NCBI RefSeq assembly: GCF_006345805.1
Contig: NC_043016.1
Span: forward strand, 31,558,001-31,622,000
Direction: 5' to 3'
Length of the DNA stretch: 64,000 nucleotides
Source: Octopus sinensis
Taxonomy: Eukaryota
The notes below the pieces were generated by a model. That model worked only from the letters and a program-made list of their open reading frames with translations, was not told the origin of the DNA and searched no databases. The translations under genes were made by a program, and so were the position numbers. Numbering within the stretch: position 1 is the first letter of the stretch; the number at the start of each line of letters is the position of its first letter. Positions 1 through 64,000 of the stretch are shown in pieces.

Positions 1-662
1 TAATGGCGTGAGTCCTGATTGGAAGAAGAAGACAGCAGCAGTGGTGGCAGTTGTGGTAATGGTGGTGGGTGAATATCAAAGGTAGTAGAATCAATCTTTA
101 CTTGTTTCCTGGAGTGGTGTTATTCATTTCACCCTTTCTGCTTTAGCAGTATTTGAAAGGGTTAGTACTGAGTGTGGTTATAAATACTGCCACAAAGCAA
201 ACTTCTTAACTAGATATCTATATGTGCCTGTATGAATTTGTTAGGTTGATTCTCTGTTAAAAAGCATTCTGTCTTGCTGGCATTTACAATACGAATACAT
301 TTATATAAACAGACAATAATATTTAATTCTATCTATTATTTTAATAGCAACATAGGTTGCTAATATAACTGGTGTACTTGTTAATTTTTATGAAAAGAAG
401 CTTTATTGCAATCAATGGTTCACCTTAAACACTGACAGAAATGAAATTCATTGCATATATATCAAGTTGGCCTTTTCCAATAAATATCTATTTCAAAACC
501 AGCAATCCTTTCGTTTTCACTTTCTCTTTACACTTTCACCAATTTCAATCATTGAATTGTGGCCACTGCTTCCTGAGGTGTAATTCATTATATCACCATC
601 TGTGATTATTTTATTGATCTCTTTTGTTGAAGTATTACATTATGGGGTAAGAGAGACACAAA

Positions 663-699
<37 letters not shown>

Positions 700-844
700 C
701 CTACACAGTTTCTATCCATGAAATTCTATTCACCAGCCATTGATCAACTAGTTATGCTATTTTGGTGCATCAACAATTGAAGAAGTCAGTATTTACTCAG
801 ACTTGTATTGTGGAGATACATATTTATTTTGACAAATTCCTGTA

Positions 845-1390
845 ATCATCATCGTCATCGTTTAATGTCCGCTTTCCATGCTGGCATGGGTTGGACGATT
901 TGACTGATCTGGCAGAGTTCCTACTGCTGGATGCCCTTCCTAATGCCAACCACTCCTAGAGTGTAGTGGGTGCATTTACGTGCCACCGGCACAAGGGCCA
1001 GTTAGGTGGTACTGGCAACAGCCACGCTCAAATGGTGCTTTTTATGTTCCACCTGCACAGGAGCCAGTCCAGTGACATTGGCAACAACCTCGCTCGAATT
1101 TTTTTTTTTTACGTGCCACCAGCACAAGTGCTAGTAAGGCAATGCAGGTAACGATCATGCTCGAATAGTGTTTTTAACATGCCATCGGCACGGAGGCCAG
1201 CTTGTTACTCTGGCAACGATCTCACTCGTATGGTATTCTTAGCGCTCCACTAGCAACGTATGCCAGTCACCAAGTTTGATTTCGATTTTGATTTCACTTG
1301 CCTCAACAGGTCTTTGCAAGCAGAGTTTAGTGTCCAATGAAGGAAAGACACGCATAAGTGGACTGATTACACCCTTGGCATAAGCCACAA
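845..1390 (-). mobile_element. Family-C repeat (RTE 3' tail-related, (GAT)n tail)
   Basis: catcatcgtttaatgtccgctttccatgctggcatgggttggacg...ctggatgcccttcctaatgccaaccac; many homologous copies in the window. Confidence 0.8.
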
Positions 1391-1456
1391 TATGTTTGCT
1401 TATTACACACTCTAATTAGAAGTTGTTATAAACTTAACTTTTTTTCTCTCTTTCAG

Positions 1457-1537
1457 TTTTTTAACTGAATGTGGGGAGCATTCAGATAAAGTTGACGAGC
1501 AATCAAAACTAGGTAGGATACTCCAGACAACTGCAAG
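1457..1537 (+). CDS. LAMTOR1: LAMTOR1 internal coding exon; upstream exons (N-terminal lipidation motif) not found in the window
   Basis: Acceptor ctctttcag|, donor |gtaact. Reads xFLTECGEHSDKVDEQSKLGRILQTTA(R), matching the LAMTOR1 DEQ..L..IL..TA segment. 81 nt. Confidence 0.85.
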
Positions 1538-1696
1538 GTAACTATTTCATTTTTCAGTCTTTCTCGGTGAATTTCTTTCACCATGTAACAAGTTGCTGAA
1601 TAATTAAAAGGAAATCTTAAGAAATTTTGAAGAATTTATGAATTTGAAACAATTTGATATCATTATTGTTCTATTTAACCTGTTCTTCTTCTCCAG

Positions 1697-1774
1697 GAAC
1701 ATCATTGACGTTGCTGCTATGGAACCACAAAGCATGGAACACAATGAATATCATGACAAAGCTAAATTGTACAG
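1697..1774 (+). CDS. LAMTOR1: LAMTOR1 coding exon
   Basis: Acceptor cttctccag|, donor |gtatgt. Reads NIIDVAAMEPQSMEHNEYHDKAKLY(S), similar to human [25 protein letters not shown]. 78 nt, phase 2 to 2. Confidence 0.93.
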
Positions 1775-3429
1775 GTATGTATGTTGAGGAATCTATTGTA
1801 TTCATGATATTTAGCTGGTTTGAGGATTATTATAAAAGATATTGTATGTATACAAAAGGCATTTAGCTTTTATGCAAAAGTTTCAAAACCAAAAAATAGC
1901 AATCTCTTAGTCTGAATCCTAATAGATTAACGACTTTGAAGGTTTGTATAAGTGTTTGATGCTTTACATATGTTTGTATGTTATCGCTATCATCAGCTTT
2001 TGATGTCCATCTTCCATGCTTGTACGAGTTGGATGGTTAGACTGGATCCAAAGAAATCAAGGCCTGCATTGTTATCTAGTGTTTCTATGGGTTTGTTTTT
2101 TGTGACACCAGCATTAGTGAGGTCACTATGCACCTCAGAAACTTAGATCCCCTTAGGTTGAATGGAACTAAGGTATGAAAGAAGGGGCCAGGAGAGAACA
2201 GGTTTCTTGTTGTGGAGGTGCTACATGACTTTGCACATTGTAGATGAGTTGATGGGAAGTAACCAGGGTGGTGCTGGGAGAACACATAAAATTAGGTGGG
2301 TGCCAGAAGAGCAGGAAGTAAAGATGGGGAGGGGTTGCAAGAGTAAGGTGAGAGTAAGGGACGGTTATAGACTGGCATTGGGTGAAGGAGAAAATATAAT
2401 GAAAATCAAGGGTTGAGGACTAATTGAATATGAATAGACAAACAGAAGATAGGAAAGATTATTAAATTCTTTTTGTGCCATGTTCACATATCTGTTAAAG
2501 TTTATGAGGTCATATGCAGGTAATTTATATATAATGAACTACATGGAATATTTTGGATAATTTGAAATATAAAGTGTGCCTTTCTTTGGATAAACATATT
2601 ATTTTAACATTGCTATGAGAAGTGAACAAGGTAGTTACACTCAGATTTTATTTTACTGTGTGCAGAAAAAGGGAGAATCTAACTGGTTTCTATTCTTACA
2701 CCTTCATCAGAAAAAGAATTATCCATCTTCTATCAACAGATAGAGATTAATAGCTTATAGTTGTTTGTAGCAAATAGTAACTAGGACTCAGCTAAAGTCA
2801 AATTATCCACAAAGACTGTGAATGTAATTATAGCTAATAAGTTGATTATAATTATGAATAGCTATAAGCTATAATCTTTGTTGACAGCTGGTGGATAGTC
2901 TTTCTCTGACTAACATCTAAGAAAACTAGAGACTTGGTCAGTTCAGTCCTGCTCTTTCTACCCAAGGAGATATAAAAACATGTATTATTACTTTGTTTAC
3001 TTTCTTCGGCTTTTAAGCCCAAGAGCTTAAAGTCTGCTTGAATAATAACTTATGCAGTTTTCTCACTTGTGATCAAAAAAGGTTTTAACACTTTTGCTGA
3101 CAATACATCTCTCAGAAGTAAACATTTCCCTATACTTCAGTTTTATCAATTTCTAATAAGATTTTCAAGAATAAATGCAAAATACATGTTATTTAAGATG
3201 TAGTAATTAAAATGTTATTCACTTCAATATTTAATATTAAATTTTTAAAAATATATTATGAAATTTTGCTATGCAAGCAACAGATAAACAGTGGAAAAAA
3301 TGTAACAGCATAATAAAATATGAATATAACAAGCAAGGAACTTTTTATCTTAAAAGCAAAACAACTAAACGTTTATGTCACATAAATATCTGGAAAATTA
3401 TCCATGAAAACAGTCTGTGCTAAGCACTA

Positions 3430-4320
3430 CCAGTTAACCCTTTTATTATAGGCATAAGGCCTGAAATTTGTGGGAGGAGGCAAATCAATAACATATACCC
3501 TAGTGGTCAATTGATACTTATATCAACACCAAAAGGATGAAAGGTGAAATTTGAACACGGAATATACAGACAAAATGTTAAACATTTTGTCCAGTGTGCT
3601 AACAATCATACCAGTATACCATCTTTAAGTACTTTGAAATAATCTTTTCAACTCTAGGCACAAGCCTGAAATTTTGGGGGAGGGGGCCAGTCGATTATAT
3701 CGACCCCAGTATGCAGCTGGTACTTAATTTATTGACCCTGAAAGGATGAAAGGCAAAGCCAACCTCAGTGGAATTTGAACTCCGAATTTAAAGACAGATG
3801 AAATATTGCTAAGCATATTGCCTAACATGCTAACGTTTCTTATTTCTTTATTGCCCACAAGCAGCTAAACATGGAGGGGACAAACAAGGACAGACAAAAG
3901 GATTGTCGATTACATTGACCCCAGTGCATAACTGGTACTTAATTTATCAACCCCGAAAGGATGAATGGCAAAGTCGACCTCGGCAGAATTTGAGCTCAGA
4001 ACAGTTCACCACCTTAGTACTATGAAATAATGAACGGTTCATGTTGTTTATCATATGGATAATATTTTAATTTTCCATTTCCATACCTATTTCTTTACTA
4101 CCCACAAGGGGCTAAACATAGAGGGGACAAGCAATGGCAGATGAATGGATTAAGTCGATTACATCGACCCCAGTGCGTAACTGGTGCTTAATTTATCGAC
4201 CCCGCAAGGATGAAAGGTAAAATCGACCTCGGCGGAATTTGAACTCAGAACGTAACAGCAGATGAAATACTGCAAAGCATTTTTCGCCCGGCGTGCTAAC
4301 ATTTCTGCCAGTTCACCTTT
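3430..4320 (-). mobile_element. Cluster of about 4 family-B SINE copies in the LAMTOR1 intron
   Basis: Repeated gaccccagtg...ctggtacttaatttatcgacccc..aaggatgaaaggcaaagtcgacctcggcggaatttgaactc; the 4085-4315 copy is close to the reverse complement of 40771-40997. Confidence 0.85.
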
Positions 4321-4794
4321 CCATTTCCATACCAGCTGGCTAATAGTATGACGACTTCACTGCTCAATAAATTGCGGTGATAAATTTAATTGGAAAACAA
4401 ATATATTTTTCTAAAAAACATTTTTAGTAAAAAAAAATATTTCTGCCATATCTCCCGGTTCAAATTTCACATAGGTCCTGAAAATTTGTTAATATCTGTT
4501 GCTTAGTATCTATTGCCCCATTTGTTTACCTATATCCTTCCTCGCCAGTTTCATTTTCTCTATCACTGGCATCAGAAATACTAATGTCTGTGTTGCACTA
4601 AATAAATTTAAAACATTTTCTCTCAGTGTTTTTGATATCCCAAGAGAAAAAAAACATCTTCAAATTCACCTTTGGAAGAATTGTTATCAGTTGTGTTGCA
4701 TGTTACTGAGAGATAGAGAGAGAAATCAGTAGATGAATGATGTGTCAAATTAGCTATTATTACTAAAATTACATGTCAAAAGTTACTAACTAAA

Positions 4795-5160
4795 GCACAG
4801 GTGTAACTGTGTGGTAAGAAGCTTGCTTCCCAACCACATGGTTCAGAGTTCATTCTCACTGTATGGTACCATGGGCAAGTGTGTTCTACCAAAGCCTTTT
4901 GAGTGGATTTGGTTGATGGAAAACAAAAGAACCCTTTTGTATGTATGTGTGTGTGTGCTTGTCCACTCCCATCCCCACCCATTGTTGGACAACCAGTGTT
5001 GGTGTGTTTACATCCCCATAACTTAGCAGTTCGACAAAAGTCACTGATAAAATAAGTATTAGGTTTAAACATAAGTATTGGTGTCGATTCATTCAACTAT
5101 AAGATATCTCGAAAGTGGCGCATGGCCACCACAGTCTAATGTTTGAAACAAGTAAAATAA
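4795..5160 (+). mobile_element. Family-A tRNA-type SINE
   Basis: Head gtgtggtaagaagcttgcttcccaaccacatggttcagagttc, internal (GT)n, tail gaaacaagtaaaa. Confidence 0.8.
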
Positions 5161-5177
5161 AACAAAATAATAATTAA

Positions 5178-6470
5178 AAAACACCCACTACACTCGCGGA
5201 GTGGTAGGCGTTAGGAAGGGCATCCAGCCGTAGAAACACTGCCAAATCTGACTGGGCCTGATGAAGCCTTCCGGCTTCACAGACCCCAGTTAAACCGTCC
5301 AACCCATGCCAGCATGGAAAACGGACGCTAAATGATGATGATGATGAAAAAATATCTAATTAGTCAATATAAAATGAACTTTTCATGGTAACTAAACATG
5401 TAAATTAATGCTATAGAATTTTATAACGAAGAGTATAATCACTTTTATGATAACTTCTGATCATTATTATCAGCTATCATTGAGCTTCTTGAACAAGTTA
5501 TCTTGTTATCAGAGTGCAGTCTTATTTTAGCTGTCATGAAATACCTTGGAGTAAGTGTTTCAGGAATCTGAGATAAAGTGAAATTTTTTAGGGAATAATT
5601 TCACTTCAAATATTTTTTACCTAAGTATTTTTAGTTGCATAGAACCATCATCATCGTTTAACATCCGTCTTCCATGCATACATGGGTAAGATGGTTCACA
5701 AGAATTGGCCAGGTAGAAAAACTACCCCAGGCTACTGTGTCTGTTTTTGGCATGGTTTCTATGGCTGGATGCCCTTCCTAACACCAATCACTCTGCAGAG
5801 TAGACTCAGTGCTTTTTACATGGCACCAGCACAGGCAAGGTCAGTTTTGGCAAGGTTTCTACAGCTGGATGCTCCTCTAAATGCCAACCACTTCACAATG
5901 TGGACTGGATGCTTTTTATGTGGCACCAGCACTGGCAGGGTCACCAAGCAGCTCACAAGACAAGGAACTATGAGTGGGGCAGGGGGACTTTTGTAAGAGG
6001 ATTGAAGGTTAGAGTGTGACAGAGAGGCAGAAACAGGTGTCTTGCTATAGAGGTCTTGCTATACCCAGTGAGAGAGAGAGAGAAGCCAAATGGAGGGAGA
6101 AAGAGTGAGAGGTGCAAGAAAGAGGACAGAAACAGGTGTGTGTTCATGTATGCATGTATCATCATTCGTTTGTTTAACGTCTGCTTTCTATGCTAGCATG
6201 GGTTGGACGATTTTGACTGAGGGCTGGCAAACCAGATAGCTGCACCAGTCTCCAATCTTGATCTGGCAGAGTTTCTACAGCTGGATGCCCTTCCTAACAC
6301 CAACCACTCTGAGAGTGTAGTGGGTGCTTTTTATGTGCCACCGGCACGGGGACCAATCAGGCGGTACTGACAATGACCTCGCTCGAATCTTTTTACACAT
6401 GCCACCGGCACATGAACCAGTGAAGCGAAGTTGGTAACGATCAAGCTCAAATGGTGCTCACGCTCGAGTC
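5178..6470. mobile_element. Three family-C copies (5178-5346 +, 5646-6130 -, 6160-6470 -)
   Basis: Shared ggaagggcatccagc / gctggatgcccttcc core and (GAT)n tails. Confidence 0.75.
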
Positions 6471-6568
6471 TAATAATGCTATAGAGATTGCATTGTATCA
6501 ACTAATTTTGAAACTGTCCAAGAATTAAGTAGCCTATGTAAATTTTAATTTTTTTGTTCCATTTTCAG

Positions 6569-6698
6569 TGACAAATTAAATAGCGCTTTAAATGGCTCTG
6601 GTCGAATCCGAACGTATAAAACACAGTTACCAAACAGTACAAATAATCCACAAGTAATTTTGTCGTCACAGCCTTTGCCTTCTACAGATCTTTTATTG
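6569..6698 (+). CDS. LAMTOR1: LAMTOR1 coding exon
   Basis: Acceptor attttcag|, donor |gtaaga. Reads DKLNSALNGSGRIRTYKTQLPNSTNNPQVILSSQPLPSTDLLL, similar to human [22 protein letters not shown]. 130 nt, phase fits neighbours. Confidence 0.9.
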
Positions 6699-7664
6699 GT
6701 AAGAATAATTTTTCTTTTTTACTAATTTACCAATATTGTTGCTTCTTTTCATTTATCTAGCCCATCATGGTTCCTATCTTTTAGCTATAAGATTGGTTTC
6801 CTTCCAAAAGTTGGCCTTGTTTTCAGTAAGAAGATTTTATTTTAGGTACTTACTATAGAACTAGGCTCTGCTGCTATTATCATTTGCATTTATTGAATTT
6901 TACTTATACTGACAATAAGGGCATATTCCAGTACCTGTACTTACTTGGAAAACATGCCATATCAGGATTACTTGAATTTATTCCAATCTTTCTTGTAAAA
7001 ATTAACTTTGTACTACTTGCTCAATATAAAACAATTATTAATGCTTGAGAACATAAGTGAATAAAGTAATCTTATTCTTATTAGGAAGGTGATAAAGCAC
7101 TTGTACGTAATGTTTAAATTTGTGAACTTAGTAAATATTTCTTTCAGTAATTTATCATAGTTGTTTGCAAATAGTGAATTAAAAACTTGAAATGAAAACA
7201 TTAAAATAGAGAGTGAAGTTGACATTTAGAAACGTTTTTAAAGAAGTGAATCAACATAAATATAAAGCGGTATTTTTTATTTTTTATTAAAAAATTACAT
7301 AAAGAGGTCAAATTATTCATGCATCACAAGTATGGAAGCAATTGGTGAAACCATTTTTGCATGTAAAGCAAATACACACACATCTATATTTTATATATTA
7401 GATTAGATAATCTACATTGTGTTCACTTCAAAAAATGGGTTCATCAGAAGAAATTATTTCTAATGTTATGATACAAGTAATGTAGGATGACAGTAAGTTT
7501 GTAGACTAACTCTATTTCCAGTTGGGAATGCATCAGTTGTGCTCTTAGAAAGAACAGGAATTTTAATCTTTTATTTTTGCTCCTTCAGTCCCTTAGACAC
7601 CCTTTAAAATAAGCTGTCGTATATAAAAGATATATTAATAAATTGTATTTCTGTTATATTTCAG

Positions 7665-7757
7665 ATTAAAAAAGCAGCTGACCAAGCCTGTGATGCTTAC
7701 AATCATATTCAAGTCAATCATAAAGAAGAATTAATAGTACCATTCAGGGTTTGTTAA
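7665..7757 (+). CDS. LAMTOR1: LAMTOR1 last coding exon (stop TAA 7755-7757)
   Basis: Acceptor atatttcag|. Reads IKKAADQACDAYNHIQVNHKEELIVPFRVC*, similar to human ..IRVDAKEELVVQFGIP. Confidence 0.88.
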   Translation: MKKAADQACDAYNHIQVNHKEELIVPFRVC

Positions 7758-8925
7758 GTCTAAACTCCCCTTCCAAAATGAATGATTTTTTTAAGAAAAA
7801 AACAAAACAAAACAAAAGACATTAGCAAAATCCAGTGTGTGCTTGCTTTCACTTACCCACACGCACACTCACTCATGGCTGCTGCATCGCTACCAGCAGA
7901 TGCTGTGCACTTATTGGTGAATGTTAACACATGTATTGGCTTGGTCACAAACACACACACACACACACATACACACATCACAAACACACACGTTTTCCCC
8001 GAAAGTTGTATCTTTCTTAACGAATGTTTCATTATAAAAATTGAAAAATAGGAAGATGTTCTTTCTTCCATCAGATTGCTGATCATGGGCTATGTGAGTA
8101 AAATGGGAGACATGATGCTGCTTGTTCAATCTAAAATTCTTTACCAGTGTCCTATTAACATACAATTAATAAAAAAGCTAGATGGTTTTCAACTATGCTA
8201 AATTTTCAAAATTTATCTTAAATGTTTTATTACCATTAATTGAAAATAAAATCTTTTGACATTTCTTTTTTTTTAAAAGATATTTGCCCATAACATATTT
8301 TTGTATTTGTTAACAACTTGAACAGTGAAAATATGCAGGCTGTAAATATTACATCCCATTATAAATCAATATTATTTTTATTTTAAAACAAAAATGGGAT
8401 AAATATGTAATTTATAGTAAAAAAAAAGAAAGAATGTAATGCAAAAGGAGTAGTCCATCTAAGTTTCTTCATGAATAGAGTAGTAAATAAAGGAGAAAAG
8501 AGAAGCATGAGAGAATGCTGAGAGAGATTGAAAATGGAGAAATGAATAACTTGTCTTCATGGCACCCCTCCCTCCCTCCCTCCCTCCACTGCTGGCTTGC
8601 ATACAAAGAATATATGAGCTTGTTTAGAGCACACTAAATTTTCACAGTGAACGTAATAACATAACTAGAAATTGCTCTTCAAGCACAGAATCAGTACAAA
8701 ATGCTTTTATTTCCTTTTATTTGGCTTGTTTGTTCAATTTGATGAAAGTACTATGAGAAAATAAAATGTATGTGTATTTTATACTTTAGGTGCAAAATTG
8801 TTAATTACAATTACAATCTCGTTTGTGGAGGTAAGATTTAAATGAGTGATATTTTGAGATACAGTAACAATAGTTGTTATAAAAAGATCGTAGTAAATTA
8901 GAATGATTGTATGCTGTGAAAACTA

Positions 8926-8958
<33 letters not shown>

Positions 8959-9130
8959 TTATATAAATTGTAGTGCTGCTCATTAGTGTGCTTGCAAATG
9001 ATGGCCAAATATAGTTTTTTGATTAATTATAATAATTTGTTACATATTTGCACCTTTTATTCTTGTAATATTTTGTATCCACTTTAAAACCCTCTTACAG
9101 TTATTTGCGAATTTATTTTGCGTGCAGCAT

Positions 9131-9179
<49 letters not shown>

Positions 9180-9255
9180 AATAAATAAAAAGAAGAAAAT
9201 GCACAATTACTTTTTTATTGTAATTAATCAAATTTTTACAAAATACATTATTACA

Positions 9256-10212
9256 TACCGTAAATCCTCAAGTATAATCTGCATTTTATCCCAAAATTTG
9301 AAGGTCAAAATCCCTAGTGCATACTATACACGAGGTTAAAAATGAAAAATATTTTCTAAGCAATGTGCGAGTCTCTATTTGCTGCCTGGCAATGTTTATT
9401 CAGACACATTTTGTCATGTTGGGCGTGAAAATACCTTAAACTATGCCTGAAAGCAATGAAGTCATAAAAGAATCATCCATAACTTGCAGTAAGCCACATT
9501 TATTAAAATAAAAGTATTCAGAACACAGAATAACATGTAAAAAAAACAATTTGCAAACATATTTACATTCCCATATAACAGTTAAGAACATCACCATTAT
9601 TGTATTACGTATGCGCGGAAGTGTTTGTTCGACTAGGTACTGTTGGCTTAATTACGCACAAATTGTGCTTAATGGTTTAGCGCTAAATAGTTCATCCTGC
9701 TGTTTGTATCGGCAGTTTACATCATTACCGTGGCAAACAATAGATACTTAATTAAATACCAGTATTAAATGTTTGAACTACTGTGGGTCTTTACTAGGGT
9801 TTTTTATAAGCATGACTTAAACCTGTACATTAAACTCCTATGAAAAATTTTATACATTACATGCCCATAAAATGCCTCGTAGATCTTATTCAGCTATATT
9901 TAAACTTGAAGTTATATCATATGCTGAAAAGCATGGTAAAAGCCGGAAGAAAATTTGATGTTGACGAAAGCAATGTCAGGTTTTGGATAAGAAATAAAGA
10001 TGAAGGTAAACAGATGCCAAAGAGAAAGAAGGCAACAAAGGACATTACTGTATACATTTTTACAAACCAAGGAGATTATATAGACCTCCTTGACTCAAGT
10101 TAGAGAAGGGGTGTGTATTATACACAAGGTTTAGGTTTTTCAGAGGTATAGCCCCCTAAAAATCCCCTGCATATTAAACTGAAGGGCGGACTATACTCGA
10201 GGATTTACGGTA
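9256..10212. mobile_element. pogo/Tigger-type non-autonomous DNA transposon with TIRs and TA target duplication
   Basis: TA-CCGTAAATCCTCAAGTATA...TATACTCGAGGATTTACGG-TA. Internal ORF 9840-10103 has an HTH-like relic (AGRKFDVDESNVRFWIRNK). Confidence 0.85.
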
Positions 10213-10230
10213 CTGGTTTCACTTTTAAAG

Positions 10231-11060
10231 TACAAGATGCATTCCAGAAGTTTTGAGACTTATTTCAAGAGAAACATTTATTGATTTCAAAGAAGTAGAA
10301 AACTCTAATCTCTTTCAAAGTTGATTACTGTCACTTCAATGCATTTGTTATAACTCTCCAATCACTTCATGAACACCGAATGGAAGCCCTCCAAAATGGA
10401 GGCTGTAACAAGCTGTCCAGGATACCTTGTCACAGCCTCCTTCATCTTCATCTTTCGAAATAGCTGCCTTTGAGGTTCCCTTTCAACTTGGAGAACAACC
10501 GAAAGTCACAGAGAGCAAGGTCTGGACTGTAGGGGGAAAAGGTGAGGGGCAGTTTTGATGCCTATCACTCTCAAGTATTTCGTTACCAGAATGAAATTAT
10601 GACTGCTGCATTGACCAGGTGCAGGTGCCACTGGCCTAAATGGAAGAGCTCTGGCCTTTTGCAACATAATCTCATCCTAAGCTCTTAAAAACCTCCAAGT
10701 ATTCTTAGTTGATCACCTGGCCCGAGGGAACCCAGTAGATGTAGGTAATGCCCTTGCTATCAAAAAATGGGCTCATAATGAGCTTTCCAGTGGACTTGCT
10801 TTGCCTGGCATTCTTGGGTTTGGGGGAGCCACGATACTTCCACTGGGCACTCTGTCTCTTGGTCTCTGGATCATATCAGCAGATCCAGCTTTTGTCACAA
10901 GTTACCAGAGACCCATGTACTCTTGGATTGGAGGTAATAAGCTTAACCATCTCCCTGTTGTCAACAATGAATCTTTCCTTCAGTTTATCATTAAGCACCC
11001 TGGGGACAAAGATTAGTAGGGTGTGTTCAAAGTGTTACAACAATCTCCTTCAACCTGGAA
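10231..11060 (-). mobile_element. Decayed mariner transposase (3' part with one end)
   Basis: Broken - strand frames give LVTCDKSWIC*YDPETKRQSAQWK..GSPKPKNARQSKSTGKL and PYSPDLALCDFRLFSKLK, matching mariner catalytic-domain motifs. Begins TA-caagatgcattccagaagttttgagac. Confidence 0.85.
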
Positions 11061-11313
11061 TAAAAGTTTTGGGGTGGGTGGGGGTCAGCTTATTAGATGT
11101 CGAGAAAATGATATACTTAAATTACAATAATCCAGGACAGTTATAATTGCCTCTCTTAAAAAAAAAAAGTTTCAAACCTAGAATGTACCTTGTACATGAT
11201 TATCAAGTATCAGAAATGAAACCAGTATGTAAGAACATTTTGGAATAATTTAATTACATACAAAAGGAATTGTTAATTTTCTTCTTATTGTGACTTGTGT
11301 GAAATATTTTAAG

Positions 11314-11366
<53 letters not shown>

Positions 11367-13329
11367 CTAACATTTATTTAACTGAGCTTCCACATTCTTT
11401 TTTTAATCTATCTAATGTCTTCATCTGAAATATTGGTGGGGAGTGACAGTGGCATAAATCACAGGTGATTCCAATATTCTATTACTACATTAGAAATAAA
11501 CTCACATTTAATTTATTTGAATACATTTAAAACCATTTCAACAGCACTATGTTAATCATATAACATAGAACATGCCTCAGTAGAGGCTGCTGGTCTGATG
11601 ACTTATGGTTTTATTTGTTAATTTATTAATTTTTTGTTTGTTTTAAAACACAGTTGAAGTTTTTTTCTTTTTTTTTTCAACTAAAAGAGGGTACAGGAAG
11701 CCAATGGCCCTTTTAGTACACCAAAAATTTATACATCTTAGATAAATTAATGAAGCTCCCAAACAGTTTATAAATTTCTTGGAGAGAAACGAACATGTTC
11801 CAGATTGATTATAGGAGGATATGAAACAAACTTGTTCTGATTCCTTATTTGTCTGTTATATTATGAAAGTTGTCACTAACCATGCAATAAAAACTGATGT
11901 TGCTTAAGCCAGTTATATCTATTTGAGCTAATAATTGTGATCAGGCATATAGATGTGATGGTATAACTGTACTGGGTATGTTTAAAAAGTATATTTTCAG
12001 ATTTCAGTTCTAGATATGTTGTTTCAATAATACCATTAATGTTCTTGAGCAGTGGACTTTAATCCTGAAGGAAGTAACCAATCTTTAAAAGTCTGTAGGG
12101 CTAATCACTTAGTTACATTTTTCATTAATAAAGTTTTTAAAATTTGCATATCTTATGGAAATGAGATGACGTAGTGAAATTACTAATTCTGGGTAGTAAG
12201 TGTCTTATACAAATACATTTGTTTGTTAATACATCTGCTAAGTTACTATAAAATTTCATAGAACTCTGAATAGCTGAGTTTGTTTAGAGTAAAACGAAGG
12301 TGGGTGACTACTCAAGTTTAAGTGGAATATGCATATCTACAGCTTGTTCCATAACTGCACTGATATTAGTGGCACATTGGATGAAACAGATGCTACAAAC
12401 AACTTGATAACTGAAACAGGCAATGTGGTTTTGAGTAAAACATTCAGCCTTATTTGCTAAAGGTTTTACTCCTGTTAACTAAAGAAACCATTATAACAGT
12501 GCTATGAGAATATTGATATGTTAAATTCTTACCCTTGAGATTTTAAGAGCAAATCCTACTACATAACAATATAAACATAATACAACACTAACTTCCTTTC
12601 CTTTTCTCTTATGACCTCACCAAAAGTTAGCATAATTTAGTGTTGATCTCTTTGGAAAAGAAGTTAATTTTCAAATACCCCTATGTATAGCTACTTGGGA
12701 TGTTTTTTTTATTTAAGTAGGTGTACAAAAAGGATGATATTCAGAATAAAAGCTACTTTAGCATCAAAAATAATCTAGTTAAGTCGATTTTATTAGGGCA
12801 TATTTTTGTTTAAAATCTTCCTAGTGGATAATACCCACATCATAAAAGAAATTAAAACTCTCAAAACCGTTTTTCTTCTCAAATTGGAAAAAGCTGTTTT
12901 TTCCAATGATCACCTGCAACTGTACTTAAAATTTCAGTACATATTTCCAACCATATATTTGTATGCCTACTATATCCTTATAATTTATTTTTGTATGTAT
13001 TCACAGCATACCTGGTTTATATTTATTTAAAGGAAAAAAAATTACTAGCATTTCAATCCAGTTTTTTTATTGTAATGTTTAAACCTTTTTTTCTTTCTTT
13101 TTTTTTTTTAATGGCTTGTACACATGCTTTTTATAAGAAATGTACTTCAACAAAAAGAACCTGATGCATTAAAGTTCCTTTATTTGTCTTAGATCCTTAA
13201 TTATTATAATTATTACTAACATTATCTTACTTGGTCGTTTCCTCTTTGAAAGCATATCACTTAAGAAAGTTATTCACATCACAAAATATGGTTTCCTAGT
13301 ATTATGCTACAAAAGAAATTATTGTCAGA

Positions 13330-15240
13330 ATCAGAAATAAGTTTATAATATCTGGAATTTGGTTTCTATTTACAACCTGGAAGTGCTTCATTTGTTCAAA
13401 TTCTGTTGAGGTTGACTTGGCTTTTTTATCCTTTCGGGATCGATAAAATAAGTATCATTTAAGCATTGGAGGTCAATGTAATCCGTTTACCTCATACCCT
13501 GAACCTGCTGGCCTTGTGCCAAAATTTGAAACCATTATTATTTATTAATAATAAGACGATGAAGGTGGCAGGCTGGCAGAATTGTTAGCACACTGGACAA
13601 AATGCTTTGTGGTATTTTGCGCTACATTTTGAGTTCAAATTCTGCTGTTATTAAATTTTCAAAGATGGCAAGCTGGCAGAATTGTCAGCATGCCAGACAA
13701 AATGCTTAGCAGCATTTTGCCATTCTGAGTTCAAATTCCACTGAAGTCAACTTTGCCTTTCATCCCTTTGGGGTTGATAAAATAAGTACCAGTTGAGCAC
13801 TAGGGTCGATGTAATTGACTCATCCCCTCCCCCAAAACTGCTGCCCTTGTGGCAAAATTTGAAACCATTATTATTATTAAATTTTCAAAGGTGGTAAGCT
13901 AGTAGAACTGTAAGCATGCCAGGCAAAATCCATTTTATCTATCTTTACAACCTGAGTTCAAATGCCATTGGGGTCAACATTGCCTTTCATTCTTCTGAGG
14001 CCGAGAAAATAAGTACCAGTTGAGCACAGGAATCAGTTTAATCGACTTAATCCTTGCTCCTAAATTGCTGGCCCTATGCCAAAATTTGAAATTATTATTA
14101 TTATTTTTATTACTATTACTACTAAGGCAACAAGCTGGCAGAAATGTTAGCATGCCGGACGAAAAGCCTAGCAGTATTTCTCCCATCTCTATGTTCTAAG
14201 TTCAAATTCCATCAAGGTCAACTTTGTCTTTTATTCTTTCAGAGTCAATAAATTAAATACCAGTTGCATACTGGAGTCAATCTAATCGACTGGTCTCCTC
14301 CCCCAAAATTTCAGGTCTTGTGCCTAGAGTAGAAAAGAATAAATTAAGTACCAGTTGAACACTGGGGTAGATGTAATCAACTAGTTCCCTCCCACAAAAT
14401 GGCTGCCTTTGTGGAAAAATTTGAAACCACGATGATGATGATTATTATTATTATTAAGGTGGCAAGCTGGCAGAACTGTTAGCATACTGGGCAAAATGCT
14501 TAGCAGCATTTTGTTCATCTTTATGTTCTAAGTTCAAATTCAGCTGAAGTTCATTTTGCCTTTCATCCTTTTGGGGTCGATAAAATAAGTAGCAGTTCAT
14601 ATAATCGACTTACCCCCTACTCCGAAACTGCTTGCCTTGAGCCCAAATTTGAAACCATTAAGATGGTGAAAGCAGTGAGCTGGCAGAATACACCAGGCAA
14701 ATGCTTAGCGGTATTTCATCCGTCCTTATGTTCTGAGTTCAAATTCCACCAGGGTTGACTTTGCCTTTCATGGTTGATGAATTAAGTATCATGGAACATC
14801 AGAGGTCGATGTAATTGATTAGTCCCCTCCCCCTTGCACCTTTAATAGAAAGAATTATTATTAAGGTGGTGAGCTGGCAGAATTGTTAGCACTCCGGACA
14901 ATGGTTAGTGGCATTTCTTTTGATTTTACATTTTGTGTTCAAATGCCGCCACGGTTAATTTTGGCTTCCATTCTTTTGAGGTCAATAAAATACGAGTTAA
15001 GCTCTGGAGTCAGTGTAATTAACTGGCTTTCCCCACCAAATTTCAGGCTTGTGCTTATATTAGAAAGAATTATGGATACACATTGGATTGGTGGTTGATG
15101 GGGGGTTAAAGCATTGGACAAAATGCCTTGCGATATTTGTTGCTTTATATTCTGAATTCAAGTCCTGCTAAAGTCATCTCTTTCTTTCAGTTCTTCTGGG
15201 ATTGATAGAATTGATAGAATAGAGTACCAGTCAAATACTG
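13330..15240 (+). repeat. Head-to-tail array of about 9-10 family-B SINE-derived units
   Basis: Recurring heads aaggtggc(a/g)agctggcagaa near 13562, 13665, 13889, 14124, 14457, 14671 and 14864, most ending gccttgtgccaaaatttgaaacc plus (ATT)n. Confidence 0.85.
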
Positions 15241-15734
15241 AGGGTGATGTCAGTATAATTAATAATTAATAATTTTTTTCTCAGACAAAAAGAGTTATGT
15301 TCAATACAATGTTGGAACTAACAGATACAGAACACACACCTCCCAAGCCTTTCCTGATAACATCAAGCTTTTTTTCTTTTTTTTCTTTTTTTGCTATTGC
15401 TTTGGAGAACAGGGCAGTGTTCGAAGCCATTGCACATCCTCTCAAATATTGCCACCACAAAATTCAAATTTCTTATCTGAACAACTATTTAGCAAAAGGA
15501 AGAGAGAAAGAAAATTCTATATTTGTATCAAATAATCAAGAGAGTTAAAGAAAAACATATCTTTCTGGAAGGAAAAAAATTCTGTATTTTTTAAATTCTT
15601 CACCATCTTGATCAGTATTTTGAAGCAAGGACATTATTTTATATCAATTTTATTTATTTCTTGCATGGGTATGACAGGTCTTCTCCAGTACTGCATTTCA
15701 TTTGTTGCTGTTTTTTTTTGTTATCTCTTTTGTG

Positions 15735-15960
15735 TGGTTCAGTCTTCCAAAATCAGCTTTTACAAGTTCTTCTTCTTCTACTGCACTTCTTTGTCTAACT
15801 ATCATCATTCATATGCAGCACATATCCATACCAACACAATTTACACACTACATCTCATTCCTTTTAATACCCAGTTTTTCCTCTCACCTCATTCTCTCAC
15901 ACTAACATTACACATCCAGCAAAGCATGCTCACCTCGCCTCATTTCTTTCTAGCTGTCAC
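15735..15960 (-). mobile_element. RTE LINE ORF2 C-terminal relic
   Basis: - strand reads ..LGIKGMRCSV..LCWYGYVLHMNDDS.., resembling the RTE LRWYGHV.RM motif. Confidence 0.55.
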
Positions 15961-16144
15961 ATAACCTTATACATTCAATGCCAATATTTCATAGCCATGC
16001 AATATTGCACTTCATCCACAAGAATCACACAATCTAGTCTTCGTTTGCAGAGAAACTCTTCTTCTAGCTAGCAGAAGCACTAGCTCTCTGAATTTTTTCC
16101 CCATCTTATTCTGACTACCTAGCTTATGGAACATCCATCACCAG

Positions 16145-16616
16145 CACCATAAATCCTCGGGTATAATCTGCATTTTTTCCCCAAAATTTAAAGATCAATA
16201 TCCCTAGTGCGTACTATATACAAGATTAAAAATGAAAAATATTCAGATGCATTTTGTGATGTCGGGTGCGAAAATACCTTAAGCTAAGCCTGAAAGCTAT
16301 GAAGTCATAAAAGAATCATCCATAACTTGCAATAAGCAACATTTATTAAACGTTATTACTGTTATCTCTTTATTTTCTGCAAACAAAATGCACAAAAAAG
16401 ATACGCGTTTGCATTATGTGATATATACAATAATAATAATAAAGGACGTTACCGTATACATTTTTACAAACCAAGGACATTATATAAACCTCCTTGACTC
16501 AAATTAGAGAATGGGTGCATATTATACACAAGGTTTAGGTTTTCCAGAAGTACAGCCCCCTAAAAATTCCCTGGGTAATATACTCAAGGGCAGACTATAC
16601 TAGAGGATTTGCGGTA
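16145..16616. mobile_element. Shorter (~470 bp) MITE derivative of the 9256-10212 pogo-type element
   Basis: ccataaatcctcgggtataatctgc...gactatactagaggatttgcggta; collinear with 9256-10212 apart from internal deletions. Confidence 0.85.
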
Positions 16617-16629
16617 TTTATTAGGTGAA

Positions 16630-16824
16630 TTAGGTAACAGAAACTATCAAGCACTTCTCAGTAAACCTTTCAATGTCTTTCTCTAAATCTACAAATGCTA
16701 GGTACAGTACCTTTTCCAGTAGTTGCAAAGAATTTCTTTTATAATTACCTCTAAGAAAAGAGTTCTTAGTCCTAAGATGGTACCTAATCCTGGCACAAAC
16801 CCTTCTGAATCTCTTTCCTGTCAA
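16630..16824 (-). mobile_element. RTE LINE reverse-transcriptase relic
   Basis: QLLEKVLYLAFVDLEKDIER resembles the non-LTR RT motif QLQEK...LYLAFVDLEKAFDR. Confidence 0.7.
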
Positions 16825-17113
16825 CTGTGATGCAACTGTATATTTTATAATTTAAAAAAATGTTTTTTACCTACTGGTGTTTTATGGAAGGGATAATGCT
16901 TGTAGCTTTAGCAGGTCTTCTCAAAACCAGTGAGAATGATGCTACTAATGTTCTGTTTAAGCTGTTGTAAATTAATACCTGAGGGCTGAGATTTATGGAG
17001 TGGTGAACAGGTGCAGTACAGTGTTTTGTTTGGGACCTGAGGACCAGACACAAAAGTGGAGAGACAAGTCAATCAAGAATGCTTGAGTGAAGGAAGTACA
17101 AAATCAACCAACT

Positions 17114-17342
17114 TTAACCCTTTAGTGTTTAAACCGGCCATATCCGGCCCAAATATTCTATATGTTTTATATTCAAACTGGCCATATCTAGCCTTTCACA
17201 CCTAACCTACAATGCCATTCTAAAATAAACAATCACTCATTGAAAACTCAAAGCTATAAGATAATGCTCGATGAATTCAAAACAATTGAATAAAAAATAT
17301 ATTATTACATGGTGTGTAATCTGAATACTAAAAGGGGGTTAA
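17114..17342. mobile_element. TTAA-flanked (piggyBac-like) MITE
   Basis: TTAA-CCCTTTAG...CTAAAAGGGGG-TTAA; a reverse-oriented partial homolog lies at ~59505-59665. Confidence 0.75.
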
Positions 17343-17600
17343 GGGCAAAGGCCATAATTATTAGCAGGCCATTGATTTGATTCTTATTTAATTGCTTCTT
17401 TCTAGAATATTTCCTTTATTCTTGCAACAGTTATGATGTGTTACTGCACCAGTAAAATGGAGTACAAGCAATTGTCATTCTGATGCTCAGTACTGTTTCC
17501 TATTTTGGCAGATATTTTTAGTATCTTTATAACAGCCAAATTGTGCTAATATCCTTCATGGTCCTTTTAACTATAACTCAACTTCAATAAGTGGAGTACA

Positions 17601-18046
17601 TAGGCGCAGGAGTGGCTGTGTGGTAAGTAGCTTGCTTACCAACCACATGGTTCCGGGTTCAGTCCCACTGCGTGGCATCTTGGGCAAGTGTCTTCTGCTA
17701 TAGCCTCGGGCCGACCAATGCCTTGTGAGTGGATTTGGCAGACGGAAACTGAAAGAAGCCTGTCGTATATATGTATATATATGTGTGTATGTCCAACCCG
17801 TGCTTGCATGGAAAACAGATGCTAAATGATGATGATGTGTGTGTGTTTGTGTCTGTGTTTGTCCCCCTAGCATTGCTTGACAACTGATGCTGGTGTGTTT
17901 AAGTCCCCATCACTTAGCGGTTCGGCAAAAGAGGCCGATAGAATAAGTACTGGGCTTACAAAGAATAAGTCCCGGGGTCGATTTGCTCGATTAAATGCGG
18001 TGCTCCAGCATGGCCGCAGTCAAATGACTGAAACAAGTAAAAGAGT
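17601..18046 (+). mobile_element. Near full-length family-A SINE with a nested family-C fragment (~17795-17835)
   Basis: tRNA-like head gtggctgtgtggtaag...ggttccgggttcagtccc; tail caaatgactgaaacaagtaaaagag. Confidence 0.88.
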
Positions 18047-18490
18047 AAGTGGAGCCTCTGCTGAATGCACTAGTCAATTTCCCCTCGTGCATTCTCATTC
18101 AGCGACCTCTTGCAGTAGCACAGAAATGCTGTTGCAGTACATTTCTTCTCAGCGGCAGCAAATGCATGGGTACAATTATAACTTATATTTAAAAAAAAAA
18201 AATGTTAAGTAAATTACTTGCATTGTCCACCTATATTTGTTATAAACTTGCATAATTGTATTTTTAAAAAAATCCCACTCTACTGCATAGATACAAGCAG
18301 ATATCTAAAGTGTATAATAAATAACTAAACTAAATATAAATTTAATCAATGAGTTAATTCTCTCAGAAGACCAAAAGAAAAAAAACAATCTCCCAATTAT
18401 TTATATAAAATTTTACAATATTCTGTTAATATTATTTCAAATGCTTATCTGCCTTAAAAAAATACGATCTTAATAAGAAGTAATTATTTA

Positions 18491-18735
18491 CTCTTTACTC
18501 TTTTACTTGTTTCAGTCATTTGACTGTGGCCATGCTGGAGCACTGCCTTTAGTCGAGCAAATCAACCCCAGGACTTATTCTTTGTAAGCCTAGTACTTTT
18601 TCTATCAGTCTCTTGCTGAACTGCTAAGTTATGGGGACGTAAACACACCAGCATCGGTTGTCAAGCGATGTTGGGGGGACAAATACAGGCACAAACATAT
18701 ACACACACATACAAATATACGATGGGCTTCTTACG
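18491..18735 (-). mobile_element. Family-A SINE 3' part
   Basis: Reverse complement of 17850-18046. Confidence 0.8.
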
Positions 18736-19817
18736 CTTATGGGACAATGTTTTAAACAATCAAATGATTATCAAATGTTTCAAATAATCAAATGATAATG
18801 ATGAATGTTATTAATTTGTGTTTCATTAGGAGAAAAATATATAGTGAAATGACTGAATCCTACTGTCTATGATACTTCTTTTACTGGACCCAGAAGACTG
18901 AAAAGCAAGGTCAACAACTTTAGTGGGATCAAGATTATTTGACTTCCTAGAAAAAGTATTGAATTTTCTTCAAACCACATCTATTTTGTGAAAAAAAAAA
19001 ATGAACACACAGGATCAAAAAAACAAAAAGACAAGGTGAAACGAGGCACTAATCCATGTAATACTAACGGCGAAACTGGCAACTGAAACAAACAGTAATG
19101 CAATCAAAAGGGCCATTAAGGATATGAAGTCAGAGAAAGCAATTGAACTACCAAGTTTAATTACTTAGATGCTGAGAAATGAATAGATATTTTTTGATCT
19201 GGAATCTGCTTCTTCAGGGCTGAATGACAGCTACGTAAAGCATGATGCCAGATTTATTGTTTTAGATATCTTCAGCAGATTAATATGTTGTATGTGATAA
19301 TAGTAGGAAATCAAAAACAGCTCAAGAGAAATTAAAATAAATTAATTCATGAAGTTTTCATTTACAGATGAGAAAATTAACTCTAAATTTTGAATAATTT
19401 TGTGAGAAAGCATTTATGAAATAAACACTCTCCTCACACAAGCTGCTGAGATTTTAAGGCCTTGTCCATTGTTTGTCTTTACACCTTGGTAATGTAATCC
19501 AAAATAAAAGTGGAAAAGGAATTCTTGCCGGAGTGACTGAAATTAAAAGTTTCATAACCATAGGAGGTCACCAGCTATACTCCCGCTTCAGAGTCAACGT
19601 CGTCATTTTAGCATCCACTTATCCATGCTTGAATGGGTCAGTTGGGGCTGATTTTCTAAAGCTAGAAGTCCTTTCTGTCGTCAACCCTTACTCATTTCCG
19701 AGCAGATTAATTTTCCCAAGGCCTGATGTGTTTTTTCATGGGAGACTGGAAGCACAAACCTTGGTTATATGACAGTGATACATGTTTACAACCATCATGT
19801 GATGGCAAGGCAAAGGT

Positions 19818-19915
19818 ACACACAAACACATCCACACACACACACACAACTGGCTTCTTCCAGTTTAATGTCAATTAAATCCACTCACACGGCTTTGGTT
19901 GGCCTGGGGCTATAG
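19818..19915 (-). mobile_element. Left half of a family-A tRNA-type SINE interrupted by the array block
   Basis: (CA)n then ...aaatccactcacacggctttggttggcctggggctatag; homologous to intact copies at 17601-18046 and 62721-63105. Confidence 0.8.
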
Positions 19916-20111
19916 ATGATGATTACAGGTACATTCACTGCCATCAATTCAACATGAAGAAAATTCACCATAGGGAATTTTTACTAACAAAATATATCTA
20001 TATTATCTCACCATTAATAGTTAAAATTGGATTCAATCCTAAATCTGATTTTTCCCTGTAAATTTGGATTTATTCCCTAATATTTATTATTATATATATA
20101 TATATAAAAAG

Positions 20112-23100
20112 GCGGTGAACTGATGACAGTGCATTTCGCCAGTGATGAACTGATGACAGTGAACTTTCCCTATGGTGAATTAATGATGGTGGGCTTCATC
20201 TGTGATGAACTAATGACAGTGAACTTTCCCTATGGTGAATTAATGACGGTGGGCTTCATCTGTGATGAACTAATGACAGTGAACTTTCCCTATGGTGAAT
20301 TAATGACGGTGGGCTTCCTCTGTGATGAACTAATGACAGTGAACTTCCCTATGGTGAATTAATGACTGGTGGGCTTCCTCTGTGATGAACTAATGACAGT
20401 GAACTTTCCCTATGGTGAATTAATGATGGTGGGCTTCCTCTGTGATGAACTAATGACAGTGAACTTTCGCTATGGTGAATTAATGATGGTGGGCTTCCTC
20501 TGTGATGAACTAATGACAGTGAACTTTCCCTATGGTGAATTAATGACGGTGGGCTTCCTCTGTGATGAACTAATGACAGTGAACTTTCCCTATGGTGAAT
20601 TAATGACGGTGGGCTTCCTCTGTGATGAACTAATGACAGTGAACTTTCCCTATGGTGAATTAATGACGGTGGGCTTCCTCTGTGATGAACTAATGACAGT
20701 GAACTTTCCCTATGGTGAATTAATGACGGTGGGCTTCCTCTGTGATGAACTAATGACAGTGAACTTTCCCTATGGTGAATTAATGATGGTGGGCTTCCTC
20801 TGTGATGAACTAATGACAGTGAACTTTCGCTATGGTGAATTAATGATGGTGGGCTTCCTCTGTGATGAACTAATGACAGTGAACTTTCCCTATGGTGAAT
20901 TAATGATGGTGGGCTTCCTTGTGATGAACTAATGACAGTGAACTTTCCCTATGGTGAATTAATGATGGTGGGCTTCCTCTGTGATGAACTAATGACAGTG
21001 AACTTTCCCTATGGTGAATTAATGATGGTGGGCTTCATCTGTGATGAACTAATGACAGTGAACTTTCCTATGGTGAATTAATGATGGTGGGCTTCATCTG
21101 TGATGAACTAATGACAGTGAACTTTCCCTATGGTGAATTAATGATGGTGGGCTTCCTCTGTGATGAACTAATGACAGTGAACTTTCCCTATGGTGAATTA
21201 ATGATGGTGGCTTCATCTGTGATGAACTAATGACAGTGAACTTTCCCTATGGTGATTAATGATGGTGGGCTTCCTCTGTGATGAACTAATGACAGTGAAC
21301 TTTCCCTATGGTGATTAATGACTGGTGGGCTTCATCTGTGATGAACTAATGACAGTGAACTTTCCTATGGTGAATTAATGATGGTGGGCTTCCTCTGTGA
21401 TGAACTAATGACAGTGAACTTTCCCTATGGTGAATTAATGATGGTGGGCTTCATCTGTGATGAACTAATGACAGTGAACTTCCCTATGGTGAATTAATGA
21501 TGGTGGGCTTCATCTGTGATGAACTAATGACAGTGAACTTTCCCTATGGTGAATTAATGATGGTGGGCTTCCTCTGTGATGAACTAATGACAGTGAACTT
21601 TCCCTATGGTGAATTAATGATGGTGGGCTTCATCTGTGATGAACTAATGACAGTGAACTTTCCCTATGGTGAATTAATGATGGTGGGCTTCCTCTGTGAT
21701 GAACTAATGACAGTGAACTTTCCTATGGTGAATTAATGATGGTGGGCTTCCTCTGTGATGAACTAATGACAGTGAACTTTCCCTATGGTGAATTAATGAT
21801 GGTGGGCTTCTCTGTGATGAACTAATGACAGTGAACTTTCCCTATGGTGAATTAATGATGGTGGGCTTCATCTGTGATGAACTAATGACAGTGAACTTTC
21901 CCTATGGTGAATTAATGATGGTGGGCTTCCTCTGTGATGAACTAATGACAGTGAACTTTCCCTATGGTGAATTAATGACGGTGGGCTTCATCTGTGATGA
22001 ACTAATGACAGTGAACTTTCCCTATGGTGAATTAATGATGGTGGGCTTCCATCTGTGATGAACTAATGACAGTGAACTTTCGCTATGGTGAATTAATGAT
22101 GGTGGGCTTCCTCTGTGATGAACTAATGACAGTGAACTTTCCTATGGTGAATTAATGATGGTGGGCTTCTCTGTGATGAACTAATGACAGTGAACTTTCC
22201 CTATGGTGAATTAATGATGGTGGGCTTCATCTGTGATGAACTAATGACAGTGAACTTTCCTATGGTGAATTAATGATGGTGGGCTTCCTCTGTGATGAAC
22301 TAATGACAGTGAACTTTCCCTATGGTGAATTAATGATGGTGGGCTTCCTCTGTGATGAACTAATGACAGTGAACTTTCGCTATGGTGAATTAATGATGGT
22401 GGGCTTCATCTGTGATGAACTAATGACAGTGAACTTTCGCTATGGTGAATTAATGATGGTGGGCTTCCTCTGTGATGAACTAATGACAGTGAACTTTCCC
22501 TATGGTGAATTAATGATGGTGGGCTTCCTCTGTGATGAACTAATGACAGTGAACTTTCGCTATGGTGAATTAATGATGGTGGGCTTCATCTGTGATGAAC
22601 TAATGACAGTGAACTTTCGCTATGGTGAATTAATGATGGTGGGCTTCCTCTGTGATGAACTAATGACAGTGAACTTTCCTATGGTGAATTAATGATGGTG
22701 GGCTTCATCTGTGATGAACTAATGACAGTGAACTTTCCCTATGGTGAATTAATGATGGTGGGCTTCCTCTGTGATGAACTAATGACAGTGAACTTTCCTA
22801 TGGTGAATTAATGATGGTGGGCTTCCTCTGTGATGAACTAATGACAGTGAACTTTCCTATGGTGAATTAATGATGGTGGGCTTCCTCTGTGATGAACTAA
22901 TGACAGTGAACTTTCCCTATGGTGAATTAATGATGGTGGGCTTCCTCTGTGATGAACTAATGACAGTGAACTTTCCCTATGGTGAATTAATGATGGTGGG
23001 CTTCCTCTGTGATGAACTAATGACAGTGAACTTTCCCTATGGTGAATTAATGATGGTGGGCTTCCTCTGTGATGAACTAATGACAGTGAACTTTCCCTAT

Positions 23101-26100
23101 GGTGAATTAATGATGGTGGGCTTCCTCTGTGATGAACTAATGACAGTGAACTTTCCTATGGTGAATTAATGATGGTGGGCTTCCTCTGTGATGAACTAAT
23201 GACAGTGAACTTTCCTATGGTGAATTAATGATGGTGGGCTTCCTCTGTGATGAACTAATGACAGTGAACTTTCCCTATGGTGAATTAATGATGGTGGGCT
23301 TCCTCTGTGATGAACTAATGACAGTGAACTTTCCCTATGGTGAATTAATGATGGTGGGCTTCCTCTGTGATGAACTAATGACAGTGAACTTTCCCTATGG
23401 TGAATTAATGATGGTGGGCTTCCTCTGTGATGAACTAATGACAGTGAACTTTCCCTATGGTGAATTAATGATGGTGGGCTTCATCTGTGATGAACTAATG
23501 ACAGTGAACTTTCCCTATGGTGAATTAATGATGGTGGGCTTCCTCTGTGATGAACTAATGACAGTGAACTTTCCCTATGGTGAATTAATGATGGTGGGCT
23601 TCCTCTGTGATGAACTAATGACAGTGAACTTTCCCTATGGTGAATTAATGATGGTGGGCTTCCTCTGTGATGAACTAATGACAGTGAACTTTCCCTATGG
23701 TGAATTAATGATGGTGGGCTTCCTCTGTGATGAACTAATGACAGTGAACTTTCCCTATGGTGAATTAATGATGGTGGGCTTCCTCTGTGATGAACTAATG
23801 ACAGTGAACTTTCCCTATGGTGAATTAATGATGGTGGGCTTCATCTGTGATGAACTAATGACAGTGAACTTTCCCTATGGTGAATTAATGATGGTGGGCT
23901 TCATCTGTGATGAACTAATGACAGTGAACTTTCCCTATGGTGAATTAATGATGGTGGGCTTCCTCTGTGATGAACTAATGACAGTGAACTTTCCCTATGG
24001 TGAATTAATGATGGTGGGCTTCATCTGTGATGAACTAATGACAGTGAACTTTCCCTATGGTGAATTAATGATGGTGGGCTTCCTCTGTGATGAACTAATG
24101 ACAGTGAACTTTCCCTATGGTGAATTAATGATGGTGGGCTTCCTCTGTGATGAACTAATGACAGTGAACTTTCCCTATGGTGAATTAATGATGGTGGGCT
24201 TCATCTGTGATGAACTAATGACAGTGAACTTTCCCTATGGTGAATTAATGATGGTGGGCTTCATCTGTGATGAACTAATGACAGTGAACTTTCCCTATGG
24301 TGAATTAATGACGGTGGGCTTCCTCTGTGATGAACTAATGACAGTGAACTTTCCCTATGGTGAATTAATGATGGTGGGCTTCCTCTGTGATGAACTAATG
24401 ACAGTGAACTTTCCCTATGGTGAATTAATGATGGTGGGCTTCCTCTGTGATGAACTAATGACAGTGAACTTTCCCTATGGTGAATTAATGATGGTGGGCT
24501 TCCTCTGTGATGAACTAATGACAGTGAACTTTCCTATGGTGAATTAATGATGGTGGGCTTCCTCTGTGATGAACTAATGACAGTGAACTTTCCCTATGGT
24601 GAATTAATGATGGTGGGCTTCATCTGTGATGAACTAATGACAGTGAACTTTCCCTATGGTGAATTAATGATGGTGGGCTTCCTCTGTGATGAACTAATGA
24701 CAGTGAACTTTCCCTATGGTGAATTAATGATGGTGGGCTTCCTCTGTGATGAACTAATGACAGTGAACTTTCCCTATGGTGAATTAATGATGGTGGGCTT
24801 CCTCTGTGATGAACTAATGACAGTGAACTTTCCCTATGGTGAATTAATGATGGTGGGCTTCCTCTGTGATGAACTAATGACAGTGAACTTTCCCTATGGT
24901 GAATTAATGATGGTGGGCTTCCTCTGTGATGAACTAATGACAGTGAACTTTCCCTATGGTGAATTAATGATGGTGGGCTTCCTCTGTGATGAACTAATGA
25001 CAGTGAACTTTCCCTATGGTGAATTAATGATGGTGGGCTTCCTCTGTGATGAACTAATGACAGTGAACTTTCCCTATGGTGAATTAATGATGGTGGGCTT
25101 CCTCTGTGATGAACTAATGACAGTGAACTTTCCCTATGGTGAATTAATGATGGTGGGCTTCATCTGTGATGAACTAATGACAGTGAACTTTCCCTATGGT
25201 GAATTAATGATGGTGGGCTTCCTCTGTGATGAACTAATGACAGTGAACTTTCCCTATGGTGAATTAATGATGGTGGGCTTCATCTGTGATGAACTAATGA
25301 CAGTGAACTTTCCCTATGGTGAATTAATGATGGTGGGCTTCCTCTGTGATGAACTAATGACAGTGAACTTTCCCTATGGTGAATTAATGATGGTGGGCTT
25401 CCTCTGTGATGAACTAATGACAGTGAACTTTCCCTATGGTGAATTAATGATGGTGGGCTTCCTCTGTGATGAACTAATGACAGTGAACTTTCCCTATGGT
25501 GAATTAATGATGGTGGGCTTCATCTGTGATGAACTAATGACAGTGAACTTTCCCTATGGTGAATTAATGATGGTGGGCTTCATCTGTGATGAACTAATGA
25601 CAGTGAACTTTCCCTATGGTGAATTAATGATGGTGGGCTTCATCTGTGATGAACTAATGACAGTGAACTTTCCCTATGGTGAATTAATGATGGTGGGCTT
25701 CATCTGTGATGAACTAATGACAGTGAACTTTCCCTATGGTGAATTAATGATGGTGGGCTTCCTCTGTGATGAACTAATGACAGTGAACTTTCCCTATGGT
25801 GAATTAATGATGGTGGGCTTCATCTGTGATGAACTAATGACAGTGAACTTTCCCTATGGTGAATTAATGATGGTGGGCTTCATCTGTGATGAACTAATGA
25901 CAGTGAACTTTCCCTATGGTGAATTAATGATGGTGGGCTTCATCTGTGATGAACTAATGACAGTGAACTTTCCCTATGGTGAATTAATGATGGTGGGCTT
26001 CATCTGTGATGAACTAATGACAGTGAACTTTCCCTATGGTGAATTAATGATGGTGGGCTTCATCTGTGATGAACTAATGACAGTGAACTTTCCCTATGGT

Positions 26101-29100
26101 GAATTAATGATGGTGGGCTTCATCTGTGATGAACTAATGACAGTGAACTTTCCCTATGGTGAATTAATGATGGTGGGCTTCATCTGTGATGAACTAATGA
26201 CAGTGAACTTTCCCTATGGTGAATTAATGATGGTGGGCTTCCTCTGTGATGAACTAATGACAGTGAACTTTCCCTATGGTGAATTAATGATGGTGGGCTT
26301 CATCTGTGATGAACTAATGACAGTGAACTTTCCCTATGGTGAATTAATGATGGTGGGCTTCCTCTGTGATGAACTAATGACAGTGAACTTTCCCTATGGT
26401 GAATTAATGATGGTGGGCTTCATCTGTGATGAACTAATGACAGTGAACTTTCCCTATGGTGAATTAATGATGGTGGGCTTCATCTGTGATGAACTAATGA
26501 CAGTGAACTTTCCCTATGGTGAATTAATGATGGTGGGCTTCCTCTGTGATGAACTAATGACAGTGAACTTTCCTATGGTGAATTAATGATGGTGGGCTTC
26601 CTCTGTGATGAACTAATGACAGTGAACTTTCCTATGGTGAATTAATGATGGTGGGCTTCCTCTGTGATGAACTAATGACAGTGAACTTTCCCTATGGTGA
26701 ATTAATGATGGTGGGCTTCCTCTGTGATGAACTAATGACAGTGAACTTTCCCTATGGTGAATTAATGATGGTGGGCTTCCTCTGTGATGAACTAATGACA
26801 GTGAACTTTCCCTATGGTGAATTAATGATGGTGGGCTTCCTCTGTGATGAACTAATGACAGTGAACTTTCCCTATGGTGAATTAATGATGGTGGGCTTCC
26901 TCTGTGATGAACTAATGACAGTGAACTTTCCCTATGGTGAATTAATGATGGTGGGCTTCCTCTGTGATGAACTAATGACAGTGAACTTTCCCTATGGTGA
27001 ATTAATGATGGTGGGCTTCATCTGTGATGAACTAATGACAGTGAACTTTCCCTATGGTGAATTAATGATGGTGGGCTTCATCTGTGATGAACTAATGACA
27101 GTGAACTTTCCCTATGGTGAATTAATGATGGTGGGCTTCATCTGTGATGAACTAATGACAGTGAACTTTCCCTATGGTGAATTAATGATGGTGGGCTTCA
27201 TCTGTGATGAACTAATGACAGTGAACTTTCCCTATGGTGAATTAATGATGGTGGGCTTCATCTGTGATGAACTAATGACAGTGAACTTTCCCTATGGTGA
27301 ATTAATGATGGTGGGCTTCCTCTGTGATGAACTAATGACAGTGAACTTTCCCTATGGTGAATTAATGATGGTGGGCTTCCTCTGTGATGAACTAATGACA
27401 GTGAACTTTCCCTATGGTGAATTAATGATGGTGGGCTTCATCTGTGATGAACTAATGACAGTGAACTTTCCCTATGGTGAATTAATGATGGTGGGCTTCA
27501 TCTGTGATGAACTAATGACAGTGAACTTTCCCTATGGTGAATTAATGATGGTGGGCTTCATCTGTGATGAACTAATGACAGTGAACTTTCCCTATGGTGA
27601 ATTAATGATGGTGGGCTTCATCTGTGATGAACTAATGACAGTGAACTTTCCCTATGGTGAATTAATGATGGTGGGCTTCATCTGTGATGAACTAATGACA
27701 GTGAACTTTCGCTATGGTGAATTAATGATGGTGGGCTTCATCTGTGATGAACTAATGACAGTGAACTTTCCCTATGGTGAATTAATGATGGTGGGCTTCC
27801 TCTGTGATGAACTAATGACAGTGAACTTTCCCTATGGTGAATTAATGATGGTGGGCTTCCTCTGTGATGAACTAATGACAGTGAACTTTCGCTATGGTGA
27901 ATTAATGATGGTGGGCTTCCTCTGTGATGAACTAATGACAGTGAACTTTCCCTATGGTGAATTAATGATGGTGGGCTTCATCTGTGATGAACTAATGACA
28001 GTGAACTTTCCCTATGGTGAATTAATGATGGTGGGCTTCCTCTGTGATGAACTAATGACAGTGAACTTTCCTATGGTGAATTAATGATGGTGGGCTTCCT
28101 CTGTGATGAACTAATGACAGTGAACTTTCCCTATGGTGAATTAATGATGGTGGGCTTCCTCTGTGATGAACTAATGACAGTGAACTTTCCCTATGGTGAA
28201 TTAATGATGGTGGGCTTCCTCTGTGATGAACTAATGACAGTGAACTTTCCCTATGGTGAATTAATGATGGTGGGCTTCATCTGTGATGAACTAATGACAG
28301 TGAACTTTCCCTATGGTGAATTAATGATGGTGGGCTTCATCTGTGATGAACTAATGACAGTGAACTTTCCCTATGGTGAATTAATGATGGTGGGCTTCAT
28401 CTGTGATGAACTAATGACAGTGAACTTTCCTATGGTGAATTAATGATGGTGGGCTTCATCTGTGATGAACTAATGACAGTGAACTTTCCTATGGTGAATT
28501 AATGATGGTGGGCTTCATCTGTGATGAACTAATGACAGTGAACTTTCCCTATGGTGAATTAATGATGGTGGGCTTCATCTGTGATGAACTAATGACAGTG
28601 AACTTTCCCTATGGTGAATTAATGATGGTGGGCTTCCTCTGTGATGAACTAATGACAGTGAACTTTCCCTATGGTGAATTAATGATGGTGGGCTTCATCT
28701 GTGATGAACTAATGACAGTGAACTTTCCCTATGGTGAATTAATGATGGTGGGCTTCCTCTGTGATGAACTAATGACAGTGAACTTTCCTATGGTGAATTA
28801 ATGATGGTGGGCTTCATCTGTGATGAACTAATGACAGTGAACTTTCCTATGGTGAATTAATGATGGTGGGCTTCATCTGTGATGAACTAATGACAGTGAA
28901 CTTTCCTATGGTGAATTAATGATGGTGGGCTTCATCTGTGATGAACTAATGACAGTGAACTTTCCCTATGGTGAATTAATGATGGTGGGCTTCATCTGTG
29001 ATGAACTAATGACAGTGAACTTTCCCTATGGTGAATTAATGATGGTGGGCTTCCTCTGTGATGAACTAATGACAGTGAACTTTCCCTATGGTGAATTAAT

Positions 29101-32100
29101 GATGGTGGGCTTCCTCTGTGATGAACTAATGACAGTGAACTTTCCTATGGTGAATTAATGATGGTGGGCTTCATCTGTGATGAACTAATGACAGTGAACT
29201 TTCCCTATGGTGAATTAATGATGGTGGGCTTCATCTGTGATGAACTAATGACAGTGAACTTTCGCTATGGTGAATTAATGATGGTGGGCTTCCTCTGTGA
29301 TGAACTAATGACAGTGAACTTTCCCTATGGTGAATTAATGATGGTGGGCTTCATCTGTGATGAACTAATGACAGTGAACTTTCCCTATGGTGAATTAATG
29401 ATGGTGGGCTTCATCTGTGATGAACTAATGACAGTGAACTTTCCCTATGGTGAATTAATGATGGTGGGCTTCCTCTGTGATGAACTAATGACAGTGAACT
29501 TTCCCTATGGTGAATTAATGATGGTGGGCTTCATCTGTGATGAACTAATGACAGTGAACTTTCCCTATGGTGAATTAATGATGGTGGGCTTCATCTGTGA
29601 TGAACTAATGACAGTGAACTTTCCCTATGGTGAATTAATGATGGTGGGCTTCATCTGTGATGAACTAATGACAGTGAACTTTCCCTATGGTGAATTAATG
29701 ATGGTGGGCTTCATCTGTGATGAACTAATGACAGTGAACTTTCCCTATGGTGAATTAATGATGGTGGGCTTCATCTGTGATGAACTAATGACAGTGAACT
29801 TTCCCTATGGTGAATTAATGATGGTGGGCTTCATCTGTGATGAACTAATGACAGTGAACTTTCCCTATGGTGAATTAATGATGGTGGGCTTCATCTGTGA
29901 TGAACTAATGACAGTGAACTTTCCCTATGGTGAATTAATGATGGTGGGCTTCATCTGTGATGAACTAATGACAGTGAACTTTCCCTATGGTGAATTAATG
30001 ATGGTGGGCTTCATCTGTGATGAACTAATGACAGTGAACTTTCCCTATGGTGAATTAATGATGGTGGGCTTCCTCTGTGATGAACTAATGACAGTGAACT
30101 TTCCCTATGGTGAATTAATGATGGTGGGCTTCATCTGTGATGAACTAATGACAGTGAACTTTCCCTATGGTGAATTAATGATGGTGGGCTTCATCTGTGA
30201 TGAACTAATGACAGTGAACTTTCCCTATGGTGAATTAATGATGGTGGGCTTCATCTGTGATGAACTAATGACAGTGAACTTTCCCTATGGTGAATTAATG
30301 ATGGTGGGCTTCCTCTGTGATGAACTAATGACAGTGAACTTTCCCTATGGTGAATTAATGATGGTGGGCTTCATCTGTGATGAACTAATGACAGTGAACT
30401 TTCGCTATGGTGAATTAATGATGGTGGGCTTCATCTGTGATGAACTAATGACAGTGAACTTTCCCTATGGTGAATTAATGATGGTGGGCTTCCTCTGTGA
30501 TGAACTAATGACAGTGAACTTTCCCTATGGTGAATTAATGATGGTGGGCTTCATCTGTGATGAACTAATGACAGTGAACTTTCCCTATGGTGAATTAATG
30601 ATGGTGGGCTTCATCTGTGATGAACTAATGACAGTGAACTTTCCCTATGGTGAATTAATGATGGTGGGCTTCATCTGTGATGAACTAATGACAGTGAACT
30701 TTCCCTATGGTGAATTAATGATGGTGGGCTTCATCTGTGATGAACTAATGACAGTGAACTTTCCCTATGGTGAATTAATGATGGTGGGCTTCATCTGTGA
30801 TGAACTAATGACAGTGAACTTTCCCTATGGTGAATTAATGATGGTGGGCTTCATCTGTGATGAACTAATGACAGTGAACTTTCCCTATGGTGAATTAATG
30901 ATGGTGGGCTTCATCTGTGATGAACTAATGACAGTGAACTTTCCCTATGGTGAATTAATGATGGTGGGCTTCATCTGTGATGAACTAATGACAGTGAACT
31001 TTCCCTATGGTGAATTAATGATGGTGGGCTTCATCTGTGATGAACTAATGACAGTGAACTTTCCCTATGGTGAATTAATGATGGTGGGCTTCATCTGTGA
31101 TGAACTAATGACAGTGAACTTTCCCTATGGTGAATTAATGATGGTGGGCTTCATCTGTGATGAACTAATGACAGTGAACTTTCCCTATGGTGAATTAATG
31201 ATGGTGGGCTTCATCTGTGATGAACTAATGACAGTGAACTTTCCCTATGGTGAATTAATGATGGTGGGCTTCATCTGTGATGAACTAATGACAGTGAACT
31301 TTCCCTATGGTGAATTAATGATGGTGGGCTTCATCTGTGATGAACTAATGACAGTGAACTTTCCCTATGGTGAATTAATGATGGTGGGCTTCATCTGTGA
31401 TGAACTAATGACAGTGAACTTTCCCTATGGTGAATTAATGATGGTGGGCTTCATCTGTGATGAACTAATGACAGTGAACTTTCCCTATGGTGAATTAATG
31501 ATGGTGGGCTTCCTCTGTGATGAACTAATGACAGTGAACTTTCCCTATGGTGAATTAATGATGGTGGGCTTCATCTGTGATGAACTAATGACAGTGAACT
31601 TTCCCTATGGTGAATTAATGATGGTGGGCTTCATCTGTGATGAACTAATGACAGTGAACTTTCCCTATGGTGAATTAATGATGGTGGGCTTCATCTGTGA
31701 TGAACTAATGACAGTGAACTTTCCCTATGGTGAATTAATGATGGTGGGCTTCCTCTGTGATGAACTAATGACAGTGAACTTTCCCTATGGTGAATTAATG
31801 ATGGTGGGCTTCATCTGTGATGAACTAATGACAGTGAACTTTCCCTATGGTGAATTAATGATGGTGGGCTTCATCTGTGATGAACTAATGACAGTGAACT
31901 TTCCCTATGGTGAATTAATGATGGTGGGCTTCATCTGTGATGAACTAATGACAGTGAACTTTCCCTATGGTGAATTAATGATGGTGGGCTTCATCTGTGA
32001 TGAACTAATGACAGTGAACTTTCCCTATGGTGAATTAATGATGGTGGGCTTCATCTGTGATGAACTAATGACAGTGAACTTTCCTATGGTGAATTAATGA

Positions 32101-35100
32101 TGGTGGGCTTCATCTGTGATGAACTAATGACAGTGAACTTTCCCTATGGTGAATTAATGATGGTGGGCTTCATCTGTGATGAACTAATGACAGTGAACTT
32201 TCCCTATGGTGAATTAATGATGGTGGGCTTCATCTGTGATGAACTAATGACAGTGAACTTTCCCTATGGTGAATTAATGATGGTGGGCTTCATCTGTGAT
32301 GAACTAATGACAGTGAACTTTCCCTATGGTGAATTAATGATGGTGGGCTTCCTCTGTGATGAACTAATGACAGTGAACTTTCCCTATGGTGAATTAATGA
32401 TGGTGGGCTTCATCTGTGATGAACTAATGACAGTGAACTTTCCCTATGGTGAATTAATGATGGTGGGCTTCATCTGTGATGAACTAATGACAGTGAACTT
32501 TCCCTATGGTGAATTAATGATGGTGGGCTTCATCTGTGATGAACTAATGACAGTGAACTTTCCCTATGGTGAATTAATGATGGTGGGCTTCATCTGTGAT
32601 GAACTAATGACAGTGAACTTTCCCTATGGTGAATTAATGATGGTGGGCTTCATCTGTGATGAACTAATGACAGTGAACTTTCCTATGGTGAATTAATGAT
32701 GGTGGGCTTCATCTGTGATGAACTAATGACAGTGAACTTTCCCTATGGTGAATTAATGATGGTGGGCTTCCTCTGTGATGAACTAATGACAGTGAACTTT
32801 CCTATGGTGAATTAATGATGGTGGGCTTCATCTGTGATGAACTAATGACAGTGAACTTTCCCTATGGTGAATTAATGATGGTGGGCTTCATCTGTGATGA
32901 ACTAATGACAGTGAACTTTCCCTATGGTGAATTAATGATGGTGGGCTTCATCTGTGATGAACTAATGACAGTGAACTTTCCCTATGGTGAATTAATGATG
33001 GTGGGCTTCATCTGTGATGAACTAATGACAGTGAACTTTCGCTATGGTGAATTAATGATGGTGGGCTTCATCTGTGATGAACTAATGACAGTGAACTTTC
33101 CCTATGGTGAATTAATGATGGTGGGCTTCATCTGTGATGAACTAATGACAGTGAACTTTCCCTATGGTGAATTAATGATGGTGGGCTTCATCTGTGATGA
33201 ACTAATGACAGTGAACTTTCCCTATGGTGAATTAATGATGGTGGGCTTCATCTGTGATGAACTAATGACAGTGAACTTTCCCTATGGTGAATTAATGATG
33301 GTGGGCTTCATCTGTGATGAACTAATGACAGTGAACTTTCCTATGGTGAATTAATGATGGTGGGCTTCATCTGTGATGAACTAATGACAGTGAACTTTCC
33401 CTATGGTGAATTAATGATGGTGGGCTTCCTCTGTGATGAACTAATGACAGTGAACTTTCCCTATGGTGAATTAATGATGGTGGGCTTCATCTGTGATGAA
33501 CTAATGACAGTGAACTTTCCCTATGGTGAATTAATGATGGTGGGCTTCATCTGTGATGAACTAATGACAGTGAACTTTCGCTATGGTGAATTAATGATGG
33601 TGGGCTTCATCTGTGATGAACTAATGACAGTGAACTTTCCCTATGGTGAATTAATGATGGTGGGCTTCCTCTGTGATGAACTAATGACAGTGAACTTTCC
33701 CTATGGTGAATTAATGATGGTGGGCTTCATCTGTGATGAACTAATGACAGTGAACTTTCCTATGGTGAATTAATGATGGTGGGCTTCATCTGTGATGAAC
33801 TAATGACAGTGAACTTTCCCTATGGTGAATTAATGATGGTGGGCTTCATCTGTGATGAACTAATGACAGTGAACTTTCCCTATGGTGAATTAATGATGGT
33901 GGGCTTCATCTGTGATGAACTAATGACAGTGAACTTTCCCTATGGTGAATTAATGATGGTGGGCTTCATCTGTGATGAACTAATGACAGTGAACTTTCGC
34001 TATGGTGAATTAATGATGGTGGGCTTCATCTGTGATGAACTAATGACAGTGAACTTTCCCTATGGTGAATTAATGATGGTGGGCTTCATCTGTGATGAAC
34101 TAATGACAGTGAACTTTCCCTATGGTGAATTAATGATGGTGGGCTTCATCTGTGATGAACTAATGACAGTGAACTTTCCTATGGTGAATTAATGATGGTG
34201 GGCTTCATCTGTGATGAACTAATGACAGTGAACTTTCCCTATGGTGAATTAATGATGGTGGGCTTCCTCTGTGATGAACTAATGACAGTGAACTTTCCCT
34301 ATGGTGAATTAATGATGGTGGGCTTCATCTGTGATGAACTAATGACAGTGAACTTTCCCTATGGTGAATTAATGATGGTGGGCTTCATCTGTGATGAACT
34401 AATGACAGTGAACTTTCGCTATGGTGAATTAATGATGGTGGGCTTCATCTGTGATGAACTAATGACAGTGAACTTTCCCTATGGTGAATTAATGATGGTG
34501 GGCTTCATCTGTGATGAACTAATGACAGTGAACTTTCCCTATGGTGAATTAATGACGGTGGGCTTCATCTGTGATAAACTAATGACAGTGAACTTTCGCT
34601 ATGGTGAATTAATGATGGTGGGCTTCATCTGTGATGAACTAATGACAGTGAACTTTCCCTATGGTGAATTAATGACGGTGGGCTTCCTCTGTGATGAACT
34701 AATGACAGTGAACTTTCGCTATGGTGAATTAATGATGGTGGGCTTCATCTGTGATGAACTAATGACAGTGAACTTTCCCTATGGTGAATTAATGATGGTG
34801 GGCTTCATCTGTGATGAACTAATGACAGTGAACTTTCCTTATGGTGAATTAATGATGGTGGGCTTCATCTGTGATGAACTAATGACAGTGAACTTTCGCT
34901 ATGGTGAATTAATGATGGTGGGCTTCATCTGTGATGAACTAATGACAGTGAACTTTCGCTATGGTGAATTAATGATGGTGGGCTTCATCTGTGATGAACT
35001 AATGACAGTGAACTTTCCCTATGGTGAATTAATGATGGTGGGCTTCATCTGTGATGAACTAATGACAGTGAACTTTCCCTATGGTGAATTAATGATGGTG

Positions 35101-38100
35101 GGCTTCATCTGTGATGAACTAATGACAGTGAACTTTCCCTATGGTGAATTAATGATGGTGGGCTTCATCTGTGATGAACTAATGACAGTGAACTTTCCCT
35201 ATGGTGAATTAATGATGGTGGGCTTCCTCTGTGATGAACTAATGACAGTGAACTTTCCTATGGTGAATTAATGATGGTGGGCTTCATCTGTGATGAACTA
35301 ATGACAGTGAACTTTCCCTATGGTGAATTAATGATGGTGGGCTTCATCTGTGATGAACTAATGACAGTGAACTTTCCCTATGGTGAATTAATGATGGTGG
35401 GCTTCATCTGTGATGAACTAATGACAGTGAACTTTCCCTATGGTGAATTAATGATGGTGGGCTTCCTCTGTGATGAACTAATGACAGTGAACTTTCCCTA
35501 TGGTGAATTAATGATGGTGGGCTTCATCTGTGATGAACTAATGACAGTGAACTTTCCTATGGTGAATTAATGATGGTGGGCTTCATCTGTGATGAACTAA
35601 TGACAGTGAACTTTCCCTATGGTGAATTAATGATGGTGGGCTTCCTCTGTGATGAACTAATGACAGTGAACTTTCGCTATGGTGAATTAATGATGGTGGG
35701 CTTCCTCTGTGATGAACTAATGACAGTGAACTTTCCTATGGTGAATTAATGATGGTGGGCTTCATCTGTGATGAACTAATGACAGTGAACTTTCCCTATG
35801 GTGAATTAATGATGGTGGGCTTCCTCTGTGATGAACTAATGACAGTGAACTTTCCCTATGGTGAATTAATGATGGTGGGCTTCATCTGTGATGAACTAAT
35901 GACAGTGAACTTTCCCTATGGTGAATTAATGATGGTGGGCTTCCTCTGTGATGAACTAATGACAGTGAACTTTCCCTATGGTGAATTAATGATGGTGGGC
36001 TTCATCTGTGATGAACTAATGACAGTGAACTTTCGCTATGGTGAATTAATGATGGTGGGCTTCATCTGTGATGAACTAATGACAGTGAACTTTCCCTATG
36101 GTGAATTAATGACGGTGGGCTTCCTCTGTGATGAACTAATGACAGTGAACTTTCCCTATGGTGAATTAATGATGGTGGGCTTCATCTGTGATGAACTAAT
36201 GACAGTGAACTTTCGCTATGGTGAATTAATGATGGTGGGCTTCCTCTGTGATGAACTAATGACAGTGAACTTTCCCTATGGTGAATTAATGATGGTGGGC
36301 TTCATCTGTGATGAACTAATGACAGTGAACTTTCGCTATGGTGAATTAATGATGGTGGGCTTCCTCTGTGATGAACTAATGACAGTGAACTTTCCCTATG
36401 GTGAATTAATGATGGTGGGCTTCATCTGTGATGAACTAATGACAGTGAACTTTCGCTATGGTGAATTAATGATGGTGGGCTTCCTCTGTGATGAACTAAT
36501 GACAGTGAACTTTCCCTATGGTGAATTAATGACGGTGGGCTTCATCTGTGATGAACTAATGACAGTGAACTTTCCCTATGGTGAATTAATGATGGTGGGC
36601 TTCATCTGTGATGAACTAATGACAGTGAACTTTCGCTATGGTGAATTAATGATGGTGGGCTTCATCTGTGATGAACTAATGACAGTGAACTTTCCCTATG
36701 GTGAATTAATGATGGTGGGCTTCCTCTGTGATGAACTAATGACAGTGAACTTTCCCTATGGTGAATTAATGATGGTGGGCTTCATCTGTGATGAACTAAT
36801 GACAGTGAACTTTCGCTATGGTGAATTAATGATGGTGGGCTTCCTCTGTGATGAACTAATGACAGTGAACTTTCCCTATGGTGAATTAATGATGGTGGGC
36901 TTCATCTGTGATGAACTAATGACAGTGAACTTTCCCTATGGTGAATTAATGATGGTGGGCTTCATCTGTGATGAACTAATGACAGTGAACTTTCGCTATG
37001 GTGAATTAATGATGGTGGGCTTCCTCTGTGATGAACTAATGACAGTGAACTTTCCCTATGGTGAATTAATGATGGTGGGCTTCATCTGTGATGAACTAAT
37101 GACAGTGAACTTTCCCTATGGTGAATTAATGACGGTGGGCTTCATCTGTGATGAACTAATGACAGTGAACTTTCCCTATGGTGAATTAATGATGGTGGGC
37201 TTCATCTGTGATGAACTAATGACAGTGAACTTTCCCTATGGTGAATTAATGATGGTGGGCTTCCTCTGTGATGAACTAATGACAGTGAACTTTCCCTATG
37301 GTGAATTAATGATGGTGGGCTTCCTCTGTGATGAACTAATGACAGTGAACTTTCCCTATGGTGAATTAATGACGGTGGGCTTCATCTGTGATGAACTAAT
37401 GACAGTGAACTTTCCCTATGGTGAATTAATGACGGTGGGCTTCCTCTGTGATGAACTAATGACAGTGAACTTTCCCTATGGTGAATTAATGATGGTGGGC
37501 TTCATCTGTGATGAACTAATGACAGTGAACTTTCCCTATGGTGAATTAATGATGGTGGGCTTCATCTGTGATGAACTAATGACAGTGAACTTTCCCTATG
37601 GTGAATTAATGATGGTGGGCTTCCTCTGTGATGAACTAATGACAGTGAACTTTCCCTATGGTGAATTAATGATGGTGGGCTTCCTCTGTGATGAACTAAT
37701 GACAGTGAACTTTCCCTATGGTGAATTAATGATGGTGGGCTTCATCTGTGATGAACTAATGACAGTGAACTTTCCCTATGGTGAATTAATGATGGTGGGC
37801 TTCTCTGTGATGAACTAATGACAGTGAACTTTCCCTATGGTGAATTAATGATGGTGGGCTTCATCTGTGATGAACTAATGACAGTGAACTTTCCCTATGG
37901 TGAATTAATGATGGTGGGCTTCCTCTGTGATGAACTAATGACAGTGAACTTTCCCTATGGTGAATTAATGATGGTGGGCTTCATCTGTGATGAACTAATG
38001 ACAGTGAACTTTCCCTATGGTGAATTAATGATGGTGGGCTTCCTCTGTGATGAACTAATGACAGTGAACTTTCCCTATGGTGAATTAATGATGGTGGGCT

Positions 38101-39945
38101 TCCTCTGTGATGAACTAATGACAGTGAACTTTCCCTATGGTGAATTAATGATGGTGGGCTTCATCTGTGATGAACTAATGACAGTGAACTTTCCCTATGG
38201 TGAATTAATGATGGTGGGCTTCCTCTGTGATGAACTAATGACAGTGAACTTCCCTATGGTGAATTAATGATGGTGGGCTTCCTCTGTGATGAACTAATGA
38301 CAGTAAACTTTCCCTATGGTGAATTAATGACGGTGGGCTTCATCTGTGATGAACTAATGACAGTGAACTTTCGCTATGGTGAATTAATGATGGTGGGCTT
38401 CCTCTGTGATGAACTAATGACAGTGAACTTTCCCTATGGTGAATTAATGACGGTGGGCTTCATCTGTGATGAACTAATGACAGTGAACTTTCGCTATGGT
38501 GAATTAATGATGGTGGGCTTCCTCTGTGATGAACTAATGACAGTGAACTTTCCCTATGGTGAATTAATGATGGTGGGCTTCATCTGTGATGAACTAATGA
38601 CAGTGAACTTTCGCTATGGTGAATTAATGATGGTGGGCTTCCTCTGTGATGAACTAATGACAGTGAACTTTCCCTATGGTGAATTAATGATGGTGGGCTT
38701 CATCTGTGATGAACTAATGACAGTGAACTTTCGCTATGGTGAATTAATGATGGTGGGCTTCCTCTGTGATGAACTAATGACAGTGAACTTTCCCTATGGT
38801 GAATTAATGATGGTGGGCTTCATCTGTGATGAACTAATGACAGTGAACTTTCCCTATGGTGAATGAATGATGGTGGGCTTCATCTGTGATGAACTAATGA
38901 CAGTGAACTTTCGCTATGGTGAATTAATGATGGTGGGCTTCATCTGTGATGAACTAATGACAGTGAACTTTCCCTATGGTGAATTAATGATGGTGGGCTT
39001 CATCTGTGATGAACTAATGACAGTGAACTTTCGCTATGGTGAATTAATGATGGTGGGCTTCCTCTGTGATGAACTAATGACAGTGAACTTTCCCTATGGT
39101 GAATTAATGATGGTGGGCTTCATCTGTGATGAACTAATGACAGTGAACTTTCCCTATGGTGAATTAATGATGGTGGGCTTCATCTGTGATGAACTAATGA
39201 CAGTGAACTTTCCCTATGGTGAATTAATGATGGTGGGCTTCCTCTGTGATGAACTAATGACAGTGAACTTTCCCTATGGTGAATTAATGATGGTGGGCTT
39301 CATCTGTGATGAACTAATGACAGTGAACTTTCCCTATGGTGAATTAATGACGGTGGGCTTCCTCTGTGTTGAACTAATGACAGTGAACTTTCCCTATGGT
39401 GAATTAATGATGGTGGGCTTCCTCTGTGATGAACTAATGACAGTGAACTTTCGCTATGGTGAATTAATGATGGTGGGCTTCCTCTGTGATGAACTAATGA
39501 CAGTGAACTTTCCTATGGTGAATTAATGATGGTGGGCTTCCTCTGTGATGAACTAATGACAGTGAACTTTCCCTATGGTGAATTAATGATGGTGGGCTTC
39601 ATCTGTGATGAACTAATGACAGTGAACTTTCCCTATGGTGAATTAATGATGGTGGGCTTCCTCTGTGATGAACTAATGACAGTGAACTTTCCCTATGGTG
39701 AATTAATGATGGTGGGCTTCATCTGTGATGAACTGATGACGGTGGATTTCCCTTGTGGTGAACTGATGACGGTGGACTTCCTCTGTAGTGAATTGATGAC
39801 GGTGGACTTCCCCTGTAGTGAATTGATGACAGTGGACTTCCCCTGTGGTGAATTGCTGACAGTGGACTTCCCCTGTGGTGAATTGCTGACAGTGAACTTT
39901 CCCTGCAGTGAATCAAAGATGGTGAACTTTCTCTACAGTGAACTT
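20112..39945. repeat. ~19.8 kb tandem array, ~330 x 60-bp unit (diverged dimer of 30-bp monomers)
   Basis: Unit ATGGTGGGCTTC(A/C)TCTGTGATGAACTAATG-ACAGTGAACTTTC(C/G)CTATGGTGAATTAATG repeated almost perfectly. Diverged 30-bp monomers at both edges; about 30 59-bp variants. Confidence 0.98.
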
Positions 39946-39956
39946 ACCAGACACGG

Positions 39957-40043
39957 TAGAAGACACATGCCAAAGGTACTACACAGTGAAACTGAAATCA
40001 AGACCACATGGTTGAGAAGTAAGCTTCTTAACCACACAGCCAT
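39957..40043 (-). mobile_element. Right half (head end) of the same family-A SINE
   Basis: tagaagacacatgccaaagg...cttcttaaccacacagcca continues the family sequence exactly where the left half stops. Confidence 0.8.
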
Positions 40044-40138
40044 ATCTGATTCTTTATCATAATCATGCTTGTTTGTATGCATTTTATAAACAAATGCATA
40101 TTACATAGAAAAAGTACATGTCAAAGAAAATTCTATTC

Positions 40139-40144
40139 TTTATT
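40139..40144 (-). promoter_or_regulatory. Candidate polyadenylation signal of VAMP7
   Basis: AATAAA on - strand ~210 nt after the stop and ~190 bp before the array. The hexamer is common in AT-rich DNA, so support is weak. Confidence 0.3.
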
Positions 40145-40353
40145 TTGCAGTAAATTTAGTGAAAAAGATTCAAAAATATATATATGTTATCTCAAGTAGA
40201 AATTAAATGAAATTAGAGACAGAGAGAAAGAGTAGGAAATACTTGTATTCTTATTTGAAAACGTCCATAGGGTAAATATATGGCTATTTGTGTCTGTGTT
40301 TCACAATAACTACAACAGGCTGTAAATGGTCATTTGGACTTTCATGTCCATAA

Positions 40354-40419
40354 TTAGTTCCTGGTGCATGGCCAATCAAGTCCACCACATGTAATCGATA
40401 TTATCAGGTACAAAACAAC
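40354..40419 (-). CDS. VAMP7: VAMP7 last coding exon (end of TM, luminal CGG..WP.C tail)
   Basis: Acceptor gtatttgcag|. Reads VVLYLIISITCGGLDWPCTRN*, similar to human IVSPLCGGFTWPSCVKK. Confidence 0.93.
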   Translation of the reverse strand, partial: VVLYLIISITCGGLDWPCTRN

Positions 40420-40770
40420 CTGCAAATACAAATAAATAAATCAGTAAAAAGAAGGACATTTCTCATTCATATTTTACAATAAGGATAAGAAACGTAAAAC
40501 AGTCACAAATACATTTCAGTTTTTATCTACATATCCACCTACACACACACACATATATATATAGATAAGATAAAACTCAGTTGGAAATGGATGCATGGCA
40601 TTCAATCATATAATAATATACATACATACATACACACACACACACATATCACTATGATTCTACCCTACTTATGCTGAATTTCCCTCCTCCTATCCTCTGC
40701 ATATGACAGTAAGTAGACAGCAGTGAACATTCAAACTAAATTCTTGATCAGTATATACATGCATAGAAAT

Positions 40771-40997
40771 AAGATGGCAGAAACGTTAGTACGCCGGGCG
40801 AAATGCTTAGCGGTATTTCATCTGCCGTTACGTTCTAAGTTCAAATTCCGCCGAGGTCAACTTTGCCTTACATCCTTTCGGGGTCGATAAATTAAGTACC
40901 AGTTACGCACTGGGGTTGATCCAATCGACTTAATCCCTTTGTCTGTCCTTGTTTGTCCCCTCTATGTTTAGCCCCTTGTGAGCAGTAAAGAATAAGG
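40771..40997 (+). mobile_element. Young-looking family-B SINE in the last VAMP7 intron
   Basis: CpG-rich copy ggcagaaacgttagtacgccgggcgaaatgcttagcgg...ttcaaattccgccgaggtc, nearly matching the reverse complement of 4085-4315. Confidence 0.88.
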
Positions 40998-41790
40998 AAA
41001 AAATATTTTAATTTTTCTGTCAGATTTAAGAACTATATTAGTTTGTAGTTGTTTTTGTAAACAAACTTTCATGTGCTTTTACTACAAATGGTTTTGTTAA
41101 GCAGTGTTGAGTTTTACAATTCTGTAAATAATAATAATAGTATTTTATAAGCTTGAAGCTTATAGTTACCGCACAATGACTAAAGAAAATAGTCTAATAA
41201 TGGGGTATATAAGCCCTCAACAGAAAAAAGTAGGTTTTCCCATACACGTGAGGCTCTAGAATTTTCTAGACAGTGGAGACTTTAATAATTGCTTGCTTTT
41301 AGTAAAAGTTACATATACTCCTAACTAATTATTAAGCAGTTTTCCTTACTGTAGTATAGATACAGTAAAGAAAGGTCTCTTAGTCCAACCAGGCAGGTCT
41401 TCTAATGTCAATGACAGATATAACCAGTCTATTCTGCTAATGACTGGTAACAGGAAATATATTAAACTGGAAAAATAGCCGCTTTCAACCAGCCATGCAG
41501 CACAGTAAATACAATGATGCATAACAAACTGTTTTAACAAAAGTAACACTCATCGTGTTAGTACTACACACAATAAGAGTAGTGCCAGGGGCAGGCACCC
41601 AGTGTCTGTGATTCAGTAATTTCACTGCCAGCTATGACAACCTTCTATCTCTCAGGTTCATTTTTACATAGGTCAGCCACTATTAATGTTGACACAATGA
41701 AAGCTAAATCTTCTGGTGAAATATATTTAACACATTGAATCAATGAATAACAAAAATAAAGGAAAACAAAAACGTTTTGATTTAACTTAC

Positions 41791-41883
41791 CACAATGACA
41801 ATAAATATTAAAATGCAAATCTTTACATTTTTCCGCCACAGTGATCTAGCAAGATTGACACTGGATTTCTTAAAAGATACTGA
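41791..41883 (-). CDS. VAMP7: VAMP7 coding exon 7 (juxtamembrane region and start of TM)
   Basis: Acceptor ttcctaacag|, donor |gtaagt. Reads SVSFKKSSVNLARSLWRKNVKICILIFIVIV. 93 nt. Confidence 0.95.
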
Positions 41884-41952
41884 CTGTTAGGAAATAAAAG
41901 AGAAAGTATATTGTAAGTATGTGTTTAGACATGTGTATATATATATATATTA

Positions 41953-42200
41953 TGGAAATGTACTTGCATAACAAGTGACTTGGTCTGAGATGGTGTGCTG
42001 AAACAAAAAGAACTGCAGTGTGGAAGATATTTGTAAGCCATTCAAGAACACACAAAAACCACTAGTTTCACTTCAAAATTTAATTTAGCATCATGTTTTG
42101 TCAAAAATATTTTGACACAAATGAAAATTAAATGCCAAAGTGAAACTAATGGTTTTTGTGTGTTCTTGAATGTCTTACAAATATCTTTCACACTGCAATT
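41953..42200. mobile_element. Foldback (palindromic) MITE next to (TA)n
   Basis: Arms tgcagtgtggaagatatttgtaagccattcaagaacacacaaaaacc and its reverse complement ending ctttcacactgca; terminus ggaaatgtacttgcataacaagtgac shared with 52330-52552. Confidence 0.75.
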
Positions 42201-42976
42201 GTTTATATGTATTTTGACTTTAATAAAAGTATATATATATATATAGTTTATAGATCCACTACCCCTTTTCTTCCAAACCTTCCAGGTTTGTCTTTCTGGC
42301 TTTTATAGCCCCCCTCTACAACACCGTTCCATAACCACATCATCCCTGCTCTGGCTAGGACTTCACACCAGCCATAGATTTGGTCTGTAGCTCCCTGTAA
42401 GTTGTGCTGTAGGAACTTCCAGGTGTCTTCTATACTATACATTTTAAACTCCTTTTTACCAGAAGCTTCAATTAGAATGTTTCTGAATTTCTCATGGTCA
42501 GCTGGGTCTTTGAGTTGCCATACCTTTTTTTTTTTTCTTCAGACTGGCTAGTTTCTTTGAGTCCTTCTACCTCTACATCTGAAGTTGCTAGCCACTAACT
42601 TATGCTAGGTTGTTTACATTTTTTGCCTGGGGAAGACTATCTCTCAAAAGATTTTAATACAGTTGTATCAAACACAAAACTCAAAACCATAAGTTGTGAA
42701 GCAAGCATATCTACACAGACTTGCTTTGGTCTAAATATAAGCTAAAAACTCTGGAACAATACAGCAGCTCAGAAAATAGCTTACATTTCTAACTTTAAAA
42801 AATGTAAATTGATAAACAAAGAAAGTGAAACAACGTAATTTATGAGATTTAGTAAGACATTATTTGCTGTTGAAAGTAACACATCAATAAGGTTAAGATT
42901 GGCTGTATTTATAACAGCTACATTTTGCTATTATGAATGCTATGGGGGTTAAAGTACAACAGATCAAACTACTTAC

Positions 42977-43044
42977 ATTTACATTTAGATTATTTGCTTT
43001 ATCAACTAGAAGCTCTAGTTTCTCATTTCGGTCTGATATCTGAT
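42977..43044 (-). CDS. VAMP7: VAMP7 coding exon 6 (R-SNARE zero-layer Arg150)
   Basis: Poly-T acceptor ttttccag|, donor |gtaagt. Reads DQISDRNEKLELLVDKANNLNVN. 68 nt. Confidence 0.95.
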
Positions 43045-43544
43045 CTGGAAAAAAAAAAAAAAGAATTAACAGCATGAAGTAGCAAAGAAAAAAAAATGTA
43101 TGGATATTTATGCTGTCTCTAATATGCTTATTGTTAACTAAATTAATTGAAATGGCTCTAATCATATATTAGAGTCAGCTTGGTGAAATTTTACTGTTAT
43201 ATTGTTGTATCTACCAGGATAATACATTTTTGGCTATTCAAAAGGGTAATTTTGATAGAATGAAAAAGGATATAGTAAACAAAATCATAATATTATAGTG
43301 ATACCGAATTCAATAATAATATTTTCTTTATCTTTATGACATACTTAACATATGGGTATTATTGAAAAGCCTGAAACTACATTTTTCATCAGGGAAGAAA
43401 AAATCTCTTCACAGATGCATTGTGTTAAAAATATAATATACTTCTGGGTGAAGCAGAAGAAAATTGCCAGAAAGTGATAGATGTGCATTTTGTCATTTTT
43501 GTGGTTTGTTTTATTTAGTTCTGAAACACAGTGTTTTTTAAAAC

Positions 43545-44408
43545 ACTATATCTTTTACGCATTTCAGTCGTTACACTGCAGCTATGCTTAAAGAATTTTT
43601 AGTCAAAGGTATTGACCCCATTATTATTTTGTTTTTTAAAGCCTGGTACTTATTCTATTGGTCTCTTTTGCCAAACCACTAAGTTATGGGGATGTAAACA
43701 CATCAGCACCAGTTGTCAAACTGTGCAAGGGGACAAACACCAACACGAAGACATACACACACACACACACACATATATATAAATTAATAAATAAAACATA
43801 TGCATATATACATACATATATGTACATACCTACCTCTACATGTATATATACATGCATATATGGATACAGGACACCAAAAAAACGTCGAACACAATGAGAA
43901 ACAAAAACATAAACACAAAACCAAGGAAATGGACATTTCTTTTAAACAACGAAAAAATAGAGTACAGGACATACAAAACAAGGAAAATTCTATATATATA
44001 TATATATATATATAGTTAGTCCAAACAAAAAAGCACAAAAAAACACAACAACGCGAGGACGTGGAACAAATATAGTATTATTGGATGCTCAGGAAAGAAG
44101 GAAAGAAGGAGGGTTTAACGTTTCGAGTGGAGCTTTTCATCAGAAACATAGGAGAAGGAAAGATCCAGAGAAGGGAAGACAGAGGAAAAAAAATCACCAA
44201 TGGTACACACGAGGTCACATTTTGAAAGACCGGAAGGAAATATATATATATACAATAGGCTTCTTTCAACTTCTATCAATCAAATCCACCTAGAAGGCTT
44301 TGGTTGACTTGAGGCTATTGCAGAAGACACTTGCCCAAGGTGCCACGCAGTGGGACTGAACCCAGGATCATGCAGTTGAGAAGCAAGCTTCTTACCACAG
44401 AGCCACAC
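43545..44408 (-). mobile_element. Family-A SINE split at its microsatellite by a ~450-bp Penelope-like fragment (~43790-44235)
   Basis: SINE 3' part at 43545-43790 and 5' part at 44235-44408 flank an unrelated segment carrying a hammerhead core. Confidence 0.65.
44113..44147 (-). ncRNA. Minimal type I hammerhead ribozyme motif (Penelope-like), probably degenerate
   Basis: 5'-GUUU CUGAUGA AAAGCUCCACUC GAAAC GUU AAAC-3': intact core, helix I GUUU/AAAC, palindromic ACGU helix III, weak helix II. Confidence 0.55.
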
Positions 44409-45172
44409 ATGTACCTACATCTATAAAGGGATTTTTTTTTTGCTGAATGAAAACTGTGGCTTCTGGCCTTTCAATGTACACTAAGTATGTAATATAGGTA
44501 AAAATTATACTCTACAGTGGCTTCTATTGCATAATTTGACTTTTATTCAGCCTGAACAACTTCATTGTAAGCCAATATATTGTTTATACATTGTCTCTAT
44601 ATACTTCAGTCTGGCCAATTCAATCTTGTTTTGGAAGCGACTTAAGTTTGTGACATTGACAAGCTGCAAAAACATTTCAAAGCACATCTGTCGCACTTGT
44701 CACCTCCAGTGTGGTTCTGTTTTGCCTAACTCTGAAGGATATTGCAAATTTTAATGCAATACAACTATAAAAGGAATTTTTCCTGGAAAGAAAAATGCAG
44801 CTTCAGGTTTTTCAATGATACGCATATATTAACCATGTCATATAGATAATAAAAATTTTACTGTAGAGCTCCTAATGCAAAATTCAAATGATGTTTTCAT
44901 TTCCAAATGTTTTGTGAAGCACTATTAAGCTACAATGTAATTAAGTGGAGGGAAAAATGCTTGATTAATTAAAATTAATTATATCCTTGATGATGAAATC
45001 ATTAATGGTGATGATTATTTTTGTCAAGAAATTCAAAGGAGACATGTATGTTTATCCCTATATACCGTGTATGTATGTGTGTGTGGGAGAGGGAAACCCA
45101 GGAAGACATGGGACAAAGTATAGAAGGCTGATCTCAAAATGTTGAACCTTACAAAGATGACAAAGGACCAAG

Positions 45173-45175
<3 letters not shown>

Positions 45176-45208
<33 letters not shown>

Positions 45209-46320
45209 TAATGATAATGATGATGATGATGAAATTATTGTGTATAGTGCTCAGGTGCACTCATCAAAGGTGCATGTACAGTACATAGAACTATGTACAA
45301 AAGTCAGGAAAGTGAACAGGGTATGAGTCATGATATACATGTTTGCATGCATATGGAGTGGGGAATATCAAGTGCTGTGTTGGCAAATTTCAAGAAGCAT
45401 GGAGGTTTTAAAGGATGCAATGTTTCAGCAACTAACAACTGATTCAGGTAGTTTGTTCCATGGCTCAGCAACTCTGAGTGTGAAAAAACGTTTCCGCAAG
45501 TCATGGGAGCTGTGCTTTTTTCTGACATACCCACATGTGTTAGACACATGGAGCTCAAAAAGTTGTTCAAGGTGGTTGTTGGCGCAATAAATAATTATTT
45601 TGTGGGTATTTGCCAAGTCAGTTGTCGGAGCTTCAGAGTATGGTAGGTGCCTGATGGAGGGTATCTGCTTGGCTGCATGTCTCTGTACAGTTTCCAGGAG
45701 GTCGATGTCCTGAGCAAGATAGGGGTTCCAAACTGGTAATGCCAATTCCAAGTGTGGTTGCACCATAGCCATATACAGCCTTAAACAGATAGCTGAAGAG
45801 CAGCTGATAAAGGTCTTGCTGAGTGATGCCAAGATATCCTTGGCCTGCTTGACAATTTCAGAGATGTGCTTTGTCCAGCATAAATCGCTGCTGACGGTAA
45901 TGCCCAGGTCACATTCACAAGAAGACTGCTTGATATTCGTGTTGTGAAGAGAGTATGTGGACATTGGGTTTTTCCTCCCAAAGCGCATGGTGGTACACTT
46001 GTCCACAGCCAGCTTGATTTGCCAGTACATGATCCATTGTTGCATTGTGTCCAGGTCTGATGGCAGGAAAGATCTATAGTGTTCAGGATCTTTCCTTTTT
46101 ACCTCAAGGTACAGCTTGATGTCATCTGCATATTTCAACACTGTGGCATTCTTTAAGTTGGTAGCTATGTCAATGTATGCAACAAACAATAGGGGACCAA
46201 GAACAGATCCTTGTGGTACACCAGATGACATCTCATAGGGTGAAGAATGCTGTCCTTGAAGCATGACTTCTTTTCAGCTGAGAATGAAGGACTCCAACCA
46301 GTTAAAAAAGATCATATGTG
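45176..46320 (-). mobile_element. 5'-truncated CR1/L2-clade LINE (RT domain to 3' tail)
   Basis: ORF 45425-46264: SGVPQGSVLGPLLF..Y..KYADDIKLY..DLGI..VWNPY..LETVQR..FFTLRVAEPWNKLP; ends in a (TCA)n(TTA)n tail. Confidence 0.92.
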
Positions 46321-46324
46321 GTAC

Positions 46325-46640
46325 ATTGCTGTACTGACAAGACCCACCCACCACAACAGAATTAAGATCCTAAAACCAATGTACTACATAAAAAAGCATT
46401 GGTGTGGGTGGTGGTGCCATGTAAATAGCACCCAATATACTCCGTGGAGTGAGTAGCATCAGGAAGGGCATCCAGCCATAGAAACCAAGCCAAAACAGAC
46501 TATTGGACCTGGTGCAGTTCCTGGCCTTGCCAGTCTCTTTCAAGCCATCCAACCCATGCCAGCATGGAAAATGGATGTTAAATGTTGATTCTTTTTTTAA
46601 TCATCATCATCATTGTTGTTGTTTAACATCTGCCTTCCAT
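46325..46640 (+). mobile_element. Family-C repeat
   Basis: caggaagggcatccagccatagaaac...ccatccaacccatgccagcatggaaa. Confidence 0.75.
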
Positions 46641-46675
46641 GGTAGAATTTTATATATACATATATATAAAATTAT

Positions 46676-46990
46676 ATGGTGAAGGCACAAGGCTCAATGG
46701 TCAGAGTGTCAGGCTCACACTCAAGGTAGTGAGTTCAAATCCTGGACCAGACACTATATTTCACATTGCTCTAGTTCGCTCAGCTGTAGAAATGAGTTGT
46801 GACATCACTAGTGCCAAGCTGTATCGGCCCCTTTGCCCTTCCCTTGGATAACATCAGTGGCGTAGAGAGGGGAGGCTGGTATGCATGGGCAACAGCTGGT
46901 CTTCCATAAACAACCTTGCCTGGACTTGTGCCTTTGAGGAGAACTTTCTAGGTGCAATCTCATGGTCATTCATGACTGAAGGGGGTCTTT
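46676..46990 (+). mobile_element. tRNA-derived SINE (family D)
   Basis: A-box-like ggctcaatggtcagagtg, B-box-like gagttcaaatcct, then a non-tRNA body. Confidence 0.6.
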
Positions 46991-47049
46991 AATCTTTATA
47001 TATATAACCTTTATATGTATATATAATAACCTTCATATATACATATACA

Positions 47050-48115
47050 TGGTGGTTGTCTACTCCTTATAAAGAATTTGACCACCTCCTGTACCTACAC
47101 CTTAGAACCATCATGGCGTCTGATGTGGCTTTTTAAACAAGACAACGTTCTGAAAAGATATCCACATAGATTACGTATCAAATTTGGACCACCAAGAGCT
47201 GCAGGTAAGTTCTGATCTTTGTGGATCCTAAAATGTCTTTTGAGGCCTCCGTTAGATTTGCAAACCTTCTGGCATACATTGCATTCAAAGGTGTGCACAG
47301 ACATATAGGCAGATCAGTTGGTGGAGATTTGTTTACCATGGGTTCGCAAATGAGATTTGAGCCCAGCAAAAGAAAGTTCAACCTCCCATACCACTTAACA
47401 TTCCAAAGAACAGAGACTAATAGTCACCATGTTAATAAGTGTTGATAGTAATTTGCTGGTGAGTAAGGGGGGGAAAAAAGTGTCTCAATATATCAATTGG
47501 TGGAAATATCTAGTCATATGTGAAAACCTCACATCTAACCATCACTATGGAATAGTACAAACTTTCTTCAATTCAGATACAGAAAACTGGTATCAATCAA
47601 TCCATCAGGCACATGTATTTTACAACTTCATGTCTGGTTCAAGGGTTTAAGATTGCTGCCATGAACACCATGAAGGATACGTAAAGAGAGATTATACAGG
47701 AAAGAAGATGGAGGGGAACCTCAACCAGGCTCCCCACAAGTAATGGACAATGACAAAGGTACAAATTCTTTCTTTCTTTTTGGAGGGTGGGTGTAATAAC
47801 AATGCAAGAGAAATGAACTAATGAAGTTGTAGTGGCACAAGCAGTCAGCGCCATATTGGATGAGACCTCACCAGCAACCATTTGCCATGCGTGAGATCAC
47901 AACGAGGCTCACAATGGCAAATTGTATATAAAGGGAAAACCTGATTCAGACCTGTCTCTTTTGGCACCACTTCACAGCAGCGCTTGCTGAACACCACCAG
48001 TGGCTGGTCCTGTCTGTAGATTGTATCTCCAGAGGCAATGTGCCTGCACTAATGGAGCTACTACACAATGCACACAGCTAAAGATGGTTGCTGAGAGCAG
48101 CATACTTCACCTATC
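47050..48115 (-). mobile_element. Internally deleted RTE-like LINE (5' UTR-like part plus C-terminal C2H2 fingers)
   Basis: 47095-47304 reads FECNVCQKVCKSNGGLKRHFRIH...LCGYLFRTLSCLKSHIRRH, preceded by a frameshifted KW(R)EVE segment. Family assignment is inferred. Confidence 0.5.
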
Positions 48116-48966
48116 CTGTAAAACTTGTAAATAAAACTAGTTGTAAATAGCATTTGTCCTTGAAGTTTTTTCTCTTTGCCTGCCAGAAGCCTGAACTACA
48201 TAAAGAACAAGAAGATGATGGAAGAAGACGATATTCTTCCGATATCGTAAACCTTGCCTTCCATTATAAAGTGAACAAGACATGAGAGTGTATGATAAAG
48301 AAATTAATCTTAGGTTAATCATGGATAATATAACAGTGATATTTATTGTTGTATATGCACCACAATCAGGACTGGCAGACGAACAGCAGTAAGACTTGTT
48401 GAGGTTCCTCAGTAGACTATCTTTAAAACATGACAGCAGCCTCATTATTACTATACATAATGGCTGTGGATGTGGGGAATGAGTAGGATACCAAATCATT
48501 TACAACACTAATTTCAGAAAATTGACCAGATCAACAACTAATCAAGCACAAGTCAGATAGATCCCAGGAAACAGGATAGACAGATTGTTGTAAATTCTAA
48601 GTGACAGATCTGGGAAGATTGAAAGTAAGGGAGACAACAAAAAACAATATCAGCTGACTTGAAAAGAAGCTAAGTGTCATGTTTGGTACCAAGAGAAGCT
48701 GAAAATAAGTTTGCTCATGTTCTGTAGAATGGAAATAAGAGATATGAGGTTTTCCAGATTGTAAGGTTGAGTACTACTTGAGGTAATTAAGATGTTATTG
48801 GGGAGAAATGTGTAATAGTAGTACATCTCAATGATACTCAGAACAAAATGGCATGGAAATATACTTTTCTGACAATTTAACACTGCACAACCAAATAATC
48901 ATCCTCAATTCATGTTATTCAATCACTGCAAATTAACTGTGTTTTACTTTTTCTCTTATTACTTAC

Positions 48967-49057
48967 CAATATCTCTCACAATAATTTCTTTCAGTTCATC
49001 AACTTGATTTTTAACTTTTTCCAGTTTGTCTGTATTTTTCACATCCGAGTAGTATCG
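48967..49057 (-). CDS. VAMP7: VAMP7 coding exon 5 (start of SNARE motif)
   Basis: Acceptor ttctttag|, donor |gtaagt. Reads RYYSDVKNTDKLEKVKNQVDELKEIIVRDI(D). 91 nt. Confidence 0.95.
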
Positions 49058-50407
49058 CTAAAGAATAAACAAAATAAAATGAAATCAAAAAAAAAATTTT
49101 CAAAATCATATCAGATCAACAGGTAATATATTTGAAAGTGCAGACATCTAAATATTAAAATTAATTATTTTTTAAAAGGATTTTATTCATTTATTTTCAA
49201 AGAATGAATAATAATTAATGGATGTATTTCCTGCCCAATAAATTTCTTTAATATACATTTCAATTACCAAATCTTGATTTCTGTATAGATTATTTTGAGA
49301 GTTCCTAAGAGAGATTGAAGGAATTATGGGACATCCTCTATCCCCTCAGTACTACTTATAATGCTCCACCCACTGTTCCTTGTGGGTAGGCTTCAATGCA
49401 TTTCTAACAGCATCTGTTTCTCTCTTTCTCACTCTGTTTATATTTCTCTCTCTCTTTCACATTTCTTGTCCTGCTGAGATAACCTAGTATCTCCTGTATA
49501 AGACAACTATGTCTGTCTATTATACTCTAACCTCTTGCCTGGCAGACAGCCATTTCCCTTGATTCCAGTCTCTCTCTTAGTTGAGAGGTCTTTGTGTTGC
49601 AAGTACTTGGTGATACCGCTAGTGCAGATGCCACATAAAAATGCCCAGTACCATTGTAAAATGGTTGACATTAGGAAAGACATCTTGTGTAGAAACCATG
49701 TCAAAACTGACAGTCAGAGCCCTCTGGCTGGCAAGCCAGTGGGTTTGCCAGCTCCTATCAAGCAGCCCAACTCATACCAGCATGGAAAACAGATATTAAG
49801 CAATGATGATGATGATGATGGCTATGCTCCCTTCCCTGTTTGCCATTCTCTGTATCGCCTATATCTCTATATTCCCTACTTTTAACCATTGTGTTGCTCA
49901 CCTTACCCTCTTGCAAATTTATCTGGCCTGCTTCCCCTATCCACCTCACATTCATATTCTTGCACCTTGAGGATATATCTTGACATCTCATCATCACCAT
50001 TTCCTCCCCTTTTCCAGCTAAAGTAGCCATGTATCTCCTCTGCAACAAAACACCTGTTCTTATCCCTCTATCGTACTCTTTTCTCTCAACACCTGACATA
50101 AGCCACCTCCCTCAATCAAAGGATCTTGTCTTGCAAGTTATTTGACAAGCTCACTAGTGCTGGTAACATGAAAATACACCCAGTACACTCTGTAAAACGA
50201 CTGGCATTAATAAGGGCGTCTGGGCACAGAAACCATGCCAAAGCAAACACTGGAGCTCAACAGAAGCCTCTGACCTGTTGGATCCTGTTAAACCATCCAA
50301 CATATGCTAGAATAGAATACGGATGCTAAATGGTGATGATGAACATCAACGGAATATAAAATCCATGAAATAATATTAAACAAAAATAGAAACAGCTGTT
50401 ATCATAC

Positions 50408-50495
50408 CATTTGAAGACTCAATTCCCGAGAAAATTCACTATTCATAGCATAGGGTAATGCGGTACGTGCTCTTTGGCCATACTGAACTTGAAAT
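50408..50495 (-). CDS. VAMP7: VAMP7 coding exon 4
   Basis: Acceptor ctatatgtag|, donor |gtatga. Reads FQVQYGQRARTALPYAMNSEFSRELSLQM. 88 nt. Confidence 0.95.
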
Positions 50496-52329
50496 CTACA
50501 TATAGAAATAAAAATTTTATTTAATATATTGTATTAGTACAGTGTTTAACAAGTACCAAGTCTATAAAATATGAATTGCAAATTTGCAATACTATACACA
50601 TTTCATGAGACCAAAATTGGGAGAGATCATGGAAGATGTGTAATTAAGTATCAGCTGTAGAGTGTAGCCATTTTCAAATAGTAGCGCCAATTTGTGATAG
50701 CTGGCAATATGACGTAATGTCGTATTGCCGAAGAAATATGATTGTTGTTTTCCCATTGGTTGAAATAACTGCTCATATAGGAATTCTGAAAATTAGTTAA
50801 AGAATATTTTTATGTGATTTCAATTCTTTAAAGTCAAGTTAAGCAGTTATAAAAACCCTGGATTTGGGGGAAAACTTTAGTGTTTTGTGGGATGTTACTA
50901 AACTCCACGACACTCGCTCCTTTGAGACATTGGTTATTTTTTTATGCCATGTCTATGAAAAATCCAACAAGACTTGTTTGAATTGTTGAGATCTATATAG
51001 TTAGTATGAAGAATTAGCTAGTGTAAATTTTAAGTCGTAATTCTCAACAACAAAATTACTTTACTTCAAATTGTATCATAGATATTAAAAATGCTAAATG
51101 TACATAAATAAAATAATGTAGTAATTATTTTCTCTTTCTTCACGTTCTTCAACTTGTTAATGAAATTTATTTCTGTAATTATGAAACTGTACATTTTTTA
51201 TAGTGGTTAAAAGAACACAAAATTATTTATCTTCAACATACATGCACGCATAGAATGTCTTAGTGTTTCAGAGAATATATTTCTCGCTAAGGCGTTTATG
51301 TCGCTGGAGTTATGATTTACGTATAATGATAACACTTATAAGTAAGTTATAAGTGACGGGTTTATCAATATATATCCCTACTTAAAAAGTAAAATATGCA
51401 AATAAGAAACATATAAAAGTAGCATTATACTAACAGTAACCAAAAAACACTGCTACACAGCTATAAGGGAACAACAATGATAGAAGAGAATGTGATTTGG
51501 TGCATAACATATATATAATAAATATCTACAGAGACATCAAAATAGGCTGCATAATCCTTCAGACATTGTACCCCCTATGTGGATATATAGATTTTTAAAA
51601 AAAACCACCACAGCATGAGGACATGACCCATTGCCACAAAGGAGGTATTCATTTGGAAATGAAACTTCTACCAAAGAAAAGTGTGTAATGTACAGCCTCA
51701 TAACTCACTCTAACTGCAGCAATATATTCAGGATCATTGCCAGAATATCCCTTTTTAATATTATGAGCTTTTTACAATGGATTACTTTTCAAACACAACA
51801 GATTTATGAATACACATCTAGACACTGAACAAATTCCTTAACTCCTCTACTTGACATTCCTTTTTACACCACATCAGGCATCTTTAGTTCTAAAATTCAG
51901 CAAGGTAACAAAAATTCATGTACCACCTATCCCAAATAGTTCCTTGAACCAAACTGCCTGAGACAACTACTGGTTTTATGATGCAGGTTTCTTGTTTTAG
52001 AGTGATCTAGATTAAAACATTTCTTCAAAATTTTACGTAAAGTGAAGTTCAAAACACCAGCTTAATAGTGATAAAATCATTTTATTAAATTCTTCATTAT
52101 TTTCAAAATTAACTGGACCAAAGGCAGTGTATTTCAAAAGAAATATAATAACAAAAGGGTTTAAAAAATACCTTCATAGACTGGCCCAAACGGCACTCAG
52201 GCATATGATTACGTATCTCAATTTCTGAAAAGGTAACTTATCTGAGAAAGTTTTAGATGTCATGTGCAAGACCATGTTGGAACATTACATGTGTTTCTAT
52301 AACTAATGTGATAAGAAATTATTGAATAT

Positions 52330-52552
52330 TAATCGCGACCTGTTCACTGACAAAATTCCAGGAATTTTGTCAGTGAACAGGTTGTGGTCTCAAAGCGACG
52401 AAAATATTTTGGCAAATTAAATTTAAATGTTGAAGAGAATCTAACGGTTTTTGTGTTTTTAAATGGCTTATAAACACCTTCCATGCTGCAATTGTTTTTG
52501 TTCCAGCACACAATCTCAGATCAGTCACTTGCTATGCAAGTACATCTCCATA
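52330..52552. mobile_element. Half of the foldback MITE family with central palindrome, ending in (TA)n
   Basis: gacctgttcactgacaaaattcc/ggaattttgtcagtgaacaggt palindrome; terminus gtcacttgctatgcaagtacatctcca followed by (TA)n. Confidence 0.7.
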
Positions 52553-52810
52553 ATATATATATATATATATATAAAATTTGAAAACTTATTAGGTAAGATT
52601 ATTAACATTTGAACTGATATCGTGGCAAACTGCATGCTGAAGAAGAGAACAAATCAAAATTTTATTTACAAATGATTTTGTTCTAAAACAAATACTGTCA
52701 GTATGATTTTTGGGAGTTTTTTTTCAATCCTTCAGGATTAATATGATAGATGTGAATATTGCATTTAAAAAGAATTTTTTTTTTTTTTTAAAAAAAAGGT
52801 TAATTCTTAC

Positions 52811-52860
52811 TTCTTTTTTATATCATTGAGAAACATAAAGGCTTTTGCTCTCTCAAAAAC
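52811..52860 (-). CDS. VAMP7: VAMP7 coding exon 3
   Basis: Acceptor ttgttttcag|, donor |gtaaga. Reads VFERAKAFMFLNDIKK(K). 50 nt. Confidence 0.93.
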
Positions 52861-54524
52861 CTGAAAACAAATAAAAAAGATACAAATCTTAATGAAACAA
52901 AGTCAACAATAAAAAGAAATTGTTCATAAAATGAAAAAAGACCAAAAGATGAACACTATTAACATGGCTGTCCCTTAAATGGTGATGGTGGTGATGATGG
53001 GTGGTGGTAATGATAGGTAATGGTGATGATGGTAGTAGTGGTAGTTATGATGGAGGTGGTGGTAACAAATTGATGGTGGATAGTGGTGGATAGAGAGTGA
53101 TGGAGGATGAAGGGTGATAGCAGATGATCATGATGATGATGATGGTGGTGGTGGCAGTAGAGTTGATATTGTCGATTCAAATGACTAAATGCTTCTGCAT
53201 TCTCATGGCAGAGAAGATCATCTGATGTCAGGTGACAGACAATCTCTTTAGCTCTATATCACACACAACAGTTTTGAAATCCTAGGATTTTTTCAACCCA
53301 AATATGAAAAAAAAATGAAAATGTTCATCATACATCACACACACATACACAAAATATATCAGAAGTGTAGCAGGCCCCTTAATTGTACAGTAGTAGATGT
53401 AGAGGTGCAGAAAAAGGTGGCTGAAGTTTCTACAACACCAGATATCAGAGAAGTGGTAGACTCAGGCACGGATCAAGACCCATAGAGGCCCGAGATACTG
53501 GAAAGTTTTTGGTGTCCCTATGTATATGTAATTCAAAATATACATAATAATGAGTCATAAAATAAATTAACAGTAAGATGGAAAATAATGTTTATTCTTG
53601 TATACTTCCACTTTATTTATATTTGAGAAGTACTTGATGAGATCTTGAACTCTGACATCATGAATACTTTGGCAATAATGGTTGGTGGAAATGATAGGTG
53701 ATGGTGATGATGATGGTAGTGGTGATGGTGGATAGAGGGTGATGGAAGATGAAGAGTGATGGCAAATGGTCGTGGTGATGATGATGGTGGTGGGGTGATG
53801 AAAGCCTTGTGAATGGATTTGGTAGATGGAAACTGAAAGAAGCTTCTGTGTGTGTGTGAGTGTGTGTTAGTGTTTCTTTGTCTTGACATTGTGTAATAAG
53901 TTGCAAAATGAATGTCACAGTTATACAAGAAATGTCATTCATTTCCAATATTCTGCAAAAAATAAGCCTAAGCTTATGTGTATATATATTTAATGTCCAT
54001 TTTCCATACTGGCATGGGTTGACAGGAGCTGGTAAGGTTGGGGACCACACCAGGCTCCAATCATATAACCATTTACCATTTTTGTGGTGCCCACCTTTAC
54101 TTTGATGCCCTAAGCACGTGCTTATTTTGCTTAATGGTTAATCCAGCACTGAGTAGACTGAAGAAGGAGGCAGAGATTTGCATGTCTTTATAACTGCACA
54201 CTAATATATGTAACAAGTGAATGATATAAACAATAATCAGGCCTGGAACAAATATCCAACACAGTTTACTATAAAACATTCATTCAGGAAATGTATTCAT
54301 TACTTTCTGAAACACGGTTAATAATGAATTTACAGCCTGTTTATGTGAAGAAGAAGTCAGTAAAATATAAGACATTGGAAGCTTTTGATAACAGTAAATA
54401 AGACAATTCTGATAGTGGGACTGTGATGAGAAGGGATAGTAAACCCTGGATAGAATTGTAGCTGATGTTAAATGATAGTTTAAACAATGAAATCAAGAAG
54501 AAAAAAAAAAATAATAATCAGCAG

Positions 54525-54925
54525 CATCATTTAATGTCTATTTTCCATGCTGGCATGCATTGACAGGAGCTGATAAAGTTGAGGACCACACCAGGCTCCA
54601 TTGTCGGTTCAGGTACGATTTCTAGGGCTGGATACCTTTCCTAACACCAACCACTTTACTGAGTGTACTGGGTGCTTTTTACCAAGCTAAAAAATATGAA
54701 ATGAAATAGCTGGCCAATGCCAGTGTTATGTAACTGGTACCAATGCCACTGGCACATAAAAAGCACTCATGACATTCTTGGAGTGGTTAGTGTTAGGAAA
54801 AGTATCCAGTCATAGAAACCATACCAAATAAGACTGGAACTTGGTGCAGCTCTCCAGCTTACTAACTGCAGTCAAACCATCTAACCCATGCCAGTATGGA
54901 AAGCAGAAACTAAATGATGATGAAA
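54525..54925. mobile_element. Adjacent inverted pair of family-C repeats
   Basis: 54525-54680 on - and 54715-54925 on +. Confidence 0.7.
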
Positions 54926-55300
54926 TAAAGTGGTAATTGTACGAATATGGAATTACCAATTTTCCGTGGCTATGATCAAGTATAAATATCTGGAATCTTG
55001 GATTTAGGTCAGGTTTGTGAGATAAATCAGATCAGATATCAATGATTTCTAGGTAAATATGATTTCTAACATGTCACTATGTCTGATGATAACAAAGACA
55101 GACTGTTGATAACTATGTGTAAATACATAGCAATATAGATATCTCTGTGTTGGTATGCAGTAAAACTGCATGCAAGCTTGCAGTAGTATCAGATAACATT
55201 TTTAAATGTGAAGAAGTTCATGCAAAATTTATTTTAAAATAACATTAAAAAAAAACAAATATAATTACATAATGAAATATTTTCTACAAATTTTACTTAC

Positions 55301-55358
55301 ATCATCTGTAATACAAAGATATATAATGTGGTCTTCTGATATGTAGTGGAAGAGATAG
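55301..55358 (-). CDS. VAMP7: VAMP7 coding exon 2
   Basis: Acceptor tttttcag|, donor |gtaagt. Reads YLFHYISEDHIIYLCITDD. 58 nt. Confidence 0.95.
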
Positions 55359-56284
55359 CTGAAAAAGGAAAGAAAACGAAGAACAAGCTTTAACATCAAT
55401 GAAAGTAGTTAAAACAAAATGAAATTCAAACTGTTCCTAAGAATGCACAATTAAAGAATGGTCAGGAGATGTCTAAAAATAAAACTATTCTCTCACAAAT
55501 GATCAAAACAGAAAAGAACAAGCCATATCAGGTATTTAGAAAGATCATCAATTTATCGTATGGACTTTTGAAATAATTTCAAATGAAGCCCCTCCTGAGA
55601 AATAAATATTTTCATTACCAGAATGAAATACAAATGCTTATCTCTTGTCTTTATGCTGCATATTTCAGAGTTAATTAAATAAGTATGCCAACAAATTAAG
55701 TATTACATGCCAGTTGTATCATCACTGAATTTTGTGCTTAATCAAACTAACTGGCTTTATTTATAAAAACAAAATACACCTGTAAACAGGGGATATATTT
55801 TTGTTTAGTTAGCCAGAAAAAATGATTCAAAAGCTTAGAGCTTTGAGACAAAGTTCTTGTGAAACTAAACAGAAATTACATATAAAATGGAATAGACATG
55901 CATGTGAGTGTATGTTTGTGTCTCCTTGTCTTGACATTGTGCGACAGTTGTAAATGACAGAGGCAGTGTCACTCATTTCCAATATTCTGGAAAAACATGT
56001 CTGGAAACAGATGAGGTTTGGCAGCAGGAAGGGTATCATTCATTAAAAAAATATCTGCCTCAAAAGAACACTGTCCAAACCATGCAGACACAGGAAAGTG
56101 GATACTAAAATGATGAGGATGTTGATTAAACTAGCTAGAACAGTGTTTCTAAACTGAAGTTCCCCAGAACCATAGGGTTCTGCGAGAAAGAGTAAGGTAA
56201 GCTAATGCTAATATTATCATACATGCACAACATATTATTGGTTATTGTAATATTGTAATACAGACATCATCCTATCTAACCTCT

Positions 56285-56990
56285 TATCATCATCATCATC
56301 GTTTAATGTCCGCTTTCCATGCTGGCATGGGTTGGACAGTTTGACTGAGGGCAGGCAAGCCAGAAGGCTGCACTAGGATCCAATCTGATCTGGCAAAGTT
56401 CCTACAGCTGGATACCCTTCCTAACGCCAACCACGACAGTGTAGTGGCTGCTTTTTACATGCCACCAGCACAAGGGCCAGTCAGGTAGTACTGGCATCAA
56501 CCACACTTGAATGGAGCTATTTATGTGCCACCAGCACAGGAGTCAGTCAGGTGTCACTGGCAATGACCACGTGCAAATGGTGCTTTTTACATGCCACTGG
56601 CACAAGAACCAATCTAGCAGCACTGGCAACAACCACACTCAAATGGACCTTTTTACATACCACTGGCACAGGTGACAATCAGGCAGTACTGGAATCAGCT
56701 CCAACAATGACTTCACTTGACTCAACAGATCTTCATAATCACAGTTTATTGCCCAATGACTGAAGGGTACTTTTAAATGGGCTAGTTATGCTACGCTGGC
56801 ATAGGCCACATTTATGGTCTCACTTGGCTTGCCAGGTCTTCTCAAGCACAGCATATCTCCAAAGGTCTTGGTCACTTGTCATCACTTCCATGAGACCCAA
56901 TGTTCATAGATCATGTTTCACCACCTCATCCCAGGTCTTCCTGGGTCTATCTCTTCCATAGGTTCCCTCCACTGTTAGGGTGTGACACTG
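56285..56990 (-). mobile_element. RTE LINE 3' end joined to a family-C tail
   Basis: - strand [27 protein letters not shown] (RTE G.R.RGRPRK.W motif), then 3' UTR and (GAT)n tail. Confidence 0.8.
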
Positions 56991-56998
56991 CATTTGTT

Positions 56999-56999
56999 T

Positions 57000-57036
<37 letters not shown>

Positions 57037-57091
57037 ACACATATACATATATATATATGTACACACATACATACATATATATGTCTATGTA

Positions 57092-57137
<46 letters not shown>

Positions 57138-57148
57138 TACATACATAC

Positions 57149-57179
<31 letters not shown>
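56999..57179. repeat. Compound (TA)/(CA)/(TACA) microsatellite
   Basis: Seen directly. Other microsatellites: (AC)n 665-692, (TA)n 8927-8950, (GT)n 9130-9170, (TA)n 11316-11362, (TA)n 63105-63138. Confidence 0.95.
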
Positions 57180-57294
57180 AATAAAAATATGCAGAGAGAA
57201 ATAACTCATTGTGCCTAGTTACATGAACTTAGATAACAAAGATGAATAGATTAAACTGAATTTAAATTAAATTCTTGCTCAGTGAGAGAAGGCA

Positions 57295-57470
57295 ACCTTG
57301 TTTTCATAAATTTTGAATTAAAATCTTCCACCAAACCTTAGTCACAATTTATGTTCCTAACACTAGCTGAATGATAACTAAGTTATTTTACTAAATTCTT
57401 TTGTTATATTTAAAGTAATCGAAAGAAACACAGAGCATCTCAAAATAAATACAGTAATGAAAAGGTTAAG
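57295..57470. mobile_element. Partial TTAA-type MITE
   Basis: Ends ..aataaatacagtaatgaaaaggTTAA. A similar end (..acaaaagggtttaa) occurs at ~51930-52163. Confidence 0.5.
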
Positions 57471-57531
57471 AAACATTGAGTTAAACCAACTGGGATTAAA
57501 ATTGAAAAAGAGAAGAATTATTGTTACTTAC

Positions 57532-57677
57532 TTAACATGAGAATATGTTAGTTTTCCATCTTCTGGAGGTATGCGACTAAGTATCTGTTCTGTAACTTCG
57601 GCAAAGTTACCCGTGCACATAGCATATCGTGCAAGGACTGTACAGCCCCTGGCAATAACTGAGTAAAACAACGGCAT
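57532..57677 (-). CDS. VAMP7: VAMP7 coding exon 1 (longin domain N-terminus)
   Basis: Reads MPLFYSVIARGCTVLARYAMCTGNFAEVTEQILSRIPPEDGKLTYSHV(N); donor gtaagt; 146 nt. The 8 exons join in frame to 660 nt (219 aa plus stop). Confidence 0.95.
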
Positions 57678-57834
57678 TGTCACCTCGACAAACTAAAGCT
57701 AGCGTGTCTAATTTTAATCATAAAGTCTGAAAAAGAATTTTAAAATAATTAATTGAAAAGAGCTGTGAGCAGAAAATTGTTTATTAATGATTCTAAAAGA
57801 ATAGTCAGTGTTCATAATAAAAAACATATTTTTT

Positions 57835-58215
57835 AATCTCCCACTTGTTTCAGTCATCTGACTGCAGCCATGCTGGAGCACTGCCTTGAAGCATTTTAAT
57901 GAAGTGTATCAGCCCAAGTGCTTATTTCTTTTATTTTAAGCCTGGCACTTATTCTATCAGTATTTTTTGCCAAACTGCTAAGTTACAGAGACATAAACAC
58001 ACCAACACCAGTTATCAAGCTAGTGGAGAAGGACACACACACAATGGTTTTTTTTGTCAGTTTCTGTCTGCTAAATCCACTCACCCACTCACATGGCTTT
58101 GGTTGGGTTGAGACAATAGTAGAGGACACTTGCCCAAGGCGTTCATGCAGTAGGACTGAATCTGAACCTGGAACCATATGGTTAGGAAGCAAAAATCTTA
58201 ACACACAGCCACACC
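57835..58215 (-). mobile_element. Family-A SINE
   Basis: Reverse complement of 62721-63105. Confidence 0.85.
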
Positions 58216-58407
58216 TATTTTCACAGAATACAGAAAATATTCACAAAGGTAGTTATGAATGATTGAATATGAATCATGAAAGTTCATATTTATTTCATTA
58301 AACTAATGTGTATAAACAGCAATTGGGTGAGTAAGGCAAAAGTTACATGTACCTCTTTAGCATTCAGATTTCTCTAACAAATGTAACATTTATTTACAAT
58401 AATGTGG

Positions 58408-58692
58408 ATGCACATGGCCTAGTGGTTAGAGCAGCAGACTCGCAGTCAAGGGATCGCAGGTTCGAATCTCAGACCAGGCGATGTGTGTGCTTATGAGCGA
58501 TACAGCTAAGATCCATGCGGCTCCGGCAGAAGGTAATGGCGAACTTCTGCTGACTCTTTCACTACAACTTTCTCTCACTCTTTCCTTCTGCATCTTGCAG
58601 CTCACCTGCGATGGACCGGTGTCTAGGTGGGGAACCTATACACCAAGGAAACCAGCCCTTATGAGCCGGGCATGGCTCAGGAAGGAACAAAC
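58408..58692 (+). mobile_element. tRNA-derived SINE (family E)
   Basis: tggcctagtggttagagc...ggttcgaatctc head plus body shared with 63445-63745. Confidence 0.85.
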
Positions 58693-59875
58693 ATTCACAA
58701 TAATATGAACTAGAGGGACCTGTGAATATTTCATAGAATTAATGGTAAATCTGTTGGATTATTTCTGGAAATTTTATCTCAAAAACCTGAAAGTGTAGCC
58801 TGTATTGTGTCTGTAACAAAAGATAGTCACTCATCTGCTAATCATTGAAAAGTGAAGGAAATTGGAATATGATGATTATTTAACGCACTATATATACTTT
58901 ATGCACAATTTATAGACTTAATACACAGAACTCATAAACATTCACTCTTATTTTTCCATTTTCCCCATAAAAAAATATCCCATACATATAATACAACCTT
59001 TAGTTAAATTGCATATATTTGCCATGTAAATAAGCATGAATATTTCACGGAATTTCACTTATGCACCTGCATTAGTGATAGGTGATATAAAAACTTAGTT
59101 CAACTAAAATAAAAGAAACACTTTTCACTAACCAATTACCACCACCACCAACATCATCATCATATCATATCTCTTCTGCCTCCCTCTTTGCTTTCTTTAA
59201 CCTCACCATCAGAACATCACTGCTCTGCTAAAATTATATTTTTAACTTTCCTCCTCTACCTTCAACTAACTTTTTAAATGATGTAATAAATATTACATTC
59301 CTCCTACTTCATGTCAGGGAAACTTCTCCCTCTTTTTGTCTCACTATTTGCCTTATCCTCTTTTTCTCTCTCCTCCCTTTCCTTTCAACTAATCACATAA
59401 AAGAGTTACAATTACATTCCCTTTACCTCGTGTCATGGACACTTCTCTCCCCCTCTTTTCTTTCTCTAATCACGTGAAAGCATTAACGACAGGCTAAGTA
59501 ACGCAATGACAAGGAGAATTATTATATGATTAATCATGCATTATCTTATTGCTTTAAGATTTTAATGACATAGTTTATTTTTAGAATAATATTGAAGGTG
59601 TGGGAAGCCAGATCTGGCCAGTTTGAAGATAATACAGGTAGATTATGTTGGCTGGATATGGCCAGTTACATAACAGGGGGTTACGTAACAGAGATGACAC
59701 TTATTGTATTGTATTTGACTACACAACATTTTATGATGTAGTGAATAGGGATGGCTATAAGAAATAGGGAACAAATTTGAAAAGAAATGAGAAATGTTCC
59801 TGAGGTTTTCAAGGTAGTGCTCCAGCATGGCTGCAGTCAAATGACTGAAACAAGTAAAAGAATAAGAATCCAGGC

Positions 59876-62112
59876 CAGTGGTTCCCAACCGATTTTTGGT
59901 CATGCCCCACTGAATCATTTCTAAAATCCTGATGCCCCCTTGTGATATTTAATTTTTGTTATTCAAAATTTGGTTGATGTTTACAATATTACCCAGAAAA
60001 AAAAACAAAAACAGTGCAACAGATGTAAAAAAAAAAAATGTGTAGGAAACGAATAGGAAAAATTGCGCAGAAAGCAACAGGGTGGGGGACTTTGGAAAAT
60101 TCACAAGATCCGAGTTTTTCCCTCATAACTTTTAAAAAAAAAAATTTTTTTTTTAAATAAAATTTCATACAAATACCTTTCAACCAGCATAGATTATGAT
60201 TATAAAGAAATTTGTGGGAAAATCTTTTCCGAGGTGTTGGGAGAGGACTTCAGAAAATTCACAAGATCCAAGTTTGTCGCCCATAACTTGGTGACAGTTT
60301 ATCATGGATAGCGGGTATAAATCTAAATTTTAAATATTCCTCTGAATATTGACGAACTTTCTTTTTACTTGCACTACTCATTTTATGTATTTTTGAATCA
60401 GAATAACTACAGATTTCTGTGCCCCCGACTTCGGATGGTCATAACTTTAAGAAAAATGGATATTTTTTAATGAACTTGTTCACGAATATGTGTTATATTA
60501 TGTTGATTCCGAATATACAAAATGTTGGGTGGAAAGTGTTTTAGGAGGGGTTGGGGTGGGGAATTTTGGAAATTTCACCAGAGTCCACTTCAATTTGTCT
60601 TAACTTTCAAGAAAATGGATATTTTTCAATGAAATTCTCTACAAAGATACCTTGGACTATGTACATTCCAAGGACATAGGAATTTTGGAGGAAAACAATT
60701 GGGAGCTATTTTTGAGAACTATTTACCTGGGAATTGTTTTTGAGAACTGTTTACCTGGGAATTTACTTAAAGTGAAAAAAAACCATATGCAACAGATAAG
60801 TCGTCTTAATAACATATTTCTATGTACCAGACCTTTAGCTGTTATTTTTAGCATATGTTTTCTGGAGAGGGCTTTATTTGCCTTCATTGCCTGTTTGTTG
60901 CTTCAGTAGAAATCTACAGATGCACAAACACACAAAATGGAGAAAATGAAACAAATATGTACGACTTGTTTAGAAACACCCACAAGTGGGGAACAGTTCT
61001 CAAACATAGCTCCCAATTGTTTACTTCCAAAATTCCTATGTCCTCGGAATCTACATAGTCTGAGGTATATTTGTAGAGAATTTCATAAAATAATATATTT
61101 TCCAAAATTCCCCACCCCAACACTTTCCCCCAAAAATTTTGTATATTCAGAATGTTCGTGATATAACATATTCGTGGACAAGTTCATTAAAAAATATCCA
61201 CTTTTCTGAAAGTTATGATCATCCAAAGTCGGTGGAGAGGAGGCAGAAATCTGTAGTTATGCCATTGAATCAAACACGAAGAGATTTCAGTTCAAGTAAA
61301 TTTTTTCAACAATTTCTTCAAAAAGATTCCAGTATAAACTTTTGGAAAATATGCTCAAGACAAAATACAAAAAACATTCCATGAATCTTCTCAGCTGCAA
61401 AAGCCTTTGTATCAATGATGAGAGATTTTTCTTACTTTTTTGCTGAATTCACAAACTGACTGGTAAGAATAAAATGACCTGTCAATTTTCATCTCTATTC
61501 ATATATATACGTATGTGTGAGTATGTGTGCGTTACCAGTACCATAAATCTCTCTATCTATTTCCCCCTCTTTCCTCTCTCTTACTTACTTCCACTCCATT
61601 TCAACCCATTTCACACCATTCAATTCTTCATCCCTCACTGTTGCCAGAGATAAAAGAGTCAAATACTCTTAGACACACCTGCATACATTAGTCTGTCTCC
61701 AGTTTATTTCTCCATAGGGAATTAAGATGACATTGCTTTCAGTACTAACCAGTTCTATACTACATATATGCACGTACACACACACACACAGACCACACAC
61801 ACATACGTGTTTACACATACCACTAAATTGAAGGAAATAATCTATTCCCTCTTTAGTGACATCAAATCTTATGAATAAGATGAAAATGACGTGCTGTCTC
61901 TAAAGTGCCCAAAATTTGATAAAATTGTCCACAGAAGGAATTAAAAAAATTTTTTTTTTAAATAACTCATTCTTGAATTGCCCCCTTTCTCTATTGGCTT
62001 AATAAACATTGTGTGCAAAAGGTATAAAAATTCAGCATAACCCTATGCATGCCTCACCAAAGCATTACCATGCCCCACTGGTGGGGCATGCACCCTACGT
62101 TGGGAATCACGG
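59876..62112. mobile_element. hAT (Charlie-like) non-autonomous element, ~2.2 kb, with a long internal inverted repeat
   Basis: TIRs CAGTGGTTCCCAAC and GTTGGGAATCACGG (12/14); flanking 8-mers ATCCAGGC and GTCCAGAC (6/8, NTCTAGAN-like); subterminal ATGCCCCACTG motifs. Confidence 0.75.
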
Positions 62113-62720
62113 GTCCAGACAGAGAAAACTAACAAGTTTACTTGCCATATGTTAAAAGAACCATTATCGGTAAACTTATACAAAAATTCTACAATTATGA
62201 GTATAATTATAATTAGGGTTCAGCAAAAATTTGCTTCACCACATACCAAAATTTAGAAATAGCAGTTAAAACTAACTATTTCACTACCAAAAGAAAATCT
62301 TCCAGACAGCAATACTCAATAAGTTGTACATTAACCAAAATGAAAAAAGACATTAAATTGAATATCATATATAAAGGCACCTTTTTCAATTGTTATTAGC
62401 TTATCTTTTTAGCTAATATTTCACTTCATTCATGTGTGAGGGGACATATGTTCAATCACAAAACTTCTATACACAATTATGTAAAAGATGCATCAGCAAA
62501 CATGTTAACCTGCCAAAAGTTGTCCATAAATCTACATTGAATTACAGCAGAGTCTTAACAATGAAAGGGCTCACTGGACAATGCAAGCCTATATGCTCTA
62601 TCCATGAAAAAAAAGAATGGTTGTTTGGAACACTTGATCCTACTTCTTCTTGACCAGAGATTATATAAACAGTCATTACTATTTTGCTTCATTCAATGTT
62701 TTTCGATATATATATATTAG

Positions 62721-63104
62721 ATGTAGGAGTGGCTGTGTGGTAAGTAGCATACTTGCCAACCACATGGTTCTGGGTTCATTCCCACTGTGCGGCACCTTGG
62801 GCAAATGTCTTCTACTATAGCCTCGGGTCGACCAAAGCCTTGTGAGTGGATTTGGTAGACGGAAACTGAAAGAAGCTCATCGTATATATGAATATATGTA
62901 TATGTTTGTGTGTCTGTGTTTGACCCCCAACATCATTTGATGACCAATGGTGGTGTGTTTACGTCCCTGTAACTTAGCGGTTCGGCAAAAGAGACCAATA
63001 GAATAAGTACTAGGCTTACAAAGAATAACTCCTGGGGTCGATTTGCTCGACTAAAGGTGGTGCTCCAGCATGGCCACACTCAAATGACTGAAACAAGTAA
63101 AAGA

Positions 63105-63105
<1 letters not shown>
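62721..63105 (+). mobile_element. Full-length family-A SINE
   Basis: Head gtggctgtgtggtaag; tail gaaacaagtaaaagag followed by (TA)n. Confidence 0.88.
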
Positions 63106-63140
<35 letters not shown>

Positions 63141-63444
63141 AAAAACATTGAATGAAGCAAAATAGCAATGATTGTTTATATAATCAGTTAATCCTGTGTT
63201 CAACACATCTTGTACCTTGTTTTGTCTGATGAAATTTTGTATGATGCCACAACTAAGAAAGCCTTTATATGGTTGTTGAACCAACTAGATGCAGCAATCA
63301 AATTTCGTCAAACCACACCTTACCATAGGTAATGGAAAGACACATTTAAAAGATAAAATAGAATGGAATGGTCATGATGAGATTGCCTCTGATCATGTCT
63401 GCATGATGAAGAATGAATTAGAACCAAATAACAGCAATGATCAT

Positions 63445-63745
63445 GGAGGCACATGGCCTAGTGGTTAGAGCAGTGGACTTGCAGTCGAGGGATTGTGGGT
63501 TCGAATCTCAGACCAGGCGATGTGTGTGATTATGAGTGAAACATCTAAGCTCCACGCGGCTCTGGCAGAAGGTAATGGCGAACTTCTGCTGATTCTTTTG
63601 TCACAACTTTCTCTCACTCTTTCCTCCTGCAGCTTGCAGCTCACCTGCGATGGACTAGCGTCCTGTCCAGGTGGGGAACCTATATGCCAAGGAAACCGGG
63701 AAACCGACCCTATGAGCCAGACATGGCTCGAGAAGGAACAAACAT
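63445..63745 (+). mobile_element. tRNA-derived SINE (family E)
   Basis: Homologous to 58408-58692 along its length. Confidence 0.85.
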
Positions 63746-64000
63746 AAAAAAGCAATGATTAGCAGGTATTTAACAAATGTAATATCATGAGGTACTGTGA
63801 GATAAGTTTATCAGACTAAAAAAATAAATAATAAATGTTTGAACAGCAAAATCACCATAAATGAATGGACAGACATTTCAAAAGTGTTTGCAATGGTTAT
63901 CGTTACTGTTTAATGTTTTACTTTTCCATGTTCACAAGGGGTGATGGGAATTTGTTGAGGTATATTTTCTATAGGTGGATACCCTGCCCATCACCATCCC

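What the first reader, a model, noticed from the sequence alone, without database searches (positions are those of the whole stretch)
19916..39956. The whole 20-kb array block is an insertion that splits one SINE cleanly
Seen: the left flank ends ...ggttggcctggggCTATAG (19915) and the right flank begins TAGAAGACACatgccaaagg (39957). Intact copies read GGCTATAG-TAGAAGACAC contiguously (reverse strand near 62805-62825; CAG variant near 17692-17710). Both halves are similarly diverged, roughly 20% by eye, and rejoin with no loss and no clear target duplication. Inference: a small repeat-bearing module entered an old SINE at one point and later expanded to 20 kb. This would be a dated birth site of a large satellite from a mobile cargo, of a type I cannot assign to a named family.
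Basis: partly seen in the sequence, partly recalled or inferred. Interest (0 to 1): 0.8.

Follow-up and report, generated by a model that had tools for sequence, protein, structure and literature searches.

The report
Foldback-type MITE grown into 20-kb array
A small inverted-repeat transposon (about 0.2-0.5 kb when it arrived) jumped into an old SINE, and much later one pair of its internal 30-bp repeats was amplified about 326 times into a 20-kb tandem array; this is a clean example of a known way in which satellite DNA is born.

Summary
The two flanks are complementary halves of one old SINE copy. They meet at a single base of intact copies and are similarly diverged (75% and 79% identity to a consensus of in-window copies).

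The "no target duplication, unassignable cargo" reading does not hold. The insert (19921-39955) carries the two termini of a dispersed MITE family: 5'-GATTACAGGTAAGTTCAC ... GTGAACTTACCAGACAYG-3'. At least 187 left and 124 right termini occur in this genome, against 0 in controls. Eight family copies were checked and all show 9-bp target-site duplications. In the window the duplication is degenerate (ATAGATGAT vs GTAGAAGAC, 6/9).

Family members are 150-420-bp hairpin-forming elements whose arms are built from 30-bp repeats. In the window copy, one adjacent, already diverged pair of 30-mers (67% identical) was amplified to about 326 nearly identical 60-bp units (1.6% mean difference). One unamplified 30-mer remains on the left and seven on the right. 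This 60-mer variant exists nowhere else in the assembly.

Other family copies grew 30-bp arrays independently (about 7.0 kb on C25, 4.6 kb on C14).

The closest known parallels are foldback elements (Tetris, FB, Tm1). No transposase partner was found, so a Mutator/Phantom assignment is inferred only.

Verdict: a new member of a known kind, of moderate interest.

The parts
19802..19911 (-). Tail-side half of an old SINE copy. The outer limit is uncertain; homology is detectable from 19802/19818.
   Evidence: aligns to intact in-window copies (for example 62913-62815) at 70-76%. It is 75.0% identical to the five-copy consensus over the 19800-19920 segment, which also includes the left duplication copy.
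19912..19920 (.). Left copy of the 9-bp target-site duplication, ATAGATGAT (degenerate).
   Evidence: Position fixed by the family terminus at 19921. Matches 39956-39964 at 6/9, p about 0.017.
19921..20020 (+). MITE left terminus (GATTACAGGTACATTCAC) and left arm. The arm holds about 2 inverted 30-mer-like repeats and the start of the unique middle segment.
   Evidence: many genomic copies at 81-85% identity; alignment A1, invariant from G at 19921; inverted repeats 19934-19985 versus array monomers at 20143-20181; 85.5% identity to the consensus of 7 copies.
20021..20106 (+). Nested 3'-terminal fragment (about 85 bp) of a different, young dispersed repeat that ends in (TA)n. It replaces about 12-18 bp of the MITE middle segment.
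   Evidence: 17 copies at 87-99% identity, mostly matching query positions 106-191. (most copies share a further upstream part that the window lacks).
20107..20141 (+). A-run and the first, unamplified 30-mer of the right arm (GCGGTGAACTGATGACAGTGCATTTCGCCA).
   Evidence: The MITE consensus has (A)n followed by CGGTGAATTGATGAC at this point.
20142..39729 (+). Amplified array: about 326 units of 60 bp. Each unit is a dimer of 30-mers A (GTGATGAACTAATGACAGTGAACTTTCCCT) and B (ATGGTGAATTAATGATGGTGGGCTTCATCT).
   Evidence: TRF. (326 units, 25 distinct, top two types 144 and 87 copies). (mean pairwise difference 1.6%, three polymorphic columns, A versus B 67% identical). (variant private to this locus, all in + orientation).
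39730..39955 (+). Seven unamplified, mutually diverged 30-mers and the MITE right terminus (...CAGTGAACTTACCAGACACG).
   Evidence: continuous 30-nt register from the array into the terminus. (right terminus shared by family copies; 124 genomic matches, 0 in control).
39956..39964 (.). Right copy of the 9-bp target-site duplication, GTAGAAGAC. It is identical to the SINE sequence at this point.
39965..40042 (-). Head-side half of the same SINE copy.
   Evidence: aligns to 62815-62730, 17696-17613, 44322-44405 and 4889-4807 at 76-80%. It is 78.9% identical to the consensus over the 39956-40060 segment, which also includes the right duplication copy.

Best explanation
The 20,035-bp insert (19921-39955) is one copy of a non-autonomous cut-and-paste DNA transposon (MITE) with foldback-like architecture. 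The two outermost motifs are asymmetric (GATTACA versus CRTGTCT). Next comes a shared GGTAAGTTCAC core, and then arms made of a variable number of 30-bp repeats that resemble the terminal motif.

Proposed history:
- The element integrated into an already resident SINE and made a 9-bp target-site duplication, as every other checked family copy does.
- It decayed in place to about 14.5% from the family consensus. Its internal 30-mers drifted apart.
- Recently, unequal exchange or replication slippage in a 60-bp register amplified one adjacent pair of right-arm 30-mers to about 326 copies.
- This left one progenitor 30-mer on the left of the array, seven on the right, and both termini intact.

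Shown: the termini, the family membership, the 9-bp duplications in the family, the bounded in-place array, the age contrast, the private nature of the variant, and independent arrays at other family copies.

Inferred: the amplification mechanism, that the 30-mers are transposase-binding sites, and that the family belongs to the Mutator (Foldback/Phantom) superfamily.
For: Termini and family. The 19916-20026 stretch matches many dispersed copies at 81-85%. Alignment A1 is invariant from GATTACAGG at 19921. The left-terminus 32-mer with up to 3 mismatches has 187 genomic matches against 0 for the reversed control. The right terminus has 124 against 0. Paired termini give element lengths mostly of 150-420 bp.

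Target duplications of 9 bp. L026 9/9; L019, L020, L027 and L029 8/9; L024 6/9. L075 8/9 and L074 7/9. Chance of 8/9 or better is 0.0003. The window gives 6/9 (p = 0.017).

Foldback structure. Left-arm segments are reverse complements of array monomers. A 197-nt copy folds as a hairpin at -25.5 kcal/mol, z = -3.6.

In-place amplification. The 30-nt register is continuous from the array into the unamplified 30-mers and the terminus. The A monomer is 90% and the B monomer 70% identical to a representative family-type 30-mer; A versus B is 67%. Units differ by 1.6%, whereas the MITE arm is 14.5% from its consensus.

Private variant. All 318 genome matches lie in this array.

Recurrence. The C14 array is 154 x 30 bp, bounded by both termini, and grew from the other arm. 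The C25 array is about 7.0 kb and starts at the right terminus. Smaller arrays lie on C6, C9, C18, C22, C23 and unplaced contigs.

Both junctions are real. The flanks are halves of one SINE, and the right flank is single-copy in the assembly.
Against: The window's own target duplication is only 6/9 and needs a 3-nt (TAG) indel relative to the SINE consensus. On its own it is weak, and the case rests on the family-level evidence.

No autonomous copy or transposase was found. At least 46 MULE-domain hits exist in the genome, but none lies near a listed terminus. One intact-looking MULE copy has no family terminus within 4.5 kb on either side. The two longest paired-termini elements (2.2 and 1.7 kb) are MITEs interrupted by SINE and (TA)n insertions.

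The superfamily is therefore inferred only from duplication length and architecture. The array length and the 59-nt units (36 of 325 spacings) may include long-read consensus or assembly error. No second haplotype, individual or species could be examined.
Confidence: 0.85

Rival explanations
1. An unclassifiable repeat-bearing cargo inserted without a target duplication, for example a Helitron/Helentron-type rolling-circle element. Such elements carry satellite-like arrays in molluscs and insert without duplicating the target.
For: By eye the SINE halves rejoin as CTATAG|TAGAAGAC with no obvious duplication. Helentron-borne satellite-like arrays are documented in oyster (PMC7492417, found). 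A weak sub-threshold Helitron_like_N hit appears on one array reading frame (21.6 bits against a cut-off of 28.9).
Against: All 8 other copies checked have 9-bp duplications directly outside those termini. The ends are inverted repeats sharing GGTAAGTTCAC, not the 5'-TC...CTRR-3' ends of Helitrons. Insertion sites are not A|T or T|T dinucleotides. The Helitron_like_N hit is below threshold and falls on a periodic pseudo-protein.
Confidence: 0.04
2. This is the assembly-artefact explanation. The 20-kb block, or one of its junctions, would be a mis-join, or a collapse or over-expansion of repeat reads, rather than a real contiguous locus.
For: The units are near-identical (98%), which makes assembly hard. 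There are 36 units of 59 nt, differing by one C in a C-run, a typical long-read consensus error. No read data were available.
Against: The window contains no Ns. A mis-join would not place the matching left and right termini of one MITE family, in the correct orientation, between the two halves of one SINE that abut at the same base. The array register runs continuously into the unamplified 30-mers at both ends. Variant unit types form local blocks, as expected of a real array.
Confidence: 0.07
3. This is the coding explanation. The array would be a protein-coding decapeptide-repeat gene or exon, since open frames of up to 990 aa read GELMMVGF[I/L]C-DELMTVNFPY.
For: There are long open frames on the + strand. 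The Pfam family 'Decapeptide' (PF25296) is hit above its cut-off: 95.6 and 106.6 bits.
Against: The Pfam family is the DotG/IcmE repeat of a bacterial secretion system. The alignment shares only F..EL once per 10 residues and has low posterior values, so it is a periodic coincidence summed over many repeats. No homologue was found among 5.8 billion proteins. In the related 30-bp arrays four of the six frames are open over hundreds of codons, which is simply a property of the monomer. The three common unit variants (C/G at column 26, T/C at 44, A/C at 55) change the residue in that frame, as the P/R, M/T and I/L alternations in the translated array show. The frame is broken at every 59-nt unit. 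The repeats are the arms of a MITE.
Confidence: 0.02

Closest known systems
Tetris foldback transposon of Drosophila virilis and its TIR-220 satellite (PMC4079207)
   Same: It is a non-autonomous element with inverted arms that contain internal tandem repeats resembling the terminal domain. Target-site duplications are 8-10 bp. No transposase-encoding copy was found. The arm repeats expanded into long satellite-like arrays.
   Different: The repeat unit there is 220/154 bp; here it is 30 bp, amplified as a 60-bp dimer. Tetris repeats became a multi-locus satellite; here the 60-bp variant is confined to one locus, while sister arrays with a 30-bp unit sit at other copies. The host phylum differs (this genome is probably a cephalopod, judged from the SINE type and genome size, which is my own knowledge). 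There is no sequence relationship.
Foldback (FB)/Phantom-type Mutator elements, for example Tm1 of root-knot nematodes (PMC3169594)
   Same: Composite inverted repeats have asymmetric outermost motifs, followed by a short shared motif and a variable number of short tandem repeats. Target-site duplications are 9 bp. MITE-like derivatives exist.
   Different: Tm1 repeats are 13-15 bp. Tm1 has a copy encoding a FLYWCH+MULE transposase, whereas none was found here. Tm1 is not reported to have grown 20-kb arrays.
Tandem-repeat-containing MITEs and Helentron-borne arrays of bivalve molluscs (DTC84, PMC3879986; oyster Cg170-type arrays, PMC7492417)
   Same: These are mollusc mobile elements that carry short internal arrays of satellite-like monomers. 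They are proposed as seeds and dispersal vehicles of satellite DNA (abstracts listed).
   Different: In those elements the repeats form a central core that is unrelated to the termini, and the oyster carriers are rolling-circle Helentrons. Here the repeats are the inverted arms themselves, and the element makes 9-bp duplications.

Membership tests
MITE (non-autonomous TIR DNA transposon) | Dispersed multi-copy family with conserved termini | tested here: met
   187 left and 124 right termini at up to 3 mismatches in 32 nt, 0 in reversed-pattern controls, spread over many chromosomes.
MITE (non-autonomous TIR DNA transposon) | Terminal inverted repeats | tested here: met
   Both ends share GGTAAGTTCAC(T/C)G in inverted orientation, with an asymmetric outermost 7 nt. 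The hairpin fold gives z = -3.6.
MITE (non-autonomous TIR DNA transposon) | Target-site duplication of fixed length | tested here: met
   9 bp in 8 of 8 other copies, at 6/9 to 9/9 identity. The window gives 6/9.
MITE (non-autonomous TIR DNA transposon) | Small size and no coding capacity | tested here: met
   Paired termini lie 149-418 bp apart in most copies. The longer ones are interrupted by SINE and (TA)n insertions and have no transposase ORF.
Foldback-like elements | Arms composed of a variable number of short tandem repeats related to the terminal motif | tested here: met
   Copies carry between 1 and 8 or more 30-mers per arm. Either arm can expand: the left arm on C14, the right arm in the window and on C25.
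Mutator superfamily (Foldback/Phantom subclass) | Target-site duplication of 8-10 bp, typically 9 bp | tested here: met
   9 bp. The expected range comes from PMC4079207 and PMC3169594.
Mutator superfamily (Foldback/Phantom subclass) | Autonomous partner encoding a MULE (plus FLYWCH) transposase between the same termini | tested here: inconclusive
   MULE-domain sequences exist in the genome (at least 46), but none lies near a listed terminus. One intact-looking copy lacks the termini within 4.5 kb on either side. Only about 100 of the termini were listed, and FLYWCH was not searched.
Helitron/Helentron | No target duplication, insertion at an A|T or T|T dinucleotide, 5'-TC...CTRR-3' ends with a 3' hairpin | tested here: not met
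   9-bp duplications are present, the ends are GATTACAGG...CAGACAYG, and the target sequences vary.
Satellite DNA (classical sense) | Long homogeneous tandem array | tested here: met
   About 326 x 60 bp, 98% matches.
Satellite DNA (classical sense) | The same repeat at many loci or chromosomes, or in heterochromatin | tested here: not met
   The 60-bp variant occurs only at this locus. Related arrays elsewhere are 70-80% identical and have a 30-bp period. Chromatin state cannot be tested with these tools.

The most novel reading that the evidence does not exclude
This may be a so far undescribed cephalopod foldback-type family. Its 30-bp arm repeats, presumably transposase-binding sites, have nucleated kb-scale arrays repeatedly and independently at different insertion sites: 4.6 kb from the left arm on C14, about 7 kb on C25 and 20 kb here, both from the right arm. 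The window locus preserves the whole record in one place: the target duplication, both termini, the unamplified progenitor monomers on both sides, and the dimer that seeded the expansion. That would give a natural series of satellite birth stages. Since the units differ by only 1.6%, the array is probably polymorphic in length among individuals.
Probability: 0.5. Interest if true: 0.45.

Novelty: new member of a known kind. Interest (0 to 1): 0.3.

Why it matters
Examples in which a satellite-like array can be traced to its progenitor copy, with the insertion site, both transposon ends and the unamplified founder monomers all still readable, are uncommon. They are useful for testing how tandem arrays start: which register is chosen, and whether exchange or slippage drives the growth.

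Here the order of events can be read directly from divergence:
- SINE halves, about 21-25% from their consensus.
- MITE arm, about 14.5% from its consensus.
- Nested young repeat fragment and 60-bp amplification, about 1-3%.

The finding also shows that the array's age is decoupled from the insertion's age. That matters for anyone who wants to date the birth of a satellite from its flanks.

For annotation, the case warns in two ways. A seemingly seamless SINE rejoin can hide a decayed target duplication. A non-coding 30/60-bp array can score above threshold against a Pfam repeat family by periodicity alone.

It does not change what is known about how transposons seed satellites.

Tried and rejected
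(1) Helitron/Helentron carrier. Rejected on termini and 9-bp duplications.

(2) Coding decapeptide repeat. Rejected.

(3) Search for an autonomous partner.
- A Pfam MULE search of the genome found no hit near a listed terminus.
- One MULE copy was fetched with 4.5-kb flanks and carried no family termini.
- The truncated copy L030 was extended by 4 kb and showed no right end and no family repeats.
- The two longest paired-termini elements were only MITEs with nested SINE and (TA)n insertions.

(4) Haplotig or empty allele within the assembly. The right flank 40050-40500 is single-copy, so there is no alternative allele to compare.

(5) tRNA-like head of the SINE. ARAGORN found no tRNA in the window, so the tRNA origin of the SINE was not shown here.

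A Longin-domain search gave 4 genomic hits, none on this chromosome. This was not pursued further.

(7) BLAST-type genome search with array units. It did not return the array itself because common words are skipped. An exact-pattern search was used instead.

(9) A literature search for octopus satellites or MITEs found nothing on this family.
Full report
**What is at the coordinates**

The window is G000:C20:31558001-31622000 of a 2.72-Gb assembly with 13,516 contigs. It lies about 1.4 Mb from the end of a 33-Mb chromosome-scale contig. From my own knowledge, the SINE type and the genome size point to an octopus; this was not tested.

Tandem Repeats Finder reports a single array at 20142-39884, with period 60, 329.7 copies and 98% matches. 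The block has a flat composition of about 40% GC and a GC skew of +0.2 to +0.28, which sets it apart sharply from both flanks. The window contains no Ns.

**Checking the observation**

The left flank ends with ...ggcctggggctatag at 19915. The right flank reads g-tagaagacac from 39956/39957.

When the flanks are searched separately, the left one stops at base 62815 of the intact copy and the right one starts at that same base.

Against a consensus of the five copies the halves are 75.0% and 78.9% identical.

**The insert is a copy of a MITE family**

The 226 nt between the SINE break and the array are not unique.
- Positions 19916-20026 match many dispersed copies at 81-85%.
- Positions 20021-20106 match a different, young repeat at 87-99%.

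Aligning the first group shows invariant sequence beginning exactly at GATTACAGG (19921), with unrelated sequence to its left in every copy. In the short copies the other end is ...GTGAACTTACCAGACA(T/C)G. The window has the same sequence at 39936-39955.

Exact-pattern searches count 187 left termini and 124 right termini in the genome at up to 3 mismatches in 32 nt. The reversed control patterns give none. Pairing the listed coordinates gives elements mostly 149-418 bp long.

**Target-site duplication**

Directly outside the two termini, 9-bp direct repeats are found in every copy examined:
- L026, 9/9.
- L019, L020, L027 and L029, 8/9.
- L024, 6/9, in an A-run.
- L075, 8/9, and L074, 7/9.

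Random 9-mer pairs from this window reach 8/9 or better with probability 0.0003, and 6/9 or better with probability 0.017.

In the window the corresponding 9-mers are ATAGATGAT (19912-19920) and GTAGAAGAC (39956-39964), a 6/9 match.

The seamless look arises because the SINE reads ...CTA-TAG-TAG-AAGAC... at this point. The left copy's CTATAG and the right copy's TAGAAGAC each match the SINE and appear contiguous.

Relative to the SINE consensus, the left duplication copy is 3 nt short, by one TAG. That slip happened either in the SINE before the insertion or in the left copy afterwards, and I cannot tell which. Taken alone, the window's duplication is weak evidence. The claim rests on the family.

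**Anatomy of the family**

The outermost 7 nt differ between the two ends (GATTACA versus the complement of ...AGACAYG). They are followed by a shared inverted core, GGTAAGTTCAC.

Inside the core, both arms consist of 30-bp repeats in inverted orientation, of the type GTGGTGAATTGATGACAGTGAACTTTCCCT. Each 30-mer contains GTGAAYT twice, 15 nt apart, which is the same motif as in the terminus. A roughly 55-bp unique middle segment separates the arms.

A 197-nt copy folds as a hairpin at -25.5 kcal/mol, z = -3.6. The number of 30-mers per arm ranges from 1 to 8 in short copies.

**How the array arose**

The array sits entirely within the right arm.
- To its left is one unamplified 30-mer (20112-20141).
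- To its right are seven mutually diverged 30-mers (39730-39939), followed by the terminus. The 30-nt register is unbroken throughout.

The 60-bp unit is a dimer of monomers A and B. A and B are only 67% identical to each other, and 90% and 70% identical to a representative family-type 30-mer that I assembled by eye from alignment A1 and copy L068.

The 326 units are nearly identical. Only 25 distinct sequences occur, and two types account for 231 units. The mean pairwise difference is 1.6%, with three polymorphic columns plus 59-nt units that lack one C of a C-run. Variant types occur in local blocks.

By contrast, the MITE's left arm is 14.5% from the consensus of seven copies, which are themselves 4.5-11% from that consensus.

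The order of events is therefore as follows:
1. SINE insertion.
2. MITE insertion.
3. Long decay, during which neighbouring 30-mers diverged.
4. Recent amplification of one neighbouring pair, in a 60-bp register.

I infer unequal sister-chromatid exchange or replication slippage as the mechanism. The local blocks of variants fit this, but it is not shown.

A roughly 85-bp 3' fragment of a young repeat ending in (TA)n is nested in the MITE's middle segment (20021-20106). It is likewise much younger than the MITE.

**Is it a satellite?**

A 42-nt probe across the unit junction, with up to 2 mismatches, has 318 matches in the whole genome. All 318 are in this array, all on the + strand, and the control gives none. 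The 60-bp variant is therefore private to this locus.

Related arrays exist elsewhere at 70-80% identity:
- C14:49246.8-49251.4 kb holds 154 copies of a 30-bp unit. It is bounded by both family termini and grew from the left arm.
- C25:11558990-11566010, about 7.0 kb, begins at the right terminus and lacks the other arm.
- Smaller runs lie on C6, C9, C18, C22, C23 and unplaced contigs.

Array growth from the arms is thus a recurrent property of the family. The window holds the largest example found.

**Rivals**

A Helitron/Helentron carrier is excluded by the termini and the 9-bp duplications.

A mis-join is very unlikely. It would have to place the matching ends of one MITE family, correctly oriented, between two SINE halves that abut at the same base. 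The copy number and the 59-nt units could nevertheless be assembly error, and no reads were available.

A coding reading was considered because the + strand is open for up to 990 codons and scores 95-107 bits against Pfam 'Decapeptide' PF25296. That family is the DotG/IcmE repeat. The alignment shares only F..EL every ten residues, with low posterior values. No homologue exists among 5.8 billion proteins. In the related 30-bp arrays four of the six frames are open over hundreds of codons, and the common unit variants all change the residue in that frame. It is a periodic coincidence.

**Classification**

The architecture matches foldback elements in three respects: asymmetric outer motifs, arms of short tandem repeats of variable number, and 9-bp duplications.

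The closest documented parallels are two.
- Tm1 of root-knot nematodes has the same end layout, 9-bp duplications and MITE-like derivatives, and a Phantom/Mutator transposase (PMC3169594).
- Tetris of Drosophila virilis has 8-10-bp duplications and no transposase copy found, and its arm repeats expanded into a satellite (PMC4079207).

I could not find a transposase-encoding copy. Membership of the Mutator superfamily is therefore an inference from duplication length and architecture. I put it at roughly 0.5.

Mollusc precedents for repeat-bearing mobile elements exist (DTC84, PMC3879986; oyster Helentrons, PMC7492417), but their design differs.

**Verdict**

The element is not unassignable, a decayed target duplication is present, and the insertion does not date the array.

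This is a well-preserved new member of a known kind, namely a satellite-like array born from the arm repeats of a foldback-type MITE. Interest is moderate (0.3). It would rise somewhat if the family proves undescribed and the arrays prove polymorphic, because the three arrays together with the many short copies form a natural series of stages.

Noticed in passing
window 20021-20106: A nested 3' fragment (about 85 bp, ending in (TA)n) of a different dispersed repeat lies here. It is 87-99% identical to 17 listed genomic copies. Most of those copies carry a further upstream part that the window lacks. It sits inside the MITE's middle segment and is far younger than the MITE.
   Followed up: partly
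window 20349-40062, + strand frame (for example 29125-32097): The array translates as a decapeptide repeat (GELMMVGF[I/L]C/DELMTVNFPY), with open frames of up to 990 aa. It scores above the Pfam cut-off for PF25296 'Decapeptide', the DotG/IcmE repeat. The match shares only F..EL per 10 residues and is a periodicity artefact, which could mislead automatic annotation.
   Followed up: yes
G000:C14:49246760-49251392 (L066 1461-6093) and G000:C25:11558990-11566010 (L073 3691 to L067 5711): Two further kb-scale arrays (4.6 kb and about 7.0 kb) of the same family's 30-bp repeat grew independently at other insertions. The C14 array grew from the opposite (left) arm. The C25 array already shows an alternating two-variant (60-bp) pattern at its start.
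   Followed up: partly
L074 (G000:C4:11707641-11709864) and L075 (G000:C13:8282699-8284439): In these family copies the common SINE, with long (TA)n tracts, has inserted into the MITE. This is the reverse nesting of the window, so SINE and MITE activity overlapped in time.
   Followed up: partly
window 45425-46273 (- strand): A 282-aa open frame carries a reverse-transcriptase domain (RVT_1, 47 bits). It is probably a non-LTR retrotransposon fragment and is unrelated to the finding.
   Followed up: partly
window 13648-14105 and 56450-692: Two short, diverged tandem duplications were found: 227 bp x 2 at 77% matches, and 66/132 bp x 3.7/1.8 at 73-77%. They were not examined further.
   Followed up: no
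window 53001-54000 and 2001-3000: These are local GC-skew peaks (+0.385 and +0.267). The first coincides with frames rich in H/T/I repeats, which suggests GGT/GAT-type low-complexity repeats. A similar tract lies beside the MITE copy in L019.
   Followed up: no
whole genome G000: A Longin-domain search (the N-terminal domain of VAMP7) found four matches, none on contig C20.
   Followed up: partly
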